NCBI GenBank assembly: GCA_963733035.1
Contig: CAVTBU010000005.1
Coordinates: 1 to 64,000 of the forward strand
Source: Pirellulales bacterium
Lineage (GTDB): Bacteria; Planctomycetota; Planctomycetia; Pirellulales; PALSA-1355
Reading direction: 5' to 3'
DNA length: 64,000 nt
Positions within the stretch are counted from its first letter, which is position 1. Every line of letters begins with the position of its first letter. Shown here piece after piece: positions 1-64,000 of the stretch. The notes below the pieces were generated by a model. The model saw nothing but the letters and a program-made list of their open reading frames with translations. It was not told the origin of the DNA and did not search any database. The translations under genes and the position numbers were made by a program.

Positions 1-25
1 GCGCCCACCGAGAAAGCCCTGTCGG

Positions 26-216
26 CTAGTTCTTGCCTGAGCCGCGGACCTTGCGTTCGACCTTCCCGGCGACATCCTGCACGGTGCCCTTCGCCTTCTG
101 TGCCGAGCCTTTCGCCTGGAGGCTTCGATCCTTCGTTCGCCTTTCCGACCGCCTTCTTGGCCGACCCCGGCGACCTTGTTCGCCTTTCCTTTGACCTGCT
201 TCGATGTCGCTGCCAT
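26..216 (-). CDS. CsbD-family small stress protein (frameshifted as given)
   Basis: Reading across indels gives MAATSKQVKGKANKVAG..AKKAVGKA..DRSLQAKGSAQKAKGTVQDVAGKV, the CsbD pattern. Confidence 0.65.
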
Positions 217-346
217 CACGCTGTCCCCTTCGTGTCGCTGCCATCGTTCCCTTGTTGAGCGCTTCGCGAGCCGTATGCGCGGATCGCTCCATGGTCCGAA
301 CGATGACCCGCGGGGCACGATCTGCTCCATCACCTCCTGCAACTTG

Positions 347-775
347 TCATCTCGCGTTGCCTGAAGTGCCCTCCTTCGTTTCGAGCCCGACCGCGGTTCT
401 CAGCTCCTTCATGTCGTTCTGGAGCGAGGAGTTCGGTGACTGCGCCACCAGTAGTTCCATGAGATCGGCGAGGCCGTCGGCGATCGCGTTCAGCTTGTGC
501 TGTGTCGCTTGGTCGGTTCGGGTTTGACTGTTCTGCAAGAGCGCGACCATCAGGAAGGTGACGATCGTCGTCGTAGTGTTGATCTCCAGCTGGTACTTGG
601 CATCCAGGAACGCGTTGAGGCTCCCCTTTGACACGATAAGGGTGACACCCTGTACCAGCCAGATGATGACCAGCAGCAAGCAGAACGCGAAGAACGGGGC
701 GCGGCTGGCGAGCCTGGCGGCGAGCCCCGCGAACCTGTCGAAGAAACCGATCCTGCTCGAGACCTCGCTCGGCAT
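347..775 (-). CDS. Low-affinity iron permease family (Fet4-like) membrane protein
   Basis: FDRFAGLAARLASRAPFF and YQLEINTTTTIVTFLMVALLQNSQTRTDQATQHKLNAI motifs; likely start MPSEV at 775. Confidence 0.85.
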   Translation of the reverse strand: MPSEVSSRIGFFDRFAGLAARLASRAPFFAFCLLLVIIWLVQGVTLIVSKGSLNAFLDAKYQLEINTTTTIVTFLMVALLQNSQTRTDQATQHKLNAIADGLADLMELLVAQSPNSSLQNDMKELRTAVGLETKEGTSGNAR

Positions 776-959
776 GAGGACGGGGAGGGGCTTCTCAGGT
801 CGTGCAGACTCCTTTCCGCGGTTCGATTGCGCCGTAAGCGGATAGCGAACCGAGTCGGAGCCGCCGAGACGCGCCTTAGTACCCTCCGCGCTTCCCCGCC
901 CCCACCGGGGCATCCCACCAAGCGGATCATCTCCCGAGTCCATCGGTGAGCATGAGGGT

Positions 960-1136
960 CATTTGAGGTGAAGGCTGACGCCGAACAGCACCAACGGCCA
1001 AAGCAGTATCGCCAGGACTGCCGAGGCGATCGGGCTTGATCGAGTCGAGATGCTCGAAGTAGTGATGCGACCCCGCCACGACGAGGCCGATGATGAGATA
1101 CGCCAAGCTGAACAAGAAGCTGATGAGACGGCTCAT
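960..1136 (-). CDS. Small hypothetical membrane protein (frameshifted; 3' end approximate)
   Basis: MSRLISFLFSLAYLIIGLVVAGSHHYF hydrophobic N-terminus; a second hydrophobic stretch in another frame. Confidence 0.4.
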
Positions 1137-1180
1137 AGGGATTAGCACCTTCATCCCGTTCTCAGAGTGCCCTCTTCAGG

Positions 1181-1273
1181 TCAGGCGCGACGTGCGAACC
1201 ACACGATCGCCATGACGACGAGGATGACCACGAGTATCCCTATGAGGCTGAGGCCCCCTATGGCTGCAAGCAT
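1181..1273 (-). CDS. 30-aa single-TM micropeptide
   Basis: MLAAIGGLSLIGILVVILVVMAIVWFARRA* with GAAGGAGG RBS; not in the ORF track. Confidence 0.65.
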   Translation of the reverse strand: MLAAIGGLSLIGILVVILVVMAIVWFARRA

Positions 1274-1287
1274 GTATCCCTCCTTCA

Positions 1288-1434
1288 CTATTCGGTTGGG
1301 TCCGAGTCGAGTACGTCGTCCTCATGCACGTCCATGAGGTGCTTGGACAGAGCCAACTGCGTGTCGAACTTCTCGCCGCAGACGTGGCACACGCCAACTT
1401 CTTGATCGCCTCGCTGTTCGTCTCGCTCAGTCAT
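1288..1434 (-). CDS. 48-aa C2H2 zinc-finger microprotein
   Basis: MTERDEQRGDQEVGVCHVCGEKFDTQLALSKHLMDVHEDDVLDSDPTE*; C-x2-C-x3-F-x5-L-x2-H-x4-H; GAAAGGGG RBS. Confidence 0.7.
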   Translation of the reverse strand: MTERDEQRGDQEVGVCHVCGEKFDTQLALSKHLMDVHEDDVLDSDPTE

Positions 1435-1533
1435 CTGCTGCCCCTTTCACGGGCACTAGGGTTGGCTCCGCAACGTGGTTTCCGCATGAACACGGGGTGG
1501 CCTGCACGAAGGTACAATGGGACTGAGGAACGC

Positions 1534-1799
1534 TCATCGCTGAAGCACGCTGGCAACGTCTTCGTCGTCCAGGAGGAAATCCTGGCCAGTGAGTTCGAAG
1601 ATGCGCCGCACGGCGTTTGCCTGGGTACGAAGGTAGGATCGCGTCCATCGATCAAGATCGCCGCGGCTCCATCAGGCTCGGCACGAACCAAGTGCTCTTC
1701 CAAGATGGGAGCGGCTGCCATGTCGAGTTCGCCGCTCAGGGCGATCGTGGCCGCGCTTCTGCCCAGCTCCATACGAGCGGTGAAGGGCATGAGCCCCAT
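1534..1799 (-). pseudogene. STAS-domain anti-sigma-factor antagonist with internal deletion/frameshift
   Basis: IALSGELDMAAAPILEEHL...ILID, then in another frame AVRRIFELTG; the central DS-G segment is missing. Confidence 0.65.
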
Positions 1800-2078
1800 G
1801 GTGCCTCCCTCACGGAGGCTGGGCGCCTGCGCGTCCAGTCCGACTAGCGACCGTGGGTCAGAATTCCGAGATGCGCGAACCGTGGATTGGGGTTCCGGCT
1901 CTTGCACTGTACTCCCATTCAAGCCGCTGCATACAGGTGAATGGTGTGCTGCTGAATGGTGCGCTGCGGAGCTTCTTGTGCCTAACATCCCGCGTGATAA
2001 CTCAGATGGCACCGAACGCACTCGGACGTATTCAGACGACAACCCAACTCGCAGGTCAAGCCCCTGACCAGCACTTCC

Positions 2079-2129
2079 GCGTCGCCTTACAAGGTGAAGG
2101 TCGGGGGGTTCGAGCCCCTCAGCGCCCAC
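2079..2129 (+). other. 3' part of tRNA-Val(TAC), att-like remnant
   Basis: TCGCC-TTACAA-GGTGA anticodon arm, GGGGGTTCGAGCCCCTC T-arm and AGCGCCCA acceptor 3' strand; no 5' acceptor strand or D-arm. Confidence 0.7.
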
Positions 2130-2133
2130 GGAA

Positions 2134-2656
2134 ATGTTTGACGACGTAGACGTGGATGAGCTGATCATTCGGGACGCAGTGCGCGAGGACGCGGCAGATC
2201 TTGCGGAAGCACTGCTCGAATGGGGTCGTCAGTACGCGGAGATGAACCCAAGAGCGTTTCAAGTTCCAGAACCGGACGGTCTCGCAGCAAGGTTCGCAGA
2301 ACAACTGGTCGCGGAGCCTGACGATGACGCCCTGTCGCACATCGCGGAGCGAGACAAACATCTGGTCGGCTACATCCAGGCGCTGGTGTGGCGACCTTCG
2401 GAGGGAGCGGAACGACAGATCATGCGTGAGGCGTCCAAACGATCCTGAAGATCGATGCTCTCTTCGTGAGCGATTAGAGAGCACGGGCCGGAGTGGGCAC
2501 CGCTCTGATGGACGCTGCGAGGAGTCTTGGGGCAGGGAACGCAGCGCATCGCGGGCGGTCGTCATCTCATACGCGCAGAGTCCAACTGCCGTCCCGTTCT
2601 ATGAGCAACGGATGCGGTACGAGCGCATGACGATCGGGTTCTCCAAGCCGTTGTAG
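2134..2656 (+). CDS. GNAT-family N-acetyltransferase (several frameshifts)
   Basis: IIRDAVREDAADLA start, IAERDKHLVGYI, KIDALFV, AVPFYEQRMRY end. Confidence 0.7.
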
Positions 2657-2789
2657 GCGGTGACAAGAGCAGGAGCCATGAACGGAAGCGACGTTCGCAT
2701 CGAGCCGCTGGCGCGATTGACGCAAGGTGTCTTTTTTTATAGCCTTATGATCATCGCAGGCTGGTTGTTACGATCCCTACGTTGTCAAT

Positions 2790-2831
2790 TGTCAGGTTTT
2801 GTGTCAGGTAAATGAGCCTTTAGTGTCAGGT
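2790..2831 (+). repeat. Three TGTCAGGT direct repeats upstream of the integrase (possible arm-type sites)
   Basis: TGTCAGGT at 2790, 2802 and 2824. Confidence 0.55.
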
Positions 2832-2877
2832 TTTCAGCCGAGTTCTACGAAGGCTCCAACAGGAATCGAGCCAAAAG

Positions 2878-4614
2878 ATGCCTCGACCCAAGAAAGGTAT
2901 AAACCGTCAACTCTCGGCGGATGCAAAGGGTTATTACAGGCCCTACCTGGGAGTCCGCTACGACCCCAAGACCGGCGACCTCAAGGAGCAACGGTTCAAC
3001 CTTGGCAAGGACTTGAAGCGTGCCGATCACACGATGTCTCGGCTCGTACAACTCTGGGATCACATTGTTGCGACGTTCTACTACACCGGGATCATCGGCC
3101 CTTTCAAACCACATTGGAACGAGTTCACGCTGTGGTTAGCCGACCAGATTATTGCTGGAGCAGCGACAATTCCGCTACCGCGACGAGGAGCTAAGAACGC
3201 TGCCGAATATGCGGCTTCATTTAATCGCACACAGCGGGCATTTCCCTTCATACTGTTTGTTCCTGAGCAACCACAGGAATATGCCGAAGGTGCCGAGAGA
3301 AACAGGCAGCACGTTGAACGTCGGCTCGTTGAGGAACAAGAGTCTCAAATCCGCCGGGGCACGCTGAACTCAAAAATGGAAGTGCGTCCTGTCGAAGGGA
3401 CGCTACACGAAGCTCTCGACGCATATGCTGCACATGTCGATCGAACTGGTGAACGAATGGAGAGCGGCAACCTAAAGCCATCTCAGCAACTGCGCCACGA
3501 GCGAGTGAAACGGTTCAAGGAAAGTCATCTTGATGTACAACTTGCACTATTGAATCTTGAACAGTGCTCAGCAATGGTCACCTTTTGGCGTAACCGCCCA
3601 GAAACTAAGCGTGGCAAACGCTGTAGCCGGGACAACGCTCGACACCACATTTCGGAGTTGTTCCGCTTCTTTCGTTGGCTTGATTCGACCGAGCAATATA
3701 CATGGCAGATACCGAGAGGATTGCCTGCGATATCTCGGCGCATCGCCAAATTTGAGCACGAACGTTCGCTATCGGCCGTGACGAGGCGAACATATACGGT
3801 CGAGCAGTTGGCAATCCTCAACCAGCATGCCACGCCAATGGAGCGGCTGGCATTGTATCTGGGGCTTAACTGCGCGATGGGAGCGGCAGAGATGGGGAGA
3901 TTGCTTTTGGGTGATATTGTGCTTCACGAAGCACATCCATTCAGCACCCGCCTGCGATTCAAGTCCACCGAGCGTGATAGCTTTGTTCGCTACTTCCGGC
4001 CCAAAACGGATGTCTTCGGCGAGTGGCTTCTGTGGCCTCCTGTTGCAGAGTTTTTACCGTGGGGCATCGACCGTGCAAAACGAATCAAGTCCAACTTGTT
4101 GTTGGTGTCGGAGAATGGAGCGCCGCTGTACGCGGAGCATTCGAAGAATGCTCAGGCTGGGTTTCAGAACCAGTGGAACGACCTTTTGGGTCGAGTTCGC
4201 AAGAGCCATTCGTCCTTCCCAAAACTTCCTTTCGGGACTCTGCGCGACACGTTGCCTGACATCCTTCGGCAGAATTTTGATGGCGGAGATGAACTTGCCA
4301 GCCTTTGCCTATGCCACGGCACACCCAGCAAAGGCGATAAGTTGCTCGAATGTTACTCGAACAAGCCGTTTGGCAGGTTGCATAAAGCAACGAGCGAACT
4401 TTTCGAACACTTTGAGCCCGTGTTTGTCGTCGCAAACCCAACCAGTCAATCGAAACATTACCTGCCAATCGAAACGCACAACTCGATGAAGGAGATGCGC
4501 CGGAACGGCGCGAGCGTCGCCGAGATCAGCCGCCGACTGAAAGTGCACCCATCGACAGTTTACCGAGCAGCGACGGCAGGAAAGTCTGAAAACGGCGCGG
4601 CGCATGACAAATAA
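2878..4614 (+). CDS. Divergent tyrosine recombinase/integrase-like protein with C-terminal HTH
   Basis: LYLGLNCAMGAAEMGRL (box I), RPKT (Lys), FGTLRDT (box II), LCHG and ECY; C-terminal GASVAEISRRLKVHPSTVYR. Confidence 0.7.
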   Translation: MPRPKKGINRQLSADAKGYYRPYLGVRYDPKTGDLKEQRFNLGKDLKRADHTMSRLVQLWDHIVATFYYTGIIGPFKPHWNEFTLWLADQIIAGAATIPLPRRGAKNAAEYAASFNRTQRAFPFILFVPEQPQEYAEGAERNRQHVERRLVEEQESQIRRGTLNSKMEVRPVEGTLHEALDAYAAHVDRTGERMESGNLKPSQQLRHERVKRFKESHLDVQLALLNLEQCSAMVTFWRNRPETKRGKRCSRDNARHHISELFRFFRWLDSTEQYTWQIPRGLPAISRRIAKFEHERSLSAVTRRTYTVEQLAILNQHATPMERLALYLGLNCAMGAAEMGRLLLGDIVLHEAHPFSTRLRFKSTERDSFVRYFRPKTDVFGEWLLWPPVAEFLPWGIDRAKRIKSNLLLVSENGAPLYAEHSKNAQAGFQNQWNDLLGRVRKSHSSFPKLPFGTLRDTLPDILRQNFDGGDELASLCLCHGTPSKGDKLLECYSNKPFGRLHKATSELFEHFEPVFVVANPTSQSKHYLPIETHNSMKEMRRNGASVAEISRRLKVHPSTVYRAATAGKSENGAAHDK

Positions 4615-5374
4615 CTGCAAGTTCAACCAATGAGCATCTTTGTCTGCACTTGTCCCGACGCGATCGGTGAACCCTGGATTGAACCACGCCCGCGGCTTTT
4701 TCAAATAGTTGTTCAGTGCCTAATGCTGCGACACGCCCTTTACAAACACCACCCACGATCTGCCGGGCGACCTCCCTGCCCTCGACTTCATCGCCAACCG
4801 GCGCTTCAACGCTCGACTTCAACATCGATAGCCACGCGATAGCCGATTTGAGCGACCATTGGCTTCGACTTTCGTCCAGCCCCTTGTGCCTTCCCTGTTG
4901 AGTTCGTTCAGCTCTTCGTTGAACTTGCTTCAAAGACTTTCGCCAAGGTCAATCTGAGCCGGTGCACTGGCAGAGGAAATCACCAGCACTCTCATGGCTT
5001 CCACAGCCTGATCAAGAATAGGTTGATCGTTGCGTCTCCTTCGCTCGTAAAAGTATCGTCCATTGCATCTTAACACGGAGCCTCGCGACGTGCGTGCATT
5101 ATCGCGTCGTCCGACACGTCAAAGGGACTTCGTGTCCGATGCATTCAGTTGGAGCAATTCGACGCTCGGACCGAGCCTTGTATACACCCTCAGCCTAGCG
5201 ATTAAGGCCCAACATAGTTTCTCGGGTATTCGACATGCACCTGCTTAATCTCGGCAGTCCAGCCGGGATATGCTGATTCCCAGAACGCATTGGGTTGTTT
5301 AAAATCAATGCCCCCTCCACTGAGCTAGGAATGCAATCCTTGAGGGCGGTGTCGATTTTGGCAGGGCACAACAG

Positions 5375-8300
5375 ATGCACAATCACATATCGTCTCCTTC
5401 CGACGAGCTCACTCCTGAGCCCAATACCAGCCGCCCCATTCCAAAACTAGTTATCGAAGCAGCAGATTCTTTTAACTACGCGGCTTGGCAGAACGCCGTT
5501 CCCCTACTGCGAAGCGTGACAATTGACAATTCCGGCGGCCCCGAGCTTTCATCCCTGACGGTTGAATTGAGGGCCTCGCCTGGGTTTGCACGTGAAAAGA
5601 CGTGGGCTGTCGACCGCGTCGGCGCCAACGAGCGGTTAACGCTTCGAGACGTCGATTTGGAAATTGACGCTGCTTTCCTTGACGGGCTGGACGAAGCGAC
5701 ACGAGGCGTTCTGACTTTCAGGCTGACACAAAAGAGCAGTTTGTTGCACGAGATAGATCACGTACTGCGAGTGCTCGCCCGTGACGAGTGGGGCGGAATG
5801 TCTGTAATGGGGGAACTGCTTCCCGCGTTTGTGACACCAAATGATCCAGCGATTTCGGTCCTCCTCCGTTCGGCGGCCAACCTGATGGAGCAGCACGGAC
5901 ATTCAACAGCGCTGGACGGATACCAGTCGCGCGATCCAGACCGAGCTTATTTACTTGCGTCGGCGATCTGGTCCGCATTGGCAGGCCGAGGTTTAGTTTA
6001 TGCCAACCCACCAGGGAGTTTTGAACAGGTCGGTCAGAAAACTCGCCGAGTGGGAACTGTGTTAAGTGACGGGCTCGCAACCTGTCTGGACACGACCCTA
6101 CTATTCGCTTCGGCACTTGAAGCGGTTGGCCTGAATGCCGTGTTGGTCATGACTCAAGGACACTGTTTTGCTGGGGTCTGGTTGGTCGAGAAATCTTTCA
6201 AGCGTCCCGTCGAACCCGACTGCAGCGAACTGCGAAAGGCGATTGCTGCGAGAGAATTAGTGGTATTTGAGACCACTCTAGTGACAAATCGCCCAGCAGG
6301 TCAATTTCCCGACGCAATTGCAATCGCGACTAGTTCCATCTCGGAGGAAAAAGAACGTGAGTTCGTTGCCGTCGTCGATGTAGCACGTGCCCGCATGTCT
6401 CAGATCCTCCCGCTCGCGTCACACACAATTCGACAGGAGGGCGAACCGGAGGACCACGTACTTGCACCACCTCCCTTGGCGGCACCACCTCGATTCGGGA
6501 CCTCTCCTCCAATCGAGGCGATCGAGGAGCACCCGAGCACGCCCGCCGGTCGAATTGAGCGGTGGCAGCGCAAACTACTCGATTTATCCCTGCGAAATCG
6601 ACTCTTGAACTTCAAGGCGTCCAAGCAGACCGTGCCAGTCCTTTGCCCAGACGTGTCAAAGCTTGAAGATAAGCTCGCTGACGGAATTCGGTTGCGATTG
6701 GTCTCCCTGCCTGATGGCAACCCTTTAGGACAACGAGACGCCGAGTTGCACCAGCGCCGTACTCAGAAAGACCTGGACTGGGAGTTTGCTCGACAAGCAC
6801 TCCAACGGGATGAAGTGGTCTGTCCCCTGGAGTTACGTGATCTCGAGGCGCGGCTTACCGCGCTTTTTCGAAAAGCACGAAACGACTTAGCCGAGGGTGG
6901 TTCAAACACGCTCTATCTCGCAGTCGGGTTCCTTCGTTGGAAACAAGTGCCCACGGACGAAAGGGCTTACCGAGCGCCATTGCTGCTGGTTCCAGTAAAG
7001 CTAGCGCGACGTAGTGCATCGTCACCTTTCTACCTCATCAATCATGAAGATGAGGTCCGATTCAATGCAACGCTCCTTCAGTTGTTGAAGAAAGACTTTG
7101 ATTGCGATCTCACCGCGTTGGAGTCCAATTTGCCCATGGACGACAGCGGCGTAAATGTACCGTTGGTGCTGGAACACATGCGTCAAATGGTACGTGACAT
7201 CCCAGGCTTTGAGGTCGTTGAAGAAGCCGCCATTGCTCCTTTCTCCTTTGCCAAGTACTTAATGTGGAGGGATATGGTCGATCGGATCGGACAGCTCGAA
7301 CACAATCGCGTCGTCCATCACCTGATTCACGAGCCGGACAAGGCGTTTTCGACGGACGGCCTGGGGCCCATGCCTCAGCCTCGCGAGATAGACACGCGGT
7401 ATACTCCCCAAGATCTCGTTCACCCTCTACCAGCGGACTCGTCACAGTTGGCAGCCGTCATGGCCGCATCCGAAGGACACGATTTGGTCATCGTTGGTCC
7501 GCCGGGCACGGGTAAAAGCCAAACCATCGCAAACCTGATCGCCCAGTGCCTGGCAGTGGGTAAGACCGTTCTCTTTGTCGCAGAGAAGACGGCAGCACTC
7601 GACGTTGTCTATCGTCGTTTACGGGAACATGGACTTGGTGACTGTTGTGTTGAGTTGCACTCCAATAAGGCTGAAAAACGAAGATTTCTGGACCAACTCG
7701 AAGCATCTTGGAAGAATCGTGCCGATGAGGACATTTCGGAATGGCTCGACGTCAGCGAGCGGCTTCGCATCCGTCGTGATCAACTAAATGCCTACGCTGC
7801 GGCCGTCCACACAACTGACACAAATGGTTGGACTGCATTTGCGCAATGGGAGAGAGTGTGCGCGGTCGACATATCACCACCCCTCGTTTCGATTGGCCCT
7901 CATCGGTCCGACACTCACGCACCGAGTACGCCCAAATTGAGGGGACGGTCGGAAAACTCGCTGTGACGTTTCAAGCGATGACGGCTGAGTCAACGATTCG
8001 GCAGTTGGAAGCGACAGAATGGTCAATGGCCTGGGAAACCAATTTGATGGATAGCTGCCGTCAGTTGGAAACGACGTCTGACTCACTGGCTTCGTCGGTA
8101 CAAGCAATCGGCGCTCTCATGCACGCAGCGTTTCTCAAGGACATTTCATCGTCCCAGCTTACTCCACTCTATCGCTTGGCTCATGAACTCGCCCAGCCAG
8201 ATCTTCCCTCTGCGGAAGTCTTATTGCACGAGAATCTAAGCGATCTGAGGACGGCGTTGGAGCAGCGTCACGAATTGCTCGAGGCAAGCAATCAGGCAGG

Positions 8301-11300
8301 TCAGGCTCTGGAATTTGCCCTGAAAACCTTCTGTCAATCACTCGGCATGCTTCCCGACCGTGTGATTCAGGATGACCAAAAACGCCTTTTTTATCGATTG
8401 GCGAACGAGTTGGTACGTGCTCCGCTCCCACCGGCGGAGCTGGTGTTCCATGAGCACTTTGATGAGCTTCGGCAAGTTTTAGGTGATCGGCCGGCGCTTC
8501 TAAAGGCAAAGAATGAAGCATTTGCAGCACTGGTCGCACGCTCATTCAATCCCGCGCTCATTGATCGAATTGACTTGGAAAGTGTGGAGCGGGAATGGAC
8601 AGCGGCCTCTATGTCCTTCTGGCCGCTCTCTGCTTGGAAAAAGTGGAAAGCTCTAGCGAAGATCAAGGCTTATATGAACGCCTCCGGCTACGTTCAGCCT
8701 GATGTCGATCTGCCATTGCTTCGCGACTACGTTGATTCCTGCAAACGAGTTGCAGAGAACCTGGTTTCACTTAATGTTTCGCCTCAACTTAAGGCATCTG
8801 TCGGAAAAAACACGACTGCGCTGGACGCTCCCCTTCAAGCCGCCTCACGATTGCGCGAAGTCATTCATGCTGCGGGGCTTACGCCCTCGGAAGTAGGAAG
8901 GGCGGCGCGTGGTGAACTTGCTCCGTTGATTGCCGCAGCGCGCGCTCTGTTTCCTCCGGGCGCGAATCCGAAAGCATTCGCGTAAAGCTTAAGGAGAATC
9001 TTGCGGCTCTCGTCCTGTCACCTGTACAACGCGCTGCCGTGGAACGACATGCGCGTGCTCTCTCGCACCAGATCAATTCAGCAACCAACATCCGCGAAGC
9101 CATAACTGCACTGGGCGTTTCTCGCGAACTCCTCTCGCATTCGCTGCAGCATATTCTAACCGCCCCCCAAGTTACCCGCTGCGAATGGGCGGCGGGATGT
9201 TGCCGATTGGCCAAGGCGTTCCAAGAGGCATGGAAGTCGTATACGCAGCACGCGATCGCAGTACCTGCCGATATACGATCGCCTTCAATTCTTGCTGATG
9301 CGGCTGCCCAAGCACGGCACGTGATTGCACGTCGCACTTCGCTGAGACAATGGACGGCTTGGATAGCGGTGCGCAATCGAGCAGCGCAGTTGGGGCTATC
9401 AGCATTCGTCGAGGCGCTTCAATCCGGCGAGCTAAGTGCGTCAGACATCATGTCCCGTTTTAGGTTAGCCTACGGTCGGTGGTGGCTACCGAGTGCCATT
9501 GACAGCCGTGAGCCACTACGGAAATTCCAACGATTCATTCACGAGGATGCCATCAGCGACTTCCGCAGCTTGGATGACCTTGCCCGTAAGGCTGCGGCTC
9601 CTCGGGCTCGACATGCAATTCTGCACGGTTTGCCAGCAAGTCACCAGGTTCCGCGGAAGTCCGAATTGGGGCTCCTGCGTCACCAAATGAGTCTAAAGCG
9701 TCCGAGTAAGTCGATCCGGGAAATGATCGGAGGAATGCCAGAATCATTTGGGAAGTTGGCGCCCTGTCTATTGATGTCGCCGCTGTCCATCGCGCAATAT
9801 TTGCCCGCCGACCAGGCACAGTTCGATGTCGTCGTGTTCGACGAGGCATCGCAAATTGCAACCTGGGACGCAATCGGTGCGATTGCTCGCGGCAAGCAGA
9901 CGATTATCGTTGGCGATCCGAAGCAGCTTCCCCCCACCAACTTCTTTGGCAAGGCTGATAACGACGAGGACAATGAAGAACTCGAAGACCATGAGAAAGA
10001 TCTGGAAAGCATACTAGATGAGGCCCAAGCCTCGGGCCTACCCACCCTGCAACTTAATTGGCACTACCGCAGCAAACATGAATCACTGATCGCCTTTTCA
10101 AATTGGCATTACTACGGTAACCGCCTCGTAACGTTTCCGGCGGCGGAGTCGATTGACCGAGGCGTGTCACTAAGGCTTGTCGAAGGAGGTCTTTACGATC
10201 GCGGAAAGAGCCGCACAAATCGCGAGGAGGCCGATGCGATTGTTGCGGATCTTGTCGAGCGAATGAAACGTTCTTTGAGTCAACCCGAGTCGCAGCGGCC
10301 CACATATGGTGTGGTGACCTTCAATGGTCAACAACAAGACTTGATTCAGGACTTGCTCGACGAAGCGCTTCGCCAACACCCGGAACTGGAATGGTTCTTC
10401 GCCGAAGAGCGTATTGAGCCGACACTGGTTAAGAATCTGGAGAACGTACAGGGCGACGAGCGAGACGTCATGATGTTCTCGATAACATTTGGATTTGACG
10501 CCGCCGGAAAATTCCCAGTCGACTTTGGTGCGATCAATCGCGATGGTGGTGAACGTCGACTTAACGTAGCCATCACGAGAGCTAGGCAGGAACTCGTGGT
10601 CTTTTCGTCGTTTCTGCCTGAGCAGCTTGCAGCCGAGAGGGCCAAGGGACGTGGCGTCCGCGACCTCAAGGAGTTCTTAGAATACGTCCAAAAGGGTCCC
10701 GAGGCGATTGTCGCCAGGGTCGAAGGGTCCTTGGGTGGGTTTGACTCGCCACTCGAGGAAGCAATTGCGGGCGCACTGGAATCCCACGGTTGGCAAGTTG
10801 AAACCCAAATCGGCGTTTCTGGCTTCAGGATTGACCTGGGAGTTCTTCATCCCGACAAACCAGGCAGCTATTTGGCCGGCGTGGAGTGCGATGGCGCCAC
10901 CTATCACCGTTCCGCAGTTGCTCGCGATCGTGACAAGATTAGACAGCAAGTGCTGGAAAACCTCGGATGGAGTATTGTTCGAGTGTGGTCCACGGACTGG
11001 TGGTATGACCCTGATACTGCCACTGAGCAGCTCGATTCCAAGCTCAACGACTTGCTGGACCGATCCCGCAATAAGGAGTCAGCGACTGAACCGTCTACTT
11101 GTTCTGATCGGTCCGAGATCTCAGCGGCCCCAAATGGAGAGACTAGTGATCTTGAAGTTATCGGTCGGGAACCTGACGATTCCGGTCATATAAGTGCCAA
11201 TACCGCTGCAGTAGTGGCGGTGTCAGAGGAGGCGACACTACGTCCTCAACTATTTGCGAAACATACGCCCAAAAAAGAACACCGTTTCTATTCGCGTGTC

Positions 11301-11783
11301 GATTTGGGTGATTCCACAGCTGATCAAGGTCGGTTTTTTGACGAAGACTATTCTGACACGCTGAAGAATATGGCGCTTTCCGTATTGGCCTCGCAAGGGC
11401 CAATTCGCGATGACGCACTCGCTCGCGACATAGCTCGGGCACATGGCTTCGCAAGAACAGGAAACCGAATCAAGGAAAGAGTACTTCAACTGTTGACCAA
11501 CGTCACCGTCACCAAAGAACCCGTCGGGACATTTCTGTGGCCAGACCGATCACCTCAAGAGGTCATGCCATTTCGCTATACGCGCAACGATGAAGAGCGT
11601 CGCGGTCTTGATGAAATCCCAATGCCGGAAATCATCGGATTAGTGCTCGAAAATCCAACGTTAGCGGCAAGTGATGATCCAGCGCTCGCATTAGCTCGCG
11701 AAATAGGCCTTGCTCGACTCGCTCGAACTGCTCGAGAGCGGTTAGAAGAGGCGGTCGAGGCGGTCGAAAGAATGCCGAATTAA
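5375..11783 (+). CDS. DUF4011 / SF1 helicase / Vsr-like nuclease / DUF3320 protein (Hhe-type defence), split by two frameshifts near 7840 and 8970
   Basis: WQRKLLDLSLRNRLLNF (DUF4011), GPPGTGKSQTIAN, FDEASQ, VGDPKQLPP, WHYRS, NVQGDERD, RRLNVAITRAR, RIDLGV..GVECDGATYH; N-terminal TCLD...GH transglutaminase-like region. Confidence 0.9.
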
Positions 11784-12022
11784 TCAGTGTTGGCTTCTAT
11801 CCGACATCTTGCATACTCTTCAAATCGTCCGGCATTTGCCAGTCGTCACACATAGAAGAAATCGGCTTTCGGTGGACGTGATCGCAGTAGCTTGTCGCCA
11901 ACTCCGATTTTAACTCAGGACGGTTCGTCCCGAGCGATCTATCGTTCCCCCGACGGCTGCGTTCGATGTTTACCGTCGACGCATCTCAACCACTGCAACT
12001 CGAACGATCAGATTAGTGCGAA

Positions 12023-15000
12023 TTAGGCGTCCCAATCCGTTACAATTTGCACGCCTTCGACGCCGTTGTCGTAACAGGTTTTCCTAGCAAGCTCCACGAG
12101 ATGCTCATGATGCGTGAAGAACAGAACTTGGTTGCGGCCTGACATTGCAGCCAGAACCCTCAGGGCCGCAGTAGCGCGATCGTCATCGAAGGTCAGCAGA
12201 ATGTCATCCACGATGAAGGGGATAGGTTCGTGGACGTCGAACCAGTGATCGAGGGTGCTTAAGCGTAGAGCCAGGTAGAGTTGGTCCCGCGCCCCGTCGC
12301 TCATGGCTTCCACCGGCAGCGTGCCGCCACCTGATCGCAAGCCGACTAGCACTTCCTGTCCAGATTCATCGTAATCGGTTTTGAGACCGTCGAACGACCC
12401 ACAGGTGAGCTTTTGGAAGTAAGTCGAGGCACCTGCCAAGACTGGTCCTTGCGACTTCTGCTGGTATCGTTCGACTGCCCTTTGTAGCAATCGGCTCGCT
12501 ACAGTTGTGACCACGTACTCACGAGCCTCATCCTCCAGTCGGGCAAGGACCGCTTGCCGTTCATCTGCCTTCTCCGCCGCCGCCGCCGAGCCGTCGTACC
12601 GTCCCAGAACGCCTGATTCTCGCTCCTTTGCTGCGATGGTCTCTTCGAGCTCTCTTCGCAACGACTTAATCTGGTCGTCCAATTCCGCGATACTGGTCGG
12701 CAGACGATCGGAGTCTTCACGCTGCGCGTCAGCAACGAACTGCGACAGCGGTTGGCCAGCACACAGCGGCGCGAGCTGTGACTCGAGTTGGGCGAGGTCG
12801 CCTTCGAGCGTCTTCTTACGCCGAGACTTCTCGAATGCCGACGGCAGTTCGGCGACACCGCCGCAAGCGGCTTCAGCGACCATGGCGTCAAGCGCCGCGG
12901 CGCTATCAGACAAATCGCATTCGGCTTCGTCGATCGCCTCCCTTTCCGTGTCCAGGCGGTGCCGGAGGGAATTCGCCTGTTGCCGGACCTGCTTCGCGCT
13001 GCTCAATCTCTGGTTAAGCGTTGCTACGAGCTCGTCGACGGGCCGGCCCGTCAAGTCGTGGGCGACCACTTTTGCCATGTCACTCGCTGCCAGCGTAAAC
13101 TCTTTCGCGGTCTCGTCGATCCCCCAGATCCGAGTGCGATATCCGTCGGCCTCATCAAGGTTGCGGAAAAGCTCATCGAGATTTGCCAGCACTGCCTCGG
13201 CTTGTTCTGGTAGCGCGTCGGCTGCAAGCTCCAGAGGACGCAGCGATTCCTCCCAAGCGGCGAGCCAGTCGTTGAGTTCCTCTTCCGCGGTCGCCAAGTC
13301 TTTTTCGGCTTGCTGAACCTCACCACTGACACGCGACACTTCGGCCTCCAAGTTCTCGCGGATACGTTCCGTCGCGGCGACCTCGTCCACGCGGGCTTGT
13401 GCGACATGCATCAGCTGCCGCAGACTCACTTCGGTCGGGATTTCAACTGCTTGTTGCGATAGCTCGCCGGTGAGCCTCGCGCGGAGCGACATCACCCGTT
13501 TCTCGTCGCTCGCCAAGCGTTCGGACGCCGAAGTGAAGTCCCTTGCAAGTTCCACCAAACTGGCATGTTTACGTAGCCAACCTCGCATTGCTGAAGGGTC
13601 GGAAGGCTCGATGCCCGACGCCTCCCAACGCTTTCTCCAGTCGGCTTCCCAAGCAGACTGCCGCTGGTCAGCTGAGGCCAATCTTTGCTTCAACCGTTCA
13701 GCTTCATTGTGAAGAGCCTGAAGTTGTGCGACGAGCCGCGACTTCTGCGCCACGCGATTGGATTCCCGGCGAAGACGGTCCGAGATATCATCCGTCTGGC
13801 GCACACTCGGCTGCAGTGACGAGGCCAGGTCAGTGCCGTCTCCCACCTCGCTTACGAACGCCTCGATCTCGCTGATCTCAAGCGCCTCACCACGAAGCTG
13901 CTGCACCGCGAGCCGCACTCCCAGGTCACGAGTTTCGCGTCGAATCGTGAGATCTTCCTCAGTGGGCACCGATTCGGCCAGCTCCAGCGCTGCCAATTCC
14001 TGCGTAGCTTGGTCTCTCTCTGTTTCGTTCCTGGCGCTTTGCTCAGTGAGCCTCGACCGCTCGCTGAAGAGGTCCCGCGACGCCTGTTCGAACTGGTCAA
14101 CGGACTCTTCGCCCGGAGCTTTAAGCCGGCAAGCTTCTTCCATCGTACCTTCCCATAGAGGCAGCCGAGCCAATGCGTCGCTCGCCTCTCGTCTCGACCG
14201 CTCGACCTCTTCACGCTGCTCCTCTAGTCGATCCTCCACGTCTAGCAGGGCGCAGCAACCGAGATGGCGTTTTTCAGGGACAAGGGCACCTCCGTGTTCG
14301 CCCTGCCAGCCAATTGCTCCTTCAATTCGCCGAGTCGACCATGCGCCTGATCAAGCGATTGCTGTTGCCTCGCCTTCCCCTGGGTCACTTCGCCGTGACG
14401 GTTTGCTAAGGCCCTAACTCTCACCTTCTTCTCGTCGGCAAGTCGGCGTTCACCCGCTTCTTCAATGGACATCCCCCATCCCAGTTTTTCGATCGTACGC
14501 TTCGCGCATTTGCTAGTGCGGTCCGCTGCTGCCCTGCGAGCACCGCGGTATCGGCCGCCGCTTTCTCATGGCTCCCAAGCCGACGATCGAGCTCGTCGAT
14601 GCGGCTCTCTTCGCCGAGAAGCACTGTGGGCACGTCCAGCCTATCGAGTTCCGCTTTTATTTCCTCGACTCGATCTGCTGCCATCCTCTTGGCCGCCTCG
14701 GCAAGCGTCCGCTTATGGTTGGCCGCGCGGAATCGAACTTCGGCGTCTTCAGGCAAGGTGACGAGTTCAGCGAGTGCGTCAAGCTCGGCCCTCTTCTGCT
14801 TCCACGTCCCAACAAACCCCAATGCCTTGTGGAAACGGTCAAGGCGCGATTTGGTCGATTCGGTTTCGGCGAGGTTCTTCCTGATCTTTTCCTCTAACTT
14901 GATGAGTCGCCGGCGCTCCGCGTCGTGCCGCACCCACTCCTCCGGTGACCGTTGAAGATCTCGTACCTTTTCATTGATGTTCCTCAGGTCGATCAGCGCC

Positions 15001-15542
15001 GCATTGATGCGAGGGTTCCTTCCGCCCGGCTTAAACAACCCTGACGCGACATTTTCCAGCAATTGCTGCTTCTCGCGAAGGTGGACGACGCCGCCGGCGG
15101 CGAAGAGCAGCTCGCCGACGCGGCCCTCGCCGCGGACCACCTCCTCACCCCCTTCACGGAGCCGCTCGTGGTCGATGCCGAAAACCGAGGTGAAGAATTC
15201 CGCGCTCACCCCGCCGAGCATCGTCTGTAGCGATACCTCGTCGATGGGCTGATCGTCGTCGCCGTCGCGAAGTGTTGAGCGGCGTCCCTTTCGTCGCACG
15301 CACCTCAGGCGCTGCCCCTGAGCGTCGACCAGCACGCCGCCAATACGGAGCTGCGGGTTGTTATGAACGAAGTTGTCGTTCGTTCTTTCGTCTATGCCGA
15401 ACAGCAGCGCATGAACCGCACGGAGCGCCGAACTCTTGCCCGCCTCATTAGGCCCGTACAACACATTCAAGCCGGGCTGCAGTTTGAGCGTGCAGTTGGT
15501 AAAAGGTCCATATGCGATCAACTTTAGTTCTTCGAATTGCAC
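12023..15542 (-). CDS. yhaN: YhaN-like Rad50/SbcC-type coiled-coil ATPase (frameshifts about 14240-14510)
   Basis: YGPF, Walker A YGPNEAGKSS, long coiled coil, signature MSDGARDQLYLALRL, Walker B IVDDILLTFDDDR, FFTHH. Confidence 0.85.
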
Positions 15543-15545
15543 GCG

Positions 15546-16790
15546 TCACCCCATCAACTCCGCGAGCAACTTGGCCTTCGCGTCGTGGAGCACGTCTCTC
15601 CACCAATCCTGGTCAGCACTATTGACGACGTCCTTCAATTCCGAGGGGAGTTTGCGACGCAGATCGTCGAAGTCGAGCCCCAGACACTCCGCCACAGACG
15701 ACTCGTTTGACAACTCTGTCACGATGGCAATTACTTCCGCCACAGGTGTATCATCGCCTCCGTCCATGTCGCTGTCGCGTGGCTGCTCCGCTTCACTGTT
15801 GACCTTTTCGATCCACAGACAGTCGGCGCCGATGTCAACGGCAATTGCCTGGACGTTGGCGGCCCATTGCCTCGGGTTAGCAGCTAGGTCCGACGCCAGC
15901 AGCGTCTTTCCCGTGAAGAGCACGCGGGCAGCCACTAAACGCCCGTCGGCGTTTTCGACCAGGATGCGGAGTGCTTCGTCGACGCGCTGCAGGGACTCGT
16001 CCTGGGTGTCCACACCGTCTAGCGAAACGATGGCGACCTCCCAGCGGAGGACGTCCAGGGGCTGAAACTCCGCGGTAACATCATGAGCATCATCGACGTG
16101 CACTAGCAGGCAACCTTTCGCGCCAGTTTCGCGGATGTGCCGGCCCTGGATGTTTCCCGGGTAGGCGATCGTTGGGCGGCTACCAGAGAGAACCTCGCGC
16201 TGGTGAATGTGACCAAGTGCCCAGTAGTCATAGCCGCTTTCCCGCAAGCAAGTCTCTGAGCATGGTGCATAGCTGTCGTGCCCCTCACGGCCAGTCATGC
16301 TAGTGTGCAAAATTCCCAAGTTGAAGCATCCGGAGACCGGCACGGGGTAGTCTTTGGCGAGGTCGTCGGTCATGCATTGGCTGGCAAAACTCTGACCATG
16401 CACCGCGACGTCGAGCCCATCCACCAGCCGAGTTTCTGCGGTGAGTGTCGGGAAGAAGTAGACGTTCTCTGGCAGCGGCAGGCGGCGGGTTATCTTGCTC
16501 GCCGCGTCGTGGTTGCCGTGGACTCCGAAGACCGGAATGCCCGCCTCGCGTAGCCGGCGCATCTGGTAGACGAAGAAAAGCCCCGTGTCGAAGTCCGGCC
16601 AGTCGCCGTCGTACAGGTCGCCAGCGAGGACTACGAAATCTACCGATTTGCGGATCGCAAACTCGACGAGGTTCTCCAAGGCCCTGCGGGTCGCTACGCG
16701 GATCTCTTCGACCGGTGCGCCTTCATACCGGCCTAGTCCCCGCAAGGGACTGTCCAAGTGGATGTCGGCGGCGTGCAGGAAGGTGAACAT
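15546..16790 (-). CDS. yhaO: YhaO-like Mre11/SbcD metallophosphoesterase nuclease
   Basis: HAADIHLDSP, AGDLYD, GNHD, LHT and ALGHIH motifs; 3 bp upstream of the yhaN-like gene. Confidence 0.9.
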   Translation of the reverse strand: MFTFLHAADIHLDSPLRGLGRYEGAPVEEIRVATRRALENLVEFAIRKSVDFVVLAGDLYDGDWPDFDTGLFFVYQMRRLREAGIPVFGVHGNHDAASKITRRLPLPENVYFFPTLTAETRLVDGLDVAVHGQSFASQCMTDDLAKDYPVPVSGCFNLGILHTSMTGREGHDSYAPCSETCLRESGYDYWALGHIHQREVLSGSRPTIAYPGNIQGRHIRETGAKGCLLVHVDDAHDVTAEFQPLDVLRWEVAIVSLDGVDTQDESLQRVDEALRILVENADGRLVAARVLFTGKTLLASDLAANPRQWAANVQAIAVDIGADCLWIEKVNSEAEQPRDSDMDGGDDTPVAEVIAIVTELSNESSVAECLGLDFDDLRRKLPSELKDVVNSADQDWWRDVLHDAKAKLLAELMG

Positions 16791-17243
16791 ACAGAGCGCA
16801 ATCGAATCGAGTGAAATCGGACACTACATGAGAACGGCTAACGCTCGCAAATGCAACCACTGCTTATCGGCTTGCGCATCGGAAGAGAGGCAACCCCTTT
16901 CCGAGTTGCTGCCCGCGTGTCAGCGAATACGTCACCGAATGCATAATCATTCCTGCATTTAAACTGGTTATCCAATTCCAGAACAAGTAATACCCACGTC
17001 CGCGCAGAGGTCGCTTTCATCCAGCACATACCGGGCACAACCCAAGAATGCGTTGGCCCGACACGCCGCACTAAATTGCGGAACCGCCGAAGCAGCCAAG
17101 GGGGCGCGTCCTTTGCACGCAACAAGCCGACCCAATCGTGGTCTAGTCCGAAACACCAAAGGACACTTAAAGGCGTCACCCGACTCTATTGCCCAGCACC
17201 AATATGGAACCCCTTCCGCAGGTTTTTCAAAACAATTCTTCCG

Positions 17244-17945
17244 TTAACAATTCTGCGACACGGTCCATTCTGCAGCCCTCCTGACTTCCTCGACCTCATC
17301 CACAACCAGCGGTTTAACACTCGGCATCAGCATCGGTATGAGTCGGCGGTCTCGTCGAACAAGCCGCTCAAACAACTCCAGCCCGTGCATCCTGCATTTC
17401 CAGTATTGATCTCGCAGACAGCGACGCGCGAGCGGCACAAGAATCCGAAAGGATTTGGACAAGTGCTCAATCGCTTCGACGGAACGTAGCCGCAATTCGT
17501 TCGCCTCACGGTCGCCCGACGTCTCATCCAACACGGCAATTAAGTCGGGGATGGCTTCTGTACTCGCGCCGATTTTTGGCAATGCCCAGGCGACCAACGT
17601 CCGCTCATGAAGCGTCCCAGAACGAAGAAGGTGAAGAAGCTGCGGTACAACACTTCGTGCATGAAACCCGAAGTCAGCCAGAGCGACGATTGCATCTGCT
17701 CGGACATGCGGATCGGGGGCGTTCAGTTTCGTCTGAACCTCGCCCAGCAGCATCACGAATCCACCCCAAGCCCAGACAAATTCACCTCGGTGTGACTCGG
17801 CGAGGATTTCCTCGGCGATTCTGATGCGGTCCTCGCCGCCTGATGACTGAATGGACCGATACTCTTGCCAGAGCCGAAGCCGGTAGTGACCCCAGGCTCC
17901 GAACGTGCGGTGCAGTTGGGACTCAAGTTCTTGAAGACTTCGCAC
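17244..17945 (-). CDS. HEAT-repeat protein
   Basis: DPHVRADAIVALADFG, ERTLVAWALPKIG, AIPDLIAVLD and EEVRRAA repeats. Confidence 0.7.
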   Translation of the reverse strand: MRSLQELESQLHRTFGAWGHYRLRLWQEYRSIQSSGGEDRIRIAEEILAESHRGEFVWAWGGFVMLLGEVQTKLNAPDPHVRADAIVALADFGFHARSVVPQLLHLLRSGTLHERTLVAWALPKIGASTEAIPDLIAVLDETSGDREANELRLRSVEAIEHLSKSFRILVPLARRCLRDQYWKCRMHGLELFERLVRRDRRLIPMLMPSVKPLVVDEVEEVRRAAEWTVSQNC

Positions 17946-18124
17946 GACTATTTCGACCTAGCGGCTACGCATGGGGGCATCAGTAGCCAACATGAGAATG
18001 ACAGGTAGTTCGAAGCCCTGGTTCGTTGCAGGGCAACCGATTCTCGCTGCCTGCCGATCTGATAGAATGTGCTCCTGGTTTGAAAATGGCTCGCTTCTCC
18101 CAATCGATTTCTCGAGGCTAAACA

Positions 18125-18511
18125 ATGGCGAGAGTATTTCGGTCGATGCAGGAACCGGATCGCATTGGTTTGAGTTACGCCGAGACCTGGCAGGGACCGG
18201 ATCGAGCACTGATCGTTTGCTGGGAAGTGGGGCGTCGAATGCGCGAAAAAGCCCCTGAACTTGCTTCTCGCGCATCGGATGGTGAATTAGTGACTTTGGC
18301 TTGGAAAGGCGGCACAGGGAGTTTTGAGGAATCGTCCGCGGAACAAAAAGCGCCCACACGGTATGGCGTGCTGCTCTATTTGGCTACGTGGCAAGGATTA
18401 CGGGGAGAAGACTTGGACATCGACATAGAAGCCCAAACGGCTATCATCTGCATGCGAACAAAAAGGACCGTCATATTTGATCGCAGCACCGCTGTTAGCA
18501 TGGCGGAGTGA
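18125..18511 (+). CDS. Hypothetical protein
   Basis: 128-aa ORF with globular composition, ATG start, fills the gap between neighbours. Confidence 0.5.
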   Translation: MARVFRSMQEPDRIGLSYAETWQGPDRALIVCWEVGRRMREKAPELASRASDGELVTLAWKGGTGSFEESSAEQKAPTRYGVLLYLATWQGLRGEDLDIDIEAQTAIICMRTKRTVIFDRSTAVSMAE

Positions 18512-18524
18512 GCGATTCGACGCC

Positions 18525-19807
18525 TCAATCGACAGTCGCACCAATGGCTCGCCAAAACGCCATTTCAGCTATGATGCGAGTGCCGTACTCCCGTGCTTTT
18601 TTTGCTTTGCCGGAAAGCGTTTCTGGATCCGCAACAACCAGAATATCGAGGTTTTTGGTCACACTCTTTGCGCCGATCAGACCGGCGCTTTCAGCAAGCT
18701 CGATCGCCTGCTGCTTCTCAATTCGTTTTCCGTTGATCTTCCCCAACAACGTGCCGGTAAAACAAACCGATTTGCCAATCAATTCAGTCTCAGTAGACGG
18801 GCTCTTCGTTGGCGTTCGCCTTGCTTCAGCCAATACCTTTGTCAGGACTTGTTTGTCGAAGCCAAGTAGCCGTGTTACCTCGATCAAATCCTTCTTTTCG
18901 GTCTCGGTAACTACGCCATCAGCCCATGCAGCCGCAGCAAGGTCGCCTAAGTAAGATCGGTGAGCTGACTCGACTTGCTCACCCGTCAATCCGTATTCCA
19001 GGGCGCAGTTGAACAACGTCTCAGCTTCGGTGACGCTCACCAGACGATCTTCCAGTACTCGGTCGAGGAGCCCCAGATACATTGACGTGTCGGCACTGTG
19101 AGCCCCTTGACCTCCTGCGGTCGCTAGACGTGTCACGAGCCGTGCAAGGTAGTTTGGCTGCGACTTGTGCAATAGCACAGCGTCGCTGCGGCGGAAAGAT
19201 TTACCCGACGATGGTAGAGTCGGCCAGTCGTGAGCGAAACAGGCATCGTCGCCAATAAGGTCCTCAAGAGTCGCGATTCCCGTCTCTCTCGCATGAACTA
19301 AACATATCGACAGCAGTTCGCGCACGCTCGTGCATCGTGTAAGGCAGAGTGATGGTGTTCGACCTTGATGCCAAAATGGGCGCAGCAATCGCCTAAACTC
19401 CGTCCGAGAATCCCGTCGCCGAGAATCCTTGTGAGCCTCTGGGTACAAAGCATTGGGAATTGAGGCAACGTTACGCCGACACGATCGCATTCGGCGATAA
19501 GGAATCCGGTGTCAAAACGAACGTTGTGAGCCACAACAACCGCATCGGCAAGCAAGACCAAAACATCACCGATGATGTCGGCGAATTCCGGCGCAGAAAG
19601 AATGTCCCTAGCGGAAATTCCATGGATCTGCGTAGGTCCCAAATCACGACCGGGATTGACGAGGGTTACGTATTCTGTCGAGAGTTGCTGTCCAGCGTCC
19701 AGCCTGGTGATGGCGATCTCGATAACCCGGTCGTGACACTGTGGGAAAAGTCCAGTAGTTTCGACGTCGAAAACCGCAAAGTCGATCGTGTCGAGCGGAG
19801 TGCCCAT
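18525..19807 (-). CDS. DEDDh 3'-5' exonuclease fused to TerB-like and BRCT domains (frameshift near 19330)
   Basis: VFDVETTG, AHNVRFD, HHSALHDA; AAWADGVVTETEKKDL (TerB-like); GKSVCFTG...SVTKNLDILVVAD...SGKAKKAREYGTRIIAEMAFW (BRCT). Confidence 0.85.
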
Positions 19808-19901
19808 CTCACTCGCCTTTCATTGCCGTTTTGCTTACCGGGTGCTAACAAGTTAAATCGTCCGGCACCGCAGTTCAACTGTTTCGATCTTAGGTCGTGA
19901 G

Positions 19902-20213
19902 CTAATCCTCATAGGGATGCACGAGCATCACGTATTCGCCCTCGAAACCCGGCAATTTGACTGTGCTGTAGCGGCAGGCAGGATGGAGCGATTGTAAATC
20001 CTCATAATGCCCATGTGGATCGAGTGTCGGCATCTGTTCGGTCTTTCCACCAGCTTCCTCCGCGGAGACCTCCTGAACCTTGAGGAATTGAACGTGGTGC
20101 GTGCCGCCAAACAATTCTAGCCGTCCGAGCAGCAAATCCTCACCGACGCTGCCGTCATGGAGATTCTCGATTCTTAGCGTCACTTCCAAAGTCGTGGCTT
20201 TCGTCTTTGGCAT
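19902..20213 (-). CDS. Hypothetical protein
   Basis: 103-aa ORF with GAGGAG RBS and protein-like composition. Confidence 0.55.
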   Translation of the reverse strand: MPKTKATTLEVTLRIENLHDGSVGEDLLLGRLELFGGTHHVQFLKVQEVSAEEAGGKTEQMPTLDPHGHYEDLQSLHPACRYSTVKLPGFEGEYVMLVHPYED

Positions 20214-20773
20214 CAGTCACTTCTCCTCGTAGTTCTCAATACACGGTGGGGCTCGTGATGCATGTGTACAACGAATCTCCAGTTCGCCCGGTTGGGCTTT
20301 CCTGCGATGGCTGATTTGGGCGCCAGGAGTTTGCTTGTACACTGCTCGGCGGGTTGCTTTCTGGAGCCCTGCGACAGCGGGCGAGGGCTGGCGAAATGCT
20401 GGTCCTCGCCCGTCTTTGTTCGGTCGAAGTTCAGGCTGATTGAAGGAGTGCGGTCCGCCAGTTAGGATTGGTGAATCGAATTGAAATCCGACCTTGGAGA
20501 AATCCTTCCTGCAACGATCGGGGTCCACCAAAGCCCCGCGACAATTTAGAAGCTAGTACCTTCGCCGCCTCTGGAAAACTGCGACATTTCTAAGTGGAAG
20601 TCGGCGTCTGGGCTGGCTCTCCGTATGGGGAGCCACCGGACGTTGTTTCTTCCGCAGCCTGTCGCAGGGCTTCCAGAGGAGCACGCTTCGTGTGGCTCCT
20701 CTTCTTTTTGCGCTGCGTCGAATTCAGCGAGCAAACACCCCAGGTCAGCCCAGCCTGCGACGGGCTATTCCCC

Positions 20774-21865
20774 ATGAGCACACAATGGTTCTATACGGAA
20801 GATGGTAAACAACAGGGACCGATCAGTTCCAATGAACTCAAATCGAGAGCAGCAAACGGCACCATGACTCCAGATGAACTCGTTTGGAAGGAAGGAATGT
20901 CTGAGTGGGTGCCCGCTCGTCGTATCAAAGGGCTATTCACCGCCGCAACTGCTTCTGCGTCGCCACCACCATTGCCTCCGATGATGGACGGCGAGGTTTC
21001 GATGTTGCAAAAGAACGCCGCAACTTCGGAGCCAGAATCTGACGCGACACCAGACTCGACGCCAGCTCCTACTGCCGACCAAGGCGCAGAGCCCCGTCAA
21101 ACTGGCGATTCAAATTCGGCAGACGAGTCCGCTGGTGCAAAGCCCACGTATTCTGAGTCGATTCTTGGCGGCATAGTAGTGGGCATTGTCGTCTCGGTTA
21201 TTTTCTCAGTGTTTCAGCGACTGTTCTATGGAACCTGGATGGATCTGTGGTCGCTGATGACCTCGTCGATCCTCGTGGCGGGGGCAATGATTGCGCTGAT
21301 TGCAAGCCAACAACCCTCTGCCGACGCTCAGCCTGATGAGTCCGCTTCACCAGAGCCGAGTAGACATGAGGTTCTTGTTTACTCTGGCTTTGCGCTGGGA
21401 GCAGTCTTCGGTGTTTTGTATGGACTGTGGTTTGGCGGAATCGTTTCGCAGGCGTTCTACGGCTCATGCCTCGGTGCCTCGGTCGCGGGCATATCGCAAC
21501 GATTCGCTTCAGTGTCCGTCGGGCATCTCACTGGGCTTTTGGTCGTCACATTCGCAGTTCTGCACTTCACAGGATTCACGCAATCGGATGGCAAGAAGTT
21601 AGCGGCATTTCGAGCCGTAGTGAACCAGTACCACAGTTTCCCGAGTGAATATGCAACGGCGGCTGAACGTGAAGCCTTTGCCAAGGAGTTGAACCAGCTC
21701 CAGGAGCGATTTTTTGCTATCGACTTCGACCCGAAAAAGAATCCGAGTGAAGCTAAAGCAATTTGCGACCTCCATCGGTCAGAGATTGAGCACAAATACA
21801 GGGGTTACCAATACAATGTGCTGGAGGAACATGTGCGGGAGATCTATCAGAAATTCACAGAATGA
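20774..21865 (+). CDS. GYF_2 (DUF4339) domain membrane protein
   Basis: MSTQWFYTEDGKQQGPIS...LVWKEGMSEWVPA, Pro-rich linker, several TM segments. Confidence 0.85.
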   Translation: MSTQWFYTEDGKQQGPISSNELKSRAANGTMTPDELVWKEGMSEWVPARRIKGLFTAATASASPPPLPPMMDGEVSMLQKNAATSEPESDATPDSTPAPTADQGAEPRQTGDSNSADESAGAKPTYSESILGGIVVGIVVSVIFSVFQRLFYGTWMDLWSLMTSSILVAGAMIALIASQQPSADAQPDESASPEPSRHEVLVYSGFALGAVFGVLYGLWFGGIVSQAFYGSCLGASVAGISQRFASVSVGHLTGLLVVTFAVLHFTGFTQSDGKKLAAFRAVVNQYHSFPSEYATAAEREAFAKELNQLQERFFAIDFDPKKNPSEAKAICDLHRSEIEHKYRGYQYNVLEEHVREIYQKFTE

Positions 21866-22436
21866 GGTGCCACAAGTCAATATTCGTCCGGCAACAAAAT
21901 GCAGGTCGAACTTCGTTCCACTTCGGTAATGACCCGGATTAGGCGAAAGGGAGCCATCAAAGTCGCATTCAGGAAATGATGACCTGAGCTGTCGAGATGA
22001 CACCGGGCAAAATCGAACGGCAAGGCCATCCACAGACGAGAATCGGGGGCGAAGGTACCCAACTATGCCCGAGGCGGTCCTCCGTGCCTGAAATTGCCTT
22101 TAAATGAGTTTTCTCTGCCGAGCTTTCCCCCAATCTCGCCGATGCGACGTTACAGAAGGGGCTTGCGATTTCGAAGGTCGTTTCGCGCTACCTGGAACGG
22201 TCGCTAACGATAATTACAACATCCTCAACGTCTTCAAATAAGTCGGCAGTCCCCATTCTCGACAAATCTCTTCGTAATGTCAGCTTTGGACATTAAGGCC
22301 GTTCCAGAACGCCCAAATCTGCAGATCCTTCGCAATCTCCGGCGGCCACTACTCGCTGAGCTAATTCGGAGATTCAGATCTTCTTTCGTTACAGTCGGGA
22401 TTTACGTTTAAGGGACAAATCAAAACTTAGACCTGC

Positions 22437-22796
22437 CTACCCGGCAGACAGCTCAACTCGATGTCCGTCTGGATCTGCGACAATCGCTCGCCGACCCCAC
22501 TGGGAGTCTTTGGGAGGAGCCACCGAGGTTCCGCCGGCAGAAAGAAGCGAAGCGTAAGTAGCATCGACTGAAGGGACAGCGAAACCGACTCTTGTCGAAT
22601 TGGTCGGAGCCCCCTGATCCGTTAGAGGGTAGATCTCGAAGACCTGCCCAGCGGATTCGCTCGCCAGATGGATTGGACCGCAACCGTGCGAATGTCGGAC
22701 AAAGCTCAACCCTAGTGCGCAATGGAAGGAGTGCGCACGGTCGAGGTCTCGACTTCGGAGAACAATCAGGTTGCAAGTAATTGTTCCGTCGCTCAT
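22437..22796 (-). CDS. VOC (glyoxalase/bleomycin-resistance) family protein
   Basis: NLIVLRSRDLDRA, RVGFAVPSVD, WGRRAIVADPDGHRVEL. Confidence 0.9.
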   Translation of the reverse strand: MSDGTITCNLIVLRSRDLDRAHSFHCALGLSFVRHSHGCGPIHLASESAGQVFEIYPLTDQGAPTNSTRVGFAVPSVDATYASLLSAGGTSVAPPKDSQWGRRAIVADPDGHRVELSAG

Positions 22797-22811
22797 TGCT
22801 CTTTCCCCTCG

Positions 22812-23369
22812 TTATCGAGCTAACGCTGCTGGATGCGGACTCAATTCGACTGCATCTTCCAGTTGCACCCGACGAATCCTTCCGTCACGCAGTCGGACGA
22901 TGATCTGCAACTCACCTTCAATCGCTCTCACGTAGTCAGCAAGCGTGCTGACCAAGACATCTTTTCGTCGCTCGATTTTCGAAATCTCTCCTTGCTGTCT
23001 TTCAAGAATCGCTGCGATCTCAGCCTGCGACAGGCCATTTTCCTTTCGAAGCTCTTTGAGACTGACAGCCGGCGGCGGAGAAGTGAAGGTCTGCGACAGA
23101 AGCAACGAGACAATTCGGCCGTAAGCGGCCTCTTCATCCTTGTAGACTTCATCGGCACCCTCGCCAAACACTTTCTCCGGCGAGGACGAGACGCCAAATT
23201 CTTTTCCCTGCTGCCACTGCACAATCACCGGATGCTTATTCAGGGCAATGTCGAGAAACCATGCGCCTGAGGCTTTGCGTGGCCGGTCCAGCGCAAGCTG
23301 AGCGTCTGGAAAACGATCCTTGAGAGTTCGCTCTAACTTCTCAATCGGCATCAAGGGTTTGTCAGCCAT
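22812..23369 (-). CDS. XRE-family HTH protein (HigA-like antitoxin candidate) with extra N-terminal domain
   Basis: LKELRKENGLSQAEIAAILERQQGEISKIERRKDVLVSTLADYVRAIEGEL. Confidence 0.8.
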   Translation of the reverse strand: MADKPLMPIEKLERTLKDRFPDAQLALDRPRKASGAWFLDIALNKHPVIVQWQQGKEFGVSSSPEKVFGEGADEVYKDEEAAYGRIVSLLLSQTFTSPPPAVSLKELRKENGLSQAEIAAILERQQGEISKIERRKDVLVSTLADYVRAIEGELQIIVRLRDGRIRRVQLEDAVELSPHPAALAR

Positions 23370-23746
23370 CAGTCACCTTGCTCTTTGTTAATGGAGAGGT
23401 CTGCACCCCGTCCGTCCGAGCCGCATTTCTCGAAAAGTACTTTTCCGTCGACATCCTGAATTTCGATTGCCCCGTTGTCGCGAATAAACGTGTTGTGCGC
23501 CTTATGTCGGTATCGAATGAGGTCGCTTCTTCTTTCGACTTCCCGGGCATTGTCATCTTCAGGTGGATACATTCGGCCATCGGTTTGCCAATGCTCTGGC
23601 TGAAACGGGATACTGGTAAATTCGTTTTCGACCTGGTTCAGGGTGTCACTCAAGAGCTTGAAGGCTTCGTCATGCGAACTCGCTGGTGTCGACTTCTCAA
23701 GGCGGTTCAGAAACTCTTGGAAGCGTTCTGCCTTACTCAGTCCCAT
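23369..23746 (-). CDS. Hypothetical protein, candidate toxin
   Basis: DGRMYPP...RYRHKAHNTFIRDNGAIEI; stop overlaps the start of the HTH gene (TGATG). Confidence 0.6.
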   Translation of the reverse strand: MGLSKAERFQEFLNRLEKSTPASSHDEAFKLLSDTLNQVENEFTSIPFQPEHWQTDGRMYPPEDDNAREVERRSDLIRYRHKAHNTFIRDNGAIEIQDVDGKVLFEKCGSDGRGADLSINKEQGD

Positions 23747-23805
23747 CAGTTGCTAAAGCAGCTCCTCGACATCTTCGGCATCGAGAAACTGCTCCCTTTC
23801 GATAA

Positions 23806-23834
23806 ATATTAGCTTAAGGGAATTATTCTGTCAA
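23806..23834 (-). promoter_or_regulatory. Sigma70-type promoter of the toxin-HTH-VOC operon
   Basis: TTGACA, 17 bp spacer, TAATAT on the minus strand, 60 bp upstream of the ATG at 23746. Confidence 0.7.
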
Positions 23835-24260
23835 CGGAATACTTTGCCACACCAAAGCACGGTTGACCCCCAGTTCGACGCAAGGCATTGAAACAAATAG
23901 GGTTACTCAAAGACGATCCGAGAACGGAAGTTACCACTGCTTACCAGAAACCCCGACTCAGGTAAGACGCTTCTCCTCTTCGGTAGAGTGTCGCAATATC
24001 AGAATGGTACGAATAGGTCGATCCGCTCTGAGTCAGAACACCGTGCTTGACTCAGTGCCGTGGTTCGCCTTGGAGAAAATCCGAAGGCGAGGCAAATGCG
24101 GTTGATCTGACGCCAGTTTCTTGGTTCCAGCAATGGCGGAATCCAAATCTGCTCGTCGTTGTAAGTCCCTGTCGCTAAACTGCTTTTGCCGGTTTTCCGT
24201 TCAGGTTTCGGTATCGTAGTTTTCGCCCCCAGAGGGAATTCGCAAAAAACTTCCATTTCG

Positions 24261-24292
24261 ATTTCCGGTTCGCAAATGTCACCGGTTGAAGA
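24261..24292 (+). promoter_or_regulatory. Bipartite motif copy 1 (putative alternative-sigma promoter)
   Basis: ATTTCCGGTT-N8-TCACCGGTTGAAGA, 6 bp before ATG 24299; matches 29210-29241. Confidence 0.65.
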
Positions 24293-24298
24293 TCTTGT

Positions 24299-25115
24299 AT
24301 GGACCAACTCCCCCCACCTACAGCTGCCGATTCGCCAAGTGCTGTAAGTCTGCCCGCGCTGACTCAGACGTACAAACGGAGTGGAGAGCCACTTCTGCGC
24401 TTCGCAGATGTGGAGTCAGAGATTCTGGCAGTGTTGGCGACTGATCCGGGAATTTGGTCTCCGGCTGCGTTGAAGAGTGAGACTCTGATTTACCTCATTC
24501 GATGGCTTTGGCGCATGCAACGATCAGAAAAACATCGGGAGAATGATTGAGTGCTTGGGAAAACGCATCGCTCAGATTGCGAGAGATTTCGCGTCGGGTT
24601 TCCCGCCCAACATCGCCGAAGACCTTGCGATTGAGATTGCCGAAGAGGTCAACCTGCTTATCTTCGCAAGCACGCCGAGTCGGCAAAGCGAGATTCTGGA
24701 AGTCGTCTTTCGCAGCGCGATTGAGCGGCGTGCGGTCAACAAACGCTCGAAAATCAAACAACGGTTGAAGCACGAAGTCAGCGAGTCGAGAATTCAAGCC
24801 AAGGATACTGGTGAGGACACCAACGGAATCATTGCCTCCCACTCGGACGGTAAACCAGATCCTGGCGAGATAGCACTGCTCGCTGAAGCACAACACCTTC
24901 GCCCCGAACGGATTCGAAAAGCACTTGCCGCTATCTCGAATCCACTTCATCGCGAGGCGGTCATTTTACATCATCTTCAAGGGTGGCAAATCTCAAGTAC
25001 AGCAAGCGCAATACCAACTCTCAGCACGCACTTTAAGAAGTCGTCGCGACAGATCCAGAATTGGCTCAAAGCGGCGATGAAGCAAATGCGTACTGCACTG
25101 GGAGAATCAATATGA
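24299..25115 (+). CDS. Sigma70/ECF-like factor (frameshift near 24515-24545)
   Basis: Region-4-like C-terminus RIRKALAAISNPLHREAVILHHLQGW...TLSTHFKKSSRQIQNWLKAAMKQMRTAL; region-2-like AEDLAIEIAEEV. Confidence 0.65.
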
Positions 25116-25735
25116 ACAGGAAGGACCAAGTGACAATCGAAGACCTCCTGGATGAAATCATGCTCCAGGAACCGGAACCCCAATACGACGCACTACTTCG
25201 TTGGTGCGAGCTCTACCCGGAGTATCGGGATCAGCTCACGAACTTCTTTGCGACGTGGGCGGAACAGAAAGAGCACGGCGAACGTCCTGAGATCGATGAA
25301 GATCGAGTCGCGAGCAGAATGGTCAGCCATGCTTTGAACTTGATTCACCACCAAAAAGCTCCGACTGCCGAAATGCGAGCCACGACCGAGTCTCGACTCC
25401 ACAAGATGATCCGAGCATCGGGATGTTCCGAACAGACCTTGATGGAGCAATGCAAACTCGATGACACGCTGCTGGCAAAGCTCGATCGCCACTTGATTGT
25501 TTTTGCGAGCATTCCTCAGCGATGTATTCAGGGAATTGCTGCGGCTCTGCAATTTGCCGTCGAGGATGTTTCGCGAGCATTGATGGGAGATCCAATTCCA
25601 TTGTCGAGCTACAAGGCGAAGGGAAAGCCGGTACTGCGACAGGAGCCGTTCCTCGACGCAGTCAAAACGTCAGAGCTTTCGACTGCGGTAAAGGAAGAAT
25701 GGAGACGAATCGTCACCAGCGAGACTTCTCACTAG
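25112..25735 (+). CDS. Hypothetical protein: helical anti-sigma-like N-terminus plus degenerate XRE-like HTH
   Basis: ATGA overlap with the sigma gene, GGAG RBS; LLRWCELYPEYRDQL and LHKMIRASGCSEQTLMEQCKLDDTLLAKLDR...IQGIAAALQFAVEDV. Confidence 0.6.
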   Translation: MNRKDQVTIEDLLDEIMLQEPEPQYDALLRWCELYPEYRDQLTNFFATWAEQKEHGERPEIDEDRVASRMVSHALNLIHHQKAPTAEMRATTESRLHKMIRASGCSEQTLMEQCKLDDTLLAKLDRHLIVFASIPQRCIQGIAAALQFAVEDVSRALMGDPIPLSSYKAKGKPVLRQEPFLDAVKTSELSTAVKEEWRRIVTSETSH

Positions 25736-25745
25736 GAACACCAAG

Positions 25746-28700
25746 ATGAGTGCGTGGAAGGAAGTTCGACGTTTGCGCAACAACGCCATAGCGAGTACGA
25801 TAATGGCGCGGACGCACTCATTCCGGCAAGTGCCCTTCTGGCTGCCGCACAAGCGGTAACAGGAATTAGGTTCATCAGTCGGCCTGCAGATGACACCCTT
25901 CTGGATGGAGCCGAGGCTGCATACGATCGAGAACGTCAGAGAATCTACTACTCGAATGCAACTCCGCTGCCGCTTGCGCATTTCCACATTGCGCATGAGT
26001 TTGCACACCACTGGCTCTATGAAGCCGCCGCGGCCTGCGCCAATGCGGATTTGGACCTGCTGGTTCCTTCAGAACCGGAGATGTCCTCCGTCGGAGATCA
26101 GGACTCGTATAGTCCCAAAGAACGAGCTGAAGCCCAGGCAAATCTATTCGCTAGAGAGTTTCTCCTCCCTCGAAACAAGCTTCGACAACGTTGTGCCAGC
26201 GATATTTCCCAAGCCGATGCCATCGCTAGCGAAATCGGCGTCCCGGTCGATCTTGTAATGCAGCAATTGGCCGACGCTCTGTTACTGCCAGCCGAAAGTA
26301 ATTTGCAATCTGAACCGCGCCCTGAAACCGAGCCAGACGCAAGCCAGCTAGAGGCAATCACCGCTACGGATGAGCCACGACAGGTCAGAGCAGGTCCTGG
26401 AACCGGAAAGACAAGAACTTTAGTCGGACGAATCGCCCACTTAATCAACAGAGGTGAAGAACCATCTTCGATTTTGGCACTCACCTACTCCAATCTGTCT
26501 GCTCAAGATCTGGCGAGTCGGATTAGTGCAGAAGTTGGAGAAAAAGCCACTGCGATTTGGTCCGGAACGTTCCATGCTTTTGGACTGGAACTTCTGCGAA
26601 AGCATGGGCACTTACTGGGCTTTGAATCTGAACCAAAGCTTCGCGATCGCACCGATTCATTGATGCTGCTGGAAGACCTGCTTCCATGTCTGGAACTGAG
26701 TCACTATCTCGATCTGCACGAGCCGATGCTGAAACTGCGCTCGATACTCGGGGCTATCGGTCGAGCAAAAGATGAACTCGCCTCACCTGACGACTACATG
26801 AATGCTGCCAGGGCGATGGCTGAGGAAGCTACCGACCAAGATTCACAGAAGGCGGCAGATCGAGCGATAGAAGTCGCCCGAATCTACGCAATCTACGAAG
26901 CAGCGTTGAGGGAGCGAGGCTTTGTCGACTTCGGCGATCTCGTCGCCTTGCCAATCAAACTGCTCCGTGATAACCCCGAGGTGCGAGAAGCAGTCCGCAA
27001 TGACAAGCGTCACGTTCTTGTCGATGAATATCAAGACATGAATCGCGCCAGCGCCTTGCTGCTCAAGGAACTTTGCACCCCAGGACGCGGACCGTGGGTT
27101 GTCGGAGATGTGCGACAATCGATCTATCGCTTCCGAGGTGCTTCACCGCTCAATATGGCTCGGTTCTCGCATGAGTTTCCTGGAGCACAGACAACAGACC
27201 TTTCTGTCAACTACCGCTCAGGCGGACGAATCGTGAAACTGTTCGAATCGTTTGGCCGAGGGATGGCGGCTGGTGCGAACGCTTCTACAGGAGCGCTGAC
27301 TGCAAATCGCGGAGAGAATCGCGGTACCGTTCAATACGACGTGGCGACGACTCGTGAGGCCGAAGCGCACGGCATCGCTAAGGAAATCCTGGCAAGAGTC
27401 GAGGCCGGTTCAAAATTCGCCGACCAAGCCATTCTCGCTCGATCGCATACAATCCTTTCGCGCCTTGCAAAGCAACTTGAAGGTGCTGGGGTGCCCTGTC
27501 TGTACTTCGGAGACTTTTTCGAGCGCCCCGAGATACGCGACCTGCTCTCACTCTTGTCTCTCGTCGCTGAGCCCAAAGGAGTTGGGCTTTTCCGTGTCGC
27601 GCAGCTGCCGATGTATGACGTGCCTGCTGAAGACATAGGCCTGTTGTTCCAAAGACGACGGGAGCAGCAAGAGACGATGCTCAAGACGCTTCGAGACTTT
27701 GCAAGCGTGCCGGGTTTCAGCCAACGCGGACGTGAAGGCTTAGCCAGGCTTGTCGCCGATGTTCAGGATGCAACATGGCCTCTGTCGCCGCATCGTTTTC
27801 TGATGTCGTATCTATTGAGGCGAAGCGGATATCTGCAACCCTTCATGGCAGATGACACCGTTCCAGGCCAGCAGCGGCGGCTCGCCATCTACCAACTGCT
27901 ACAGTTCGCCTTCGCGTTTAAACCGTCCAAGAATGACGATCCGAAGCAAGCTTTTCTGGCACACGTTCGTCGACTCGAAATTCTTGACGAAGAGAAGCAG
28001 CTACGGCAGTTGCCCGCCGCGGTCAGCGACATCGATGCTGTTCGGTTGATGACAGTGCATTCGAGCAAGGGGTTAGAGTTTCCGATCGTTCATATCCTTG
28101 CCCTGACCGGCACTCAGTTTCCGGCCCCCAACAGATACGAGCCGTGTCCGCTTCCACCGGGACTGCTTAGTTCCGACGTTTTGATGACCAAAGATGCAGA
28201 AGAGGACAGCCTGTTCTTCGTTGGAGCGTCCCGCGCCAGAGATGGTTTGCACCTTTCGCGAGCGCAGACAAATGGCATGCGCAATACGAGGCCCTCGCGG
28301 TTTCTCGAAACGGTGTCTTCGCATTTGCCACACCGCATAGACGTATCGCCTCGGTGGACCGGCGACGGGATTTCCGAGCCGACTTTTCCCCTGCTCGTTG
28401 GGCGTATGGCGAACGACCAGTGGACAGCAGGGGAAATCGAGACCTATATCGATTGCTCTCGCCGGTTCTACTACGATCACGCCTTAGAACTTGGCGGAGC
28501 AGACGCCGCCTCGCCGTTTCTCAAGTTCCAATCAGCACTGCATTCGAGCATGGCTTGGTTACGCGAAACCGCATCGGCAGACCAACGACGGGATGGCCTA
28601 ATCGCCCGCTTTGAGGAGGACTGGGAAAAATTCGGCCCAGGCGATCATCCTTTCGAGCCGCTCTACCGCCGCATGGCGAAGGCCATGATCGAGGCGGCGC

Positions 28701-29119
28701 ACGGGGTGATGAGCGGTGAGAACTTGCCCGCTGATCGGCAAGTTGTCGCGCCCGGAAGTGGCGCGGTCATCAGTTGTCGCGCAGATCAGATTGAACGCAC
28801 GCCGAATGGAATCGTCATCCGTAGGTTGAAGGCCGGCCGTCTGGCCAAAACCGAAAATGACAAACCGCGATACATTCTTCTGCAGGTTGCCATTCGCACC
28901 GACCATCCCAACGAAGAAGTCCACTTCGAGCATGTATCTCTGCTCGATGGTGAGTGCCGAACCGCAACCGACAAATCGAAAAAAGCGGGCGACAAGTTGA
29001 AGGCTTGCGAAAGCGCCATTGCAGCAGCCGGTAACGGAAGCTTCGACCCGAGCCCAAGTCAACGCTGCCCGTCCTGCCCGTACTTCTTTATCTGCCCGGC
29101 CCACGGCCCTACTCGCTAG
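25746..29119 (+). CDS. ImmA/IrrE metallopeptidase / UvrD helicase / PD-(D/E)XK-like Fe-S domain fusion (probable frameshift just after ATG 25746)
   Basis: FHIAHEFAH...EAQANLFAREFLLP; AGPGTGKT, VDEYQD, VGDVRQSIYRFRGA, NYRS, TVHSSKGLEF, VGASRAR; YIDCSRRFYY...CPSCPYFFIC. Confidence 0.9.
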
Positions 29120-29209
29120 GCAGCAAGTTTCTGTCAGGACAGATTCGTCGCTTGGCGGCTGTGCTGCGCTCACGAGTCTCTCCCCGCATCAAAAATTTGT
29201 GCGGCTGAC

Positions 29210-29241
29210 ATTTCCGGTTGGGCTCTCTCGCCGGTTGAAGA
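29210..29241 (+). promoter_or_regulatory. Bipartite motif copy 2, upstream of bilA
   Basis: ATTTCCGGTT-N8-TCGCCGGTTGAAGA, 59 bp before ATG 29301. Confidence 0.65.
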
Positions 29242-29300
29242 AAGTGTGAGGCCAATGATGGCCGACAAGCTTCAACCAGTAACGAGAGAGGAAAATCCCA

Positions 29301-29795
29301 ATGTCGCAAATTCAATTATTCCTGCAGTTCGAAGGCAGTGGCAGAGTGGAGCTCATCCAACTCGACAGCGAAGCCTTGGTCGCTGACGTGTTGGAAGCCG
29401 CCGTGAAACTCGGATTCCCCGACAATCATCGTGCAGATGCGCATGTCTTCGGTCCCGATGACGAATCCCCGCTCAAGCCCACTGTTCCGTTGAGCAAACA
29501 AGGAATTTGCGACAAGCAGCGTGTGCACATTCACCGCTGCCGCAAAGTCGAAGTCACAATGCACTTCAACGAGCTGACTGAGGTCATGCAGTTCCCGCCT
29601 GCGAACACGGTCGACCACGTGAAGAAACGCTTCGTCCATGCGATTGGTATGTCGCCCGTCGATGCTACCGAGCACGTGCTTCAAATCTGCGGCTCCAACG
29701 ACCGCCCGGAGGCGGACGCGCAAATCGGCACCCTGGTGTGCGGGTGCTGCTCGCTCTGTTTCAACCTGGTCCCCATCAAGCGAGTCGAGGGCTAG
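29301..29795 (+). CDS. bilA: Tandem ubiquitin-like protein (BilA-like)
   Basis: Two beta-grasp-like units, C-terminal ...IKRVEG ending in Gly; first gene of a Ubl-E2-JAB-E1 operon; GAGAGG RBS. Confidence 0.8.
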
Positions 29796-29814
29796 TCACT
29801 TGGATACAAGCACC

Positions 29815-30288
29815 ATGCGTCCCGATGAACGTGCCTTCCGCGACCACGTCGCGGCGGGTGCGTTCCAACTCGGGGCTCACCTCAATCGTTGGAAGCTGGG
29901 TTCAATCGCCTGGCCTATCGTGCAGATTGCCGTCGCAGCGGCAGCTCGCGATGGGGCTCCAAATGAATACTGGTTTCGCTTCGATTGCAGTGGCTATTCG
30001 CAAGAGGCTCCCACGGCTCGGCCGTGGGATCACGAAGCTGACCAGCCGCTTCCATTCAATCGATGGCCCGATGGTGCGTCGCGGATTCCAGCGGTCTTCA
30101 GACCCGGTTGGAAAGACGGAACTTGCCTCTACCTGCCCTGCGATCGAATCGCTGCGGTGGGGCACGAAAACTGGCGAAATGAATACCCCGCACTTCAATG
30201 GTCGCCAAGCCGAGGTGTGGTCCTCTACTTGGACGAACTTCATTCCTTACTCAATTCAAGCGACTACAAAGGAGCGCGAGGTGGCTAA
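29815..30288 (+). CDS. bilB: E2-like conjugating enzyme (BilB-like)
   Basis: [19 protein letters not shown] and CLYLPCDR candidate catalytic Cys; operon position. Confidence 0.8.
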
Positions 30289-30766
30289 ACCGCTGATTCG
30301 ATTCCAGCGCAGTCTTTGGCTTCGCTGCATGACGGAGCTTCAAATCAGGAGCCACGGTCGGCACGAATCCGGGTGCTTCATTCTCGGAAGCGTCAAAGGT
30401 GATAAACGACAATCGCGTCGTTGCGTGTTCTACGATGAGCTTGACCCGCACGCATATTCGAGCGGCGTCTGCATCTTGCAAAGTGACTCGTTCACCCGCC
30501 TTTGGGAAATCTGCCGCGCAGAAAAGTTGACCGTCATCGCCGATATCCACACACACCCTGCCGGGGCGTTTCAAAGCGAAGCGGACCGAACAAACCCCAT
30601 GATTGCCCGCGCCGGTCATCTTGCGATCATCGTTCCGAACTATGCGTTTGGATGGATGTGGCGTCACCGGCTCGGTGTTTTTCAGTACGAAGGTGACCAT
30701 CGTTGGACCAACCTCAGCGGTTGGCAGGCCCGCTCCGTCCTCAAAGTCAGTTGGAGTTTTATATGA
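30281..30766 (+). CDS. bilC: JAB/MPN metallopeptidase (BilC-like deubiquitinase)
   Basis: HESGCFILG...IHTHP...QSEAD JAMM motif; GTG start with GGAG RBS overlapping the E2 stop. Confidence 0.88.
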
Positions 30767-32154
30767 TTCCAGAAGCAATGCCTTTCACCAGTGTTGACAG
30801 CGGTATGCCGAGCGCCGATACGCTCAATCGCGTTGTGAAAATCGCGATTGACAGTGGCGAAGTCACAACCGTTGCCGCCGGGTATGACCTGCTCCGCACG
30901 TATCGTGTTGGCGTTCGTGTTGGCCCAGAGGTTCAGAATTCTACTGCTCATCAGGCTGCCTTGCTGACGATCGTCAATATCGCGCGCCGTGCCCTACTTG
31001 GTGGCGTCTACATCGAAGGGAGTCTCGACACTCCGCTGCTGGTTCCGGTTCCTGGCCAACAAACACTTGCTGGAGCCGTGGCCGCCCTCGGCGGGCAGGC
31101 GATTAACGAAATTGCAGGGACTATGCCCACGCTGATTCTGGGCAATGTGACTAGCAATTCGAACGAGCACGAGGTTGGCCTGAATGTCATCTTCAGCGAT
31201 TGGCGCGGAGGCGTTGTGCCACAAGCCGATTCACACTCGCCATCCGCACAGCAGGCAATCACACCAGCAGCAGTTCTTGCTGCGGCGATTGCCGTCTCCG
31301 AGGTCTTTCAAAACTTGCGTGGCAACCCAATGGCCGGTCGGCGGCCGGTCGGCCTTTCGCTCTGGATCCCGGAGTCGATTGATTGGGAAAATGCCCCTGC
31401 CGGTCCGCTCGACATCGTATTCCCGTCGAACCTTTGGCTGATTGGGCTCGGCCATCTTGGGCAAGCCTATCTGTGGGTGCTCGGCTTGTTACCCTATGCA
31501 GACCCTTCGAAGGTGATGCTCTATTTGCAGGATTTCGATCGGCTTGCCGCGTCCAACGACAGCACCTCATTGCTCACCAGCGGCGAGCTTGTTGGTCGCC
31601 TCAAAACCAGGGCGATGGCGGAGTGGGCAGAAGCACGAGGTTTCAACGCAAGAGTCATCGAGCGCCCATTCCCCGGCGGAATGAAGGTGACCGAGAAGGA
31701 ACCTCGATTGGCACTTGGAGGTGTCGATAATCCGCAAGCACGGGCCGCATATGAAGATGCAGAATTTGACTGGATTGTTGAATCCGGATTGGGGGCAGGT
31801 CCGACGGAATACCTTGCCCTGCGCCTTCACACATTCCCTGCAACTACCACGGCACGCCGGAAATGGAGTGATGTTGATGTACATCGTGCCCCAGGGCCGA
31901 ATGTAGCTGCTTACCAGGATTTGTCGGCCAAGGGCATGGATGACTGCGGATTGGTTCAACTCGCCACGCGGTCTGTGGGGGCACCGTTTGTCGGCACGGT
32001 GGCCGCGTCGCTTGTCATCGCTGAAGTCCTGCGTTTTCTAAATGGAGGTCCTAGGACAGAGGTGATCGACATGACTCTTCGCGACCCAGGCAGTCGGTCA
32101 GTGGTGTCGGCAACGACTCAGTTAAATGGCTTCAATCCAGGTTTCACCTACTAA
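30763..32154 (+). CDS. bilD: E1-like activating enzyme (BilD-like)
   Basis: IGLGHLG nucleotide loop, QDFD, GGVDNPQAR, candidate catalytic DDCGLV, VGAPFVG; long N-terminal inactive-adenylation-like region; ATGA overlap with JAB. Confidence 0.85.
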   Translation: MIPEAMPFTSVDSGMPSADTLNRVVKIAIDSGEVTTVAAGYDLLRTYRVGVRVGPEVQNSTAHQAALLTIVNIARRALLGGVYIEGSLDTPLLVPVPGQQTLAGAVAALGGQAINEIAGTMPTLILGNVTSNSNEHEVGLNVIFSDWRGGVVPQADSHSPSAQQAITPAAVLAAAIAVSEVFQNLRGNPMAGRRPVGLSLWIPESIDWENAPAGPLDIVFPSNLWLIGLGHLGQAYLWVLGLLPYADPSKVMLYLQDFDRLAASNDSTSLLTSGELVGRLKTRAMAEWAEARGFNARVIERPFPGGMKVTEKEPRLALGGVDNPQARAAYEDAEFDWIVESGLGAGPTEYLALRLHTFPATTTARRKWSDVDVHRAPGPNVAAYQDLSAKGMDDCGLVQLATRSVGAPFVGTVAASLVIAEVLRFLNGGPRTEVIDMTLRDPGSRSVVSATTQLNGFNPGFTY

Positions 32155-32399
32155 CTTTCGACCCGAATGACCGGACGTTGCACTTCGGGCCGGGCTGCTC
32201 CGGGCTCCGCTTATGCTCGGTCCGACTGCCGCAAGCCACAGCCGGACTGCTTCGCACCCTGCAATCCTTAATGCGGCGGGCGATGCCGAGAATTGAAGGC
32301 TGGTTCGCGATTCTAATCCACCCCGCTCCGCGCTCGCTGCCATTTCGAGCCATTTGAGACGGCCTGTTTGCAGCGCATCCATGAGGAAGCCGCTGTCAA

Positions 32400-32575
32400 G
32401 TCGATAGCGAGAAGACCACGGGATCTCCAAGCATCCATCCGGCATCTCCGCTCTCGGGCGGACCGCCACCTTTCTATTTTCGGCCACTCCCATTCATTTG
32501 CGCGGCGTCGCAAAGTCGCCATGCGCTGCACCGGGATGCGGCATCGGATCCCGCTATCTCCTTGAGTGTTTCCCC
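32400..32575 (-). ncRNA. Putative bridge/seek RNA region of IS110 element 1 (limits approximate)
   Basis: Holds a 10-nt complement of the right target flank (32521-32530) and a match to the left flank (32494-32501) around a hairpin. Confidence 0.6.
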
Positions 32576-33598
32576 TCAAGCCACAGACACTTTTTCCTGC
32601 CACACCTGGCCCTGGCGGAGCATCGCATGCATCACGCGGGCCAGGTAGTGGGCCGTGGCCACCAACGCGATCTTCTTTCGGTCATCGGCGCCTTGATGAA
32701 TGCGCTCAAAGAAGTGGCGGATCGTCGGGAATCGCCGCACTCCTTGCCAAGCTGCCTCAGTCAACAGCTTTCGCACCGTCGCTGGTCCTTCGCGTGTAAT
32801 GTGCCCCAGCCGGTTCATCGAGCCCGATTGGTCCTGAGCAGGAACCAGACCAAAGTAACAGCCGATCGACTTGGTCGTGCGGAATCGGCTGGGGTCATCG
32901 AGATAAGCCGCCATCGCCTCCGCGGTGCGTGCGCCGACACCGGGGATCGTTACCAACAACGCGGAAGCTCCGCTCGCCTGCGAATGGCGTTCAAGCTGCT
33001 TCTCCACACGACGGAGCTGTTCGCTGAAGACGTGCAGCTCCTCTACCAGCAGGTCTCGGCGCATAGCATAGAGAGGGCTGGGCAGTTCGAGCCGTTCCAG
33101 CCAGTATAAGCCTTGCTTGGTCCACAGACCGAACTCCGAGGGGACCGCAATCCCCAGGCTGCGCAACAACCCTCTCAAAGAATTCTTTGCTCGTGTTCGT
33201 TTGTCGATGACCTGCGTCCGGTACTCGATCAGCTGACGCCAGGCTCGCACATCCCCTGACGGAACGTAGACGCCGGGAACCTCGTTCAAAAATAGTAGCT
33301 TCGCCAGCTTCTCGACGTCCACGCGATCGTTCTTGCGCTTGGAGCGGAAGATCAGTCGCAATTGCCCGGGATGGGGCACCACCACGCGCTGGCACACCGG
33401 TTTGAGCAACTCGTAAATGCGTCCGTAACCGCAGGAGGCCTCGTAGCATATGCTGACGGGACCATCCAACACTTTAAGTTGGTCGGCAATGCCCGACCAA
33501 GGACCTCGCACCCTCACCTGTTTGATCCTGCGACCGTTCTTGTCAAGTACACACATCGAAGTGTGCCCGAGGTGAACATCCAAACCGACGAAATACAT
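32576..33598 (-). CDS. IS110-family transposase/recombinase
   Basis: VGLDVH, YEAS, KNDRVD, IPGVG, GLVP..QSG, GHITREG. Confidence 0.95.
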   Translation of the reverse strand: MYFVGLDVHLGHTSMCVLDKNGRRIKQVRVRGPWSGIADQLKVLDGPVSICYEASCGYGRIYELLKPVCQRVVVPHPGQLRLIFRSKRKNDRVDVEKLAKLLFLNEVPGVYVPSGDVRAWRQLIEYRTQVIDKRTRAKNSLRGLLRSLGIAVPSEFGLWTKQGLYWLERLELPSPLYAMRRDLLVEELHVFSEQLRRVEKQLERHSQASGASALLVTIPGVGARTAEAMAAYLDDPSRFRTTKSIGCYFGLVPAQDQSGSMNRLGHITREGPATVRKLLTEAAWQGVRRFPTIRHFFERIHQGADDRKKIALVATAHYLARVMHAMLRQGQVWQEKVSVA

Positions 33599-33743
33599 CG
33601 TGAAGCCTCCTTCGTACGAGGAACGACACGGACCAAGTAGCCATCGTACCGCTCAGGCTTCCTACATAGAGTCATTTGCAGCGCGGCACATATCGCAATC
33701 GGCGTAACCGCAAGCGGCGCAATCGCTTGACAAAAAATCAGGT

Positions 33744-33765
33744 GCAGGTTCAAATCCTGTCGCCC
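33744..33765 (+). other. tRNA 3'-end remnant (T-arm), probable att core
   Basis: GCAGGTTCAAATCCTGTCGCCC, 17 bp from the integrase stop; no rest of a tRNA upstream. Confidence 0.65.
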
Positions 33766-33782
33766 TTCTTCACCTCCCACTC

Positions 33783-34628
33783 TCAATACCCCACCCTCTC
33801 AACCCCTTCCGCCAACTGATCTCCACTCCGTTGCGAATACCGGCTTGTGGTCTGCAGATTCTCGTGCCCCAAGATCTGAGCAAGGGACACGAGATCGTTC
33901 CCATTGTCTGCCAAGAACTGTTTGGCAAACGTGTGTCTGAACAAGTGCGGGTGAAGGCGAACGCCGATCAAAGTCGAGTATTTTTGGCAGAGTGCCCTTA
34001 CGCCATCGTCAGTGATAGGACCTCGCTCGCCAATAAAGACTTTGCTAGAAACCGGAGGGCGAGTCTCCAAGTATTCCTGCAGCGCCCGACGAGCCGGCAA
34101 GGGTAACGGCACAGTCCGCTGCTTGCCGCCCTTGCCATGCCGAAAAACTACTGACCCTGCTCGCTCTCCGATCATCAAGTCTCTCAGTTCAAGATTCACA
34201 AGATCAGACACCCGGCAACCCGTGTAGAGTAGCAATGCAAAGATTGCTCCCGCCCGAACGTCCTGCCGCAGTTCGATCTCGCGCAGCAACCGCCGAACGT
34301 CTGCACGTTCAAGTCCTTTGGGAGCCAATTGCTGCCGCCGCAGTTCCTTCACACCTTTGGCTGGATTGGCTTCCAATCGCCCTTCAACCACCAACCACTC
34401 GAAGAACCTTCGGATCATCACCAGCGCACGATTGATGCTGGCGATCGCCTGCTTTTGTTCCCGGTGCAGATGATTTCGAAAATCCACGACGTCTCGTAGC
34501 GTCGTTCGTTTCACCGTGAAAGGTTCTTGGTTCGCCTCGACGAACCAACTGGCGAACTTCCGGAGGTCGTTGCGAATGGCGCGGCAGGTATGCTCGGAGA
34601 AGTCATGGGCGTCCAGGTAAGCCGCCAC
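33783..34628 (-). CDS. XerC/D-like tyrosine integrase (true start probably near 34715 across a frameshift)
   Basis: YTGCRVSD, GKGGKQRTVP, HPHLFRHT, LGHENLQTTSRY; all catalytic residues present. Confidence 0.93.
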   Translation of the reverse strand: MAAYLDAHDFSEHTCRAIRNDLRKFASWFVEANQEPFTVKRTTLRDVVDFRNHLHREQKQAIASINRALVMIRRFFEWLVVEGRLEANPAKGVKELRRQQLAPKGLERADVRRLLREIELRQDVRAGAIFALLLYTGCRVSDLVNLELRDLMIGERAGSVVFRHGKGGKQRTVPLPLPARRALQEYLETRPPVSSKVFIGERGPITDDGVRALCQKYSTLIGVRLHPHLFRHTFAKQFLADNGNDLVSLAQILGHENLQTTSRYSQRSGDQLAEGVERVGY

Positions 34629-34791
34629 AAGCGACGGCTCCTCGCCCCCGACATGCAGTCCCTCGAAAACATTATCACGCCTATTCCAGCGCTTTTCTGG
34701 CGCAAATCAGACATCATTTGGACGGTTTTCTCCTCGGATTGAACAGATAATGGCACTTATCAGCGCCAGACTATCGGGCGAATACTTTCAC

Positions 34792-35097
34792 CTAATTGGG
34801 GTAAACGACCACGTGAATCGGCTCCGGTCGCTTCTTGCTTCCCTTCTTGGTCAGGGGCGTAATCACATAGAACAATCCATCGACGCCAGACCAGTGAGGT
34901 GACTCCTCGCCCAGGTATTCGACGCGAGCATTCTTTCCGCAGAGTTGCCGCAGTTCTTCGGCGTCGCTGGGCCAAGTATGAATCGCCTCCTCGATCACAA
35001 AGATTTCGTGACCAGAATGTCGGTCCAGGAACTCTTCGAGCCTCAGATAACGTTCGCCCTCGCAGAGATGCTTCCATTCGATGAAGTTCATGATCAC
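34792..35097 (-). CDS. Hypothetical protein
   Basis: GTGA overlap with the upstream gene, same strand as the module. Confidence 0.5.
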   Translation of the reverse strand: MIMNFIEWKHLCEGERYLRLEEFLDRHSGHEIFVIEEAIHTWPSDAEELRQLCGKNARVEYLGEESPHWSGVDGLFYVITPLTKKGSKKRPEPIHVVVYPN

Positions 35098-35526
35098 GGT
35101 CCCTGCGCCTTCAAGTGGATAAACACCGAGCGAATGACTTGCCCCGGATCGACCTGCTCGACGCCCCGAGGGAACAGCGATTTGATCGCCGCTTCGACCT
35201 GGGCTGAACTGGCAACCAGCCCCAATGACTTCAGCCCTTCGAGCAGTTCGACGTTCAGATTCTGAACGTTTCGTTTCTTGGGCGCTGCTTTTGGGGCGTG
35301 CCGGCAGTAGAACAGGATGGGCTTGCCGTTGATCCCACAGTTCCTACGACGCACTTCTAGACACAATTCTTGCGCCTCCTCGTCATAAAGCGGGCGCCTC
35401 GTGGACGTGTTATAGACAGGAGGTGGGAAGGCGACTTCCGATGAGTTGGTAAAACCTGGCTCTCGATAGCCCAACCATTCGCGCCATTTCAGCCACGGAA
35501 ACCGCCGTTTTGGTCTGATCACCCAT
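35094..35526 (-). CDS. AlpA/excisionase-like HTH protein (frameshift near 35430)
   Basis: AVSVAEMARMVGLSRARFYQLIG then AFPPPVYNTSTRRPLYD. Confidence 0.65.
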
Positions 35527-35584
35527 CGGACGTCTAAAACCCTCGAATTTGATTGAATTTGGACACATTTCGGACGTGTTCTGG

Positions 35585-35749
35585 TCAGTTTGTTGAACGT
35601 CTCCCAGCATCGAACGCTGCCTCCGAGGCGTCCTTGATCGACCACACCGAAAGGGAATGAAAATCAAGGCGGTCGCTTTTCCGCTCGTGGAGTGTTTCCA
35701 GCCCCAGATGCTTCTTGGCAATCTCAAGTAAGAGTTGGTCTTTGGTCAC
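35585..35749 (-). CDS. Small DUF6900-like protein, 54 aa
   Basis: MTKDQLLLEIAKKHLGLETLHERKSDRLDFHSLSVWSIKDASEAAFDAG; not in the ORF track. Confidence 0.7.
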   Translation of the reverse strand: MTKDQLLLEIAKKHLGLETLHERKSDRLDFHSLSVWSIKDASEAAFDAGRRSTN

Positions 35750-35788
35750 GGTTGTCCCTTCGTAGTCCAGATCGTTGAACTGGATGAT

Positions 35789-36733
35789 CTATCCAGCTGC
35801 GTGTTCATAGCCAGTGCCCGTCAATTGCCGCCGACCTTGGTCATCCTTGATGACCAGCCCCGCACGAATGAGGAACGGTTCACTGACACTGGAGATCGTC
35901 CTGGCAGGCAACCCCAGCAGCGAAGCGATGACGTTTAATCGCTGCGGACCGTCCCTGAGAATGGCAAGGTATCGCTGCTCAATGGGACCAAGCCCGATCT
36001 CGTCGATCTGTTCCAATGCGCACGCACGAGACAAATGATCCAATATGATGAATCTTTCGCCCTGTGCGCGGCACACTCGGTAGCACGCCTGCAGCAATCT
36101 CAAGGCAAGCCGTGGCGTTCCTCGGGATCGCTGAGCGATGAGCGGCAGCACCTCTTGATCGACCTCCCACCGAAGACTTCTCGCTCGGTGCCGAATCACG
36201 GTCGCCAGTTCATCTTCGCTGTAGAAGTCGAAACGTAACACCAGCCGCATTCTTTGGCGCAGAGGGTCGAGCAAAGCGTACTCATCTGTCGTGCTCAGCA
36301 GCAAAGTGAAGTCAGCAATCGGCAACGTCTGGATGCTCTTGCCACCACTCACAAAAAGTTTTCTTTGGTCCAGAGCTAGGTAGAGATTTGTTTGCAGGGC
36401 AGGCTTAATCTCATGAGCCTCATCGACATGACACACTGATTTGTCGCGTGCGCTCAACAGAAACGCATTCAAATCTCCAGGCGTCGAGATGCTTTGCCCG
36501 ATCACCTCGTGAAAATCGGTTGCCATCTCGCTGGCGATCACTCGTGCCATGGCACTCTTGCCGCAGCCCGGTGGACCGACGAGTAGGCACGAGTCCATCT
36601 TCCTGCCATCTTCAAACGCAGCATCTAACGCAACACGAACTTGCTCGACGACACTTCGTTGCCCAGTGATGTGGCTCAGGCTAGAAGGGGAAACGTCCCC
36701 GATTTCTAGATTGTTGCTGTCGTCCATCATCAA
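35789..36733 (-). CDS. ruvB: RuvB-like AAA+ ATPase (orphan paralog)
   Basis: GPPGCGKS, VDEAH, PLRQRM, SRGTPRLALRLL, C-terminal winged helix EPFLIRAGLV. Confidence 0.88.
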   Translation of the reverse strand: MMMDDSNNLEIGDVSPSSLSHITGQRSVVEQVRVALDAAFEDGRKMDSCLLVGPPGCGKSAMARVIASEMATDFHEVIGQSISTPGDLNAFLLSARDKSVCHVDEAHEIKPALQTNLYLALDQRKLFVSGGKSIQTLPIADFTLLLSTTDEYALLDPLRQRMRLVLRFDFYSEDELATVIRHRARSLRWEVDQEVLPLIAQRSRGTPRLALRLLQACYRVCRAQGERFIILDHLSRACALEQIDEIGLGPIEQRYLAILRDGPQRLNVIASLLGLPARTISSVSEPFLIRAGLVIKDDQGRRQLTGTGYEHAAG

Positions 36734-36964
36734 CTTCCTAGCCGTACGATGTGTAGTTCCTGTTCAGCCTCGGCTTTGCTGTGCCAGAGTTCGCCGTCTC
36801 GGCGTCGTTTTTTCCACGCGCCGCTGCGCCAGTAGCGATTTCTCTCACGGTGAAAAATCATCCATCTGCGCCATTTGGGACGTCCGATCTCCAGTAGGAT
36901 CACGTTGTGGGGTGCCATTTGGCGCGTACCTGTACACCAGTACTTGGAGCGTTTTGCAAGTCCC

Positions 36965-37572
36965 TTACCGAGAAATTCTTTCGAGGGGCTCGAATCCAAG
37001 TGCCTCGAAGGCTTCCTTCAGCCCTTCCTCGCTCGGGTAGCCGCCCTGGTCATCGACGTTCTCGATTTCTCTGCAGCGATTGTCGGAGAGCCACGAGTAA
37101 ACTTCTGATATCCCAGCCCTGGGGCAAATCGAACTCCCCCTTTAACTTCCAGGCTGCGTCGTTGATGTTCTCCACCGTGGCTTCAAATTCACGGTCGGAG
37201 TAATCGTCCTCATCGAGAATCGGATAATCATCGAGGCACTGCATCAAGTGGTGATAGGTCTTGAATGCCTCGGTGATCTCGCCGTTCTTGAACACCCTGA
37301 GGCTGAAGCCATCGAGGACTAGCCCAGTGGCTGTGGCTCTCGGGGACCACATCGGCGTCATCACCCTCGCTGTACGGCTTGAGCAATCGCTGGGTCACGG
37401 TTTCATTCGACTGGTCGATGAGTCCGCTGTCCCGATGGTTTGTATAGACCACGGTCCACTGTTCAGGGTCATCGAGTTCGTTTTTTCGGAACCAGATGAA
37501 GCAGTGGAACTGCTGCCAGTTACCTGCCGCTTGCTTGGCTGCTTCTTCGAGTGTGAGTTCGGCGAGTTTCAT
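36965..37572 (-). CDS. Acidic hypothetical protein (several frameshifts)
   Basis: MKLAELTLEEAAKQAAGNW...HRDSGLIDQSN...HWA...LDDYPILDEDDYSDRE...QGGYPSEE assembled across frames. Confidence 0.6.
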
Positions 37573-37624
37573 GCTCTTCCTGTGTACAACTAAACTTGGG
37601 CGTCCGAGCAAAACAGTGCGCTAC

Positions 37625-38557
37625 CTAAACCTCTTGCAGGTTGCTGCTTTCGAGCTCGGTGGCACGGCTGAAGCTCAGGATGAATTCTGACGCCTTGGAT
37701 GCCTGACTGGCGGCTTGCAGGATGGCACGAGGATCGCTTTCCAGGTGCTTGAGCCAGGACGCCAAGTAGGATGTGTGATTCGTCAGGTCGTCCGACGACG
37801 GCACGCCGGTCTGGGCACAGAGGTAGCACGCCCCGATCTCGGCAATGAGTTCGCCAAGGGCGTAACTTCCCTGCCAGCCTAGCCGCACTTCAGACCAGTG
37901 CACCAATTCGTGGAAACTGGTCGAAACGAAGTCTTTCTGGGAAGCGAACTGACTTGGGTGCGGAATCTGGATGTAGTCGCCGCCGGTGTGGTGGGGAAAT
38001 TCCCCACTCGGTCGCACGTAGAAAGCCTTGTCGCCGCCGAAGTGAAACTCAGCCTCGGTCGCCTGGATTGCGGTTCGAGCGGATTCAAAGTCGGGTTCGA
38101 GCGAAGACGACTCAGAATCGGCAATGGATCGAAGGTGATCGACGCTTTCGCCGTCCACCTGATCGACGTTGAAAACTGTGTAGTATCGGAGCAGAGGGAA
38201 GGATCTGGACCTTCTCCTCGCCGTCCTCGACCTTGATCCGTTTGATCTTCTTGTAGAAGACGATTTGGGTGCCCCAACATCCTGGTTTCACGTTGTCTGG
38301 GCGCTTTTGGACCTGAGCGCCTAGACTTACCCATTGCTGGTAGGTGCCCCAGTGACGGCTCGCATAGCCACGGGACATCGCCACGAGGTCGAGCAGAATG
38401 GGATTTACGCCCGAGTAGGGACGCTTAGAGATGACGTTGGCAGGGAGCCTGAGTTCTTGCCGGGCTGCCAGGGCTTCCGCCAGGGGACGACCCCGTTTTT
38501 GAGTCCTTCGATGATGCGGTCGGTGATGTGCTTCTGGATGTCGGCTTGGCTGGGCAT
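37625..38557 (-). CDS. ardC: ArdC-family antirestriction protein (ssDNA-binding plus zincin-like domain), frameshifted
   Basis: ITDRIIEGLKNGVVPWRKPW, YSGVN, WGTYQQW, FHELVHW, YALGELIAEIGA, SYLASWL. Confidence 0.88.
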
Positions 38558-38698
38558 GGCTGGCTCCTTTAACCCAGCCGTGTACAACCAAACTTCCCAG
38601 TAGAGCCCTCTGAACTGCGCATCAAGCCGGTTCGTGGTCCGGACCTTGAAACTCACGTCAGATGGTCATATAGAAGTAGGTTTCAACTGTGGGATGCA

Positions 38699-40072
38699 AT
38701 GACCAATGGGCTGGAGGTTTTGATGCAGGATAGTACTGCCTACGCCTGTGAAGCATTTGTACGGGCGGCGTTTGAAGCAAAACGCCAATCTGCTGCACAA
38801 GATGAGTTCTACGCAAACAAGGAACTTGACGAGGCGTATCGACACCTTTTCAAGACGGTGGCGAAGGCAACTGCAAGCGATGTCCAGTGGCAGATGGGCT
38901 TTTTCCCATTTGCCTGGGTCTTCGCAGATCACATTTGGGAAGACGATGACCTCGATATTGACGACGCAATTCGAGGCTTTACGAATTCGCTACAGAATAC
39001 CTTGGACGATCTAGCCCTTATTGACTGGATCGCATGCGTTCCATTGGAACGAGCCTTCCAAAAGTTCCCCCCATATACGGACTTCGGATTGTTCTCCATC
39101 GTGAACGCTCGTTCGATGTCGCCTGCTACGGAAGAAGACCTGCTAGCCACTTTTCGCTCGATACTTGCAGATCATTGCAGTGTCAACTTCATGCCTGACT
39201 CTGAAGTTCAGGAGTCGTACGTTCGACTCGGCAGCCATTTTTACGTGAAAAGTCGGTTCTACGTCCCTGGTCGTCCCCTATTGGTCGTGCCCATCGGCAG
39301 AGGTGAAGCAAGCACAAACGCTGAACTCCTCCGTCAACGCATCCATGCCATTGCGCCGCTGCTTCAACTGTGCCAAGTTGTTTTGGAGAGCAACCAGGGG
39401 ACGGATACCAGTGCGAGTGGTCCATATAGTCGGCGACCTGACGGCACGGGATTGCTAGAAGACGGTTTCACGAGAATTCCCCACGTCTGCTTAGCGATCA
39501 ACAAGAGGACGGGGCAGGCTGATTGGTGGAATACGTCGTTGACACAGTACGAGACTCCGGTTGGCGACGGCTATGATCCCGACGCATTCGTAGATACTTG
39601 GCAAAAAACAGTCGGACCATTGATTGAAGCGAACGAAGCCGGTTTTGGGGGCAAACTACGTCAGGCAATTGACAGTGCCATTGCACTTGTGGCGAGATGC
39701 CGTCACGCTGAATTCGGAGATGCCACTCTGCACGCAGTGATCGCCACGGAGACAATTCTTAATCCATTTGGCACCTCCGGTGACATTGCAGAGCGATTTG
39801 CATTGTTGGCAGCCGCCCTCACCCAGTCAGACCCAACAGGGCGGCAAGAGCGATACACGCTTGCAAAGGCGCTTTACAAGGAACGATGCCATGCAGTTCA
39901 CCGATCACGAATGCACGGAAGTGTTGAGAATGCAAGCCATGCAGCCGTGGAAGTTTTTACGGAATGTCTAGGAGCCATACTCCGTTGGGCAATCAGATGC
40001 ACCAAAGAAGGGAAGCGCATAGACCAAGACGCTTTTGAGGAACTGTACGTAGATTCCATCTTCAACCGATAG
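38699..40072 (+). CDS. HEPN-domain protein (ApeA-like C-terminus)
   Basis: VIATETIL...IAERFALLAA...KALYKERCHAVH (Rx4H). Confidence 0.7.
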   Translation: MTNGLEVLMQDSTAYACEAFVRAAFEAKRQSAAQDEFYANKELDEAYRHLFKTVAKATASDVQWQMGFFPFAWVFADHIWEDDDLDIDDAIRGFTNSLQNTLDDLALIDWIACVPLERAFQKFPPYTDFGLFSIVNARSMSPATEEDLLATFRSILADHCSVNFMPDSEVQESYVRLGSHFYVKSRFYVPGRPLLVVPIGRGEASTNAELLRQRIHAIAPLLQLCQVVLESNQGTDTSASGPYSRRPDGTGLLEDGFTRIPHVCLAINKRTGQADWWNTSLTQYETPVGDGYDPDAFVDTWQKTVGPLIEANEAGFGGKLRQAIDSAIALVARCRHAEFGDATLHAVIATETILNPFGTSGDIAERFALLAAALTQSDPTGRQERYTLAKALYKERCHAVHRSRMHGSVENASHAAVEVFTECLGAILRWAIRCTKEGKRIDQDAFEELYVDSIFNR

Positions 40073-40221
40073 GGCAGCAGATCATTCTGCATCACAGCGA
40101 GCGACTTCACTACAAAGTTCAATCGTTGATTGCCCTGCCCCACCTCTGGTAGACTTGCTCAGCCGCCCCGAGCGGGTGATGTGGGCTCTTGTGTAGTTAC
40201 CAACAATGGACGGGCGCATTT

Positions 40222-41238
40222 ATGGCAGTGTGGTTAGTTCGGGCAGGGAAGCACGGCGAGAACGAACAGTCAGCCATCGAGAACAAACTCGTCACCATTG
40301 GTTGGAATGAGTTGTCCGACCTATCGCCGTTCCAGAGCCGAGAGGCATTGACCGACCTCTTCGTGCAGGCTCATCCGAACGACTCGAAGCCCAAGGTTTC
40401 GAATGAGGTCGGGCAAATCTGGGCTTTCCGTGGAAGGATTGAGGAAGGTGATCTGGTTGTCCTGCCGCTCAAGACCCAATCGGCGATTGCCATCGGCAGG
40501 GTCGCTGGACCATACAACTACCGAACGGACCTCGGCGATTCCGTCCATCACACTCGAAGCGTCGAGTGGTTGAAGACCGACTTGCCTCGAACGACCTTCG
40601 ATCAAGACATCCTGCATTCGTTCGGCGCATTCATGACGGTTTGCCAGATTAGTCGCAACAATGCGGAGGAACGAATCCGAGCAATCATTGGCGGAAAGTC
40701 TCACCCAGGTGGAGGGAGCAAGTCAGACGACGAGCCAGAAGATGAAACCGAATCTTCGCTCGACATCGAACAAGCCGCCAAGGATCAAATTCTCAATCAC
40801 ATTCAAAGCAAGTTCGCTGGACACGCACTTGCCAGAATTGTTGACGCAGTTCTTCAAGCCGAAGGATACTTGACCCGTGTTTCACCTCCTGGTCCCGATG
40901 GTGGCGTAGACATCCTCGCAGGCACTGGACCGATGGGCTTCGGAGAACCGAGACTTTGCGTGCAAGTCAAATCATCTTCGTCACCCGCCGATGTGAACAT
41001 CCTGCGTGGTTTGCAAGGCATTCTTCAGAATTTCCACGCCGACCAAGGTTTGCTCGTCTGCTGGGGTGGGTTCAAGACCTCAGTGCTTCAGGAAGCCCGC
41101 CAGAGTTTCTTTACGATTCGTCTATGGGATTCTGGCGACCTCCTCGCAGCGATCCTGCGTAACCACGACAAGTTTCCCGACGAACTTCAGGCAGAGTTAC
41201 CCTTGAAACGGATTTGGGCGTTGGTGTTAGAGGACTAG
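40222..41238 (+). CDS. Mrr-family restriction endonuclease
   Basis: WLVRAG N-terminus; PGPDGGVDILA...CVQVKS (D-QxK). Confidence 0.88.
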   Translation: MAVWLVRAGKHGENEQSAIENKLVTIGWNELSDLSPFQSREALTDLFVQAHPNDSKPKVSNEVGQIWAFRGRIEEGDLVVLPLKTQSAIAIGRVAGPYNYRTDLGDSVHHTRSVEWLKTDLPRTTFDQDILHSFGAFMTVCQISRNNAEERIRAIIGGKSHPGGGSKSDDEPEDETESSLDIEQAAKDQILNHIQSKFAGHALARIVDAVLQAEGYLTRVSPPGPDGGVDILAGTGPMGFGEPRLCVQVKSSSSPADVNILRGLQGILQNFHADQGLLVCWGGFKTSVLQEARQSFFTIRLWDSGDLLAAILRNHDKFPDELQAELPLKRIWALVLED

Positions 41239-41246
41239 GAAATCAA

Positions 41247-42211
41247 ATGGCAAACAACCTCTCCGAAATTGAAAAACGGCTCTGGGAATCGGCGGACCAA
41301 CTGCGTGCCAATTCCAACCTCAAATCGTCCGAGTACTCGGTGCCGGTGCTCGGGCTGATCTTCTCTGCGCTACGCCGATCACAAGTTCTCCATCGCCGAG
41401 CAGGAACTGGCGGGCAAGGGGTCGGGGCGGCGAAAGATCGGCAAGGCGGACTATCAAGCCCAAGGCGTGATGTATCTCCCGCCCGAGGCTCGCTTCTCAA
41501 AACTGCTTGAACCTGCCCGAGGGAGAGAACATCGGCAAGGCGATCAACGAGGCGATGAAGGCGGTCGAAGCCGAGAACGACGAACTGAAAGGCGTCCTGC
41601 CGAAGACGTACACCAGGATTGAGAACTCAACACTAGTCACGCTGCTGAAGACGTTCTCGCAGATTCCGATGGACATCGAGGGCGATGCCTTTGGGAAAAT
41701 CTACGAATACTTCCTCGGCAATTTCGCCCGTGCCGAAGGTCAGAAGGGCGGCGAGTTCTTCACGCCCACCTCACTTGGTCCGGCTCATCGTCGAGATCAT
41801 CGAACCCTATCACGGTCTGATCTTCGATCCCGCCTGCGGATCGGGCGGCATGTTCGTTCAAAGTGCCGATTTCGTCAAAGCACATAAGAAAAGTCCCAGT
41901 GCCGAGATTTCCATCTACGGTCAAGAACGGGTGGACGAGACTCGACAACTTTGTCTGATGAACCTCGCCGTCCATGCCCTGTCGGGCGAAATCCGTGAAG
42001 GCAACAGTTACTACGAAGACTTGCACAAAAGCGTCGGCAAGTTCGACTTCGTATTGGCTAATCCGCCGTTCAACGTGTACAAGGTGGACAAGGAGAAGAT
42101 CAAGGACGACCCTCGGTTTCCGTTTGGGATGCCACGGGCGGACAATGCCAACTACCTGTGGATTCAATTGTTCTACAGCACCTTGAACGCCAAAGGTCGC
42201 GCGGGCTTCGT
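41247..42211 (+). pseudogene. hsdM: Type I R-M methyltransferase HsdM, frameshifted and 3'-truncated
   Basis: [33 protein letters not shown]; homology stops at GRAGFV; no hsdS or hsdR follows. Confidence 0.88.
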
Positions 42212-42447
42212 TGGAGTTCCCCCCGTGAAATGAACCAGTGCGAAAATGGTGAGGCCACTATTTCTTGATATGCGATTTGGGCGAATACCGTACGTGACCA
42301 CATTGCTGAAGCAACTCGACTCATCCGACACGGCGGCGCACTGACGCGACTCGGCTTCTGACCCACGCACACAGTAGTTTGTCGGCATTCTCCGAGGTCC
42401 AGAGCTTGTTCGATCCGTTCCAATAAGGACACTTGGAGTAGTCGGCA

Positions 42448-43251
42448 ATGAATCGAGACAAAGAACGCTTCTACCACGCCCAAGCCGCAAAGCTAGATCG
42501 GAGACGCAAATGGCAATGTATGGTGGTTTTTCCCCTAGTCGCCCGATTTGGCGATCTTGTGCGTATTGAGCTCGAATACCAACACGGCAGATTCAAAATC
42601 GATTTGTATATTCCGGCGCTGAAGCTTGCGGTTGAAGTTGACGAGCCATTTCATAGCCGACAAGAGGAAGCCGATGCACGGCGGATGACATGCATCGAAT
42701 CGGAACTCGGCTGCGAGTTTACCCGTATAAAAGTCAATAATGTAGCCGGTGTCTATGGCCAACTCGACGACCTCTGCCAGGAGATTGAGCGACGGCTAGC
42801 TGAGCTCTCCTTGGAAACGTGGCAACTTCCAACTCGCAGCCGAATCCGTCGTGAGTCCTCGTCAGCCGGCTACAGCGACGGAAACCTCCACGAGCTAGAA
42901 CAAAGCGGGATTCCAGCTCGTGTCAGCGAGATGAGACTAGACCTGGAGTCTCTCCAAATCGACGTGATTGACGACTTGGGGCCTGTAATCCCCGGAAACG
43001 GCGAGCTCGGATTTTCGGTCGCCATGCCGGGAATTAAGTTCTGCATTAGCATTAGGTCAAACGGCCAGGCGAAAGTTCTGGTGACTGACTACTTGGAGCC
43101 AGCTCTGAAATCGTTGGGAATCACACTAGACGGACCCAAGAAAGGGCGGGTGCCATATTGGGTAATCAACGAGCTTCGTGGCCGATTCGACATCGAGGTG
43201 CTCACAGGCCGGCTGGCAACATTTCATCAAATACTGCAAGACTCGCTGTGA
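42448..43251 (+). CDS. AbaSI/Vsr(DUF559)-like endonuclease domain protein
   Basis: EYQ...IDLYIPALKLAVEVDEPFH...DARR. Confidence 0.65.
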   Translation: MNRDKERFYHAQAAKLDRRRKWQCMVVFPLVARFGDLVRIELEYQHGRFKIDLYIPALKLAVEVDEPFHSRQEEADARRMTCIESELGCEFTRIKVNNVAGVYGQLDDLCQEIERRLAELSLETWQLPTRSRIRRESSSAGYSDGNLHELEQSGIPARVSEMRLDLESLQIDVIDDLGPVIPGNGELGFSVAMPGIKFCISIRSNGQAKVLVTDYLEPALKSLGITLDGPKKGRVPYWVINELRGRFDIEVLTGRLATFHQILQDSL

Positions 43252-43344
43252 CCAGTCCACCAAATGCGCCACGAGAACCATCATGGATTCGCAACTGTAG
43301 GCAACGTGCGAAAGTGCGTACAAAAAGACGTTTCCAATCGGCCG

Positions 43345-43640
43345 GGGGAACGTCGAGGTCATCACGGCCGGCACGAACGACGGCCTGGAGCTGCCCGTGT
43401 GGCTTCGCGCGTCAATCGTCCGCCGCCAGGCGTAGAACGCGGACTCGGTCAGCCGCTCACGCTTGCAAAACGCCCGGACACTTAACCCGCTCGCCACAAA
43501 GCGCCTGAGCATGTCGCGCCAAAACCGTTCCTTGCTGGCATCCCGTCGCATGTTCGCCATCGACCACCTCCAAAGTTGAGGTAGCCCCAGCTTGACCGGC
43601 TACGCCCACCGGCAGAAGATGCGGTTGGCGGAACGGACAC
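43345..43640 (-). mobile_element. IS66 left-end remnant with truncated tnpA
   Basis: IR GTGTCCGTTCCG at 43640; FWRDMLRRFVASGLSVRAFCKRERLTESAFYAWRR, near-identical to tnpA at 47434-47769. Confidence 0.85.
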
Positions 43641-43689
43641 GTTTTAGTCGTGAGCAAACCGGAGTCGCATTAAGCACAAAAGGGCATTA

Positions 43690-44358
43690 ATGATGTGCGC
43701 TCGTAGAAATCCCGACTCACATCCACGACTTATCGGACCAACGGGCACGTTCGAGTCAACGGCACCGACATGGCGAGGCAATTATCCCAAAGGGCTGACT
43801 CCAGACGAGTTCCTAGTCGCCCAGTCAATTCGGTCACAGATGTGGGCTACAGGATGCCGAGTTGCGGACATAGTTGAGGCGTTGGAGAGATTTGTCGGAA
43901 CCGCTCGCCCAAGTTGCCGAGCGACGCACCAAAGCTTTTCCCAGTTGGCCGAAGCTGAACTACATCGACTCATAGCTAATCACTGGAAGTCCTTGAAATG
44001 GCACCGGCAACTAACGCTTGAGCGGGAATTCGTTTTCATCAGCGACAACGAGTGGATCGATTTTATCGCTACTGATCCACAACATAACGTCGTGTGCCTG
44101 ATTCTTTTGCAGCAGAACACTGAAGATACGCAAGTCGCAGAGAGACTGGCCTCGATTGTCACTTTGAGCCAAGAGCTCACCCCACAGAGCTTAACTATCG
44201 AGGGCGTCATAATTGCCTGCTCCAGTGGAGCGTCGTCATTGCGAAATCGAGCGAATGAATTTGGACTTCGACTCTTTACAATTGAGATAGAGGCTCTCCG
44301 GCACATCCACGTGAGAGATGAAAAAAGAATTAAGGTGCGGGTTCGTGCGGTTCGGTGA
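43690..44358 (+). CDS. Hypothetical protein with degenerate NucS-like PD-(D/E)XK fold
   Basis: EAELHRLI...REF...IDFIATD...EGVIIA; the ExK position reads LILLQ. Confidence 0.4.
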   Translation: MMCARRNPDSHPRLIGPTGTFESTAPTWRGNYPKGLTPDEFLVAQSIRSQMWATGCRVADIVEALERFVGTARPSCRATHQSFSQLAEAELHRLIANHWKSLKWHRQLTLEREFVFISDNEWIDFIATDPQHNVVCLILLQQNTEDTQVAERLASIVTLSQELTPQSLTIEGVIIACSSGASSLRNRANEFGLRLFTIEIEALRHIHVRDEKRIKVRVRAVR

Positions 44359-44739
44359 GCAGCCCCATTACGCCGGGCCAGCCACTGACAAAGATTCGTT
44401 GGGCAATGACCTTGCCCCTAAGTTTGATCCACTTGGAACGCTAGAGAAACAAGGTTTTCAAGGGGGGCATGCCCCCCTTGAAAAATTCGCGAACTCGACC
44501 GGCGATCGGTCTCCCAGCGCACTGTGGGGCCGATGCTGGTTGTAATCTTTCCGCCAGGCCTCGATCACGTCCTGGGCGTCTTCGAGCGACAAGAACCAGT
44601 GCTGGTTCAAGCACTCTTGCCGGAACTTCCCATTGAACGATTCGATGAACGCGTTGTCCGTGGGCTTGCCCGGCCGGCTGAAGTCGAGCTTCACGCCGTT
44701 GAAGTAGGCCCACCAATCCAATGACTTCGAGACAAACTC

Positions 44740-45198
44740 GTGTCCGTTCCGCGGACCACAGCCACACGCCCGCTCGGGGCCCGTGGGCCGGTAAGCGGTC
44801 GAGATTTTGACCCCGCGAACGCAGGCGGCGCGATCCGGAATCTGACGACGGATCGTATTCGGATCACACATCGCGGCGTCGATTACGCCGAGGGCCACTT
44901 GTCTCGCTTCGGGGCTGATGCCCCCAATCAGGCGATGGTTCAGCGGCTCAGAGGCATCGCAGATGGCAAGATTCGACCGACACAAGCGGACCTGAACTTC
45001 TACAGCCACGAGTTGCGAGAGTCGGTGCGATACCGCAATCTCGGCTATCGAACTGGTCAGCCACCAGGAGAAGCCGGATGGGATCTTTGGAACAACGCGC
45101 ACTCCGCTACACTAGAAGATTATCGGCTTCCCGATTTCGATGTGAATGGCAGTCGAACGTTGTACCATCCAGATACTTGGCACTTGTTCGAACAGTAG
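44740..45198 (+). CDS. Headless polymorphic-toxin C-terminal domain (IS66 passenger)
   Basis: FDPANAGG...HLSRFG...FYSHELRESVRYRNLG...WNNAHSATLEDY...LYHP, recalled from Rhs/pyocin-like toxin tips; no internal RBS. Confidence 0.7.
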   Translation: MSVPRTTATRPLGARGPVSGRDFDPANAGGAIRNLTTDRIRITHRGVDYAEGHLSRFGADAPNQAMVQRLRGIADGKIRPTQADLNFYSHELRESVRYRNLGYRTGQPPGEAGWDLWNNAHSATLEDYRLPDFDVNGSRTLYHPDTWHLFEQ

Positions 45199-45209
45199 TG
45201 AGATTCTCG

Positions 45210-45467
45210 ATGGATAAGTTTCATGAGCAGCTATTGCGATCTATTGGTAAACACGACGGAGAGTGGACGTGGTACCAACTGGACCGCGTAATCAATTCCG
45301 CTGAATTACCGAACGGGACGAATCTCATGACCCTGTTGAAGGAGTTGAAGTCCGCCGGGTTGATCAAGGAAGGACCTGGTCCGAACTCGTCTCAACCAAC
45401 CTATTTCATCACGGCCGACGGCGTGGCCGTCCTTCAGGGAGTCGACGCCAACACTGAATCAGAGTGA
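45210..45467 (+). CDS. Putative immunity protein, winged-helix-like, 85 aa
   Basis: 11 bp after the toxin stop; DGEWTWYQLDR...LKELKSAGLI...YFITADG. Confidence 0.6.
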   Translation: MDKFHEQLLRSIGKHDGEWTWYQLDRVINSAELPNGTNLMTLLKELKSAGLIKEGPGPNSSQPTYFITADGVAVLQGVDANTESE

Positions 45468-45480
45468 ACAGCGAACCGGA

Positions 45481-47054
45481 TCAGTTCGTAGTCAACTCCG
45501 CTTCAGCTTCCTGTTTCCACACGTGGGGCAGGAACTGATCGAGTTCGTTGGCTGGCGTCGTGCCAATCTTGGCCAGGACGCTTGTGAGATAGCGCTGCGG
45601 GTCGACGCCGTGCCGCTCGGCACTGGCGATTAGTGACCAGAGCCGCGCGTGGTTCTCACCCGCCGCGTCGTTGCCAGCGAAGAGCCAGTTCTTGCGGCCG
45701 ATGGCCACGCGATTGAGCCCCGCTCGCTGGCGTTGTTATCGATATTGAGGAAGCCTTGCGTGGTGTACGTCGTGAGCGGCGTCCACTGGTTCCTGGCGTA
45801 AGTGATCGCCGTGGCCGTTGGGCTGCGCGGCAGCACGACTCCTTGTTCGGCGTCGAGCCAGGTCTTGATGCGCGCGAGCACCGGCAGGCTCCGCTCCTGG
45901 CGTAGAGTTAGTCGTGTGGCGGCATCGGCGCCCTTCGCTTCCCGCTCGATCGCGTATAACTCACCGATCAGCGCAAGCATCTGCGCGGCGCGTTGTTCAT
46001 CCGAGTCCTGAGCATCGTAGAACTTGCGGCGCGCATGTGCCCAGCAAGCGACTTCCGTCACGTTCTGCGAATGAAAGATGCCGTCGTATCCGCCGTAAGC
46101 GTCCGCTTGCAGGTAGCCGGTGAAGTTCTTTAGCCACTTTGCCGGGCCGTCGCGACTGCGGCTCGGCGTGTAGTCGTACACGGTGTACGGGTTGGCCTCG
46201 TCGCCCAGGTAGCACCAGATGCGGCCCTTGCGGCATTGCTTCTGACCGGGCGACTGGACTGGCACAGTCGTGTCGTCGGTATGAATCACCCGCGATTGCC
46301 GCACGCGCTCAATCATGAGATCAACCAGCGGCGCGACCAACTCGCCGGCACAACGCATCCAGGCGCACATCGTGCTGCGAGCTACATGAACCTTCTGCCG
46401 CTCGAAGATGCGTTCGAGCCGGTAGAGCGGTAAATGGTCCCCCAGCTTACTGGTGATGACGTACGCCAACAGGCTCGGCCCCGGCAGGCCCTTGTCGATC
46501 GGCTGTTGCGGCTTCTCTGCGACGGCAATGTGCGGGTTGTAGCCGTCGTGGTCACACTTGGCACAGGCGTACTTGTGACGCACGTGCCTCAAGACTTTGA
46601 AGCTGGCCGGGAAATATTCCAGTTGCTCGCTAATTTCCGCCCCGATCCGGCAGCGCTCGCAACCGCACGCGGGGCAACGCTTATCGTCGAGGTCGTGCTC
46701 GATCTCGATCCGCTCCAAGTACTCCGGCAGTTGCTGACGACCGTGCTGGTCGCGGTTCTTGATGCGACGAGTGACGAGCCGCTCGCCGGCTTCCTCTTCG
46801 ATGCTTGCCTGGTCGAGCGGAGCGTCTTCAATGCGCCGGCCAAACAGCAAGAGCTGTCGTGGATCGAACGACTCGCTGCGCGGACCGTAATAGCGACGCA
46901 AGATGGCAGCGACCGCCGCCTTAACAGCCTCGTCGATCGCGGCCTGCTGTTCTGCTTTGAAGCGTTCGGCCTCCGCCTCGCGTTGACGACGTTCTTCGAG
47001 AATCAGCCGCTTCAATGCTTCCACATCGTTCGGCAGTTCGTCGGTGCGCGTCAT
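45481..47054 (-). CDS. tnpC: IS66 transposase TnpC (frameshift near 45710)
   Basis: CPACG, HLPLYR, HTDDT, QADAY, CWAHARRKF, IDNNASER, GRKNWLFAG. Confidence 0.95.
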
Positions 47055-47107
47055 GCGTCCTGTTGTACCGACTGCCTGCCGGTCGCGCTAGTCCAAGTGA
47101 CGATGAA

Positions 47108-47437
47108 TCAAGCCACGCGAGTCGCCTTGACGTCGAGTCCCGAGAGTAATCGCAACAGTTGCTCGCGCGTGATCTCGATGGCCGGCTTGCCTGTACGCGG
47201 GAACTGGAACTCGCCCCGTTCCAGCCGTTTGTAGTAAATCGCCAGACCATCCCGGTCCCACCACAGAATCTTCACAAGATGCCCGCCTCGGTTGCGGAAC
47301 ACGAACAGGCTGCCCGAGAGCGGATCGTGGCCGAGAAACTCGCGCACCACTTCCGCGAGCCCGTCAAAACTCTTCCGCATGTCGATCGGCGTGGTGGCGA
47401 CCCAGTCCTGCAAGTTCACCAGGTCCGCGGCAATCAT
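47108..47437 (-). CDS. tnpB: IS66 accessory protein TnpB
   Basis: DMRKSFDGL...FVFRNR...KILWWDRDG...KRLERGEF. Confidence 0.95.
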   Translation of the reverse strand: MIAADLVNLQDWVATTPIDMRKSFDGLAEVVREFLGHDPLSGSLFVFRNRGGHLVKILWWDRDGLAIYYKRLERGEFQFPRTGKPAIEITREQLLRLLSGLDVKATRVA

Positions 47438-47769
47438 CGCCCGACTCGCGTCTGCAGGGCAATGACTAGATCGGCCAGCTGCTCTGTTGCACTCGGGCCT
47501 GAAAGCCGCAACACGCAGCCGCCGGCAAGGTCGATCGCAATGGACGATTCGCTGCGCGGCGGCGTCGTCATAACGGCCGGCACGAACGCCGGCCCGGCGT
47601 TGCCCGTGCTGCTCCGCTCGCCAATCGTCCGCCGCCAGGCGTAGAACGCGGACTCGGTCAGCCGCTCACGCTTGCAAAATGCCCGGACACTTAACCCGCT
47701 CGCCGCAAAACGCCTGAGAACCTCACGCCAAAAATCCTCCTTCGCCGGGTCTCGTTGATGTCGCGCCAT
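47434..47769 (-). CDS. tnpA: IS66 accessory protein TnpA
   Basis: FWREVLRRFAASGLSVRAFCKRE..SAFYAWRR; ATGA overlap with tnpB. Confidence 0.9.
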   Translation of the reverse strand: MARHQRDPAKEDFWREVLRRFAASGLSVRAFCKRERLTESAFYAWRRTIGERSSTGNAGPAFVPAVMTTPPRSESSIAIDLAGGCVLRLSGPSATEQLADLVIALQTRVGR

Positions 47770-48408
47770 CGCTGACCTCCTGGTTCAGAAAACCAGAAGC
47801 TTGACGCGCCACCGGGTGAGCAAGAAGATGCGGATCACGAAACGGACACACAAACTCCGGTCCGTTGTCCACACGGATCGTCATCGGCAAGCCACGCTCG
47901 GCCGTGACCGTCTCCAAAACCTTCACCACATCGTCGCCGCGGAACCGCTGGGCAGCCCGAGCGGCCAAGCTCTCACGACTAAAGTTATCGACTAACGTCA
48001 GAATCCGAAAGCGCTGGCCTTGGAACAACTGGTCGGCCATGAAGTCCATGCTCCAGCACTCGTTGGTTCCTTGGGCTACCGGCCGCTCCATGCGAACCGC
48101 GCAGCTCTTGCGGCGTTTCGGATTCCTGCGACGCATCAGCAGCCCTTCCTCGACGTACAGGCGATAAACCAGCTTATGATTCACTTGCCAGCCCTCTCGT
48201 CGTAACAACACCGTCAGCCGCCGATGGCCGTAGCGAACCCGACTGGCTGCCAAGTCGCGTAGCCGGATCCTCAGTGCAGCCCGCTCGTCGCGCACACTCT
48301 GGTAACGATGACTCGAACGTGGAGCCCGCAGCACTTCGCAAGCTCGTCGTTCGCTCACCCGGTAGCCCACTTGCAGCTTCTCCACCACAACGCTTCGCCG
48401 AGCGGGCT

Positions 48409-48675
48409 TCAGACGTTTTTTGAATGCACGTCCTGGAGCATCTTCTTGTCCAAGCTCAGGTCGGCCACCAACTGCTTCAGCTTGCGGTTCTCTTCCTCCA
48501 GCTGCTTCAGCCGTCGCAGCTCGGCAATCCCCAGCCCGGCGTACTTCTTCTTCCAGCGGTAGAACGTCTGCTCGCTGATCCCCAGCTTGCGGATGATCTC
48601 CGCCACGGCCGTCCCACCCTCATGCTGCCGCAGCGCAAACGCGATCTGCTCTTCGGTAAAATGCTTCCTGCCCAT
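48409..48675 (-). CDS. IS3-family transposase OrfA
   Basis: FTEEQIAFAL...GISEQTFYRWKKKY...RLKQLEEENRKLK. Confidence 0.92.
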   Translation of the reverse strand: MGRKHFTEEQIAFALRQHEGGTAVAEIIRKLGISEQTFYRWKKKYAGLGIAELRRLKQLEEENRKLKQLVADLSLDKKMLQDVHSKNV

Positions 48676-48757
48676 GGTCCTAAATCCTCCTCGTCAAAAT
48701 GCCAGATTCTAGAAAAATCTAACATCCCTCGCGGATCAGGAAATGGGGTGAAGGTCA

Positions 48758-49203
48758 GTCGTCGAACGCCCCCCAATACAACACAAGGAAGCGCTGAACT
48801 GCCGAAAACGTTGACGACCAATTTGCGCATCGTCGTGGTAGATGACAATCAGGACTCAGCGAACAGTCTCGGGATGTTACTGCGGATCATGGGCAGTGAA
48901 GTTCAAATCGCTCATGATGGCGAAGAAGCCGTGAAAGTCGCCGAAGAGTTCCAGCCTGATGTTGTGTTTCTTGACATCGGACTGCCAAAGATGAATGGCT
49001 ATGAAGCTGCTCGGAGAATCCGTGAACAAGCAAATGGAAAGAAGACTGTGCTGATAGCCCTAACAGGGTGGGGCCAGCACGAAGACAAACGCCAAGCACG
49101 TGAGGCGGGGTTCGACCTACATATGGTCAAACCAGTTGACCCTACCTCGTTAACGAACATTCTCGCTGATCTTCACACGACGAAATGTTCGACTTCAGTA
49201 TAG
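48758..49203 (+). pseudogene. C-terminal receiver domain, probably of a hybrid sensor kinase truncated by IS3
   Basis: VVVDDNQDSA, FLDIGLPKMNGYE, ALTGWG, HMVKP; frame is open back to the IS end. Confidence 0.8.
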
Positions 49204-49885
49204 ATCGTAGCGTTGATCTGCCTGTCTCGCTCAGCGTCCTGCCTTATCGATTGTGAAGGATCGTGCTGGAATTCAACGCCTAAACCCCCATCGATCTTGT
49301 GTTTGGCAACGACAATCGGAACCACGAAGCCGAGCACTTCGAAATTCCCACTCAGTTCCTCGGTGCTCCACACCCGACGATGCTGGGCTTCCAGGGCTTC
49401 ACGGCTTCCAGGGCTTCACGGCTGCCAGGCTGGACGTCGTGCGGATGGCGTGGTGTGGGTTGCCAACCTTACTGACGACAAAATCCCGCCAGCGATCCAC
49501 TCCCACCAGGACAAGCTGGTGTTGTTCGTCGCCAACGATCCAACGCCACCGCCTGCGGACACCTCCACTCACCAGGGCGTGACGCTCCAAGTGGACCGTG
49601 AGATGTCTGACCAGGAATTCCACGACGCAGTTATGGCGATCCCCAGTCCGCCGCCGAATTGCCGATTGCGGGATGACGGCTCAATCGAGTGGACAGGAAA
49701 GCCGTAAATAGCTTTCACAAAACCAGTTATAGTGGGAAGTACCAAATCTTGCAAAAATTTTCTTTTCTGGCGTCCGCTTGGTTGCAATTTCGCTCCTATT
49801 CTAGTGGGAGCAAGTCGAGTGCCCAGCCGAACGTTTCGTCGCCGCAGATTGTGAGCCAAATGATTCCGCCCGGAGGAAAGCCCTA

Positions 49886-51037
49886 ATGACCCGGAAAATC
49901 CAAGTTGCGATAGTCTCCGCCACCATTCTGATTGCAATTCACGCACGTGCAAGGGCTAATTTTTACACCGTAGGTCCAGGTTACGGGAGCAACAATCCTG
50001 CACCGTCGAGCGGGCCCTATTACCCGGTATCAATCGTCAGCAACAGCGACCTTCCCCAAGGTCAGTTTGTCGATAACTTCGATACTGGTCTCATCCCATT
50101 GAGTCAGGTGGTCTCTCTCCCCGACTTTGGTCTTCACGCTTACGAGTCGACTTACGACGGAGGAAGTGTGAACGCCGATGGTAGCCCGTACGGGGGTGGT
50201 CCTGGTGGATACTACACACTAGGTTTGAGAGACGCCTATGTAAAACAAGTCGGTAATCAAGTCACGGTCTACGCCCCATATTTTCAAAACGTCGTATTTG
50301 TAACCGCAAGGGATTACACAACTGATGATGTCCATTTGATACCGCCTCCCCTTTCCTACTTCGGCGGCACCGACGTAGCCGATTACCAAATTACACGAGA
50401 CTTGGCACAAGCAGGACATATGCCAAACGGCTGGGACTTTCAAACCATTGATGGTGTCGCTTTACTCTCCCAGACTTATACTGATTCAAACGGGACGCAA
50501 TACTTAAGGGGGGTAAGTACCGATATTCTTCCGGATGCTCAAGAAATTGTTACCACTCATGTTTTTTTCGACGACCACAACCTTAATCCGTCTGACACCG
50601 AATGGGTCAATATGAACGGCGACTTAGTTGCCGCAAATTCCAATGATTTACTGCTGGGGAATTTCAGCGCACCTATCCTCACTGAAACGGGGCAGCAACT
50701 TACAGGTGTGGTGCCAGTGTGGACAGGACTCACTGCCCCGTATACCGTCGGCACCGGTATTCAATCTTACGTCCGTGCTGACGGCACCTACAATGCGAGC
50801 GGCTGGACCGATCCATACACCAGCTCTGCCGCCATCGGAAATCTAAACGGCCAAGGCACAGAGTGGATTAACCATGGCACACAAGCTGCTTATGATGTGG
50901 CCAAGCTATATGGTCTCACACGGGCCATGGCTGGTTATGCTCCCTTGCTGGTATACACCGTTCCCGAACCAAGCACATTCGTGCTGGCGATCCTCGCATG
51001 CGCATCCCTATTCTGGTGCCGAAATCGGCGGAATTAA
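49886..51037 (+). CDS. PEP-CTERM sorting-domain protein
   Basis: Signal peptide; C-terminal VPEPSTFVLAILACASLFWCRNRRN; GGAGG RBS. Confidence 0.9.
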   Translation: MTRKIQVAIVSATILIAIHARARANFYTVGPGYGSNNPAPSSGPYYPVSIVSNSDLPQGQFVDNFDTGLIPLSQVVSLPDFGLHAYESTYDGGSVNADGSPYGGGPGGYYTLGLRDAYVKQVGNQVTVYAPYFQNVVFVTARDYTTDDVHLIPPPLSYFGGTDVADYQITRDLAQAGHMPNGWDFQTIDGVALLSQTYTDSNGTQYLRGVSTDILPDAQEIVTTHVFFDDHNLNPSDTEWVNMNGDLVAANSNDLLLGNFSAPILTETGQQLTGVVPVWTGLTAPYTVGTGIQSYVRADGTYNASGWTDPYTSSAAIGNLNGQGTEWINHGTQAAYDVAKLYGLTRAMAGYAPLLVYTVPEPSTFVLAILACASLFWCRNRRN

Positions 51038-51336
51038 TCGCCCGTCGCTCTCAACAATCCGTCCGCATTGTCGGGCGGCAAGAGTTGTTGCGTAGACCCG
51101 ATATTGGGTTGGTCATCATCTGGCGTGTACGCCGTCCCGTCGCCGTATAATCCGTGCAAATACGGTGCGACCAGCGATGGATGCTAAACGCAAGGCGTTT
51201 AGCGTCCATCGCTTCCACGGAAATCGAAGTCGGATTCAAAATCCAGTGCCCGCAAGGGCGTGGCAGGGCAAATTGGCTTTGCTCACGTAGTCTACTCCCT
51301 TCTAAATGGACTCAGATACGACGTATTTCAGAACGG

Positions 51337-51855
51337 TCAGTAACTCAATCTCTCCACGCCTTCAGCTAACTGCTCGCCGCCTCGCTGCGAGTAGCGGCTT
51401 GTGGTTTGTAGATTGTGGTGACCGAGAATCTGAGCCAGACTCACCAAGTCATTTGCGTTGTCCGCAAGGAATTGCTTCGCCATCGTGTGTCGAAAGACGT
51501 GCGGGTGCAGGCGCACGCCAATCAGCGCCGAATACTTTCGACTTAACGCACGCACACCGTCGTCCGTCAATGGTCCCCTCTCGCCAACAAAGACTGTCAT
51601 CGACTCGACCGCTGGCCGAGAATCCAAATAAATCTGCATTGCCCGACGAGCCGGCAGCGGAAGTGGCACCGCTCGCTGCTTGTTTCCCTTTCCGTGGCGA
51701 AATACCACCGAACCATTTCGTTCTCCAATCTGAATGTCGGACAGCTCCAGATTCACAATGTCGCTGACCCGACAGCCCGTGTAGAGCATCAAACTAAAGA
51801 TCGCCCCGGCTCGAATGTCGTGCCGCAATTCAATCTCTCGCAACAATCGCCGACG
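51337..51855 (-). pseudogene. Catalytic-domain fragment of a tyrosine integrase paralogous to 33783-34628
   Basis: RRLLREIELR...YTGCRVSD...HPHVFRHT...LGHHNLQTTSRY; N-terminal half absent. Confidence 0.88.
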
Positions 51856-53519
51856 CTCGAACGCGGTGAACCAGCGACAGTTGACGATTGGCTCAGTAGC
51901 ACGGCAATCGCATCTTAATTTGCGGCGAAACCCAGGAGAATTCGTTCGAGGGTGTTGATATTGAGGCAGGCGCGGTAGCGTTTGCCGCGGATGTTGTCTT
52001 TGATGGAAGTGTCCGCCGAGAGGATGGACACTGCCAGGCGTCGCAACATGGCCGAGGTCTGGGGTGCGTGCTGCTTGCGGATGCGGCTGGCGTCTTCTGA
52101 AAAAGTTACATCGAGCACCCAGTGCAACTGGCTTTCGATGCTCCAGTGCTGGCGGATGAATTTGGCCAGCGTCTTCACCTTGGGCGGCAGGCTGCTGAGG
52201 AAGTAGCTGTGACCAGCGTTGATTTTCTGTACCACCGGTTATGAAGGTAGGGGTTGGGATAAAGGTTCTTCGTCTTGGGTTCGCGTGTGCTGCTGGAGCG
52301 CAGGCGCAGCCGGAGCGGAAGCAGCACACGGGCGGCGAACTCCGAGGGGGTCCGGTAGCCCAGCGAACTGTGCGGCCGGTGATGGTTGTAATCCTCTCGC
52401 CAAGCGGCCGTTAGCGTGCGGGCTGCCGCCAGGTTCTCGAATACCTCCACGGTCAGGAACTCGTCCCGCAGCCGGCTGTGGAAGCTCTCGGCGTAGCCGT
52501 TCTCCCAGGGGCTGCCCGGCTCAATGTACAACGCTTCGACGTCCACCTGGTCCAGCCAGCGCCGGATCGTCGCGGCAACGAACTCGGGACCGTTGTCGCT
52601 ACGGATGTGCTTGCGGCACGCCCCGCATCGCAAACAGCTCGGCCAGCGTGTCGATCACGTCCTCGCTGGTGATGCTGCGATCCACCTTCAACGCCAGGCA
52701 CTCCCGCGTGTGCTCGTCCACGATCGAGAGCCACTTCAGCTGGCTGCCACTGGCCGTGCGATCGAAGACGAAGTCCCAGCACCAGACGTGGTCCTTGTGA
52801 TCGCTCGCCGCCTGTGACAAGCGTTCGCGCTCGTGCCCAATCGCCGCTTTTTCGCTTCTTTTGCGGCACTTTCAGACCCTCCCGACGCCACAGCCGATAC
52901 ACCGCGTGTCGCTGGCGCTGCCATCCTTCGTGACGCAATAGCTTGCGGTGATCCGCCGATAGCCGAAACGCGGATGCTCCCGCGCCAACTCCAGCATCCG
53001 CCTCACCAGCGCCGGTTCGTCGTCGCGTGGCTTGGCTGGTAACGTTGACTCGCCCGCGGTTGGTCCAACACCCGGCACGCCCTTCGCTCGGAGACTGCGA
53101 ACTCCTTGCGAAGCTCACCGACCGCCGCACGCTTCCGCGAAGGGCTTACCAGTTTCCCTCCGCGACGTGCTTCAGCATCTGGATGTCGAGAGCCTGGTCG
53201 GCCACGATCTGCTTCAGCCGGCGGTTCTCGTCTTCCAGCTCCTTCAGCCGCTTCGCCTCCTCGGCCTTCATCCCGCCGTACTGGTTCCGCCAGCGGTCGA
53301 ACGTCGACTGGCTGACCTCCAAGGCCTGCAGCACGGCCGCCAGGTCCTTGCCGGCGTTGAGCATCGCGTCCGCATCCCGCAGCTTCCGCACGATCTGCTC
53401 CGGGTTGTGTCGCTTCCGTCGCTTCGTCGTCATCGAAGGTCTCCTTGCCCTCCAGGGGCTCAAGACCTTCATAACACGTGGATCAGGATTTCAACAGCAC
53501 CCATAACCACAGTGTCAAG

Positions 53520-53821
53520 GGCTCTGTCTCTCTGTCTTGTTTTGATCATTTCGGAACAGAGAAAGGCTAGACGGGGGTGCAGGGGGTGGCAATGAACGCC
53601 CCTGCTCGACGACACGATGTCGTCGAAACTTCTCGCGTGCACCCCAGCTTTGTCGGCGCGAGGCGTAAGCACCCATTCGTGCCGTCCGGCACAAGGCCGT
53701 CGCACAGGAGACGATTCACATGGCAAGTCGCCCAATCAGGTCAACAGTGGAGGTCAAAGCTCACTAGCTATTGAAACGGGCCGATCCTGCCATTCGCATG
53801 CGCCCGCCATGAACCGATGCT
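53520..53821 (-). ncRNA. Putative bridge/seek RNA region of IS110 element 2 (limits approximate)
   Basis: Target-matching segments at 53735-53743 and 53767-53776 flanking a hairpin. Confidence 0.6.
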
Positions 53822-54814
53822 CTAGTTCGTTTCTTGCTGCCAACGTCGCAGCCGCTTCCAGCAGATTTCTGCCAATTTCCGAGCCACTGCAACTCTTGCG
53901 ATCTTGGCACTCGATCTCTTGCGGATTCGCTGATAAAAGTTCTTCAAACCTGGATCCTCTGTGACAACCTTGATGGCGGCTTCCACGAGAATCCACCGTA
54001 GCCAGGGAGAGCCGTCTCGCGATATTCGTCCGTGACGACAGACGGTGCCCGACTGCCGTACACGGGTTGCAAGGCCGGCATACGCTCCTACCTGCTTGGC
54101 AGTCCGGAATCGCTCCACGTCGCCGAGTTCCGCGATGATAACCAGCGCAGAGTAAAGCCCGATTCCCCGGATGTCGAGCAATGCTTCGGTCTGCGGGAAC
54201 TGGGCCGCCAACAGCTCAAGTTTCAGGTCGACTCGTGCGATTCGCCTTTGAAACGACTCCAGACGTTCCAATAGATCATCCCGCAGCTCGTTCTCGATTG
54301 GACCGAAGTCCTGCCGACGAAACCAGTGGAGTCCTCGGGGGCCAAATGGGACACGAAAGGGAGCCTCATAATTGCGGCGGGCAAGGATAGCACGCAAGCC
54401 GATCTTGACGCCTCCGGCTCCGCGGCCCAGCCGTATTCGATAGCGTGTCAATTCCCGGAGTTGCTGATAGGCTGGCGAAGGAACATACGAAAGAGGGATT
54501 TGGTTGATGCGAAGCAAATTGGCCAAGAGTTGACTGTCCAGCTTGTCCGTCTTCGACCGACGCTGCACCATCGCTCGCAATCGTAGCGGGTGGGCAACCA
54601 GCACCGTCCCAAGAGGATTCAGTCGCTCATACAACCAGCGGTAGCTTGCGCTCGCTTCGATAACTGCCCGAAATGGCTGCAACCGATGGAAAACTTGCAG
54701 CATCGTGGACTCGTCCTGAGTCGAAATCCGAACAGGCGCCATCGCCTGCCCCGAATCGTGAACCGCGGCCACCACCAGGTCGCGACGATGCAAATCAATG
54801 CCGACGTGCCACAT
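53822..54814 (-). CDS. IS110-family transposase/recombinase
   Basis: VGIDLH, IEAS, KTDKLD, IRGIG, YAGL..RQSG, GRISRDG. Confidence 0.95.
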   Translation of the reverse strand: MWHVGIDLHRRDLVVAAVHDSGQAMAPVRISTQDESTMLQVFHRLQPFRAVIEASASYRWLYERLNPLGTVLVAHPLRLRAMVQRRSKTDKLDSQLLANLLRINQIPLSYVPSPAYQQLRELTRYRIRLGRGAGGVKIGLRAILARRNYEAPFRVPFGPRGLHWFRRQDFGPIENELRDDLLERLESFQRRIARVDLKLELLAAQFPQTEALLDIRGIGLYSALVIIAELGDVERFRTAKQVGAYAGLATRVRQSGTVCRHGRISRDGSPWLRWILVEAAIKVVTEDPGLKNFYQRIRKRSSAKIARVAVARKLAEICWKRLRRWQQETN

Positions 54815-56359
54815 AACTTGGGCTCCTTGTTTAGCGGCCTAGGAATCACCTTGCGGCTTATCCTACCCGCAGGCCACGAGCCCTCGTTCAGTGGTTATCG
54901 TATCAGGTCAGCTGACCTCGCCCGTTTCCCGCCCAGCGATCCGGGTGATCCGCAGCACCATGACGAGCGTGGCCAAGCCTTTCCAGTCGGCAACGCCGGG
55001 CAGCGACCGAGGAGCGGGCAGCACCGTGTATTCGCGGCGTTCTTGACGGCCGCGGTTGGTTTCCGTCGTCACGTGCCGACACATGCCGGGTGGCCGAACG
55101 CGGGCTTCCAGGGCCGTGGTAAACGCCGCATCCACCGCTTGGTGCAACTTTTCCTGATTGCCCTTGAGCGCCAGCACGTAGTCGCCGCCGCCGGCGACGA
55201 TCTTGGTGGCGATTTCTTTCTGACAGCCCATGGCATCGATGGTGACCGTCGCGCCTTTCAGATCGAGCAGTTCCAACAGCAGCGGAATCGCCGTGATTTC
55301 GTTGGATTTCGAGTCGACGGCAACCTGCCCTAGCGTCAGGCGTGTCTCGCTGGCCCAGGCACTCACCAGGTGCAAGGGATTGCGGCCGGCCGCTTTGTCT
55401 CCGGAGCCGCGCAAGGTTTTGCCGTCGATGGCAATATGCTTGCCGATTTCGCGGCCCAGATCGTCGAGCCACTGCTGAATGCCAGCGACCAACTCGGCAG
55501 GATCGAGCATCGCGAACACGCGGCCAAACGTGTCGTGCGAGGGGATGCCGCCTTCGAGTCGCAGAAACGTTCGCAGCCAGACCAGCCGATCGTTGCCAAA
55601 CCGCTCGATGTCAGCCCAGGTATCGGCCCCCGCAATCGTGCCGCACAGCGCCACAACGACCAACTCGAACAGGTCGTGCACACGCGTCCGCTCGATCCGC
55701 GGATCGGTCAGATCTTCAAACGGAGTAAAAACTGCCACGAGTCGCTGCGACATGAAAAAACCCTCCGTGAGTGACGTTCCTCCGAAGGAATCCTTCAAGG
55801 GCCCTTGACTCTTTCAAGCCGCTACCAATAGTGCAACAGAATTAGATGCGATTGCCGTGGCTCAGTAGCAAATTCCGTTGGGCATTGAGTGCCGTAGTAA
55901 TGTTGCAGTAATTGGTGATCACTCGCAGTCTATCGAACTTTGACACATGACCACGATGCGGACTTTGCGGCGGTTGCGGACGCTTGTGGGCTCGCTTGCC
56001 AATGGATGCCTGCCGCTACGCTTGGAACTGCCACCCGCTGAAGTAGACGGATTACGATTTTGTAAGGAATCGGATAGTCTCTTGAGAGGGTAATCCTTTC
56101 GTGTTAGCGTCGGCACGGCGCCCGACAATCGGCCATTGACTGCCGCGAAAGAAGAGACCGATGGAAAGCTCTAGAAACACCCAGGTTCCAAACGGGTTGG
56201 CTGGCTTCTGTCGTGCGGCGGCATTCCGTGGCACCCCGAAGGGACCGGGTATGCGCTGCGGGCCCGCCACGACGGGATGATTTTTCTGCCGAGGGGTTGA
56301 AACATTTCCCGTCCGGTCTTCTTCCGCTTCGTTCCTATCTAGATGGGGGCTCCGTGACA

Positions 56360-56980
56360 ATGAACGAGGCGTTTCCGCCACGCCCGCGGGAGAATTCCTC
56401 GGACACCCCGGGCGCCGTGGATCAATGGCTTCGAGAAGCTCGCGACGGTTCGCGCACGGCTTTGGGCCGGATTATGGAGGCTAGGCGCAACCACTTGCTA
56501 CTGGTCGCCAACCGTTCCTTGGGTCAAAACCTAAGGTCCAAGATCGGCGCATCGGACCTCGTACAAGATACGTATGTCGAGGCGCAACGCAATTTCGGCC
56601 ATTTCCGCGGAAGTACTGAACAGGAGTTTCATGCTTGGCTTTTGGGCATTTTGGCCAATCGGCTGGCTAATGCCGTGCGCTTCTACCGGCAGACGCAAAA
56701 ACGCGCCGTCGACCGCGAGTTGTCCGTGGCGGCGGTCGATGCGGCACTGAGCATACTGCACGACGGAGCTGCCACACCCGGCACTAGGATGCTGGTCGAC
56801 GACGAGCAACGGCGCGTACGGCTGGCACTGCAATACGTACAGGAACCGTGGCGGTCGGTACTGGTCGAACGGATCTGGCAGGGAGCCACGTTTGCCGAGA
56901 TCGGCGTGCGAAGAAATCGTTCCGCCGAGGCGGCCCGTAAGCTTTGGGTTCGGGGCGTGCGGAAATGCGAGAAGCACTAG
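56360..56980 (+). CDS. ECF sigma factor, planctomycete type (C-terminus probably frameshifted)
   Basis: LRSKIGASDLVQDT, FRGSTEQEFHAWLLGILAN, TFAEIG..RSAEAARKLWVRG. Confidence 0.88.
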   Translation: MNEAFPPRPRENSSDTPGAVDQWLREARDGSRTALGRIMEARRNHLLLVANRSLGQNLRSKIGASDLVQDTYVEAQRNFGHFRGSTEQEFHAWLLGILANRLANAVRFYRQTQKRAVDRELSVAAVDAALSILHDGAATPGTRMLVDDEQRRVRLALQYVQEPWRSVLVERIWQGATFAEIGVRRNRSAEAARKLWVRGVRKCEKH

Positions 56981-57002
56981 CACAGATCGATTGACCGCCA
57001 TC

Positions 57003-60000
57003 ATGGGTGCCGACGATCAAGACCGCAATGAACTGTTGGCCGAGCTCTTGGCGCTTCGAAGAGCGACTGGCTAGCGGTGCGGACCCCGATGACCTGGATG
57101 CGCCGAGCGTCTGCAGCGACCCAAGGCTGGTAGCCGAGTGGGAAGCCGATCGGCAGTGCGTCGAGTTGATGTATCGCGTCCGCCGCACGTGGTCGCCGGA
57201 AGATGCCGAAGGCGATACTCCCCGGCCGGCGGCCGAATCGGTTACTTCGCCAGTCGGAGAATTGGGCAAGACGCTGGGGCGATTTCGCATCTTGCACGAA
57301 CTAGGTCACGGCGGATTGGGCATCGTCTATTTGGCTATCGATCCCAAGTTGCGTCGCCAAGTGGCAGTTAAGATCCCTCGCATCGAATCGCTGGTCAGCG
57401 ACGAGTTGCGGCGACGCTTTTTGCGCGAGGCAGAGGCCGCTGCGCGGCTTTGTCACCCGAACATTGTCGCGGTTCACGAAACCGGCGAAGTAAACTCCCT
57501 TTGTTACATCGCTGCCGAGTTTTGTCCCGGGCCGACGCTGGCTCAGTGGCTTAAGTCGCAGTGCAAGCCAGTCGCGGTCAAGGTGGCCGCTCGCATAGTC
57601 AAACAACTTGCAGAGGCAATGCAGCATGCCCATGGCCGCGGGGTACTCCACCGTGACATCAAGCCGAGCAACGTGCTTTTGAGTAGGCTGAAGGCGGAAC
57701 AGGAGATTCCTGGGAGCCAGGGTGCACAGTTCGCGGGACCAAAAGAGGATGAGTTGATCCGGCCAGATGACTCCGTGGCAGGAATGTGTCCGAAGTTGAC
57801 CGACTTCGGCATGGCAAAGCTGCTGGAGCGGGACGGAGAAGAGACACGTAGCGGCGCGCTGGTCGGCACACCGGCATATATGGCCCCGGAGCAGGCCCAA
57901 GGGTGCGTGCGCAACATTGACGCCCGCGCCGACGTTTACGCGTTGGGCGCGATTCTATACGAGCTGCTCACTGGGCGGCGGGTGTTCGAAACCCAGTCGG
58001 ACATGGAAGCCTTGCGTCATGTCCTGTTCGAAGAACCCGTGGCTCCACGCAAACTGCGAGCGGAGATCCCGCGCAACTTGGAAGCGATCACTCTCAAATG
58101 TCTGGCCAAGCAGCGCGAGGCACGGTATGCCACTGCACAGGAATTGGCCGATGACTTGAACCGATTCTTGGCTGGCCGGGCCACTGAAGCTCGACCGCTG
58201 GGTGCCGTCGAGCGGTCATGGAAATGGGCACGACGTCGCCCCACCATTGCCGCGCTTTGGGCCGTGATTACAACAGCGACCGTCATGCTGTTTGGAACCG
58301 TCATTGGCTACAACTCGCGCCTCAGCGACGAAGTCGTTCGCGACCGAGCCCTGGGAGGCCGCCCAGCGTGAGGCGGAAGCCAGCCGGCGGCTACTCTATA
58401 CGGCCGACGTGCGCTTGGCCTACGAAACGCTGAAGGCAAACAACGTCGTCCAAGCAAGCGAGGTGCTCAAGCGACAGATTCCACGTTCTGGTCAACAAGA
58501 TGTACGTGAGTTCGCCTGGTACTACTTGCATGAGCAGTGTGATCCGCGCACCTTGACACTGCAGGGTCACCGGGGTGACATCTTTTCCATCGCTTTTTCG
58601 CCAGATGGACGAATGCTTGCCACGGCCGGCAAGGACGGCACTGTGCGTCTGTGGCATGCCAAGACAGGCAAGTCGTTGGCAGTGCTGCGAGGCCACACGA
58701 ACGAGGTTACCAGCGTCACATTTTCGCCGGACGGCACGAAGTTGGCCACCGGCAGCGAAGATCGAACAGTACGGTTGTGGGATGCACCCAGCGGAGAGTG
58801 TCGATGCATACTGAAGGGGCATATCGATCACGTCATGACTGTCGCATTCTCGCCAGACGAGCGGATGCTCGCCTCGGGCAGCCGTGACACGAGTGTGCGA
58901 ATTTGGGACTTGGCCACCGGCGAGACGATCGTCGTACTCAACGAAGAGATGGACGTGATTCGGGCCGTAGTATTCTCTCCATTGGGTGAGATGTTGTTCG
59001 CAGCCGATGAGGAAGGAAACGTACATGCTTGGCAATCTGCCGATTGGCGTCATCTAGCCCGGAAGTCCATTCCTTCGGAGAGGCTGTTTGCCTTGTCAGT
59101 ATCTCGCGACGGTGCGCTGGTTGCGGCCGCCGGCAGACGTAGAGAAATCCACACCTGGGCCGTCGAAGGCAATAACCTCGCGGAACTGCCGCTCCGCGCG
59201 GGCGGCCATAGTGACTGGATCCAGGCGCTCGCGTTTTCTCCAGTCGACGAAACGCTTGCCTCAGGTGGCAAAGACGGGGTGGTGCAGCTTTGGGATCAAC
59301 ATAGCACACAGCCACAGCGTCAATTGTTAGGACACACGGAGCGCGTATGGTCTCTGGCTTGGTCACCCGACGGGACGCGTCTGGCCAGCGCAAGTGCCAA
59401 TGGCAAGGCGAGGGTCTGGGAAGTCGCTCAAAGTGGAATCAAGCAATATCGTCCGACAGTGAGTTCACGTGTGCTCAGCGCTGCATTCATGCGTGACGGC
59501 AGTTTACTTTTCACGAGCGCTGAAAACGGGTGCATTCAGGTCTGGAACCCCGTGGCGAGATCGCTGGTCGAGGAGTTCCAGGCACACGATATGCATGTCG
59601 ATGACATCTGTCTCTCGCCTGACGACAGCCTGATTGCGACGCGTGACGCAAAAGGGGCCATTTCGATCTGGTCGCGGGAGACTTTTCGCGAGGTATATTC
59701 GCGACCGGCCACGCATGGTTTCCTTCCACCGATCGCCTGGGCTCCCGCCGGGAGACGCCTGGCAATGACGACCGATGCTAAGACTGTCAGGATCATCGAC
59801 ATCGACTCGGCGGCCATGGCGCACAGGTTTCGACACTCGACGGACGTGAAAGACGTTCTGTTCACGTCCAATGATCGTCAGTTAATTACTGTAAGCCAGA
59901 CCGTAAATGTCTGGGACGTGGAAACCGAGCGGCAAGTATTTACACTGCCTGGGGCACATAACAAGGGTCTGGCTACTTCCACTGATGGAAGATTTCTCGC

Positions 60001-60313
60001 GGCAATTCGTGGCGCCAGCGTCTCTCTCATCGACTTGCAATCTGATTTTCGTACTAGAAAGCTTGTGAGCGCAAGTGGTGAGGTGTTCTGCCTGGCGTTC
60101 TCACCGGATGGAAACACCCTGGCGATCGGCACTACCCAGCCGATAACGGTCAGTCTTTGGGATTCACGCACGGCCCGTTTGCTGATGCAGTTGGAAACCG
60201 ATGCGCCGAACATCTATGGCTTGGCGTTCTCGCCCGACGGCAAACGTCTTGTCTTGACCGGCAGCGACGATCAGAATCGCGGCTGCGTCTGGGAATGGAC
60301 GCTTGACGAATAA
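57003..60313 (+). CDS. Ser/Thr protein kinase with WD40 repeats (frameshifts near 57050 and 58350)
   Basis: LGHGGLGIVY, VAVK, HRDIKPSN, TDFG, GTPAYMAPE; many GH...AFSPDG..LAT.S.D.TVRLWD repeats. Confidence 0.92.
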
Positions 60314-60664
60314 CCGATAGCCGATATCGCTCGGTGCCAGGTCGTCTTCACGTATGAACTTGCCCGCATGGATGTTGTCATTCATTGAACCCGTGACGGA
60401 GCGATTCAACGCTTTGGCGAAACTGAACGTTCCACTCGGTGAGACGATGCATTTGCAACAAATGACTTGCTTGCCCTCATCCGCCATAGATTCCCGAAAC
60501 GTATCCACAGCGCGGCCAATGAATGTACTGTCGCCGATAATTCCCCGTCAGTACATGACGCACGAGATGGCACGACCAACTGGCGTAGGGATTCTCGTCC
60601 GGCGGCATCTCAACCAGTTTGCCCGCTTGGTTCTTTGTGTTGAGTTTTTGAGAGATCCGAAAAC

Positions 60665-61247
60665 TCATTTCCCAGGTAATGCGACTGGGGACAAATTCTC
60701 CAAGACACTTGTTGCAACCTGTTTTGCTAGAGCTTCGTTTCCCTGCCCATTGAAATGAACTCCATCGTCAGAAGTCCACTCGGCATGATCCTTGACCAGT
60801 TCAAAGAGGTCATCGGCTGGGATGTGTTGTTCCGTCATAATCTCAGAGGCGCGTGTGTTTCGCACTTTGACTCGATCTGTTCGTTCAGCGAAGGTTTTCA
60901 AGCCGGTCTTTTCACGCACAGGCGTCGTGGTTGCCCAGATCAACTTGGCATCACCAGCATGTTCCTTCACGGCGACAACAGTCTTCAAGAGATCGTCACG
61001 GTATTGATCTTCTGTGTAGCCCCATCCGTGAAGACCGTTGTTGAGGTGAATCACGGAGAACTTGTACTGCTTCAGCATCAGTTTTAGATCTTCGTTGAAC
61101 GTGGGATCAGAAACACATTTCGATGTGGTCAGCCGGGCACAATAGGCTTTCCCTACGAGATGCTTTTCCACTGCACCGAAGTATCCTCTAGTGATCGAAT
61201 CGCCAACCAGCAAGACTCGTGGAAGGTCAGTCTTGTCAGCGTCCGTG
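60665..61247 (-). pseudogene. SGNH/GDSL hydrolase, 5'-truncated by IS3
   Basis: LLVGDSIT, NNGLH, DGVHF. Confidence 0.85.
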
Positions 61248-62606
61248 TGAGGTGGACCCCAACTGTTGGACAGTTTTGGGGCTTGGATAAGATGTAGGTC
61301 GCCGGGTCTGGCGGCCCGTGAGACCTCTCACGGGTCTCGCGCGGCCGCGACGGCTGACGACGGTTTGGGTTCCGTTTGATTCTCCTCTTTAACCCTGCCT
61401 CAACAGGGATTTGAGCGCCGAACGTTTCGCGCTGTTTTCTGCCCGTACAACTCGGCCGGCGTGCGGTAGCCGAGGGCCTGGTGGATTCGTCGCTGGCAGT
61501 AGAACTCGAAGTAGCGGGCCAGCGATTGCTCCGCCTCCCAACCATCGGCGTAGTCCCGCAGGTACACCTCCTCGTACTTCACGCTCCGCCACAGCCGTTC
61601 GATGAACACGTTGTCGAGCGCCCGACCGCGACCGTCCATCGAGATCGCCACGCCACACTTCTCCAATCGGCCCGTGAAGGCCGCCGCCGTGAACTGGCTT
61701 CCTTGATCGCTGTTGAAAATCTCCGGGCGCTTGGTGGCCAGTGCCTCGTCGAGTGCTTCTAGGCAAAATCTTCCTTCGAGCGTGTTCGACAACCGCCAGG
61801 CCAACACGTAGCGACTGAACCAGTCCATCACCGCCGTCAGATACAAAAAGCCGTGGCGCAACGGAATGTACGTGATGTCGCTGGCCCACACCTGGTCGGG
61901 CCGCGTAATCTCCAGATTCCGCAGCAAATACGGGTAAATCTTGTGTCCGGCGGCCGGGCGCGTGGTGCGTCGCTTGACGCCCACCGCCTCCAAACCCATC
62001 AACCGCATCAGTCGCTGAGCATGCTTGCGATTGATGCCAAGCTCGATCGCCATCTTGCGGCTGCCGTAAAACGGCGTTTGCAAATACTGCTCGTCGATCC
62101 GCTTCATCAGCGCCAGGTTCTCGGCCGTCTCGCCGCTCGGCACGTAATACCGGGTGCTGCGCGGCAGGCCGACCAGCTCGCACTGTCGGGCGATACTCAA
62201 CGGGGCGTGATGGGTGTCGATGCATCTTCGCTTGGCCTCAGGCGAGCTCGGCAGATTTTTTTTTCAACCACTCGACCTCCATCTTCAAGCGGCCGATCTG
62301 CTCGTAAAGTTCCTGCTCGCCCGCCGACTGCTCGTCGCGTCGCGCGCGGCCGTCCTCGAACAGTCCGGCCGCTTGCTCCAAGAGCTGCTTCTTCCAGGCC
62401 GTGACCTGGCTGGTGTGCACGCCGAACTCGCTGGCCAACTGGGCCGTCGTCCTGTCACCTCGGACCGCCGCCAAAGCCACCTTGGCCTTGAACGCCGCCC
62501 CAAACACCCGCCGCTTCCGCGTCATGCTGGCACACTCCTGATTCGGTCGTCTCCGCACCCGGAAACCACACCTTATCAGCGCGCCCAGTTTTTGGGGTCC
62601 ACCTCA
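61248..62606 (-). mobile_element. IS3-family element
   Basis: IRs TGAGGTGGACCCCAA; orfA 62238-62525 ending in an A-run frameshift site; orfB 61400-62200 (WASDITY, NSDQGSQF, DNVFIERLWRS). Confidence 0.95.
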
Positions 62607-62665
62607 GCCCAGGGCTGGATGATGCTGAGAGCTTTGCCTGCGAAACGGTATTGTTGATTTGTCAT
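62607..62665 (-). pseudogene. N-terminal stub of an ASCH-domain gene cut by IS3
   Basis: MTNQQYRFAGKALSIIQPW runs into the IS end. Confidence 0.6.
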
Positions 62666-62742
62666 TCAAGATGCCGATCAGATCGGTTATGTAGTTGCGT
62701 AAGGAAGAAATGAGAACTCATCGAAACGATCCCTGCGATAAC

Positions 62743-64000
62743 CTAATGCGTCATCGCGGCAGTTTCGGCGCCGTTTCCGTTCGCCGCTTCATCCACCTCC
62801 AGCAACTCAGCCGCGTGCAGTTGCTTGGGAGAGACTTCGACGGGAATCAGGTGTTCGATCTGCCCGTCGCTGGATACTGCGCCCAGGTCGACAAACTTGC
62901 GGGCACTGACCAACACGCGTGATTCCAACGTGCCGATGGCACTGTTGTACGAATCGGTCGCCTTTTTCAGGTTCTTGCCGAGGGAGATCATGTGATCCCC
63001 CATCTTCGAGCACCGCTCGTAGAGTTCTTTTCCTAGATTGCTGATTTCCTTCGCGTTTTCTGCCAGTTGCTCCTGCCGCCAGCCGTAAGCAACGGCTCGG
63101 AGTAATGCGATCAACGTGGTTGGCGTGGCGATGATCACGTTCTGATCAACGCCAAACTCGATTAAAGCGGGGTCTTGCATGAGAGCAGCACAGAAAAATG
63201 CTTCCCCAGGCAGGAACAAGACAACGAATTCTGGGCTCGGTTCAAACTGCTCAAAGTATGATTTTCTTCCGAGCATCGTCAGATGAGTCCGAATCTGTTG
63301 GGCGTGCTGCTGAAGCTTTGCCTTCCGCGTTTCCTCGTCAGGGGCTTCTATCGCCTCCAAATAGGCGGACAAGGGCGCCTTGGCATCGACGACGATGTTT
63401 CGTGAACTCGGTAAACGAACGACCATATCGGGGCGAAGTCTGCCGTCTTCGGTGTCCACCGATTCCTGTTCATAAAAATCGCAGTGGTCCACCATTCCCG
63501 CCATCTCCACGACACGGTGGAGTTGGATTTCGCCCCAGCGTCCGCGGACGTTCGGTGTACGGAGTGCCTGTACTAGATTGGCGGTCTCGTTGCGAAGCTG
63601 GGTCTGTCCATCGGTCAAGAATTTGATTTGCTCGGTGAGACCCGAATACGCACCCTGGCGAGCTTTTTCCAGTGCCTGGATTTTTGCATCGACTTTTTCC
63701 AGCGACTCTTTGACGGGTTTCACCAGTCCATCGATGGCTTGTTGCCGCTTGTCCAGGTCACCTTTTGCAGTCTCGTGGTGCTTTTCAAAATTGGACTTTG
63801 CCAGTTCGAGGAAAGACTGGTTGTTCGTCTTCAGGGCGTCAGATGCCAAAGCTTTGAAGGCGTCGCTGAGTTTCTTTTCAGCCTGTTCCAAAAGGGCAAG
63901 TTTCTCCTCGGCTTGCTTCCTTTCCTTCATCAGAGTGGTGTGGTATCCAGTCAACTTTTTGTGAAGTTCACGGACTGCGATATTCTGCTGATGAATCTCG
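62743..64000 (-). CDS. rmuC: DNA recombination protein RmuC (5' end outside the window)
   Basis: [45 protein letters not shown]. Confidence 0.93.

Follow-up and report, generated by a model that had tools for sequence, protein, structure and literature searches.

The window (the whole 64,000-nucleotide stretch of DNA analyzed here) carries a region that is probably, with some reserve, a mobile seven-gene anti-phage cassette, in which a three-gene controller precedes a type I BilABCD operon and would switch it on through the release of a dedicated sigma factor. The controller comprises a sigma-like gene, a partner (g2) and a peptidase-helicase fusion (g3). The features are as follows.

24262..24289, + strand: two-block promoter-like motif before the sigma gene, TTTCCGGTT-N11-CCGGTTGA
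24299..24550, + strand: N-terminal piece of the sigma-like gene, 83 aa; residues 1-72 in frame, followed by 11 residues out of frame up to a stop
24514..24515, + strand: one-base insertion that frameshifts the sigma-like gene; GGCGCATGCAAC in the window, GGCGT-TGCAAC in related locus L001
24519..25115, + strand: C-terminal part of the sigma-like gene in a second frame; most of sigma2, linker, sigma4
25112..25735, + strand: partner g2, 207 aa; N-terminal helical domain, linker, XRE-type HTH, conserved tail
25754..29119, + strand: g3, 1121 aa; M78/IrrE-type peptidase, UvrD/PcrA-type SF1 helicase, PD-(D/E)XK-like domain
29211..29238, + strand: second occurrence of the two-block motif, 5' of bilA
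29242..29272, + strand: stem-loop where the bilA mRNA is predicted to begin; inner stem 29250-29263, z -1.98
29301..29795, + strand: bilA, ubiquitin-like protein, 164 aa, last residue Gly; BilA model 1-162/162, E 2.6e-46
29815..30288, + strand: bilB, E2-like, 157 aa; DUF7665 2e-61, BilB 1e-60
30281..30766, + strand: bilC, JAB/JAMM deubiquitinase-like, 161 aa from GTG; Prok-JAB, BilC 4e-60
30763..32154, + strand: bilD, E1-like, 463 aa; BilD 1.4e-161, model positions 3-449/453

All four bil genes were matched end to end by the PADLOC BilA-D models. The bilA product terminates in ...RVEG, the bilC product matched E. aridi DUB(BilC) 8tyx_B (1.3e-6), and bilD is ATGA-coupled to bilC. The order Ubl (with C-terminal Gly), E2, JAB, E1 had been read correctly in the preliminary description, but its 'type II' label is replaced here: the operon is type I Bil (ISG15-like), with which it shares both this order and a Ubl of ~160 aa ending in Gly. 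In the text available of the Hör et al. preprint (10.1101/2023.09.04.556158), type I Bil is a four-gene operon, to which three controller genes are added here. The description of Bil in that text contains no upstream sigma, partner or helicase-protease genes, and its four-gene Collimonas system counts against the reading given here.

Conservation was surveyed in 58 loci fetched with a g2 alignment. The sigma gene adjoins g2 in 54 of these. Where g2 matched over its full length and 400 nt or more follow (21 loci), the M78-helicase gene comes next in 20; where 5.5 kb or more follow (12 loci), Bil was found in 11. Two further Bil loci cut by contig ends bring the total to 13, from Planctomycetaceae, Acidobacteriota, Isosphaera and Sphingomonas MAGs. 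Among cultured strains, plasmid-borne copies of the three genes lie ahead of Bil in Sinorhizobium medicae, Aminobacter SR38, Bradyrhizobium quebecense, Xanthomonas euvesicatoria, Variovorax WDL1 and Sphingorhabdus. In Acinetobacter defluvii, Leptolyngbya boryana and Mesorhizobium NZP2077, such plasmid copies lie ahead of Bub-like operons (multiubiquitin/ThiF(E1)/DUF6527). The three genes thought at the outset to form a module are accordingly found with each other and with ubiquitin-like defense operons, and a controller specific to Bil proved too narrow a description. The arrangement is more than chance: the gene order recurs across phyla, and the window has two occurrences of the two-block motif where 0 would be expected. 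Cupriavidus EM10 carries sigma, g2 and Bil without g3, and at locus L024 sigma and g2 are present while g3 and Bil are both missing, so a protease is not an obligatory component. In 32 loci, the sigma is paired with a partner sharing only the N-domain of g2, and a protease was found in none of the 22 such loci that have downstream DNA.

The two-block motif has the consensus TTTCCGgTT-N11/12-cCGGTTGA. In the window, 9 nt separate the end of block 2 from the ATG of the sigma gene; across the type-A loci inspected this distance is 7-9 nt, a spacing that implies a leaderless sigma mRNA. The motif occupies the same place upstream of sigma in 13 related loci, and was found 5' of both sigma and bilA in 14/14 type-A loci inspected, as would fit the earlier proposal that the sigma factor transcribes itself and bilABCD. 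Lineage-specific variants agree within a locus (CGATCAG in Aminobacter, GCGACTT in Xanthomonas). A loose form of the pattern gave 4 sites in the 6.6 Mb genome and 2 with a reversed control, and no sigma70-consensus site was found on the + strand. With two unlike, asymmetric blocks at a fixed spacing and a fixed distance to the start codon, the motif looks like a promoter rather than a dimer operator. A hairpin was predicted at the position corresponding to the bilA stem-loop in 18/18 effector leaders folded (z -0.93 to -6.0).

The sigma-like protein is probably a divergent, two-domain, ECF-like member of the sigma70 family with a 55-residue N-terminal extension. Sequence support for this identity is weak: the family falls below Pfam thresholds, Sigma70_r4_2 was matched in 7/74 members, and the best PDB match of the family profile was SigK (0.011). 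Both the sigma2 and the sigma4 fold, as expected in the preliminary description, were recovered from the structural model. The best 50 Foldseek rows were all sigma factors (first 8hkc_E, E 2.5e-3), and comparison with VIA gave Z 9.9 over 164 residues for SigL (6dv9_F), Z 8-9.3 with rmsd 1.8-3.3 Å for the sigma4 part, and Z 7.5 over 99 residues with rmsd 3.9 Å for the sigma2 part against 2mao, Z values that, by the tool's own warning, helical proteins commonly reach. The start of g2 overlaps the sigma stop by ATGA, the coupling reported originally. In the g2 product, a helical N-terminal domain (about residues 6-84) is joined by a disordered linker (79-92) to an XRE-type HTH (92-160), and the protein has the conserved tail PIPLxSYKAKGKPxLRQExFLDAV. 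By structure comparison, the C-domain has the XRE fold (Z 6.2 to the CapH NTD, 6.1 to DdrO, 5.9 to ImmR), and for the N-domain no structural resemblance to known anti-sigma domains was detected. A model of the sigma:g2 complex reached ipSAE 0.85 (best control 0.21), a mark attained by 116/157 solved complexes and 2/215 mismatched pairs, with contact agreement between runs of at least 76% and partner pLDDT of at least 79. In this model, which may in part echo sigma/anti-sigma complexes of known structure, g2 residues 6-84 touch sigma residues 71-153 and 205-244 and lie between the two sigma domains, consistent with the anti-sigma role suggested previously.

The HExxH peptidase-UvrD-Fe-S fusion was recognized in the preliminary description, and its domains were recovered in g3: Peptidase_M78 at residues 37-170, UvrD at 196-476 followed by UvrD_C, and PDDEXK_1 at 889-1115, with a helicase region (196 to about 860) that matches PcrA, Rep, UvrD and AddA models. 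The M78 match ends at 170 and UvrD begins at 196, so no GAF domain lies between them. The peptidase motif reads HEFAH and Walker A is intact; across 36 g3 sequences, no variation was seen at H81, E82, H85, Walker A, DEYQD or Cys901/1105/1108/1114. The four cysteines of the C-terminal domain form the pattern C...CxxCx5C, and nuclease motif III reads R-x-K instead of (D/E)-x-K in all 36.

In the mechanism that we propose, the sigma factor would recognize its private two-block promoter before its own leaderless gene and before bilA. At rest it would be held by the g2 N-terminal domain, inserted between sigma2 and sigma4 in the manner of cytoplasmic anti-sigma domains, and the CapH/DdrO/ImmR-like XRE domain and tail of g2 would likely be the part that the M78 domain of g3 grips and cuts. 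In g3, the helicase and Fe-S nuclease-like domain would take the place of the GAF sensor of CapP/IrrE, so that contact with abnormal DNA (ssDNA, DNA ends, or intermediates of phage replication or damage) would activate the peptidase. Cleavage of g2 would then free the sigma factor, which would amplify its own operon and transcribe bilABCD. The conserved cassette, the common motif, the sigma folds and the complex model together make such a positive switch well supported by comparison, while g2 cleavage, the DNA signal and sigma release are inferred. The most conserved disordered stretch of g2 (residues 158-180) lies C-terminal to the HTH, a position analogous to the cut site of CapH. A cut there would not be enough to detach the anti-sigma N-domain, and a further step (degradation, loss of dimerization) must be assumed.

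Two other assignments of roles were weighed against this mechanism. g2 could act mainly as a CapH-like repressor on the common motif that is removed by a CapP-like g3, with the sigma-like protein an accessory activator that is not sequestered. Its XRE fold is genuine and matches the DNA-binding domains of CapH, DdrO and ImmR; class-B partners carry PadR, another DNA-binding domain, suggesting that DNA binding matters; and CapH/CapP pairs fill the same slot before Bil (a classic HTH_3 and Peptidase_M78 pair on a Paraburkholderia caffeinilytica plasmid) and have been reported with 25/162 type II Bil and 168/544 Bub operons. De-repression of this kind is nevertheless judged unlikely as the main mode, given the asymmetric motif (two different blocks at constant spacing, always 7-9 nt ahead of the sigma start), the complex model that docks the g2 N-domain onto sigma (score 0.85, best control 0.21) and the adjacency of sigma and g2 in 54/58 loci; it is compatible with sequestration of the sigma factor, and the two are not exclusive. 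Less probable again, to the point of being doubtful, is that g3 is itself a helicase-nuclease effector acting on phage DNA, AddAB/RecBCD-like or GajB-like, with sigma and g2 regulating only g3 and the link to Bil/Bub due to co-residence in defense islands. The strong matches of g3 to GajB of Gabija and other UvrD models, its intact helicase motifs, its Fe-S nuclease-like domain and the presence in P. koreensis of a cassette without an effector operon would fit such a role. Against it stand the R-x-K of motif III in 36/36 sequences and the invariant M78 residues, which an effector nuclease would not need, as well as the fixed gene order with Bil/Bub across phyla and the second promoter copy, always directly 5' of the ubiquitin-like operon and kept even in P. 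koreensis, there ahead of an IS66 element.

The release mechanism as proposed concerns the family; for this genome, the chances are about even that the controller is a decaying remnant, in which the frameshift is real, no sigma factor is made and bilABCD is silent or transcribed by read-through. The seven co-oriented, tightly spaced genes reported initially stand as to genes, strand and spacing, but the sigma gene is split. Sigma homologs are 254-272 aa, and the window's gene forms two ORFs of 83 and 190 aa (the latter 24543-25115, from the ATG at 24543), the first aligning with residues 1-72 of homologous proteins. The extra base at 24514/24515 was seen relative to the 92%-related locus L001 (DNA and protein alignment) and to all 17 homologs. 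A genome search found no intact second copy of the sigma gene, an IS110 transposase and an integrase are encoded next to the locus, and a second case of sigma inactivation, by IS256, occurs in Sphingorhabdus. On the other side, the six other genes are undamaged and closely resemble their relatives, and in a 10-contig assembly of 92% completeness a single-base error is possible. With its sigma gene frameshifted, the switch is therefore probably inactive in this genome, unless the extra base is an assembly error.

Among known systems, CapH/CapP, IrrE/DdrO and ImmA/ImmR share with the cassette an M78 HExxH peptidase and an XRE-domain protein beside a defense operon. The text available of the Lau et al. 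preprint (10.1101/2022.04.27.489752) describes CapP as an ssDNA-activated peptidase whose cut in CapH falls directly behind the HTH, and mentions 24 CBASS systems with capH/capP 'alongside a predicted sigma70-family sigma factor'. In the literature searched, as far as its available text extends, that sentence is the one exception to the absence of a sigma-based, helicase-coupled Bil controller; the earlier claim that such a controller is undescribed holds apart from it. g3 differs from CapP in lacking a GAF domain and in its fusion to a UvrD helicase and Fe-S nuclease-like domain, and g2 differs from CapH in the extra N-terminal domain modeled on the sigma factor. The controller genes here are co-directional with the effector and include a dedicated sigma factor with a private promoter, so the logic would be activation and not only de-repression as in CapH/CapP. 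CalpL-CalpT-CalpS (type III CRISPR) and DdvS/DdvA (Myxococcus) are likened to the cassette by their available descriptions only: in both, an antiviral signal causes an anti-sigma to let go of its ECF-type sigma factor. For CalpLTS the release proceeds via proteolysis, the sensor being a SAVED-Lon protease activated by cA4. The anti-sigma of DdvS/DdvA differs in being transmembrane, and as described both systems differ in having no M78 peptidase, helicase or XRE domain and in the genes that they regulate. The helicase region of g3 is of the AddA/RecB/PcrA-type SF1 class, and the PDDEXK_1 match and cysteine pattern are shared with AddB/Cas4-type Fe-S nuclease domains. From these, g3 differs in its motif III, in having no partner subunit, in its fusion to a peptidase and in being encoded inside a regulatory cassette.

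The + strand at 24261-32154 carries a tight row of eight open reading frames (ORFs), the first gene of which is split in two. Seven genes headed by a sigma-like gene had been proposed in the preliminary description; the row is real, but its first gene is frameshifted, so that eight ORFs are read from the sequence. The features of the row are as follows.

24299-24550, + strand: N-terminal piece of the sigma-like gene (83-aa ORF, other frame)
24543-25115, + strand: C-terminal piece of the sigma-like gene (190-aa ORF)
25112-25735, + strand: partner protein g2, ATGA-coupled to the sigma stop codon
25754-29119, + strand: helicase-protease g3 (1121 aa; Peptidase_M78 37-170, UvrD 196-476 plus UvrD_C, PDDEXK_1 889-1115)
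Downstream of g3, + strand: bilA, bilB, bilC and bilD, in that order

Fifteen of the 17 relatives of the 190-aa ORF cover the full query, with a typical length of 234-272 aa, and the first 72 residues of the relatives align to the 83-aa ORF at 24299-24550 in its different frame. DNA alignment with a 92%-related locus (L001) placed one extra base at 24514/24515 (GGCGCATGCAAC in the window versus GGCGT-TGCAAC). A profile search covering all 6.6 Mb of the assembly (10 contigs, completeness 92%) found a single copy of the sigma gene, in two frames. Programmed frameshifting at 24514/24515 was rejected because a slippery sequence is absent and each of the 17 homologues is encoded in a single frame. 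The frameshift either truly inactivates the gene or is an artefact of assembly; no listed public sequencing run contains at least half of the stretch's sampled words, and no RNA run was listed. The other genes of the row (g2, g3, bilA-D) are intact.

Pfam returned no match for the window's sigma pieces or for P0004, a full-length homologue used for modelling, and in 74 family members Sigma70_r4_2 was matched in seven (best E 1.9e-6) and Sigma70_ECF in one. NCBIfam PRK09047 scored 16.6 bits, below its cut-off of 173. Across Pfam, NCBIfam and PADLOC nothing was returned for the two sigma ORFs (g0 and g1) or for g2 except sub-threshold sigma matches for g1, and by curated sequence models (Pfam Sigma70_r2/r4, NCBIfam) the protein is not recognised as a member of the sigma70 family. 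The best PDB match of the family profile was SigK (0.011), the two aligning collinearly in stretches of regions 2 and 4. A model was built on P0004 (81% identical to the window's pieces; 12 aligned sequences; pLDDT 76) and compared with solved structures. The best 50 Foldseek rows were all sigma factors, headed by sigma32 (8hkc_E, E 2.5e-3). VIA-align matched SigL (6dv9_F, Z 9.9, 164 residues), many sigma4 domains (Z 8-9.3, rmsd 1.8-3.3 Å, 63-77 residues) and the sigma2 domains 2mao (Z 7.5, 99 residues, rmsd 3.9 Å) and 2o7g (Z 6.3), Z values of a size that the tool warns is common for helical proteins. Sigma identity is therefore drawn from the uniformity of the match list and the matching of both domains in order, not from the Z values alone. 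On this modelled fold, which agrees with the sigma2/sigma4 architecture proposed earlier, the protein is placed in the sigma70 family as group-4-like by its sigma2 and sigma4 domains. It carries an extra N-terminal extension of 55 residues that contains a conserved PLTQ..DG.PY.R motif. At E <=1e-3 the family comprises 920 representative clusters; a limit of E <=1e-10 gives 505.

None of the 48 relatives of g2 (~207 aa) has a Pfam domain. The window's g2 was absent from the ESM Atlas, where a 92%-identical homologue led only to unnamed clusters and some HTH_31. The g2 model (pLDDT 80) was divided as follows.

Residues 9-82: N-terminal helical domain (model)
Residues 79-92: disordered, variable linker (model)
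Residues 92-160: XRE-type helix-turn-helix (HTH) domain (model)
C-terminal to the HTH: tail, in which PIPLxSYKAKGKPxLRQExFLDAV is conserved

The HTH fold matched NGO0477 (Z 7.8), the CapH N-terminal domain (7t5u, 6.2), DdrO (6rnz, 6.1), SinR (6.0) and ImmR (7t8i, 5.9), the CapH, DdrO and ImmR scores being tied with those of other XRE domains. The N-domain (residues 6-57), which was compared against solved anti-sigma domains too, matched unrelated three-helix pieces only (Z 4.6-5.6). A controlled complex model of sigma and g2 (sigma alignment A2, g2 alignment A3) scored 0.85, 0.86 and 0.85 versus 0.21 for the best control; of 157 solved complexes 116 attain the mark applied to such models, as do 2 of 215 mismatched pairs. 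The runs agreed on at least 76% of contacts, with a partner pLDDT of 79 or more. The modelled interface joins g2 residues 6-84 to sigma residues 71-153 (sigma2) and 205-244 (sigma4), and this predicted placement of g2 between sigma2 and sigma4 is how cytoplasmic anti-sigma domains sit on their sigma factors. The score may in part reflect solved sigma/anti-sigma complexes.

Residues 1-195 of g3 were used as a query and returned 227 clusters at 90% identity, from sources including Tautonia, Bryobacterales, Devosia, Sinorhizobium, Rhizobium and Chloroflexota. All 120 matches listed have UvrD helicase domains and nearly all have Peptidase_M78, and most of them are ~1120 aa with a C-terminal PDDEXK domain. 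Peptidase_M78 was matched in g3 itself at 3.5e-11. Across 36 aligned g3 sequences the HExxH residues H81, E82 and H85, the Walker A motif (G214-K219), DEYQD (424-428) and further helicase motifs are invariant, as are Cys901, Cys1105, Cys1108 and Cys1114, which make up the four-cysteine Fe-S arrangement of AddB/Cas4-type proteins. D1011 is likewise invariant, and motif III, assigned by position and by inference, reads R-x-K or another non-acidic residue in 36/36 sequences rather than (D/E)-x-K, so g3 lacks the catalytic D...(D/E)-x-K of AddB/Cas4-type nucleases. Because motif III holds no acid, the nuclease-like domain probably binds DNA rather than cleaving it. The M78 domain ends at residue 170 and UvrD begins at 196, leaving g3 without a GAF sensor domain. 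CapP/IrrE-type peptidases carry a GAF domain, for CapP according to the available part of Lau et al. (preprint 10.1101/2022.04.27.489752), whereas in g3 the helicase directly follows M78. Shared with the CapH/CapP-type switch are a conserved HExxH M78 peptidase and an adjoining XRE-family HTH protein (g2, which has no Pfam match).

Type I BilABCD protects against phage by conjugating its ubiquitin-like protein (Ubl) to phage tail proteins. The four effector proteins were compared with the PADLOC Bil models, which we take to have been built from the type I system, and matched them end to end (BilA 1-162/162, E 2.6e-46; BilB 3-157/159, E 9.7e-61; BilC 11-165/168, E 4.2e-60; BilD 3-449/453, E 1.4e-161). 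The order bilA-bilB-bilC-bilD (Ubl, E2, JAB, E1) is that of type I BilABCD. BilA (164 aa) ends in ...PIKRVEG followed by the stop codon, with Gly as the final residue as in type I; a fully conserved Gly ends the Ubl of the ISG15-like system in the available text of Hör et al. (preprint 10.1101/2023.09.04.556158). Searched by phmmer against PDB sequences, BilD, BilB and BilA had no match, and BilC alone matched the Ensifer aridi type II deubiquitinase (DUB(BilC), 8tyx_B), weakly (1.3e-6). Type II Bil (CEHH/6C) was rejected, as the proteins match the PADLOC models end to end and do not group with those of E. aridi. The earlier label of type II thus finds no support, because only BilC matches an E. 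aridi protein, and weakly. By sequence, the effector operon is a type I Bil operon.

A two-block motif, TTCCGGTT-N11-CCGGTTGAAG, occurs at 24263-24291 and 29212-29240, upstream of the sigma gene and of bilA. These are its only two occurrences in the window, against an expectation of 0. A looser pattern gave four sites in the whole genome versus two for a reversed control. Both blocks lie upstream of both genes in all 14 type-A loci (those with full-length g2) that were inspected, as the preliminary description would predict where it has the factor transcribe itself and bilABCD, as far as a shared promoter is concerned. An A/T tract is usually found a few bases upstream of block 1. Block 2 stops 7-9 nt ahead of the start codon of sigma, a spacing that would make this mRNA leaderless. 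In distant cassettes (sigma, g2 and g3) the blocks differ between loci and match within a locus, the two sites sharing CCGATCAG in Aminobacter, GCGACTT in Xanthomonas and CGATTA in Bradyrhizobium, as predicted for co-evolution with a factor encoded by the cassette; in Pseudomonas koreensis the second copy persists before an IS66 insertion. No sigma70-consensus site was found on the + strand of the region. Since the motif is asymmetric and keeps a fixed distance to the start codon, it is read as a promoter rather than a repressor operator, and comparison of the loci suggests a cognate two-block promoter before the sigma gene and its targets.

A GC-rich hairpin follows block 2 by 8-12 nt in every effector leader (29242-29272, + strand, in the bilA leader by single-sequence fold), its position being kept while sequence and loop differ. 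Leaders were folded singly from the window and from L002-L004, L010, L011, L014, L016, L021, L023, L029, L067, L068 and L070-L074. The z-score was negative in 18/18 (-0.93 to -6.01) and at or below -1.86 in 14/18. RNAalifold on a MAFFT alignment of the 18 effector leaders returned no consensus pair, because the alignment misplaced the hairpins, which vary both in sequence and in the length of the loop. The hairpin probably marks the 5' end of the bilA mRNA, or of the mRNA of a Bub-like operon (multiubiquitin/E1/DUF6527) where that takes the place of Bil; a stabilising role is our guess.

Loci for comparison were fetched with the g2 alignment (5 genome and 53 metagenome loci) and mapped by tblastn. 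Sigma adjoins g2 in 54 of the 58, the remaining four being cut at or near a contig end. In 26 loci g2 was matched over at least 150 aa, and the M78-helicase comes next in 20 of the 21 that have at least 400 nt downstream; the exception (L024) has a DUF6262 protein and a TonB-like receptor after g2. Where the downstream DNA reaches 5.5 kb or more (12 loci), three or four Bil genes follow in 11, and L011 and L023 add two, giving 13. Named hosts were Planctomycetaceae, Acidobacteriota, Isosphaera and Sphingomonas metagenome-assembled genomes (MAGs). The BilD model had no match in another 400 genomes sampled from the phylum. From the locus counts, chance adjacency of the genes was rejected, and the three-gene module tied to defence operons, as first described, is borne out. 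Plasmid records with at least 80% of g3 numbered 86; nine of these regions were inspected, plus four found via BilD. Their arrangements are as follows.

Sinorhizobium medicae pMl5, Aminobacter SR38 pSR7, Bradyrhizobium quebecense: cassette and Bil
Xanthomonas euvesicatoria 85-10 pXCV183, Variovorax WDL1: cassette and Bil
Sphingorhabdus YGSMI21: cassette and Bil, sigma gene cut by IS256
Acinetobacter defluvii, Leptolyngbya boryana, Mesorhizobium NZP2077: cassette and Multi_ubiq / DUF6791-ThiF / DUF6527 (Bub-like operon)
Pseudomonas koreensis: cassette, then IS66
Cupriavidus EM10: sigma, g2 and Bil, without g3
Paraburkholderia caffeinilytica: plain HTH_3 and Peptidase_M78 pair in the same slot before Bil
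Burkholderia cepacia: Bil without a regulator

The best comparative argument for the cassette as regulator of the downstream operon is that a CapH/CapP-like pair swaps into the same position. On the P. caffeinilytica plasmid p1 (L078, 6264-10380) an HTH_3 protein and an ImmA/IrrE peptidase lie co-directionally before the Bil-like operon. On Cupriavidus sp. EM10 plasmid p352-2 (L077, 4641-10356) the helicase-protease is replaced by a 295-aa gene of no assigned family on the opposite strand. The A. defluvii locus (L068) is plasmid pOXA58_010030, and 45 Acinetobacter plasmid records were matched; large Acinetobacter plasmids, some of them from clinical isolates, commonly carry the cassette together with a Bub-like operon, beside mercury-resistance genes and IS elements.

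In a further 32 loci (class B) the partner shares only its N-domain with g2, and a protease is present in 0 of the 22 with downstream DNA. The metagenome loci L030-L058 hold the same sigma family and a partner with only the sigma-binding N-domain, without helicase-protease and without Bil. At L033:1589-3018 and L036:607-2104 the class-B partner has a PadR-like winged helix in place of the XRE domain. Class-B neighbours vary (VapBC, TonB-type receptors), and upstream of the class-B sigma genes a two-block motif again stops immediately ahead of the ATG (...TCCGAAT...CG.TTTACATAGTATG). The Cupriavidus and L024 loci, which lack g3, and the 32 class-B loci indicate that inputs other than g3 can serve the sigma/anti-sigma pair.

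To our knowledge the triggers of the two bacterial ubiquitin-like pathways (Bil and Bub) are unknown, and the known controllers CapW, CapH/CapP and CapK/CapS are all repressors relieved by DNA damage. A helicase reads DNA structures much more specifically than a GAF domain. The best reading of the cassette, from comparison and modelling, is a protease-gated sigma/anti-sigma switch, and at that level the switch put forward in the preliminary description is well supported (conserved cassette, shared motif, sigma:g2 model well above its control). Binding of g3 to abnormal DNA would lead to M78 cleavage of g2 and release of sigma. The cleavage step is the weakest link of the mechanism. CapP cuts CapH just after the HTH, at F82/R83 (Lau et al., preprint 10.1101/2022.04.27.489752, available part), and the analogous stretch of g2 (158-180) is conserved and poorly ordered in the model. 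A cut there would leave the anti-sigma domain on the HTH, and sigma would then be freed only if g2 were degraded further or no longer oligomerised; an alternative cut site could be the variable linker (79-92).

The cassette combines two known logics, CapH/CapP and sigma/anti-sigma, and is widespread and linked to both Bil and Bub. In the available text of the Chambers et al. preprint CapH/CapP accompanies 25 of 162 type II Bil operons, with a helicase unmentioned there; in that of the Ye et al. preprint 544 Bub operons include CapH and CapP in 168 and CapW in 43. Helicase fusions of this kind may be among the '+CapP' entries tabulated in the papers on Bil, Bub and CapH/CapP. CapK/CapS, as far as the accessible part of the source describes it (EMBO J 2026), is a different gene pair, and precedents for sigma-based control of defence are, from similarly partial sources, CalpL/T/S and DdvS/DdvA. 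Taken whole, the data could describe a widespread immune controller that has gone undescribed, a proposal in which we place slightly less than even confidence: a helicase-coupled M78 protease would read abnormal DNA and destroy a fusion of anti-sigma and DNA-binding domains, freeing a private, self-amplifying sigma factor with a leaderless mRNA that switches on Bil and Bub, while the pair with PadR for XRE and no protease would belong to a broader family for other signals. The question addressed is when bacteria express costly or self-harming immune systems, to which the proposal, if true, adds a positive, self-amplifying switch with a helicase sensor wired to both ubiquitin-like pathways. The cassette is common (227 g3 clusters at 90% identity, 920 sigma-family representative clusters), and since it resides on plasmids of culturable, non-pathogenic bacteria (among them Sinorhizobium, Aminobacter and Leptolyngbya) the model is directly testable; reporters could be built on its private promoter, leaderless sigma gene and conserved 5' hairpin.

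Directly downstream of bilD an IS110-family transposase and a tyrosine recombinase are encoded on the - strand (32576-34628), followed by a RuvB-like AAA protein (35789-36733), a zincin MPTase-PolyVal protein (37625-38158), an Mrr-type restriction nuclease (40189-41238) and a short N6_Mtase fragment (41685-42233). Together the genes at 32576-42233 look like a mobile or defence island, and because the IS110 transposase, integrase, Mrr-like nuclease and methylase fragment adjoin it the locus is read as a mobile island. Just upstream of the cassette, on the - strand (22812-23746), lies the gene of a 184-aa protein whose C-terminal part is an XRE HTH, overlapped by an unannotated 124-aa ORF. Farther upstream, also on the - strand (12023-16790), an AAA_27/AAA_23 ATPase (14421-15542) and a calcineurin-like phosphoesterase (15546-16790) adjoin an unannotated 737-aa protein; the ATPase-phosphoesterase pair is SbcCD/YhaN-like and possibly another defence module. 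Bil on the plasmid from Sphingorhabdus (L076) is also followed by genes for a YhaN family protein and a DNA repair exonuclease.

Follow-up and report, generated by a model that had tools for sequence, protein, structure and literature searches.

Two copies of one bipartite motif, P1 and P2, stand ahead of a sigma-like gene and of bilA, and with a probability of roughly 0.8 they are promoters read by the cassette's own sigma-70-family factor, an ECF-like protein of two domains; this reading is built on sequence comparison. The cassette lies in a stretch of 64,000 nucleotides of a Pirellulales contig (CAVTBU010000005.1), the whole of which is called the window here. The occurrence of one unusual promoter before both the sigma gene and the operon of Bil, a ubiquitin-like anti-phage system, carried with the cassette in three phyla, suggests a defence system with its own on-switch.

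Two copies of the motif in one genome

P1 (ATTTCCGGTTcgcaaatgTCACCGGTTGAAGA, 24261-24292, + strand) precedes the sigma-like gene, and P2 (ATTTCCGGTTgggctctcTCGCCGGTTGAAGA, 29210-29241, + strand) precedes bilA. The original prediction had described two 32-bp copies, and its description was largely confirmed: 23 of the 24 block positions are the same, the 8-bp middle is of equal length and of other sequence, the first copy ends 6 nt before an ATG (24299), and an A-tract lies upstream of each copy, at 24244-24249 (+ strand; UP-element-like, as read from the sequence and from A/T enrichment over 30 sites) and at 29191-29195 (+ strand; read from the sequence). This ATG is the earliest start available in the sigma frame, because a TGA at 24287-24289 is in frame. 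The 8-bp spacer did not hold as the functional gap; instead, about 17 nt separate the hexamers. At P1, the -35-like box ATTTCCGGTT occupies 24261-24270, and the -10-like box GGTTGAAG occupies 24284-24291, with the core TTGA at 24286-24289, 7 nt before the ATG; at P2, the same two boxes occupy 29210-29219 and 29233-29240 (all on the + strand). Both boxes of each copy were assigned from the sequence together with the 30-site profile described below, in which positions 1-9 and 26-30 are conserved.

With up to three mismatches allowed, the window contains two matches to the motif, and none of 100 shuffles contained two. A scan of the whole genome (6,645,485 bases) for further copies, as had been proposed, found just these two in 6.65 Mb at up to five mismatches of 24. 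A two-box matrix built from 25 sites at other loci (the window, L001 and L021 excluded) was run over the whole genome, and the copies took ranks 1 and 2 of 13,290,070 positions, at 28.9 and 26.6 bits, the next position scoring 21.0; with an alphaproteobacterial-only matrix, copy 1 was 6th in the window's genome and copy 2 was not among the top 8. That this genome has only two copies would also fit a functionless repeat that arose by chance or was duplicated locally not long ago. That explanation, to which we give next to no credence, was refuted by the shuffles, by the motif at both sites in related cassettes and by the 30-site profile; moreover, the flanks of the two copies are unrelated, and cassettes with protein identities of just 30-50% bear the motif at the same two places.

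It is very improbable that the motif is an ordinary promoter recognised by one of the host's sigma factors (housekeeping, heat-shock or other) and not by the cassette protein. The sigma-70 -35 hexamer begins TTGA-like and the sigma-32 -35 box is CTTGAA-like, and the TTGA and CTTGAA of the motif resemble them. However, a sigma-70-type promoter scan found no pair on the + strand at P1 or P2, no TATAAT-like hexamer was read in the sequence 16-18 nt past TTGAAG at either site, the motif occurs nowhere but in the cassette in six genomes, which span three phyla, and it changes along with the cassette clade. In five alphaproteobacterial genomes (3.9-5.1 Mb), all eight pattern matches are cassette sites, and the reversed control gave 0.

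Conservation of the motif in related cassettes

Thirteen related loci, from Planctomycetota, Acidobacteriota and Alphaproteobacteria, carry the full colinear cassette of seven genes: the sigma-like gene, the XRE-like p224, an M78-peptidase/UvrD/nuclease fusion, and bilABCD. The search upstream of orthologous sigma and bilA genes found the motif at both places in 12 of the 13, as well as in two rhizobial plasmid cassettes and in the window. The information profile of 30 distinct sites from 18 loci has three peaks: an A/T tract at -16 to -11 (0.8-1.3 bits), which is less marked ahead of bilA than ahead of the sigma gene, positions 1-9 (1.1-2.1 bits save position 8, 0.5 bits), and positions 26-30 (0.9-2.1 bits); the 13 gap positions carry 0.1-0.4 bits each. 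The cross-phylum core reads A-tract, ATTTCCG(G/A)T (1-9), an unconserved 13-bp gap and TTGA(a) (26-30). From the block anatomy first described, positions 1-9 and 26-30 stand across phyla, and the TC(A/G)CCGG of the second block proved to be conserved only in the window's clade.

Asymmetric boxes, fixed spacing, an unconserved gap and the A-tract support by comparison the earlier claim that these are the -35 and -10 elements of the encoded sigma. Boxes of ECF sigma factors are usually of the GGAAC/CGT type, from which TTTCCG and TTGA differ. Over 20 P1 sites, a bipartite motif with kept spacing and a variable spacer stands upstream of the sigma gene, as expected of an autoregulated ECF-type factor, and in 20 of 20 loci with P1 the sigma ATG falls at motif positions 35-40, 5-9 nt past the TTGA box. 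Leave-clade-out scans (13-64 kb, both strands) put P1 and P2 in the top two places at 10 of 13 loci; at L003 and L004, one of the true sites came only third. On plasmid L026 the sites ranked third and fifth. There is no clear P2 in L005, P1 of L001 has a degenerate -10 (GGTCGTAG), and L022 and L023 keep ATTTCC with a different -10 and a longer leader. In L016 (Novosphingobium), a third copy (CTTTCCGATC-N13-TCTTGGAG) is placed 6 nt ahead of the GTG of PDC-M01A/B, a candidate defence pair directly after bilD. P1 and P2 vary in concert from clade to clade: their -10 boxes share 6.6 of 8 positions within a locus, compared with 4.4 of 8 between clades; AGTTCC is found at both sites in L002 and L003, and TTTTCC at both in L026. 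Since the sequences are kin by descent, conservation within the tight alphaproteobacterial group weighs less than the locus count suggests.

The original prediction had named an operator, with a CCGGTT direct repeat, as the alternative. The motif would then serve mainly p224, which is always present, or XRE185, the M78 peptidase would remove the repressor as in CapH/CapP, and the sigma-like protein would be otherwise employed. An HExxH-bearing M78 domain is indeed encoded nearby, CCGGTT occurs twice per motif in the window's clade, and the gap positions agree at 5.1 of 13 within loci, slightly above the 3.5-3.9 seen between loci. Nevertheless, the motif has no dyad symmetry, and the second CCGG is missing from 12 alphaproteobacterial and 4 rhizobial sites, where TTGA alone is kept in register; the direct repeat is clade-specific and therefore argues against an operator. 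XRE185 is near only 5 related loci and is missing from most of the cassettes in which the motif is kept, while the flanks of P1 and P2 from -30 to -1 show no locus-specific likeness (8.7 of 29 positions within a locus versus 8.7-8.9). An operator would also leave unexplained the fixed 5-9 nt to the sigma ATG and the upstream A-tract. We consider it unlikely that the motif is mainly an operator; a repressor overlapping the promoter boxes could coexist with the promoter reading.

In seven loci (L002, L003, L004, L017, L018, L026 and L027), SD-like bases stand between the -10 box and the ATG, read from the sequence as GGAG, GAGG and GGGAGG. As an SD is pointless on a leaderless mRNA, transcription may start further upstream, in which case the TTGA/GGAG box would lie in the RNA, as a ribosome-binding site at P1 and as the 5' arm of a hairpin at P2, and ATTTCCG would act as a -10-type element or as a binding site for an activator. 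The purine runs of the seven loci overlap or follow the box at a good spacing from the ATG, and in both clades a complement further downstream pairs with the P2 box or with the bases just past it. Within the bilA leader, the inverted repeat spans 29233-29277 (+ strand): GGTTGAAG at 29233-29240 pairs with CTTCAACC at 29270-29277, and the inner stem is GGCC/GGCC (29250-29263). From five sequences of the window's clade, RNAalifold predicted 11 pairs, of which 3 show compensatory changes, and an analogous hairpin in 7 alphaproteobacterial bilA leaders covers the SD. Yet alphaproteobacterial P1 sites (TCTTGAGCCAGACATG and similar) have no SD, and the P2 box, about 60 nt upstream of a bilA that bears its own SD, is unchanged in sequence and in its register to ATTTCCG. 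With ATTTCCG as a -10, the A-tract would fall at about -35 to -25; with ATTTCCG as a -35, it falls at -53 to -45, the region where UP elements sit. A start upstream of the second box is, in our estimate, quite improbable.

Cassette genes and the proposed switch

The structure predicted for the sigma-like product supports a two-domain (ECF-like, group 4) sigma-70-family factor, the membership being weak at the level of sequence. The AlphaFold2 model (pLDDT 82) consists of a sigma-2 domain and a sigma-4 domain (HTH), both expected of the sigma-70-family fold, and the best 50 Foldseek matches are all sigma-70-family factors or complexes with them. TIGR02937 (sigma70-ECF) matches 10 of 28 family members (best E 3e-07) and Sigma70_r4_2 of Pfam just 5 of 15 (best E 0.004). 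The two pieces of the window's own gene matched 0 families in a Pfam search and reached at best E 0.004, far below the cut-off, against NCBIfam; a PDB profile search with the sigma-like protein returned 0 matches. Family members share an N-terminal extension that is conserved and about 55 residues long; from the conservation of residues 18-37 it follows that translation must begin at the ATG next to P1. In the window, the gene (24299-25115, + strand) is divided into two ORFs, 24299-24550 and 24543-25115, by an extra base at 24514/24515, while its relatives are single ORFs of 263-272 aa. This 1-nt insertion, seen in the alignment against L001, is absent from all relatives examined, and all four runs compared lack the base; if the frameshift in this genome is real, the switch may be dead here.

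The start of p224 (25112-25735, + strand) forms an ATGA overlap with the sigma stop, as in 20 of 21 loci. Its model comprises an N-terminal helical domain, an XRE-type HTH at about 95-160, a conserved disordered linker and C-terminal helices, and the HTH has structural matches to CapH, DdrO, ImmR and SinR. The fusion protein that follows (25754-29119, + strand; 1121 aa) joins, according to Pfam and NCBIfam, an M78 peptidase (Peptidase_M78, E 3.5e-11 in Pfam), a UvrD/PcrA-like helicase and a PD-(D/E)XK nuclease with a four-Cys cluster; of 15 orthologues, 14 keep HExxH and all keep both the Walker A motif and the Cys cluster. The bilABCD genes (29301-32154, + strand; bilA 29301-29795, bilB about 29812-30288, bilC about 30278-30766, bilD within 30703-32154) encode Ubl, E2, JAB deubiquitinase and E1 in the bilA-B-C-D order of Bil, with PADLOC values of 2.6e-46, 9.8e-61, 1.5e-59 and 1.6e-161 for BilA to BilD. 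A divergent accessory pair (22812-23746, - strand), composed of XRE185 (22812-23369) and p125 (23369-23746) with HTH_3/HTH_31 matches, has a sigma-70-like promoter at 23834-23806 by the promoter scan, and just 5 related loci have the pair beside the cassette, in either of two orientations.

If the cassette's sigma reads P1 and P2, the promoter would have an A-tract at about -53 to -45, the -35 element ATTTCCGG, about 17 free nt, the -10 element TTGAAG and a start about 7 nt later. The start at P1 would fall on or beside the A of the sigma ATG, so the mRNA for sigma, p224 and the protease-helicase-nuclease would be leaderless or nearly so and would feed back; from P2, bilABCD would be transcribed with a leader about 60 nt long that has a ribosome-binding site of its own. 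The p224 protein, whose gene is coupled in translation to that of sigma, may keep the sigma factor inactive until the M78 domain cleaves p224 when the fused helicase-nuclease encounters damaged DNA or the ends of phage DNA; the released sigma would then fire P1 and P2 together. We infer these roles for p224 (anti-sigma or repressor) and for the protease-helicase, and the cleavage is modelled on CapP/CapH, IrrE/DdrO and ImmA/ImmR.

A broader proposal, which we put forward tentatively, is that the cassette is a self-contained, horizontally mobile immunity sigma switch comprising DNA-end loading, p224 as a soluble anti-sigma, the hairpin and the promoter wiring. Loading of the helicase-nuclease on phage ends or broken DNA would activate its own M78 peptidase domain, which would cut p224, in this case an anti-sigma and not a repressor, and the private sigma thus released would act on the two copies of the promoter to drive the leaderless sigma operon and bilABCD. 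Further defence operons might join by gaining the promoter, as PDC-M01 in L016 may have done, and the bilA hairpin, with its 5' arm upstream of the P2 start, would keep read-through RNA from P1 untranslated. If this holds, CapW, CapH/CapP and CapK/CapS would be joined by a fourth class of dedicated immune-operon regulator, the first in which a private sigma factor is combined with a DNA-processing sensor; our literature search for this cassette found no paper describing it.

Comparison with known regulators

Other described regulators of immune operons are CapW/BrxR, which are WYL-domain repressors, and CapK+CapS, a kinase with a STAS-wHTH repressor (PMC13373217). As portrayed in the accessible text of that source, they resemble the cassette in being dedicated regulators adjoining defence operons, some Bil operons included, and differ from it in that the proteins are unrelated and none is a sigma factor.

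The M78 and XRE pairing is shared with IrrE/DdrO of Deinococcus and ImmA/ImmR of Bacillus ICEBs1, in keeping with the p224 HTH matches to DdrO and ImmR. The cassette differs from both in its sigma factor and its helicase-nuclease fusion, neither of which, to our knowledge, is found in these systems. Their targets are palindromic operators. In the accessible part of PMC12828697, the M78 peptidase of these pairs cuts the XRE repressor after DNA damage; p224 has a conserved flexible segment after the HTH, where such repressors are cut, and its own cleavage site probably lies there.

CapH+CapP regulate immune operons, CBASS and Bil operons among others, and accompany 25 of 162 Bil-type operons, as two small stand-alone divergent genes that share the promoter region of the defence operon, CapH being the repressor (10.1101/2023.09.26.559546, in its accessible text; see also 10.1101/2022.04.27.489752 and PMC13228613). 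Like them, the cassette encodes, ahead of a Bil operon, an XRE-type HTH protein, with CapH among its structural matches, and an M78 (HExxH) peptidase. Unlike them, its genes are co-directional with bilABCD and are not a pair of small divergent genes, the peptidase is the N-terminal domain of a 1121-aa helicase-nuclease, a sigma gene heads the operon, such a gene being absent from CapH/CapP as the accessible text presents them, and the DNA motif is an asymmetric promoter and not a palindrome.

In Myxococcus xanthus, the ECF sigma/anti-sigma pair DdvS/DdvA governs a CBASS/CRISPR-Cas island from the DdvS-dependent promoters P1-P4 (PMC11506125). According to the accessible portion of that work, the partner there is a membrane ZAS-type anti-sigma and the input a periplasmic TPR-CHAT domain, whereas the partner here is soluble with an XRE HTH, and the putative input is a cytoplasmic M78 peptidase-helicase-nuclease. 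Here, moreover, the effector is Bil, the sigma bears the conserved N-terminal extension and is largely missed by the Pfam sigma models, and P1 has a leaderless geometry. What the cassette shares with DdvS/DdvA is a partner gene directly after the sigma gene, a two-domain sigma-2/sigma-4 factor encoded beside defence genes, as in autoregulated ECF (group 4) factors, and one bipartite promoter standing before both its own operon and the defence operon or operons.

A repeated bipartite motif and its relatives

The motif was read on the plus strand at 24261–24292, before the sigma-like gene (P1), and at 29210–29241 (P2), inside the 181-bp gap preceding bilA, with A-tracts at 24244–24249 and 29191–29195, each upstream of one copy. 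Re-reading of the window bore out the coordinates and sequences given by the original prediction: the blocks agree at 23 of 24 positions, the middle 8 bases keep their length and not their sequence, an A-tract is present at both copies, and 6 nt separate the end of copy 1 from the ATG at 24299. When up to three mismatches were allowed, just these two copies were matched in the window, and 100 shuffles returned none; the proposed genome-wide scan, at ≤5/24 mismatches, returned only the two known sites from the 6.65-Mb genome. The repeat is therefore not due to chance and is confirmed as a true observation.

A profile of the sigma-like protein retrieved 16 loci from species-representative genomes and 9 from metagenomes. 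The whole colinear cassette (sigma-like gene; p224, encoding an XRE-like protein; a fusion gene; bilABCD) was found at 13 loci (L001–L006, L008–L010, L012 and L014–L016, with L008 and L009 identical across the cassette and both counted). Their hosts are Planctomycetota, one Acidobacteriota MAG and many Alphaproteobacteria; within the last group, many loci are closely related to one another. Eight shorter contigs keep the same gene order over the portion covered; L019 is interrupted by an IS1595 transposase, L024 is too short, and L025 is weakly related only, with no families matched. The cassette is also present on two conjugative rhizobial plasmids (L026 and L027), where the sigma-like protein and p224 are annotated as hypothetical proteins. 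An unbroken cassette occurs in the isolates Tautonia sociabilis GM2012, Methylocystis silviterrae FS, Novosphingobium sp. NDB2Meth1 and Rhizobium leguminosarum Norway (pRLN3). No effector other than Bil was found behind the same sigma, every complete cassette found carrying bilABCD; pairings with other effectors are possible among the 1155 library relatives.

The DNA 5' of each sigma gene and each bilA was aligned in register, yielding 30 distinct sites (18 upstream of sigma genes, 12 upstream of bilA); the P1 of L001, whose -10 box is degenerate, had to be positioned manually. This search upstream of orthologous genes, one of the checks originally proposed, revealed shared boxes in register: information peaks over the 30 sites at an A/T tract (-17 to -11), at ATTTCCGgT (positions 1–9) and at TTGAa (positions 26–30), and each of the 13 inter-box positions holds 0.1–0.4 bits. 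At constant register, the second box of the window's clade reads CCGGTTGAAGA, that of most Alphaproteobacteria TCTTGA(A/G)C and that of the two rhizobial plasmids G(G/C/T)TTGTA(A/G). Since its sequence changes with the clade, the second CCGGTT is clade-specific and had to be dropped as a general part of the motif. No clear P2 was found in L005, and the regular expression did not match P1 in L020, L022 or L023; by eye, the latter two retain ATTTCC, with a different second box and a longer leader. A minus-strand promoter reading of CCGGAAAT was tried and rejected: that side is conserved only in the A-tract.

Promoter reading of the two copies

Specificity was assessed with leave-out matrices, each trained without the locus under test or its near relatives. 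Both true sites ranked 1 and 2 in 10 of the 13 loci and 1 and 3 in L003 and L004, while in L005 neither was within the top five. In the window's genome the two copies ranked 1 and 2 of 13.29 million positions. A matrix built only from alphaproteobacterial sites did not single out the window's sites, placing P1 sixth and P2 below the top eight. In five alphaproteobacterial genomes all eight matches to the clade pattern were cassette sites, and the reversed pattern gave none; the plasmid sites, which lay outside the training set, ranked 1 and 3 in L027 and 5 and 3 in L026.

P1 and P2 also change in concert. Agreement between them over the 8 positions of the -10 box was 6.6 within a locus, 6.7 within a clade and 4.4 between clades, and rare -35 variants occur at both sites of one locus (AGTTCC in L002 and L003, TTTTCC in L026). 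No locus-specific P1/P2 similarity was found in the 29 bases upstream. Sites that co-vary over a distance of 5 kb require a shared reader varying with them, which suggests that the cassette itself codes for this factor.

Sequence models scarcely detect a sigma factor in the sigma-like protein; nevertheless, TIGR02937 is reached by 10 of 28 members, and some public records name relatives sigma factors. The family is large, with 168 library clusters at E ≤1e-30 and 651 at E ≤1e-10. An AlphaFold2 model made from 28 sequences (pLDDT 82) retrieved with Foldseek, at ranks 1–50, only sigma-70-family factors or complexes with one, the best E-value being just 1.5e-3; the final helix of sigma-4 is invariant, like the -35 box. 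Conservation, specificity, co-variation and the predicted fold thus agree with the promoter reading originally put forward, and we put the probability that the two copies are promoters read by the cassette's own sigma at roughly 80%.

Whether the P1 message is leaderless, as had been proposed from copy 1, received a divided answer. The distance to the start is fixed, the sigma ATG beginning at motif positions 35–40 in 20 of 20 P1 sites; SD-like bases lie between the -10 box and the ATG in seven loci and fit poorly with a strictly leaderless mRNA. The same bases could be explained if transcription began upstream of the second box, which we regard as very unlikely.

A third copy of the promoter-type motif, CTTTCCGATC-N13-TCTTGGAG, was found in Novosphingobium (L016), 6 nt before the GTG of PDC-M01A/PDC-M01B, a candidate defence pair with a Septu-like ATPase (PDC-M01A) directly after bilD (L016:18421–20736). 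That the geometry is retained ahead of an unrelated defence operon is what one would expect of a portable promoter. A conserved hairpin is predicted in the bilA leader of both clades, its 5' arm formed by the -10 box or the bases right after it and thus preceding the expected P2 start. In the window (29233–29277) the -10 box GGTTGAAG would pair with CTTCAACC at 29270–29277, and in alphaproteobacterial leaders (L006, L008, L010, L012, L014–L016) CCTCTTG would pair with CAAGAGG, the bilA ribosome-binding site; compensatory changes are few (3 pairs in the window's clade, 1 in Alphaproteobacteria). No terminator was found between the helicase gene and P2, and the hairpin may form just in RNA read through from P1, keeping that bilA message untranslated.

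Genes of the cassette and a possible switch

Four reading frames 3' of copy 1 represent three genes. The sigma-like gene occupies two plus-strand frames in the window, 24299–24550 (83 aa) and 24543–25115 (190 aa), and is a single ORF of 263–272 aa in every relative. Alignment places an extra base at 24514/24515 (TGGCGCATGCAAC versus TGGCGT-TGCAAC in L001). It is missing from L001 and from the relatives' contigs in all four public runs, from four studies, and hence is private to this assembly, as a mutation or an error; among public sequencing runs none of RNA contained the stretch, and the best share for DNA was 0.11. If the frameshift is real, the Bil operon of this genome is predicted to be uninducible, a regulon without its sigma. 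In the metagenome contig L021 the sigma gene breaks off after codon 73, the very codon that bears the extra base in the window, and runs into an opposite-strand gyrB/parE-like 3' end (L021:2262–3660); the contig may be chimeric, or the break may stem from a deletion or a hot spot of rearrangement.

The p224 gene (25112–25735, +) follows, its ATG overlapping the sigma stop as ATGA, an overlap kept in 20 of 21 related loci. The third gene (25754–29119, +) encodes an 1121-aa fusion of an M78 peptidase, a UvrD/PcrA-type helicase and a PD-(D/E)XK nuclease. Its orthologues retain HExxH in 14 of 15 cases, and the Walker A motif and the four-cysteine cluster in 15 of 15. The sole exception (L014:11574–14798) has HKFGH, not HEFGH, the catalytic glutamate being replaced. 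The identity of bilABCD in the window was confirmed by PADLOC.

An XRE-type HTH was modelled at about residues 95–160 of p224, followed by a conserved stretch with predicted disorder. When searched independently of Foldseek, p224 had CapH, DdrO and ImmR among its best matches, all of them proteins known to be cut by M78 peptidases. By analogy, the M78 domain might cut p224 once the helicase-nuclease meets DNA ends, and p224 would until then either hold the sigma, as an anti-sigma, or sit on DNA, as a repressor. The strictness of the ATGA coupling speaks for sigma and p224 as one-to-one partners. An operator for the XRE-like protein, which the original prediction had offered as the alternative, is not borne out: a palindrome and locus-specific similarity of the P1 and P2 flanks are both absent, which argues against a classical operator. 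The cleavage-based signalling mechanism as a whole is inferred.

Upstream, an accessory pair, XRE185 and p125 (22812–23746, -), lies divergent with its own sigma-70-like promoter. The pair is divergent beside the cassette in the window, L001 and L021, upstream on the same strand in L011, L014 and L015, and missing from most cassettes; p125 matches no family. No conserved small gene was found in the gap 23747–24298, where similarity to L001 and L021 is at the nucleotide level in all frames only, and Rfam gave no matches within 22000–33000. Upstream of the island, 20594–21865 (+) encodes a protein of 423 aa that contains a GYF_2 domain (E 4e-19). Directly after bilD come genes for an IS110-family transposase and for a tyrosine recombinase (32576–34628, -), and the window as a whole has a G+C content of 56%, the genome one of 60%. 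Given these mobile genes, the G+C content and the two conjugative-plasmid copies, the cassette looks horizontally mobile.

Significance and relation to known systems

How anti-phage systems are silenced and switched on is an open question, to which the promoter pair is relevant, since the sequence itself gives direct evidence that sigma and promoters both come with a widespread Bil cassette. If true, the cassette would not depend on host promoters, whether in Planctomycetota, Acidobacteriota and Alphaproteobacteria or on conjugative plasmids. The short defined DNA element and four-part protein set are amenable to reporter assays, and synthetic biology might gain an orthogonal sigma/promoter pair from them.

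Autoregulated ECF-type promoters and M78/XRE switches are known kinds; we did not find their joining here described. No paper on this combination of sigma, p224, M78-helicase and Bil was found, and other journals or supplementary tables may hold one. In the accessible portion of the Chambers preprint (10.1101/2023.09.26.559546), CapH/CapP accompanies 25 of 162 Bil-type operons and is divergent from all of these except one, the word 'helicase' is absent, and there is no sigma factor; the accessible portion of the Hor preprint lacks the words 'promoter', 'helicase' and 'regulat'. In the part available of the CapK/CapS paper (PMC13373217), the regulator families named for immune operons are CapW, CapH/CapP and CapK/CapS. 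According to the available part of another report (PMC11506125), a defence island of Myxococcus is driven by the ECF sigma DdvS, which is paired with the membrane anti-sigma DdvA. As far as these sources extend, DdvS/DdvA thus differs in having a membrane-bound anti-sigma, and the other described regulators are the three Cap families.

Follow-up and report, generated by a model that had tools for sequence, protein, structure and literature searches.

A start-less polymorphic-toxin tip and its predicted immunity gene inside an IS66-family element of Planctomycetota, with in-frame landing as a candidate route of tip exchange

We analysed a stretch of 64,000 nucleotides from a Pirellulales bacterium (contig CAVTBU010000005.1, positions 1 to 64,000; hereafter the window), in which positions 44740-47849 are occupied by an IS66-family element of 3110 bp that ends in inverted repeats and is flanked by the 8-bp target duplication ACAAACTC. 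The features of this region are listed here by position.

43358-43640, minus strand: left-end fragment (IRL and the 5' part of tnpA) of a second IS66 element of the same subgroup, lying outside the cargo-bearing element
44458-44739, minus strand: C-terminal part of the interrupted IS3-family transposase gene that was the insertion target (rve_3, E 3e-30)
44732-44739, no strand: left copy of the 8-bp target-site duplication ACAAACTC, identical to 47850-47857
44740-44761, plus strand: IRR, the right terminal inverted repeat of about 22 nt, GTGTCCGTTCCGCGGACCACAG; the cargo ORFs of relatives start with the same repeat
44740-45198, plus strand: putative start-less polymorphic-toxin C-terminal domain, 152 codons (homologs, alignments, AlphaFold2 model)
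45210-45467, plus strand: predicted cognate immunity gene, 85 aa, winged-helix (PadR-like) (homologs downstream of the toxin, weak PadR matches, predicted complex)
45481-47054, minus strand: tnpC, IS66 DDE transposase, convergent with the cargo and frameshifted (PF03050, PF13005, PF13007, PF13817)
47108-47437, minus strand: tnpB, IS66 Orf2-like (PF05717, E 1.3e-34)
47434-47769, minus strand: tnpA, small HTH protein of IS66 (weak HTH_Tnp_1; homologous to tnpA of relatives)
47828-47849, minus strand: IRL, the left terminal inverted repeat (repeat comparison)
47850-47857, no strand: right copy of the target-site duplication ACAAACTC, identical to 44732-44739
47850-48388, minus strand: N-terminal part of the interrupted IS3-family transposase gene (rve and HTH_21)

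The two ends of the element are formed by GTGTCCGTTCCG at 44740 on the plus strand and by GTGTCCGTTTCG ending at 47849 on the minus strand, and a comparison of the flanks showed that 44732-44739 and 47850-47857 are the same eight bases. The limits that the original prediction had drawn from the inverted repeats and the 8-bp duplication were thus borne out. Furthermore, in a public sequencing run (X1) the right end, covering 44740-44842 with 1 difference, is joined exactly at 44740 to another flank, and this second flank shows that the boundary is real and that the element has moved. Searches against Pfam identified DDE_Tnp_IS66 in TnpC (PF03050, E 3.2e-85), and the catalytic, zinc-finger and C-terminal IS66 domains are all present; when an intact relative was used as a tblastn query, the tnpC gene proved to be split by a frameshift at about 45717-45720. 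TnpA matched HTH_Tnp_1 at 18.6 bits, below the cut-off of 24.1. With TnpC, TnpB, TnpA, the repeats and the 8-bp duplication all in place, the element belongs to the IS66 family. C6, a sister copy of IS66 elsewhere in the host genome with 83% identity, was rejected as a comparison, as it is decayed and has no recognisable repeats.

The cargo fills the space between the right repeat and the tnpC stop. Its first frame is open from base 1 of the element (GTG TCC GTT CCG CGG) to a stop at 45196-45198, so that IRR also codes for residues 1-7 of the toxin frame (VSVPRTT), while an in-frame TGA at 44722 closes this frame 6 codons upstream of the element. The second ORF starts with an ATG at 45210, 11 bp after the toxin stop, and ends at 45465-45467; the stop codon of the convergent tnpC follows 13 bp further on, at 45481-45483. 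An inward-reading two-gene cassette open from the first base had been predicted here, and its coordinates were confirmed. The cargo is single-copy in the host genome. The repeat has no stops in any of the 3 forward frames, and an open frame across a G+C-rich repeat of 18-22 nt is expected by chance; the significance of this arrangement therefore comes from relatives of the element and not from the window copy alone. A promoter scan reported no promoter-like site on the plus strand. Among RNA data, one 164-nt contig from a soil metatranscriptome matches 44979-45120 with 96% identity, and demonstrates neither transcription of the element nor its context.

Contact-dependent warfare among bacteria relies chiefly on polymorphic toxins (Rhs, CDI, PAAR, LXG and others), whose toxin tips are swapped by recombination with silent cassettes; orphan cassettes often adjoin transposase genes. 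In the case of the 152-aa domain, the conserved part starts at about residue 10 (RPLGARGP...) and has 123 protein homologs with conserved residues. D84, H90, L92, R93, E94, R97 and Y98 are invariant in an alignment of 30 sequences, and D84, H90, R93 and E94, together with G29, are still invariant in one of 83. A search with the domain listed 54 longer homologs, whose precomputed Pfam annotations include RHS_repeat, TEN_YD-shell, PAAR, PT-HINT and PT-TG. In the longer homologs that were inspected (P0070, P0071 and P0092) the domain is C-terminal, and in another homolog (P0008) the end of a HINT domain (...GVLVHN) lies directly upstream of it. Since it ends proteins with RHS, TEN_YD-shell, PAAR, PT-HINT and PT-TG domains, the 152-aa domain is, judged by its sequence relatives, a genuine polymorphic-toxin C-terminal tip, in line with its earlier description as toxin-tip-like. 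It also occurs in cyanobacteria and other organisms as a free-standing protein of about 132-141 aa, with its own ATG and followed by the immunity gene.

The domain matched no named toxin family, with 0 Pfam hits at E 0.01 and 0 NCBIfam hits at E 1. AlphaFold2 modelled it as a five-helix bundle (pLDDT 93.3); Foldseek found nothing for this model in the PDB at E <= 0.001, and a wide VIA-align comparison gave a best Z of 4.4 with an rmsd of 2.5 over 64 residues, which does not by itself prove the fold to be new. One match at E 0.15 in a profile search of the PDB was discarded as chance, leaving no PDB sequence match. In the ESM Atlas the toxin falls into unnamed clusters, one of which has Pyocin_S on 37% of its members. 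Element-borne toxin copies gave dN/dS values of 0.05-0.12, with synonymous sites saturated; these values equal or fall below those of the transposase genes, 0.08-0.35. A quick family tree built on 140 columns shows the element-borne toxins as a grade within which other tips are nested, a pattern compatible with either a single capture or repeated capture. The family is present in 3 of the 401 genomes of a phylum-wide sample, the host included.

In 131 of 160 related loci the gene directly after the toxin encodes a homolog of the 85-aa protein, mostly at -10 to +35 nt from the toxin stop. The protein carries the motif W-x-W-Y-Q-L-D-R, and 30 of the 55 members of its family gave weak PadR matches; the family was collected from toxin loci, while a word-index search yielded one relative. 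The predicted complex of toxin and 85-aa protein scored an ipSAE of 0.90, against 0.51 for the best control; 116 of 157 solved complexes attained that mark, as did 2 of 215 mismatched pairs. Predicted complex runs shared at least 78% of their contacts, with a partner pLDDT of at least 88. We also compared the window copy with L008, from an Isosphaeraceae MAG, and L009, from Adhaeretor mobilis. The window and L008 toxins are 61% identical in the C-terminal third, which is located at the predicted interface, as against 87% in the N-terminal part, and the immunity proteins are just 34-46% identical among the three copies. From its position behind the toxin and the predicted binding, the 85-aa winged-helix protein, which had been described as immunity-like, is the predicted cognate immunity protein of the toxin, modelled as its binding partner.

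The window element belongs to a Planctomycetota subgroup of IS66 with a repeat starting GTGTCCGTTCCGCG. The order to which Adhaeretor belongs supplied the informative relatives; in the phylum-wide sample of 401 genomes, no tnpC relative exceeded 50% identity. IS66 relatives that share this repeat and are 64-83% identical in tnpC have among them ten different start-less tips, and a small gene comes after each, so that the variable right-end cargo proposed for related copies was indeed found. Each of the tips starts directly behind the repeat and reads inward from the right end. The same architecture with the toxin family of the window was found in L008 (tnpC 64%) and L009 (tnpC 78%), between which and the window the junction of repeat and toxin is homologous at the DNA level, and a right-end fragment with this family is present in genome G427. 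Adhaeretor mobilis, which is culturable and non-pathogenic, has two complete copies. Same-repeat elements with tnpC 66-83% identical have other start-less ORFs beginning at base 1 or base 3. Translated, the repeat gives VSVPRT in phase 1 and VRSA(N/D) in phase 3. The GTG at base 1 could serve as a start for phase-1 tips; in phase 3 no codon at the element end could act as one, and several tips of relatives lack any ATG.

One of these cargos pairs a DddA-like deaminase (PF14428, 32.8 bits, cut-off 25) with an Imm1 gene behind it (PF14430, 25.9 bits, cut-off 22.4). Another, in L243, is a 163-aa domain with 356 representative homologs, the best 150 of which have it mostly at or near protein C-termini, in proteins of up to 5944 aa. 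The remaining cargos are HNH-like, LHH/colicin-DNase-like (weak matches) or unnamed, and at least seven of the tip-like domains, including the five-helix domain of the window, match no Pfam family. Identical copies of a cargo occur at different sites in three pairs (L241/L242, L243/L244 and L250/L251). Relatives without cargo measure 2.4-2.7 kb (L256, for instance, 2563 bp) and their right end lies 39-164 bp from the tnpC stop. At the same site, a distant IS66 element carries an unrelated passenger, a tyrosine recombinase.

The original prediction had also suggested looking for in-frame fusions to Rhs genes, and we found one that involves a complete element (L260, genome G432). This 3405-bp element, with an intact tnpC frame of 587 codons, lies in frame inside an Rhs gene, and the 7-bp repeat CCGCGCC abuts both of its ends. 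Reading in phase 3, the Rhs gene (RHS_repeat E 9e-63; core ending DPSGL) passes across the repeat (...GLGAG|VRSANPTP...) into a 103-aa tip, which is followed by a small ORF and then by the convergent tnpC. On the far side of the element, immediately past the left repeat, the original phase resumes with a Tox-REase-7 domain (62.7 bits). This is tip grafting seen directly, with the Tox-REase-7 tip displaced by the element. In the fused Rhs gene, which comes from a MAG, the frame changes twice some 1.5-1.8 kb upstream of the junction; these changes may be sequencing error or decay.

Further read-through junctions were seen in genome G650, where two solo right repeats are each preceded by an open frame, of 74 and 138 codons, that runs on through the repeat; the two upstream frames have a 17-aa linker in common. 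The upstream parts of these fusions matched no Pfam family, and in the first of them a stop lies 74 codons upstream. At the protein level, a PT-TG protein (P0070) reads ...LAG|VRSANRPLGG... into the toxin family of the window, the repeat here being inferred from 5 residues of protein; among the best 150 homologs of the L243 cargo and the 123 of the window toxin, it alone has the repeat-encoded peptide inside a protein. Four long ORFs over repeat-like matches with 2-3 mismatches (L220, L222, L237 and L239) look like ordinary genes hit by chance and were not counted as fusions. Cargo right ends were not fused in 13 of 16 DNA contexts (window, X1, G401, L009, L240-L245 and L250-L252), where the toxin frame closes 0-23 codons upstream. 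A further 20 regions revealed no additional fusion, and no target-site consensus was visible among the flanks. Given these mostly unfused contexts and the lack of a target consensus, it seems to be by rare accident, and not by targeting, that an element lands in frame in a toxin gene.

The window copy itself is a silent reservoir and probably dead, because it lies antisense in an IS3 transposase gene, its upstream frame is closed, its tnpC is frameshifted and a search of the host found no Rhs or PT-TG gene. This agrees with the original view of this copy as closed and probably silent. For the lineage as a whole, we think it likely, at a probability of roughly 70%, that the element is a transposon carrying a start-less tip and immunity cassette that is completed by in-frame landing in a toxin gene. 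Delivery of toxin tips by in-frame insertion, as originally proposed, is in this respect supported by the variable tips, the Rhs fusion and the displaced Tox-REase-7 domain. In this subgroup, a cassette of tip and small gene takes the place of the spacer of roughly 100 bp that is usual between the right repeat and the end of tnpC. The frame of this cassette begins at base 1 or base 3 of the repeat, and the small gene is the predicted cognate immunity gene (window family) or Imm1 (deaminase). Under the proposed reading, the element transposes together with its cassette. If its orientation and phase fit when it inserts into the linker before the tip of a secreted toxin, translation of the host gene would run through the repeat and on into the new tip, so that the delivery protein would gain a new warhead and the matching immunity gene would come along. 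The old tip and its immunity gene would be pushed beyond the element as an orphan, and copies landing elsewhere would be silent reservoirs.

A broader version of this reading, to which we give even odds, is that the IS66 subgroup has evolved into a natural C-terminal gene-trap that shuttles toxin warheads. The repeat would then be a two-phase translatable linker, and interchangeable tips would be slotted in at a fixed point, implying dedicated cassette loading. Transposition would both arm delivery proteins (Rhs and others) and produce orphan cassettes and transposase remnants, with the silent copies forming a mobile armoury. An insertion sequence that bears a tip and an antidote gene and completes a toxin gene by landing would be a concrete and testable vehicle for the movement of tips between genomes.

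An alternative that we consider unlikely is that the IS66 elements captured toxin/immunity pairs as hitchhikers, which were kept for protection against neighbours or as an addiction module, the open frame and the few fusions being by-products. The predominance of unfused copies (13 of 16 contexts) would fit this, as would the existence of free-standing toxins with their own ATG and immunity gene and of the tyrosine recombinase passenger at the same site of a distant IS66; Tn3-family transposons, too, have been reported with toxin-antitoxin pairs (10.1101/848275). However, an addiction toxin requires its own translation start, whereas all ten tips are start-less and lie directly behind the 22-nt repeat, several of them without any ATG. 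In addition, the dN/dS of 0.05-0.12 shows selection on the toxin too, and not on the immunity gene alone, and the Rhs graft with its flanking repeat and in-phase displaced Tox-REase-7 tip also speaks against hitchhiking.

It is still less probable, in our view quite improbable, that the tip and its immunity gene are transcribed only from a transposition intermediate with abutted ends (a circle or tandem) or by read-through from the flank, with an outward promoter at the left end and the GTG at base 1 as the start, which would couple expression of toxin and immunity gene to transposition. In favour of this, ten cargo-bearing left ends (11 compared; L246, with a nested IS4, included) share an outward-facing AGCTTGAC-N17-(A/G)AAGAT about 45 nt from the tip of the element and an ATG 22 nt from it, and phase-1 tips begin with GTG. 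Yet a consensus promoter scan does not report this motif, phase-3 tips have no start at the end and no circle junction was seen in the public-run contigs examined. The left-end ATG would be in frame with phase-1 tips only at spacers of 2, 5 or 8 nt and with phase-3 tips only at 0, 3, 6 or 9 nt; as the spacers differ by phase, one circle junction cannot serve both classes, and the outward ATG was dropped as a candidate toxin start. That the cargo is a chance open frame or the product of a mis-set boundary has nothing in its favour beyond the frequency of open frames in G+C-rich DNA, and is already refuted by the 123 homologs with conserved residues, the confident fold model, the conserved partner gene and the single boundary shared by the target duplication and the second insertion site.

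The element can be set beside several known systems. Canonical IS66-family elements consist of tnpA-tnpB-tnpC with terminal repeats and an 8-bp duplication. The window element has all three genes, the repeats and the 8-bp duplication, but is set apart by 741 bp of cargo that reads inward from the right repeat towards the tnpC stop, and by a repeat that is itself coding. In engineered translational-fusion transposons of the TnphoA type, a frame is open through the transposon end and in-frame insertion yields a hybrid protein. The element resembles these in its open frame, whereas TnphoA is a laboratory construct; we know of no natural bacterial counterpart, and a search of the literature for one found none. 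The lineage is probably a rare natural case of a transposon end built for translation.

Orphan toxin/immunity cassettes were reportedly described downstream of rhs and cdiA genes by Poole and colleagues in 2011 and by Koskiniemi and colleagues in 2014. There, as here, a start-less tip with its immunity gene stays silent as long as no delivery gene is joined to it, and a replaced tip stays downstream as an orphan. Orphan Rhs and CDI cassettes keep a piece of upstream homology through which they can recombine with the main gene, whereas the window cassette has no such homology and just 9 residues before the conserved domain, 7 of them encoded by the repeat (7-9 repeat-encoded residues in cassettes of this kind), and lies inside a transposon, to be joined by transposition. 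In the first 300,000 of about 358,000 characters of PMC3482391 the word 'transposon' is absent and 'transposase' occurs once, in another context.

Accessory genes within the repeats of transposable elements are likewise found in Tn3-family transposons, which carry toxin-antitoxin pairs (10.1101/848275), and in an IS66-family element associated with fosZ (PMC12888890). As far as the accessible parts of these sources go, such passengers are complete genes with their own starts, whereas the passenger of the window element is incomplete and would be completed by the insertion target. Finally, Burkholderia thailandensis has a mobile CDI locus, with polymorphic-toxin genes on a transposon (PMC6350997). 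On the accessible portion of that account, the B. thailandensis system moves a whole delivery system, whereas elements of the kind described here would move only the exchangeable tip and its immunity gene.

The IS66-family element that carries the toxin cassette is 3110 bp long and, as the original prediction had it, its limits are fixed by terminal inverted repeats and a target duplication on both sides. Its transposition genes, tnpA, tnpB and tnpC, all lie on the minus strand:

44740, plus strand: start of the right terminal repeat, GTGTCCGTTCCG
44740-45198, plus strand: cargo ORF, a 152-codon frame from base 1 of the element to a TAG at 45196-45198
45210-45467, plus strand: 85-codon putative immunity gene, from ATG 45210 to 13 bp short of the tnpC stop codon
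45481-47054, minus strand: tnpC (DDE_Tnp_IS66, E 3e-85, plus zinc-finger, leucine-zipper and C-terminal domains)
47108-47437, minus strand: tnpB (PF05717, E 1e-34)
47434-47769, minus strand: tnpA
47849, minus strand: end of the left terminal repeat, GTGTCCGTTTCG
abutting both element ends: target duplication, ACAAACTC

The insertion target is an IS3-type transposase gene, whose rve_3 end lies at 44458-44739 and whose rve/HTH_21 part lies at 47850-48388. Contigs of a public groundwater run contain the right end (44740-44842, 1 difference) joined to another flank at exactly 44740, which implies that the boundary is correct and that the element has moved. The inward-reading two-gene cassette between the right repeat and the tnpC stop was also borne out, as was the openness of its first frame from base 1 of the element, with a TGA at 44722 closing that frame upstream.

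Neither the 152-aa nor the 85-aa protein has a Pfam or NCBIfam match. For the larger one, 69 relatives measure 83-266 aa and 54 measure 267-2000 aa; among the Pfam families precomputed on these 54 long relatives are RHS_repeat, TEN_YD-shell, PAAR, PT-HINT and PT-TG. Since the domain is C-terminal in the long relatives inspected (P0070, P0071 and P0092), and a HINT end lies directly upstream of it in one short relative, the protein is, on sequence evidence, a predicted polymorphic-toxin tip, as originally suggested. The conserved domain begins at about residue 10 (RPLGARGP), and D84, H90, R93 and E94 are invariant across 83 sequences. AlphaFold2 confidently models the toxin as a five-helix bundle (pLDDT 93.3) with a disordered, repeat-encoded start of 12 residues; when this model was compared with solved structures, none resembled it: Foldseek had no hit at E ≤ 0.001, and VIA reached a Z of no more than 4.4. 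Plant and soil metagenomes contain near-identical pieces of both of the window's cassette genes, and a soil metatranscriptome run contains a 164-nt contig, 96% identical to window 44979-45120 in the toxin gene, with adaptor sequence on its flanks.

Of 160 related genomic and metagenomic loci, 131 encode a homologue of the 85-aa protein directly 3' of the toxin domain. This is a small winged-helix protein, with weak PadR matches in 30 of 55 members. Structure prediction supports binding of the toxin by this protein: the complex scored 0.90 against 0.51 for the best control (of 157 solved complexes, 116 attained that mark, as did 2 of 215 mismatches), runs had at least 78% of contacts in common, and partner pLDDT was at least 88. 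The predicted interface brings together a conserved W-Y-Q-L-D-R motif of the 85-aa protein and toxin residues 57-60, 106-118 and 131-133. In Microcoleus and other cyanobacteria (L075, L080-L082, L086), the immunity homologue continues into, or is fused with, some 80 additional C-terminal aa (160-aa ORFs), and the toxin is free-standing, 132-141 aa long, with its own ATG.

IS66 genes accompany the toxin in only two of the 160 loci, both with the convergent layout of the window: a 3155-bp element in an Isosphaeraceae MAG (L008; tnpC 64% and toxin 78% identical to the window) and a copy with an internally deleted tnpC on the Adhaeretor mobilis chromosome (L009; toxin 76% identical). A right-end fragment in a fourth genome (L252:301-951, from G427:C36) carries the same toxin family; there, the stretch that encodes toxin residues 61-144 has been inverted, the immunity gene remains intact, and no transposase genes lie within 4.7 kb. 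At the repeat-to-toxin junction, homology extends to the DNA sequence; in L009, a spacer 10 nt shorter places the toxin in phase 3 (frame starting at base 3 of the right repeat), so that the repeat reads VRSAN, not VSVPRT. Despite saturated synonymous sites among the window, L008 and L009 copies (pS 0.55-0.87), toxin dN/dS is 0.05-0.12, equal to or below the 0.08-0.35 of the transposase genes, which argues that the tip has long been maintained in a functional state. Their immunity proteins share a mere 34-46% identity, and between the window and L008 the C-terminal third of the toxin is much more diverged than the N-terminal part. L009 also has a second, interleaved pair of repeat-like ends (5910, plus; 8648, minus; regions 5900-6000 and 8560-8650), which lie about 83 bp beyond the true ones.

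We scanned 300 genomes from the order of A. mobilis for the repeat, which matched at many places, and examined the 30 returned loci and 42 further regions; a reversed-pattern control indicated that some 2-mismatch matches are due to chance. Relatives with tnpC 66-83% identical to the window carry other ORFs from base 1 (VSVPRT...) or base 3 (VRSA[ND]...), several wholly without ATG, and each with a small ORF next downstream:

L241/L242 (G551): 147-aa DddA-like deaminase, then an Imm1 ORF, both above Pfam cut-offs
L243/L244 (G551): 163-aa domain with 356 representative homologues, the best 150 of which place it mostly at or near protein C-termini (longest, 5944 aa)
L240 (G551): 123-aa domain, no independent support
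L245 (G524): 132-aa domain, no independent support
L250/L251 (two more A. mobilis copies): 114-aa domain, no independent support
L246 (G573): HNH-like tip (weak HNH matches) behind a nested IS4-type element

In total, ten distinct tips were found in nine genomes, including two from fused loci, and all ten begin directly behind the repeat of about 22 nt. The expectation of variable, start-less tips with a small gene at the right end of related elements thus held; phases 1 and 3, and only these, are used. One relative is without cargo (L256, 2563 bp), the cargo position spans 39-164 bp in more distant IS66 elements, and one has a tyrosine recombinase gene there. In the distant element L173 (G125:C191; tnpC 43% identical), the 854 bp that separate the tnpC stop from the right repeat encode an inward-reading protein, tyrosine-recombinase-like as judged by eye; the IS66 right end therefore seems to be a general cargo site. 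At no fewer than eight loci in several genomes (L246:301-2100, L210, L259, L267, L269, L271, L276, L281), an IS4/Tn5-type element or its end (TTTCAATTACCC...) begins immediately behind nt 18 of the IS66 repeat, as if targeting it; its 479-aa transposase has Tnp_DNA_bind, DDE_Tnp_1 and Dimer_Tnp_Tn5 domains.

Insertion in frame into a delivery gene would graft on a new tip and displace the old one as an orphan. As read from its frames, L260 (G432) is an instance of this predicted event, and provides the in-frame fusion to an Rhs gene that the original prediction called for. Here, an element of 3405 bp, complete and with its tnpC frame intact, abutted at both ends by CCGCGCC, lies inside an Rhs gene (RHS_repeat, E 9e-63) whose core ends ...DPSGL; the frame runs through a linker (...GLGAG) and VRSANPTP... 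into a 103-aa tip, after which come a small ORF and the convergent tnpC, and beyond the left repeat the original phase runs on into a Tox-REase-7 domain (62.7 bits). One caveat is that this Rhs gene, on a MAG contig, changes frame twice some 1.5-1.8 kb before the junction. One short contig (L261, G650) bears two solo right repeats that face the same way, their transposase genes gone, each read into from upstream frames of 74 and 138 codons that share a 17-residue linker (12/17 identical) and lead into two different tips, one LHH/colicin-DNase-like. In protein sequence alone, the 293-aa PT-TG protein P0070, 75% identical to the window's toxin, reads ...LVGLAG|VRSANRPLGG..., the peptide encoded by the repeat in L009. 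Another 20 regions yielded no further fusions, no target consensus for insertion is visible, and 13 contexts are unfused, the toxin frame closing 0-23 codons upstream in each.

The cargo is real, mobile and under selection. Given the systematic absence of a start, the fixed place behind the repeat and the Rhs graft, in-frame grafting is the best explanation of how this lineage works, with a probability of roughly 70%. The main alternative, that the cassettes are hitchhikers retained because they confer immunity or act as addiction modules, accords with the large number of unfused copies and with the free-standing members of the window's toxin family but is at odds with the start-less design. 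Expression of the toxin across an end-to-end junction of the element would fit an outward motif conserved in the left end but fails on reading phase, which does not work out. This motif, AGCTTGAC-N17-(A/G)AAGAT with an ATG 22 nt from the tip, occurs at window 47790-47849 and in the left ends of L008, L009, L240, L241, L243, L250 and L246, and could act as an outward promoter or simply bind transposase.

Whereas in-frame grafting concerns the lineage, the copy in the window is best regarded as a cassette left stranded and silent, in line with the silence originally thought probable. It lies antisense in the IS3 transposase gene, its upstream frame is closed, and its tnpC is broken by a frameshift at about 45717-45720. 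The host genome, 92% complete, shows neither RHS repeats nor PT-TG domains, and its only further traces of elements with this repeat are a fragment (43358-43640) and, on another contig, a decayed copy. Immediately beyond the IS3 transposase gene, a perfect 15+15-nt palindrome (44455-44484, TTTTCAAGGGGGGCA/TGCCCCCCTTGAAAA) is terminator-like on the minus strand. Window 41200-43650 is littered with remnants of mobile and defence genes, with a truncated second IS66, a 267-aa ORF with weak DUF559/PvuRts1I-like matches and, at 41214-42233, a frame split over several ORFs whose ...NPPF... motif we take to be methylase-type.

In full-text searches of the openly accessible literature, we found no description of toxin tips inside an insertion sequence. 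A 2025 preprint (10.1101/2025.10.01.679605) reports mobile elements, IS66 included, to be enriched near some PT-TG toxins, and a 2012 survey (PMC3482391) ascribes tip diversity to recombination with standalone cassettes.

Follow-up and report, generated by a model that had tools for sequence, protein, structure and literature searches.

The analysed window, a stretch of 64,000 nucleotides from a Pirellulales bacterium, carries insertion sequences nested within one another (Table 1). An IS1111-family element lies inside the left terminal repeat of an IS3-family element, and the IS3 element lies inside an ISAs1-family transposase gene; an ISAs1 site without the IS3 insertion is present on a contig of run X3. 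That the host genuinely belongs to the IS3 family is indicated by the helix-turn-helix domain of orfA (PF01527), the rve core of orfB (rve_3/rve_2/rve), its TG...CA ends (TGACC.../...GGTCA), the GCTG duplication and its length of 1295 bp. Members of the IS3 family make duplications of 3-4 bp and measure 1.2-1.5 kb. NCBIfam gives a weak match of the host to IS3 transposase, and its plasmid homologues are annotated as 'IS3 family transposase'.

Table 1. Features of the nested elements and of the predicted guide RNA (positions in the window).
Feature	Position	Strand	Details
ISAs1-family transposase gene, N-terminal part	54908..55798	-	PF13808, PF01609; NF033564 at 291 bits
ISAs1-family transposase gene, C-terminal part	51915-52235		interrupted by IS3
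Host IS3-family element, 1295 bp after subtraction of the IS1111 element	52210..54910	-	orfA PF01527, orfB rve domains
IS3 target site duplication GCTG, 4 bp	52206..52209	.	second copy 54911-54914
IS3 orfA, intact, HTH_Tnp_1	53146..53472	-	61% identity to orfA in the intact C8 copy
IS3 orfB remnants, pseudogene	52175..53130	-	all three frames, at least 4 frame changes (tblastn with intact C8 orfB)
Complete IS1111-family insertion sequence, 1406 bp	53500..54905	-	ends from 60+ relatives and the uninterrupted IS3 end on C10
DEDD transposase/recombinase gene, 330 aa + stop	53822..54814	-	PF01548, PF02371, NF033542
Left terminal extension TGATACG, 7 nt; first two bases are a TG core copy	54899..54905	-	TGATACT in relatives
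Left subterminal inverted repeat, ATAACCAC on transposase strand	54891..54898	-	perfect 8-nt complement of 53503-53510
Right subterminal inverted repeat, GTGGTTAT on transposase strand	53503..53510	-	pairs with 54891-54898
Right terminal extension GGG, 3 nt	53500-53502	-	adjoins right subterminal repeat
Second TG core dinucleotide copy, right-junction side	53498..53499	-	uninterrupted target has one TG
-35-like TTGACA, right end	53513..53518	-	on circularisation would lie 16 nt from TACGAT
TACGAT, preceded by TG	54897-54902		paired with TTGACA in predicted circle junction
Predicted bridge/seekRNA-like non-coding RNA gene, ~150 nt	53653..53805	-	covariance model R1, 112 bits, E 1.5e-28
Predicted 5' target guide UUUCAAUAGC	53767..53776	-	complementary to target top strand (core G + CTGTTGAAA), one G:U
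Predicted hairpin separating the two target guides	53745..53766	-	model helix 4: 7 pairs, 7/7 changed on both sides
Predicted 3' target guide U-UGACC-UG-AU	53735..53744	-	equals left flank TGACC + TG core + first two bases of the element
Predicted 5' donor guide AUCGUCUC	53707..53716	-	complementary to GATACGAT of the left end at 7/8 positions
Predicted 3' donor guide AUGGGUG (right end + core), then CU	53668..53676	-	9-mer identical to right product junction 53496-53504

The left terminal repeat of the IS3 element is split after its seventh base, with TGACC(TG) at 54904-54910 and CTGTTGAAATCC... continuing from 53497 downwards, and its right terminal repeat starts at 52210. On the minus strand the left flank TGACC-TG is followed by the IS1111-family element, which ends in ...GGTTATGGG, and then by TG-CTGTTGAAATCCTGATCCAC. 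IS1111 elements are characterised by the lack of a true target duplication and by insertion at a specific site in one orientation. TG (2 nt) is present on both sides of the element and one copy is assignable to it; the length of the element counts one of the two copies, assigned to the left end. Excision of 53500-54905 in silico leaves a single TG and yields TGACCTGCTGTTGAAATCC..., and the coordinates and strings of the original prediction, which placed an IS1111 insertion in the IS3 left repeat and held that its removal restores the repeat, are correct. The uninterrupted 16-mer target also ends a homologous IS3 fragment at C10:~167045, an unoccupied copy that is the only other exact occurrence in 6.6 Mb. 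Given that both exact occurrences are IS3 left ends, the programmed word in this genome is an IS3 end.

The inner element belongs to the IS1111 family, as originally proposed, and all the hallmarks listed are present: the transposase domains, the subterminal repeats, the 7/3 extensions and the long downstream non-coding region (322 nt, versus 91 nt upstream of the gene). The transposase, whose ATG is preceded by AAGGAG at 8 nt, matches PF01548 (E 3e-15) and PF02371 (E 6e-25), scores 209 bits against the NCBIfam model NF033542, 'IS110 family RNA-guided transposase' (cutoff 140), and has ISCro4 (9t56, E 4e-14) and IS621 (8wt6, E 1.4e-10) as matches in the PDB. Members of the family combine an N-terminal DEDD (RuvC-like) domain with PF02371 at the C-terminus. 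The reported size range of IS1111 transposases is 330-350 aa (PMC11187229). Where the published C-terminal motif is GL-P----S(t)G (PMC11187229), the transposase studied here reads GLATRVRQSG, with GL and SG present and T at the consensus P position; S255 and G256 are invariant in 5/5 aligned relatives. Asymmetric extensions, with 7 bp at the left end and 3 bp at the right, are described as an IS1111 hallmark (PMC11187229). The subterminal repeats are 8 nt long and perfect, or 9/10 when extended, and those of relatives are ~12 nt; they are shorter than the 'usually 11-13 bp' of one report (PMC11187229) and within the range of 7-17 bp of another (PMC11208160). The element has an intact recombinase frame, two intact ends and an RNA whose stems are all preserved. 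The element is present as a single copy in the genome (6.6 Mb, 10 contigs, 92% complete) and is a member of a planctomycete-centred subfamily. Relatives above 70-71% protein identity are found neither in genome_contigs (72 loci) nor among the best 80 of 240 in metagenome_contigs; independent insertions of the same element therefore cannot be compared.

That the downstream region encodes a conserved, structured two-loop RNA of the bridge RNA or long seekRNA type is supported by comparison with relatives, about 150 of which have a homologue at the same position. The predicted RNA gene starts 16 nt past the transposase stop codon. Besides an outer stem it has two loop domains, one for target binding at about 53722-53791 and one for donor binding at about 53664-53716. 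A covariance model of the region (R1), for which the original prediction had called, recovers the RNA in relatives, with 83 matches over 99 sources and 79 over 76 sources, counts that include several copies per locus and 5 weak matches to distant IS110 elements. RNAalifold finds compensatory changes in 17/29 pairs; in the alignment, 25/33 pairs change on both sides and 94.2% of cells are paired, versus 82.2% when shuffled and 27-48% when slid. The RNA of the element studied here scores below most relatives, which reach up to 157 bits, its single-sequence folding is no better than that of shuffles (z -0.99 for 153 nt, -1.36 for 328 nt), and Rfam 15 gives no match to it. A search for RNA runs of this organism found none; in the one RNA run compared, pieces of 31 nt and 137 nt lie outside the RNA gene.

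What would this RNA specify? In plus-strand coordinates, the counterpart of the target's G+CTGTTGAAA (G plus nine right-flank bases) is GCTATTGAAA at 53767-53776, and 53735-53743 is the reverse complement of TGACCTGAT; the 3' target guide spells the left product junction. Scored against their own flanks, the guides agree at 5/6 positions on the left, at 7/8 on the right (8/8 with G:U) and at 2/2 in the 2-nt donor extension, and because they occupy fixed homologous positions in a conserved RNA, there is no search freedom in this match. The complement of the top strand lies 5' of the complement of the bottom strand, with an overlap at the core; the same guide order is published for IS1111 seekRNAs, whose matches overlap at the insertion point (PMC11187229). 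The reading that the two target guides specify the IS3 left terminal repeat housing the element is supported, and it is backed by covariation of guides and flanks over the whole family. For this comparison 160 distinct RNA matches were collected and 49 were dropped (end or guide not found), leaving 111, which represent 104 unique sites and 56 guide pairs with one representative each. Over the 56 pairs the left guide scores 3.98/6 against its own flank versus 1.82 when shuffled, and the right guide 5.23/8 versus 3.51. For the two bases that extend the donor guide, the score against the right flank is 1.64/2, versus 1.27 when shuffled. The observed scores are reached by 0/5000 shuffles in each of the three comparisons. 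The nearest RNA relative, L086, has an identical donor loop and an identical 3' target guide, and its 5' target guide is wholly different. The difference appears to be modular retargeting as in ISEc11 and ISXne4, for which natural retargeting by guide replacement has been described (PMC11187229).

The donor loop can likewise be read against the ends of the element. The predicted 5' donor guide was judged by eye from the alignment, without a statistical test; the G at position 7 of the left extension, specific to this element, is met by a C in the guide, and relatives have T and A. In the predicted 3' donor guide AUGGGUG is invariant in the family. L086 and L168 share the CU that follows, where their flanks or guides would call for different bases; in this element CU may reflect ancestry rather than target. 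The RNA contains both product junctions, UGACCUGAU for the left and AUGGGUGCU for the right, and these written-in junctions resemble the handshake guides of IS621 (PMC11208158).

A sigma-70-like promoter is not found inside the integrated element. The junction TTGACA-16-TACGAT with TG, which the original prediction expected on circularisation, is as described, and TTGAC stands at the equivalent place in 59/59 distinct end pairs of relatives. On the model of characterised members, we propose excision as a circle, with this promoter arising where the two ends are joined; the recombinase and the downstream RNA would then be produced, the donor loop would hold the joined ends, the target loop would pair with both strands of a site of 16-17 nt, and the recombinase would exchange strands at the TG core. 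The word for which the target loop appears to be programmed, TGACC-TG-CTGTTGAAA, lies outermost in the left terminal repeat of an IS3-family element of this genome, and the insertion is found there in the predicted register and orientation. Circle formation and the transcription and processing of the RNA are parts of the cycle that we infer; we likewise infer that this insertion depended on the RNA and that the interrupted IS3 end has lost its function. Taken as a whole, an IS1111 element with a two-loop guide RNA behind its recombinase gene, programmed for the left end of an IS3 element, is very probably the correct explanation of the locus.

Could a loosely targeting element of the IS110 family instead have hit an IS3 end, with two short matches arising by chance? 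Matches of 8-9 nt are indeed common, and the 1451 nt examined here hold 17 inverted pairs of this size, among them a 9-nt pairing of the guide region with the outer flank (53773-53781 and 54920-54928) that we regard as chance. Yet here the matches fall at both homologous guide positions, in the right order, strands and register and abutting the core, at positions that covary with the flanks throughout the family, and none of the 55 other guide pairs exceeds 3/8 on the right flank of this element. Coincidence is thus strongly disfavoured, and we consider it scarcely credible. It is also very unlikely that the RNA acts, additionally or instead, on the IS3 element, for example as an antisense regulator of its leader or transposase mRNA. 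The 5' guide could pair with the sense strand at the left end of the IS3 element, which would be part of the leader transcript; however, the complementarity extends over just 10 nt, the same RNA architecture pairs with non-IS targets in relatives, and the role known for this class of RNA is in DNA recombination (PMC11187229, PMC11208160). The downstream region is best read as encoding a guide RNA for the IS3 end, as originally predicted, on the strength of the guide/flank match and of the family covariation.

A question that divides the remaining readings is whether the IS3 end is a target by habit. RNA-guided insertion may have met an incidental or dead-end target, a word of 16-17 nt in one local IS3 subgroup, into which an element that is now inactive or nearly so inserted once, with no lifestyle of attacking IS3 elements. 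This departs from the explanation that we prefer only in its ecological claim, and we hold it to be a real possibility, if somewhat short of an even chance. In its favour are the single copy, the empty perfect target on C10, the missing internal promoter and three full IS3 copies (70.7% identity) whose ends, TGGCC-TG-CTCCCC, differ from the guides. The 55 other guide pairs of the family specify no IS3 end; relatives aim at short intergenic repeats or promoter-like sequences, and even an L059-type site, which has TGACC-TG too, is promoter-like intergenic sequence and not IS3. Against it stand the intact frame, ends and stems of the element and the fact that the only two exact target words in the genome are both IS3 left ends. 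A further point against it is that assembly often merges or drops repeated elements; the assembly of this genome is 92% complete in 10 contigs. A bolder reading would be that the swap of a single 10-nt guide retargeted the lineage to the left-end terminal repeat of an IS3 subgroup resident in the same genome, that the element is a transposon of transposons which severs the outermost 7 bp and disables IS3, and that IS1111 RNAs encode both junctions through 2-nt handshake extensions on both loops, for which the portions of the literature consulted hold no description in the IS1111 group. Taken jointly, these statements are rather unlikely. As to the flanks of other copies, where the original prediction proposed to look for IS3 repeats, the element itself has no second copy, and the flanks of relatives do match their own guides, none of those examined being an IS3 end. 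The original proposal that the element 'parasitises and immobilises' IS3 elements thus stays conjecture as a habit, with one copy and no close relative in two large collections. As for immobilisation, the orfB of the host was already multiply frameshifted, and a loss of mobility cannot be attributed to the IS1111 insertion.

The transposase presumably shares at most about 35% identity with those of ISEc11, ISKpn4, ISPst6 and ISPa11. IS4321 and IS5075, which insert at Tn21 ends, are likewise IS1111-type elements that target the terminal inverted repeat of another transposable element; their hosts are Tn3/Tn21-family transposons with 38-bp repeats, whereas the host here is an IS3-family insertion sequence. 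Hundreds of insertions are known for that pair (about 900 for IS4321; PMC11187229), versus one for the element studied here. With the IS1111 elements that have a downstream seekRNA (ISEc11, ISKpn4, ISPst6, ISPa11; Siddiquee et al. 2024, PMC11187229) it shares the 330-aa DEDD transposase, the subterminal repeats, the 7/3-bp extensions, the long non-coding region downstream of tnp, the guide order, the core overlap and the predicted circle-junction promoter. It differs from them in its target, an IS3 terminal repeat and not a REP, an attC or a short linear site, and in that the modelled unit of ~150 nt, known here from sequence alone, includes a donor loop. ISEc21, of the IS110 type, is also an RNA-guided DEDD recombinase with a natural target within IS3-family elements, a conserved stretch in their transposase genes; unlike in the present element, its guide RNA lies upstream of tnp and the guide order is reversed (PMC11187229). 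With IS621 and ISCro4 (Durrant et al. 2024, PMC11208160; Hiraizumi et al. 2024, PMC11208158) the element has in common a homologous recombinase, by PDB match, a predicted two-loop RNA with loops that each read the two strands surrounding a 2-nt core, and handshake-like 2-nt extensions that match the partner DNA, whereas its RNA is in the right end and not the left, its guides come in the opposite order, its core is TG and not CT, and its subterminal repeats are long. The insertion is very probably RNA-programmed, and it is of a kind already described, with ISEc21 and IS4321/IS5075 as precedents.

The finding leaves the current picture of how these elements work unchanged. To the natural targets on record, which are REP, attC, Tn21 ends and IS3 transposase genes, it adds a further class, an IS3-family terminal repeat. 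Genome sequence is enough to read the guide code of IS1111-type RNAs: both target guides, both donor guides and the two-base extensions can be located with single-nucleotide precision and compared with about 100 natural insertion sites of relatives. The element and L086 form a natural pair with one guide swapped, and the planctomycete-centred subfamily provides many natural guide/target pairs, which could train or test the guide rules of IS1111-type elements.

The IS1111-type element of the window interrupts the left terminal repeat of an IS3-family element, and the guides of its RNA match this site, which bears out the observation behind the original prediction. Read on the minus strand, the site is TGACC-TG, the element, then TG-CTGTTGAAATCC..., and an IS3 left end on contig C10 of the same assembly (a 343-nt fragment, 82.8% identical) runs uninterrupted as TGACCTGCTGTTGAAAAACTGATCC; junctions and intact C10 end together place the insertion behind the seventh base of this IS3 left repeat, and the 2-nt TG core is present on both sides. 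The 16-mer target has one further exact copy in the 6.6-Mb assembly, the empty C10 end, and the IS3 right repeat TGACCAGCGTTGATTT departs from the target at the core, where it has AG, and beyond. That the element is of IS1111 type and that its RNA is programmed for the IS3 left end it occupies, the core interpretation proposed earlier, is a reading well supported by comparative sequence evidence.

The recombinase ORF contains both IS110-family recombinase domains, PF01548 (E 3e-15) and PF02371 (E 6e-25), scores 209 bits against the NCBIfam model NF033542 'IS110 family RNA-guided transposase' (cutoff 140), and is homologous to the solved recombinases of ISCro4 (E 4e-14) and IS621 (E 1.4e-10). 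Non-coding DNA inside the element amounts to 91 nt before the gene and 322 nt after it; on the gene strand the element runs from TGATACG-ATAACCAC... to ...GTGGTTAT-GGG. Hallmarks described for IS1111 elements are extensions of 7 nt on the left and 3 nt on the right, subterminal repeats, extended non-coding DNA downstream of the gene and a transposase of 330-350 aa (PMC11187229), and extensions, subterminal repeats, downstream non-coding region and transposase size are all present in the window element.

Features of the window element, its surroundings and a second IS110-family element
Feature	Position	Strand	Detail
Recombinase ORF	53822-54814	minus	330 aa; from ORF list and sequence of 53200-55300
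Subterminal inverted repeat	53503-53510 / 54891-54898	minus	8 nt; from repeat search
Conserved RNA unit	53653-53805	minus	about 150 nt; begins 16 nt past the stop codon
Target loop, 5' strand	53767-53776	minus	UUUCAAUAGC; complementary to G+CTGTTGAAA of target top strand, one U opposite G
Target loop, 3' strand	53735-53744	minus	U-UGACC-UG-AU; equals left flank, core and first two bases of element
Second conserved module	53500-53652	minus	last ~150 nt of the non-coding region, past the RNA gene
Host IS3-family element	52210-54910	minus	1295 bp without the nested element; ends TGACC.../...GGTCA
ISAs1-family transposase gene, N-part	54908-55798		split by IS3
ISAs1-family transposase gene, C-part	51915-52235		split by IS3
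Phage_integrase ORF	51337-52329	minus	tyrosine recombinase, E 7e-28
Second IS110-family element	32415-33598	minus	distant relative
Recombinase gene of second element	32606-33598		33% identical to the first; NF033542 212 bits
R1 match past that gene	32415-32556		weak; 29 bits, E about 1e-5
T-arm-like string	33735-33765	plus	GCAGGTTCAAATCCTG; just upstream of second element

IS1111-family seekRNAs and bridge RNAs have already been described (PMC11187229; PMC11208160), and bridge RNAs were predicted in 93% of IS1111 entries (PMC11208160). Alignment of the downstream non-coding regions of relatives (45 distinct sequences among 61 loci) delimits the conserved RNA unit, for which RNAalifold predicted 29 pairs from 22 representatives, 17 of them with compensatory changes. 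The covariance model proposed with the original prediction was built by adding an outer stem to the predicted pairs; this model, R1, comprises 156 positions and 33 pairs, matched 83 times over 99 sources and 79 times over 76 sources, and places the RNA where it is expected in nearly all relatives. With 112 bits (E 1.5e-28), the RNA of the window is among the lower-scoring members of the family. Across alignment A4, 94.2% of cells pair, versus 82.2% when shuffled and 27-48% with partners slid, and both partners vary in 25 of 33 pairs versus 12.6 in shuffles, figures biased towards structure since A4 was fitted to R1. Single-sequence folds of the window region were no better than shuffles (z -1.36 and -0.99 (RNA alone)), so that the support for RNA structure is that of the alignment. 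Rfam 15, searched with 52000-56500 at an E limit of 1, gave no match. Many relatives share a second conserved module beyond the RNA gene, formed by a short hairpin (53606-53626 in the window) and then a CAGGG..CATTGCC..CCCTG hairpin; it may serve as a terminator, as a site of processing or for protein binding.

Two domains make up the RNA; in each, a stem closes an internal loop that bears a hairpin. In the target loop the complement of the top strand comes first and the two strands overlap at the core, the order described for IS1111 seekRNAs (PMC11187229). The donor loop contains AUGGGUG, which is the right end with the core and is invariant in the family, and AUCGUCUC, which can pair with GATACGAT of the left end at 7/8 positions, as judged by eye; at position 7 of the left extension, also judged by eye, a window-specific G stands opposite a guide C, where relatives have T opposite A. 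The right target flank begins with the dinucleotide that follows AUGGGUG in the RNA (CU), so that the 9-mer AUGGGUGCU reproduces the right product junction (53496-53504) exactly, and UGACCUGAU likewise reproduces the left one. This match to both junctions resembles the handshake guides, a feature of IS621 (PMC11208158). The dinucleotide is also found in L086 and L168, two relatives with other targets, and thus was possibly inherited in the window element; we therefore dropped the handshake CU as independent evidence for this element. Across the family the handshake dinucleotide does covary with the flank. A 9-nt inverted match between 53773-53781 and 54920-54928 was judged to be chance.

Do the guides of the family as a whole follow their insertion sites? 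Guides were read by R1 columns from 160 distinct RNA hits, 49 of which were dropped (end or guide not located); the remaining 111 gave 104 unique sites after duplicate removal and 56 guide pairs, with one representative each. Left guides match their own left flanks at a mean of 3.98/6 positions (shuffled 1.82), right guides their own right flanks at 5.23/8 (shuffled 3.51) and the 2-nt donor extension the right flank at 1.64/2 (shuffled 1.27), and for each of the three 0 of 5000 shuffles reached the observed mean, a count that is not a probability because related elements are non-independent. The test is conservative, since the automatic register is one base off in two subgroups, lowering their scores; L004 is an example, and it matches by eye. 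The window element itself scores 5/6, 7/8 (8/8 with G:U) and 2/2, and any other guide pair among the 56 reaches at most 3/8 on its right flank.

No second copy of the window element was found in its own genome, and the proposed check of flanks was made on relatives. Searching 200 related genomes with the protein gave matches in 22 besides its own, the best at 59-62% identity. Alignment A1, of five relatives, was used to scan one genome per species and returned 72 loci of 43-71% identity, mostly in Planctomycetota MAGs; a metagenome scan returned 240 relatives, and among the best 80 of these 240, which were retained, none exceeds 70% identity. Among 76 loci then under study, both ends could be located in 61, and these 61 have one architecture in common: the left end is TGATACT (or T-GAGTACC) followed by ATAACCGC..., the right end is ...GCGGTTAT-GGG, mostly followed by TG, and the flanks fall into several groups whose sequences differ from one another.

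Three planctomycete MAGs carry many relatives, 8 to >25 loci each (L036, L037, L040, L041, L062, L068, L092, L098 and L102 in one; L044-L048, L051, L055 and L081 in another; L060-L100 in the third). Each MAG has its own short repeated target (...AAAGACTCC^CGACCCCTTTA, ...AATAAGCGCGCC^TGTCCCCCTTT and ...ATCC^TGTCTCGTTCCTGTCT), and from their sequences these targets look like dispersed intergenic repeats. Another subgroup (L003, L004, L005, L050, L057, L058, L096 and L053) has the left end T-G(A/C)GTACC and a palindrome-like target with left flank GCTAA... and right flank TGAC(G/A)C...TTTAGC; the 5' guide of L003 fits its right flank poorly, and this locus is possibly an off-target or drifted copy.

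Five elements have UGACC-UG, or a close variant of it, as left guide (L059, L166, L167, L179 and L086). That these relatives likewise sit in IS3 ends was rejected: their examinable flanks are intergenic, promoter-like and non-IS3, so that among the 56 guide pairs only that of the window element has an IS3 end as its target. For L179 and L059 the products encoded in the right flanks are a peptidase S41/TPR protein, a sigma factor and an IS630-like HTH protein; the L059 genome has a single related site, intergenic and promoter-like, and the L059 flank had no match in plasmids. The RNA closest in donor loop belongs to L086, a truncated remnant of high GC content from an Acidobacteriaceae MAG; its 3' target guide and whole donor loop are identical to those of the window RNA and its 5' target guide is wholly different.

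The insertion is the innermost of a nested series. To its right lie an IS3-family orfA (PF01527) and then orfB remnants with rve domains, and the host IS3 has the 4-bp duplication GCTG on both sides. An intact copy on contig C8 is 70.7% identical, and by comparison with it the host orfB is spread over all three frames, hence the host copy is a pseudogene. About 45 nt past one intact IS3 copy on C8 is another IS3-like terminal repeat (TGACGTGCTGTTGAAG..., C8:342496-342545), which matches the target specified by the guides except at 2 of 16 positions; its sequence suggests an adjoining further member of the same IS3 subgroup. The host IS3 in turn splits an ISAs1-family transposase gene, and a contig of sequencing run X3, the only one used among the runs, covers 54910-55100 and continues in a loose end of 30 nt equal to 52175-52204 (compared by eye); it is the ISAs1 site without insertion. 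A tyrosine recombinase ORF adjoins the ISAs1 remnant, making 51300-55800 a pile-up of four kinds of mobile-element genes.

A 228-nt soil-metagenome contig from run X1 equals 53512-53747 apart from an 8-nt deletion at 53522, which means that a near-identical variant of the non-coding region exists in the X1 sample. That sample may be the source of the assembly, and the short contigs of X1 and X2, which hold parts of the window element only, are for this reason given no weight as independent support. The sequencing runs gave small shares only, at most 0.17 of words, and in X1, X2, X3 and X11 neither joints nor a circle junction were seen, nor was the RNA gene covered by RNA reads.

Joining the ends of the element would put TTGACA (53513-53518) 16 nt from TACGAT, with TG preceding TACGAT, and 59 of 59 distinct end pairs have TTGAC at this place, with a TAC(T/C/G)AT-like hexamer of the left end 16-19 nt away. 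No sigma-70-like promoter was found inside the integrated element. In these families the circle junction is well established to create a promoter (PMC11187229), and by analogy the window element would gain one on circularisation.

The window holds a second IS110-family element with its own recombinase gene, past which R1 finds a weak match. The T-arm-like string upstream of it resembles the 3' part of a tRNA and, judged by its sequence, may be a tRNA fragment or an att-like remnant; ARAGORN found no tRNA beside this element in 32000-34200.

Terminal repeats are already known as targets in this family, IS4321/IS5075 being IS1111-family elements that target those of Tn21-family transposons. For the IS110-type ISEc21 the target is a conserved coding stretch within IS3-family transposase genes (PMC11187229). 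No IS1111-type element targeting an IS3-family terminal repeat was found in a literature search, outside which lay the supplementary target tables of PMC11187229 and PMC11208160. The original prediction went further, to an element that parasitises and immobilises IS3. This wider claim is plausible, its basis being a single insertion into an IS3 that had already decayed, and one cognate site stands empty.
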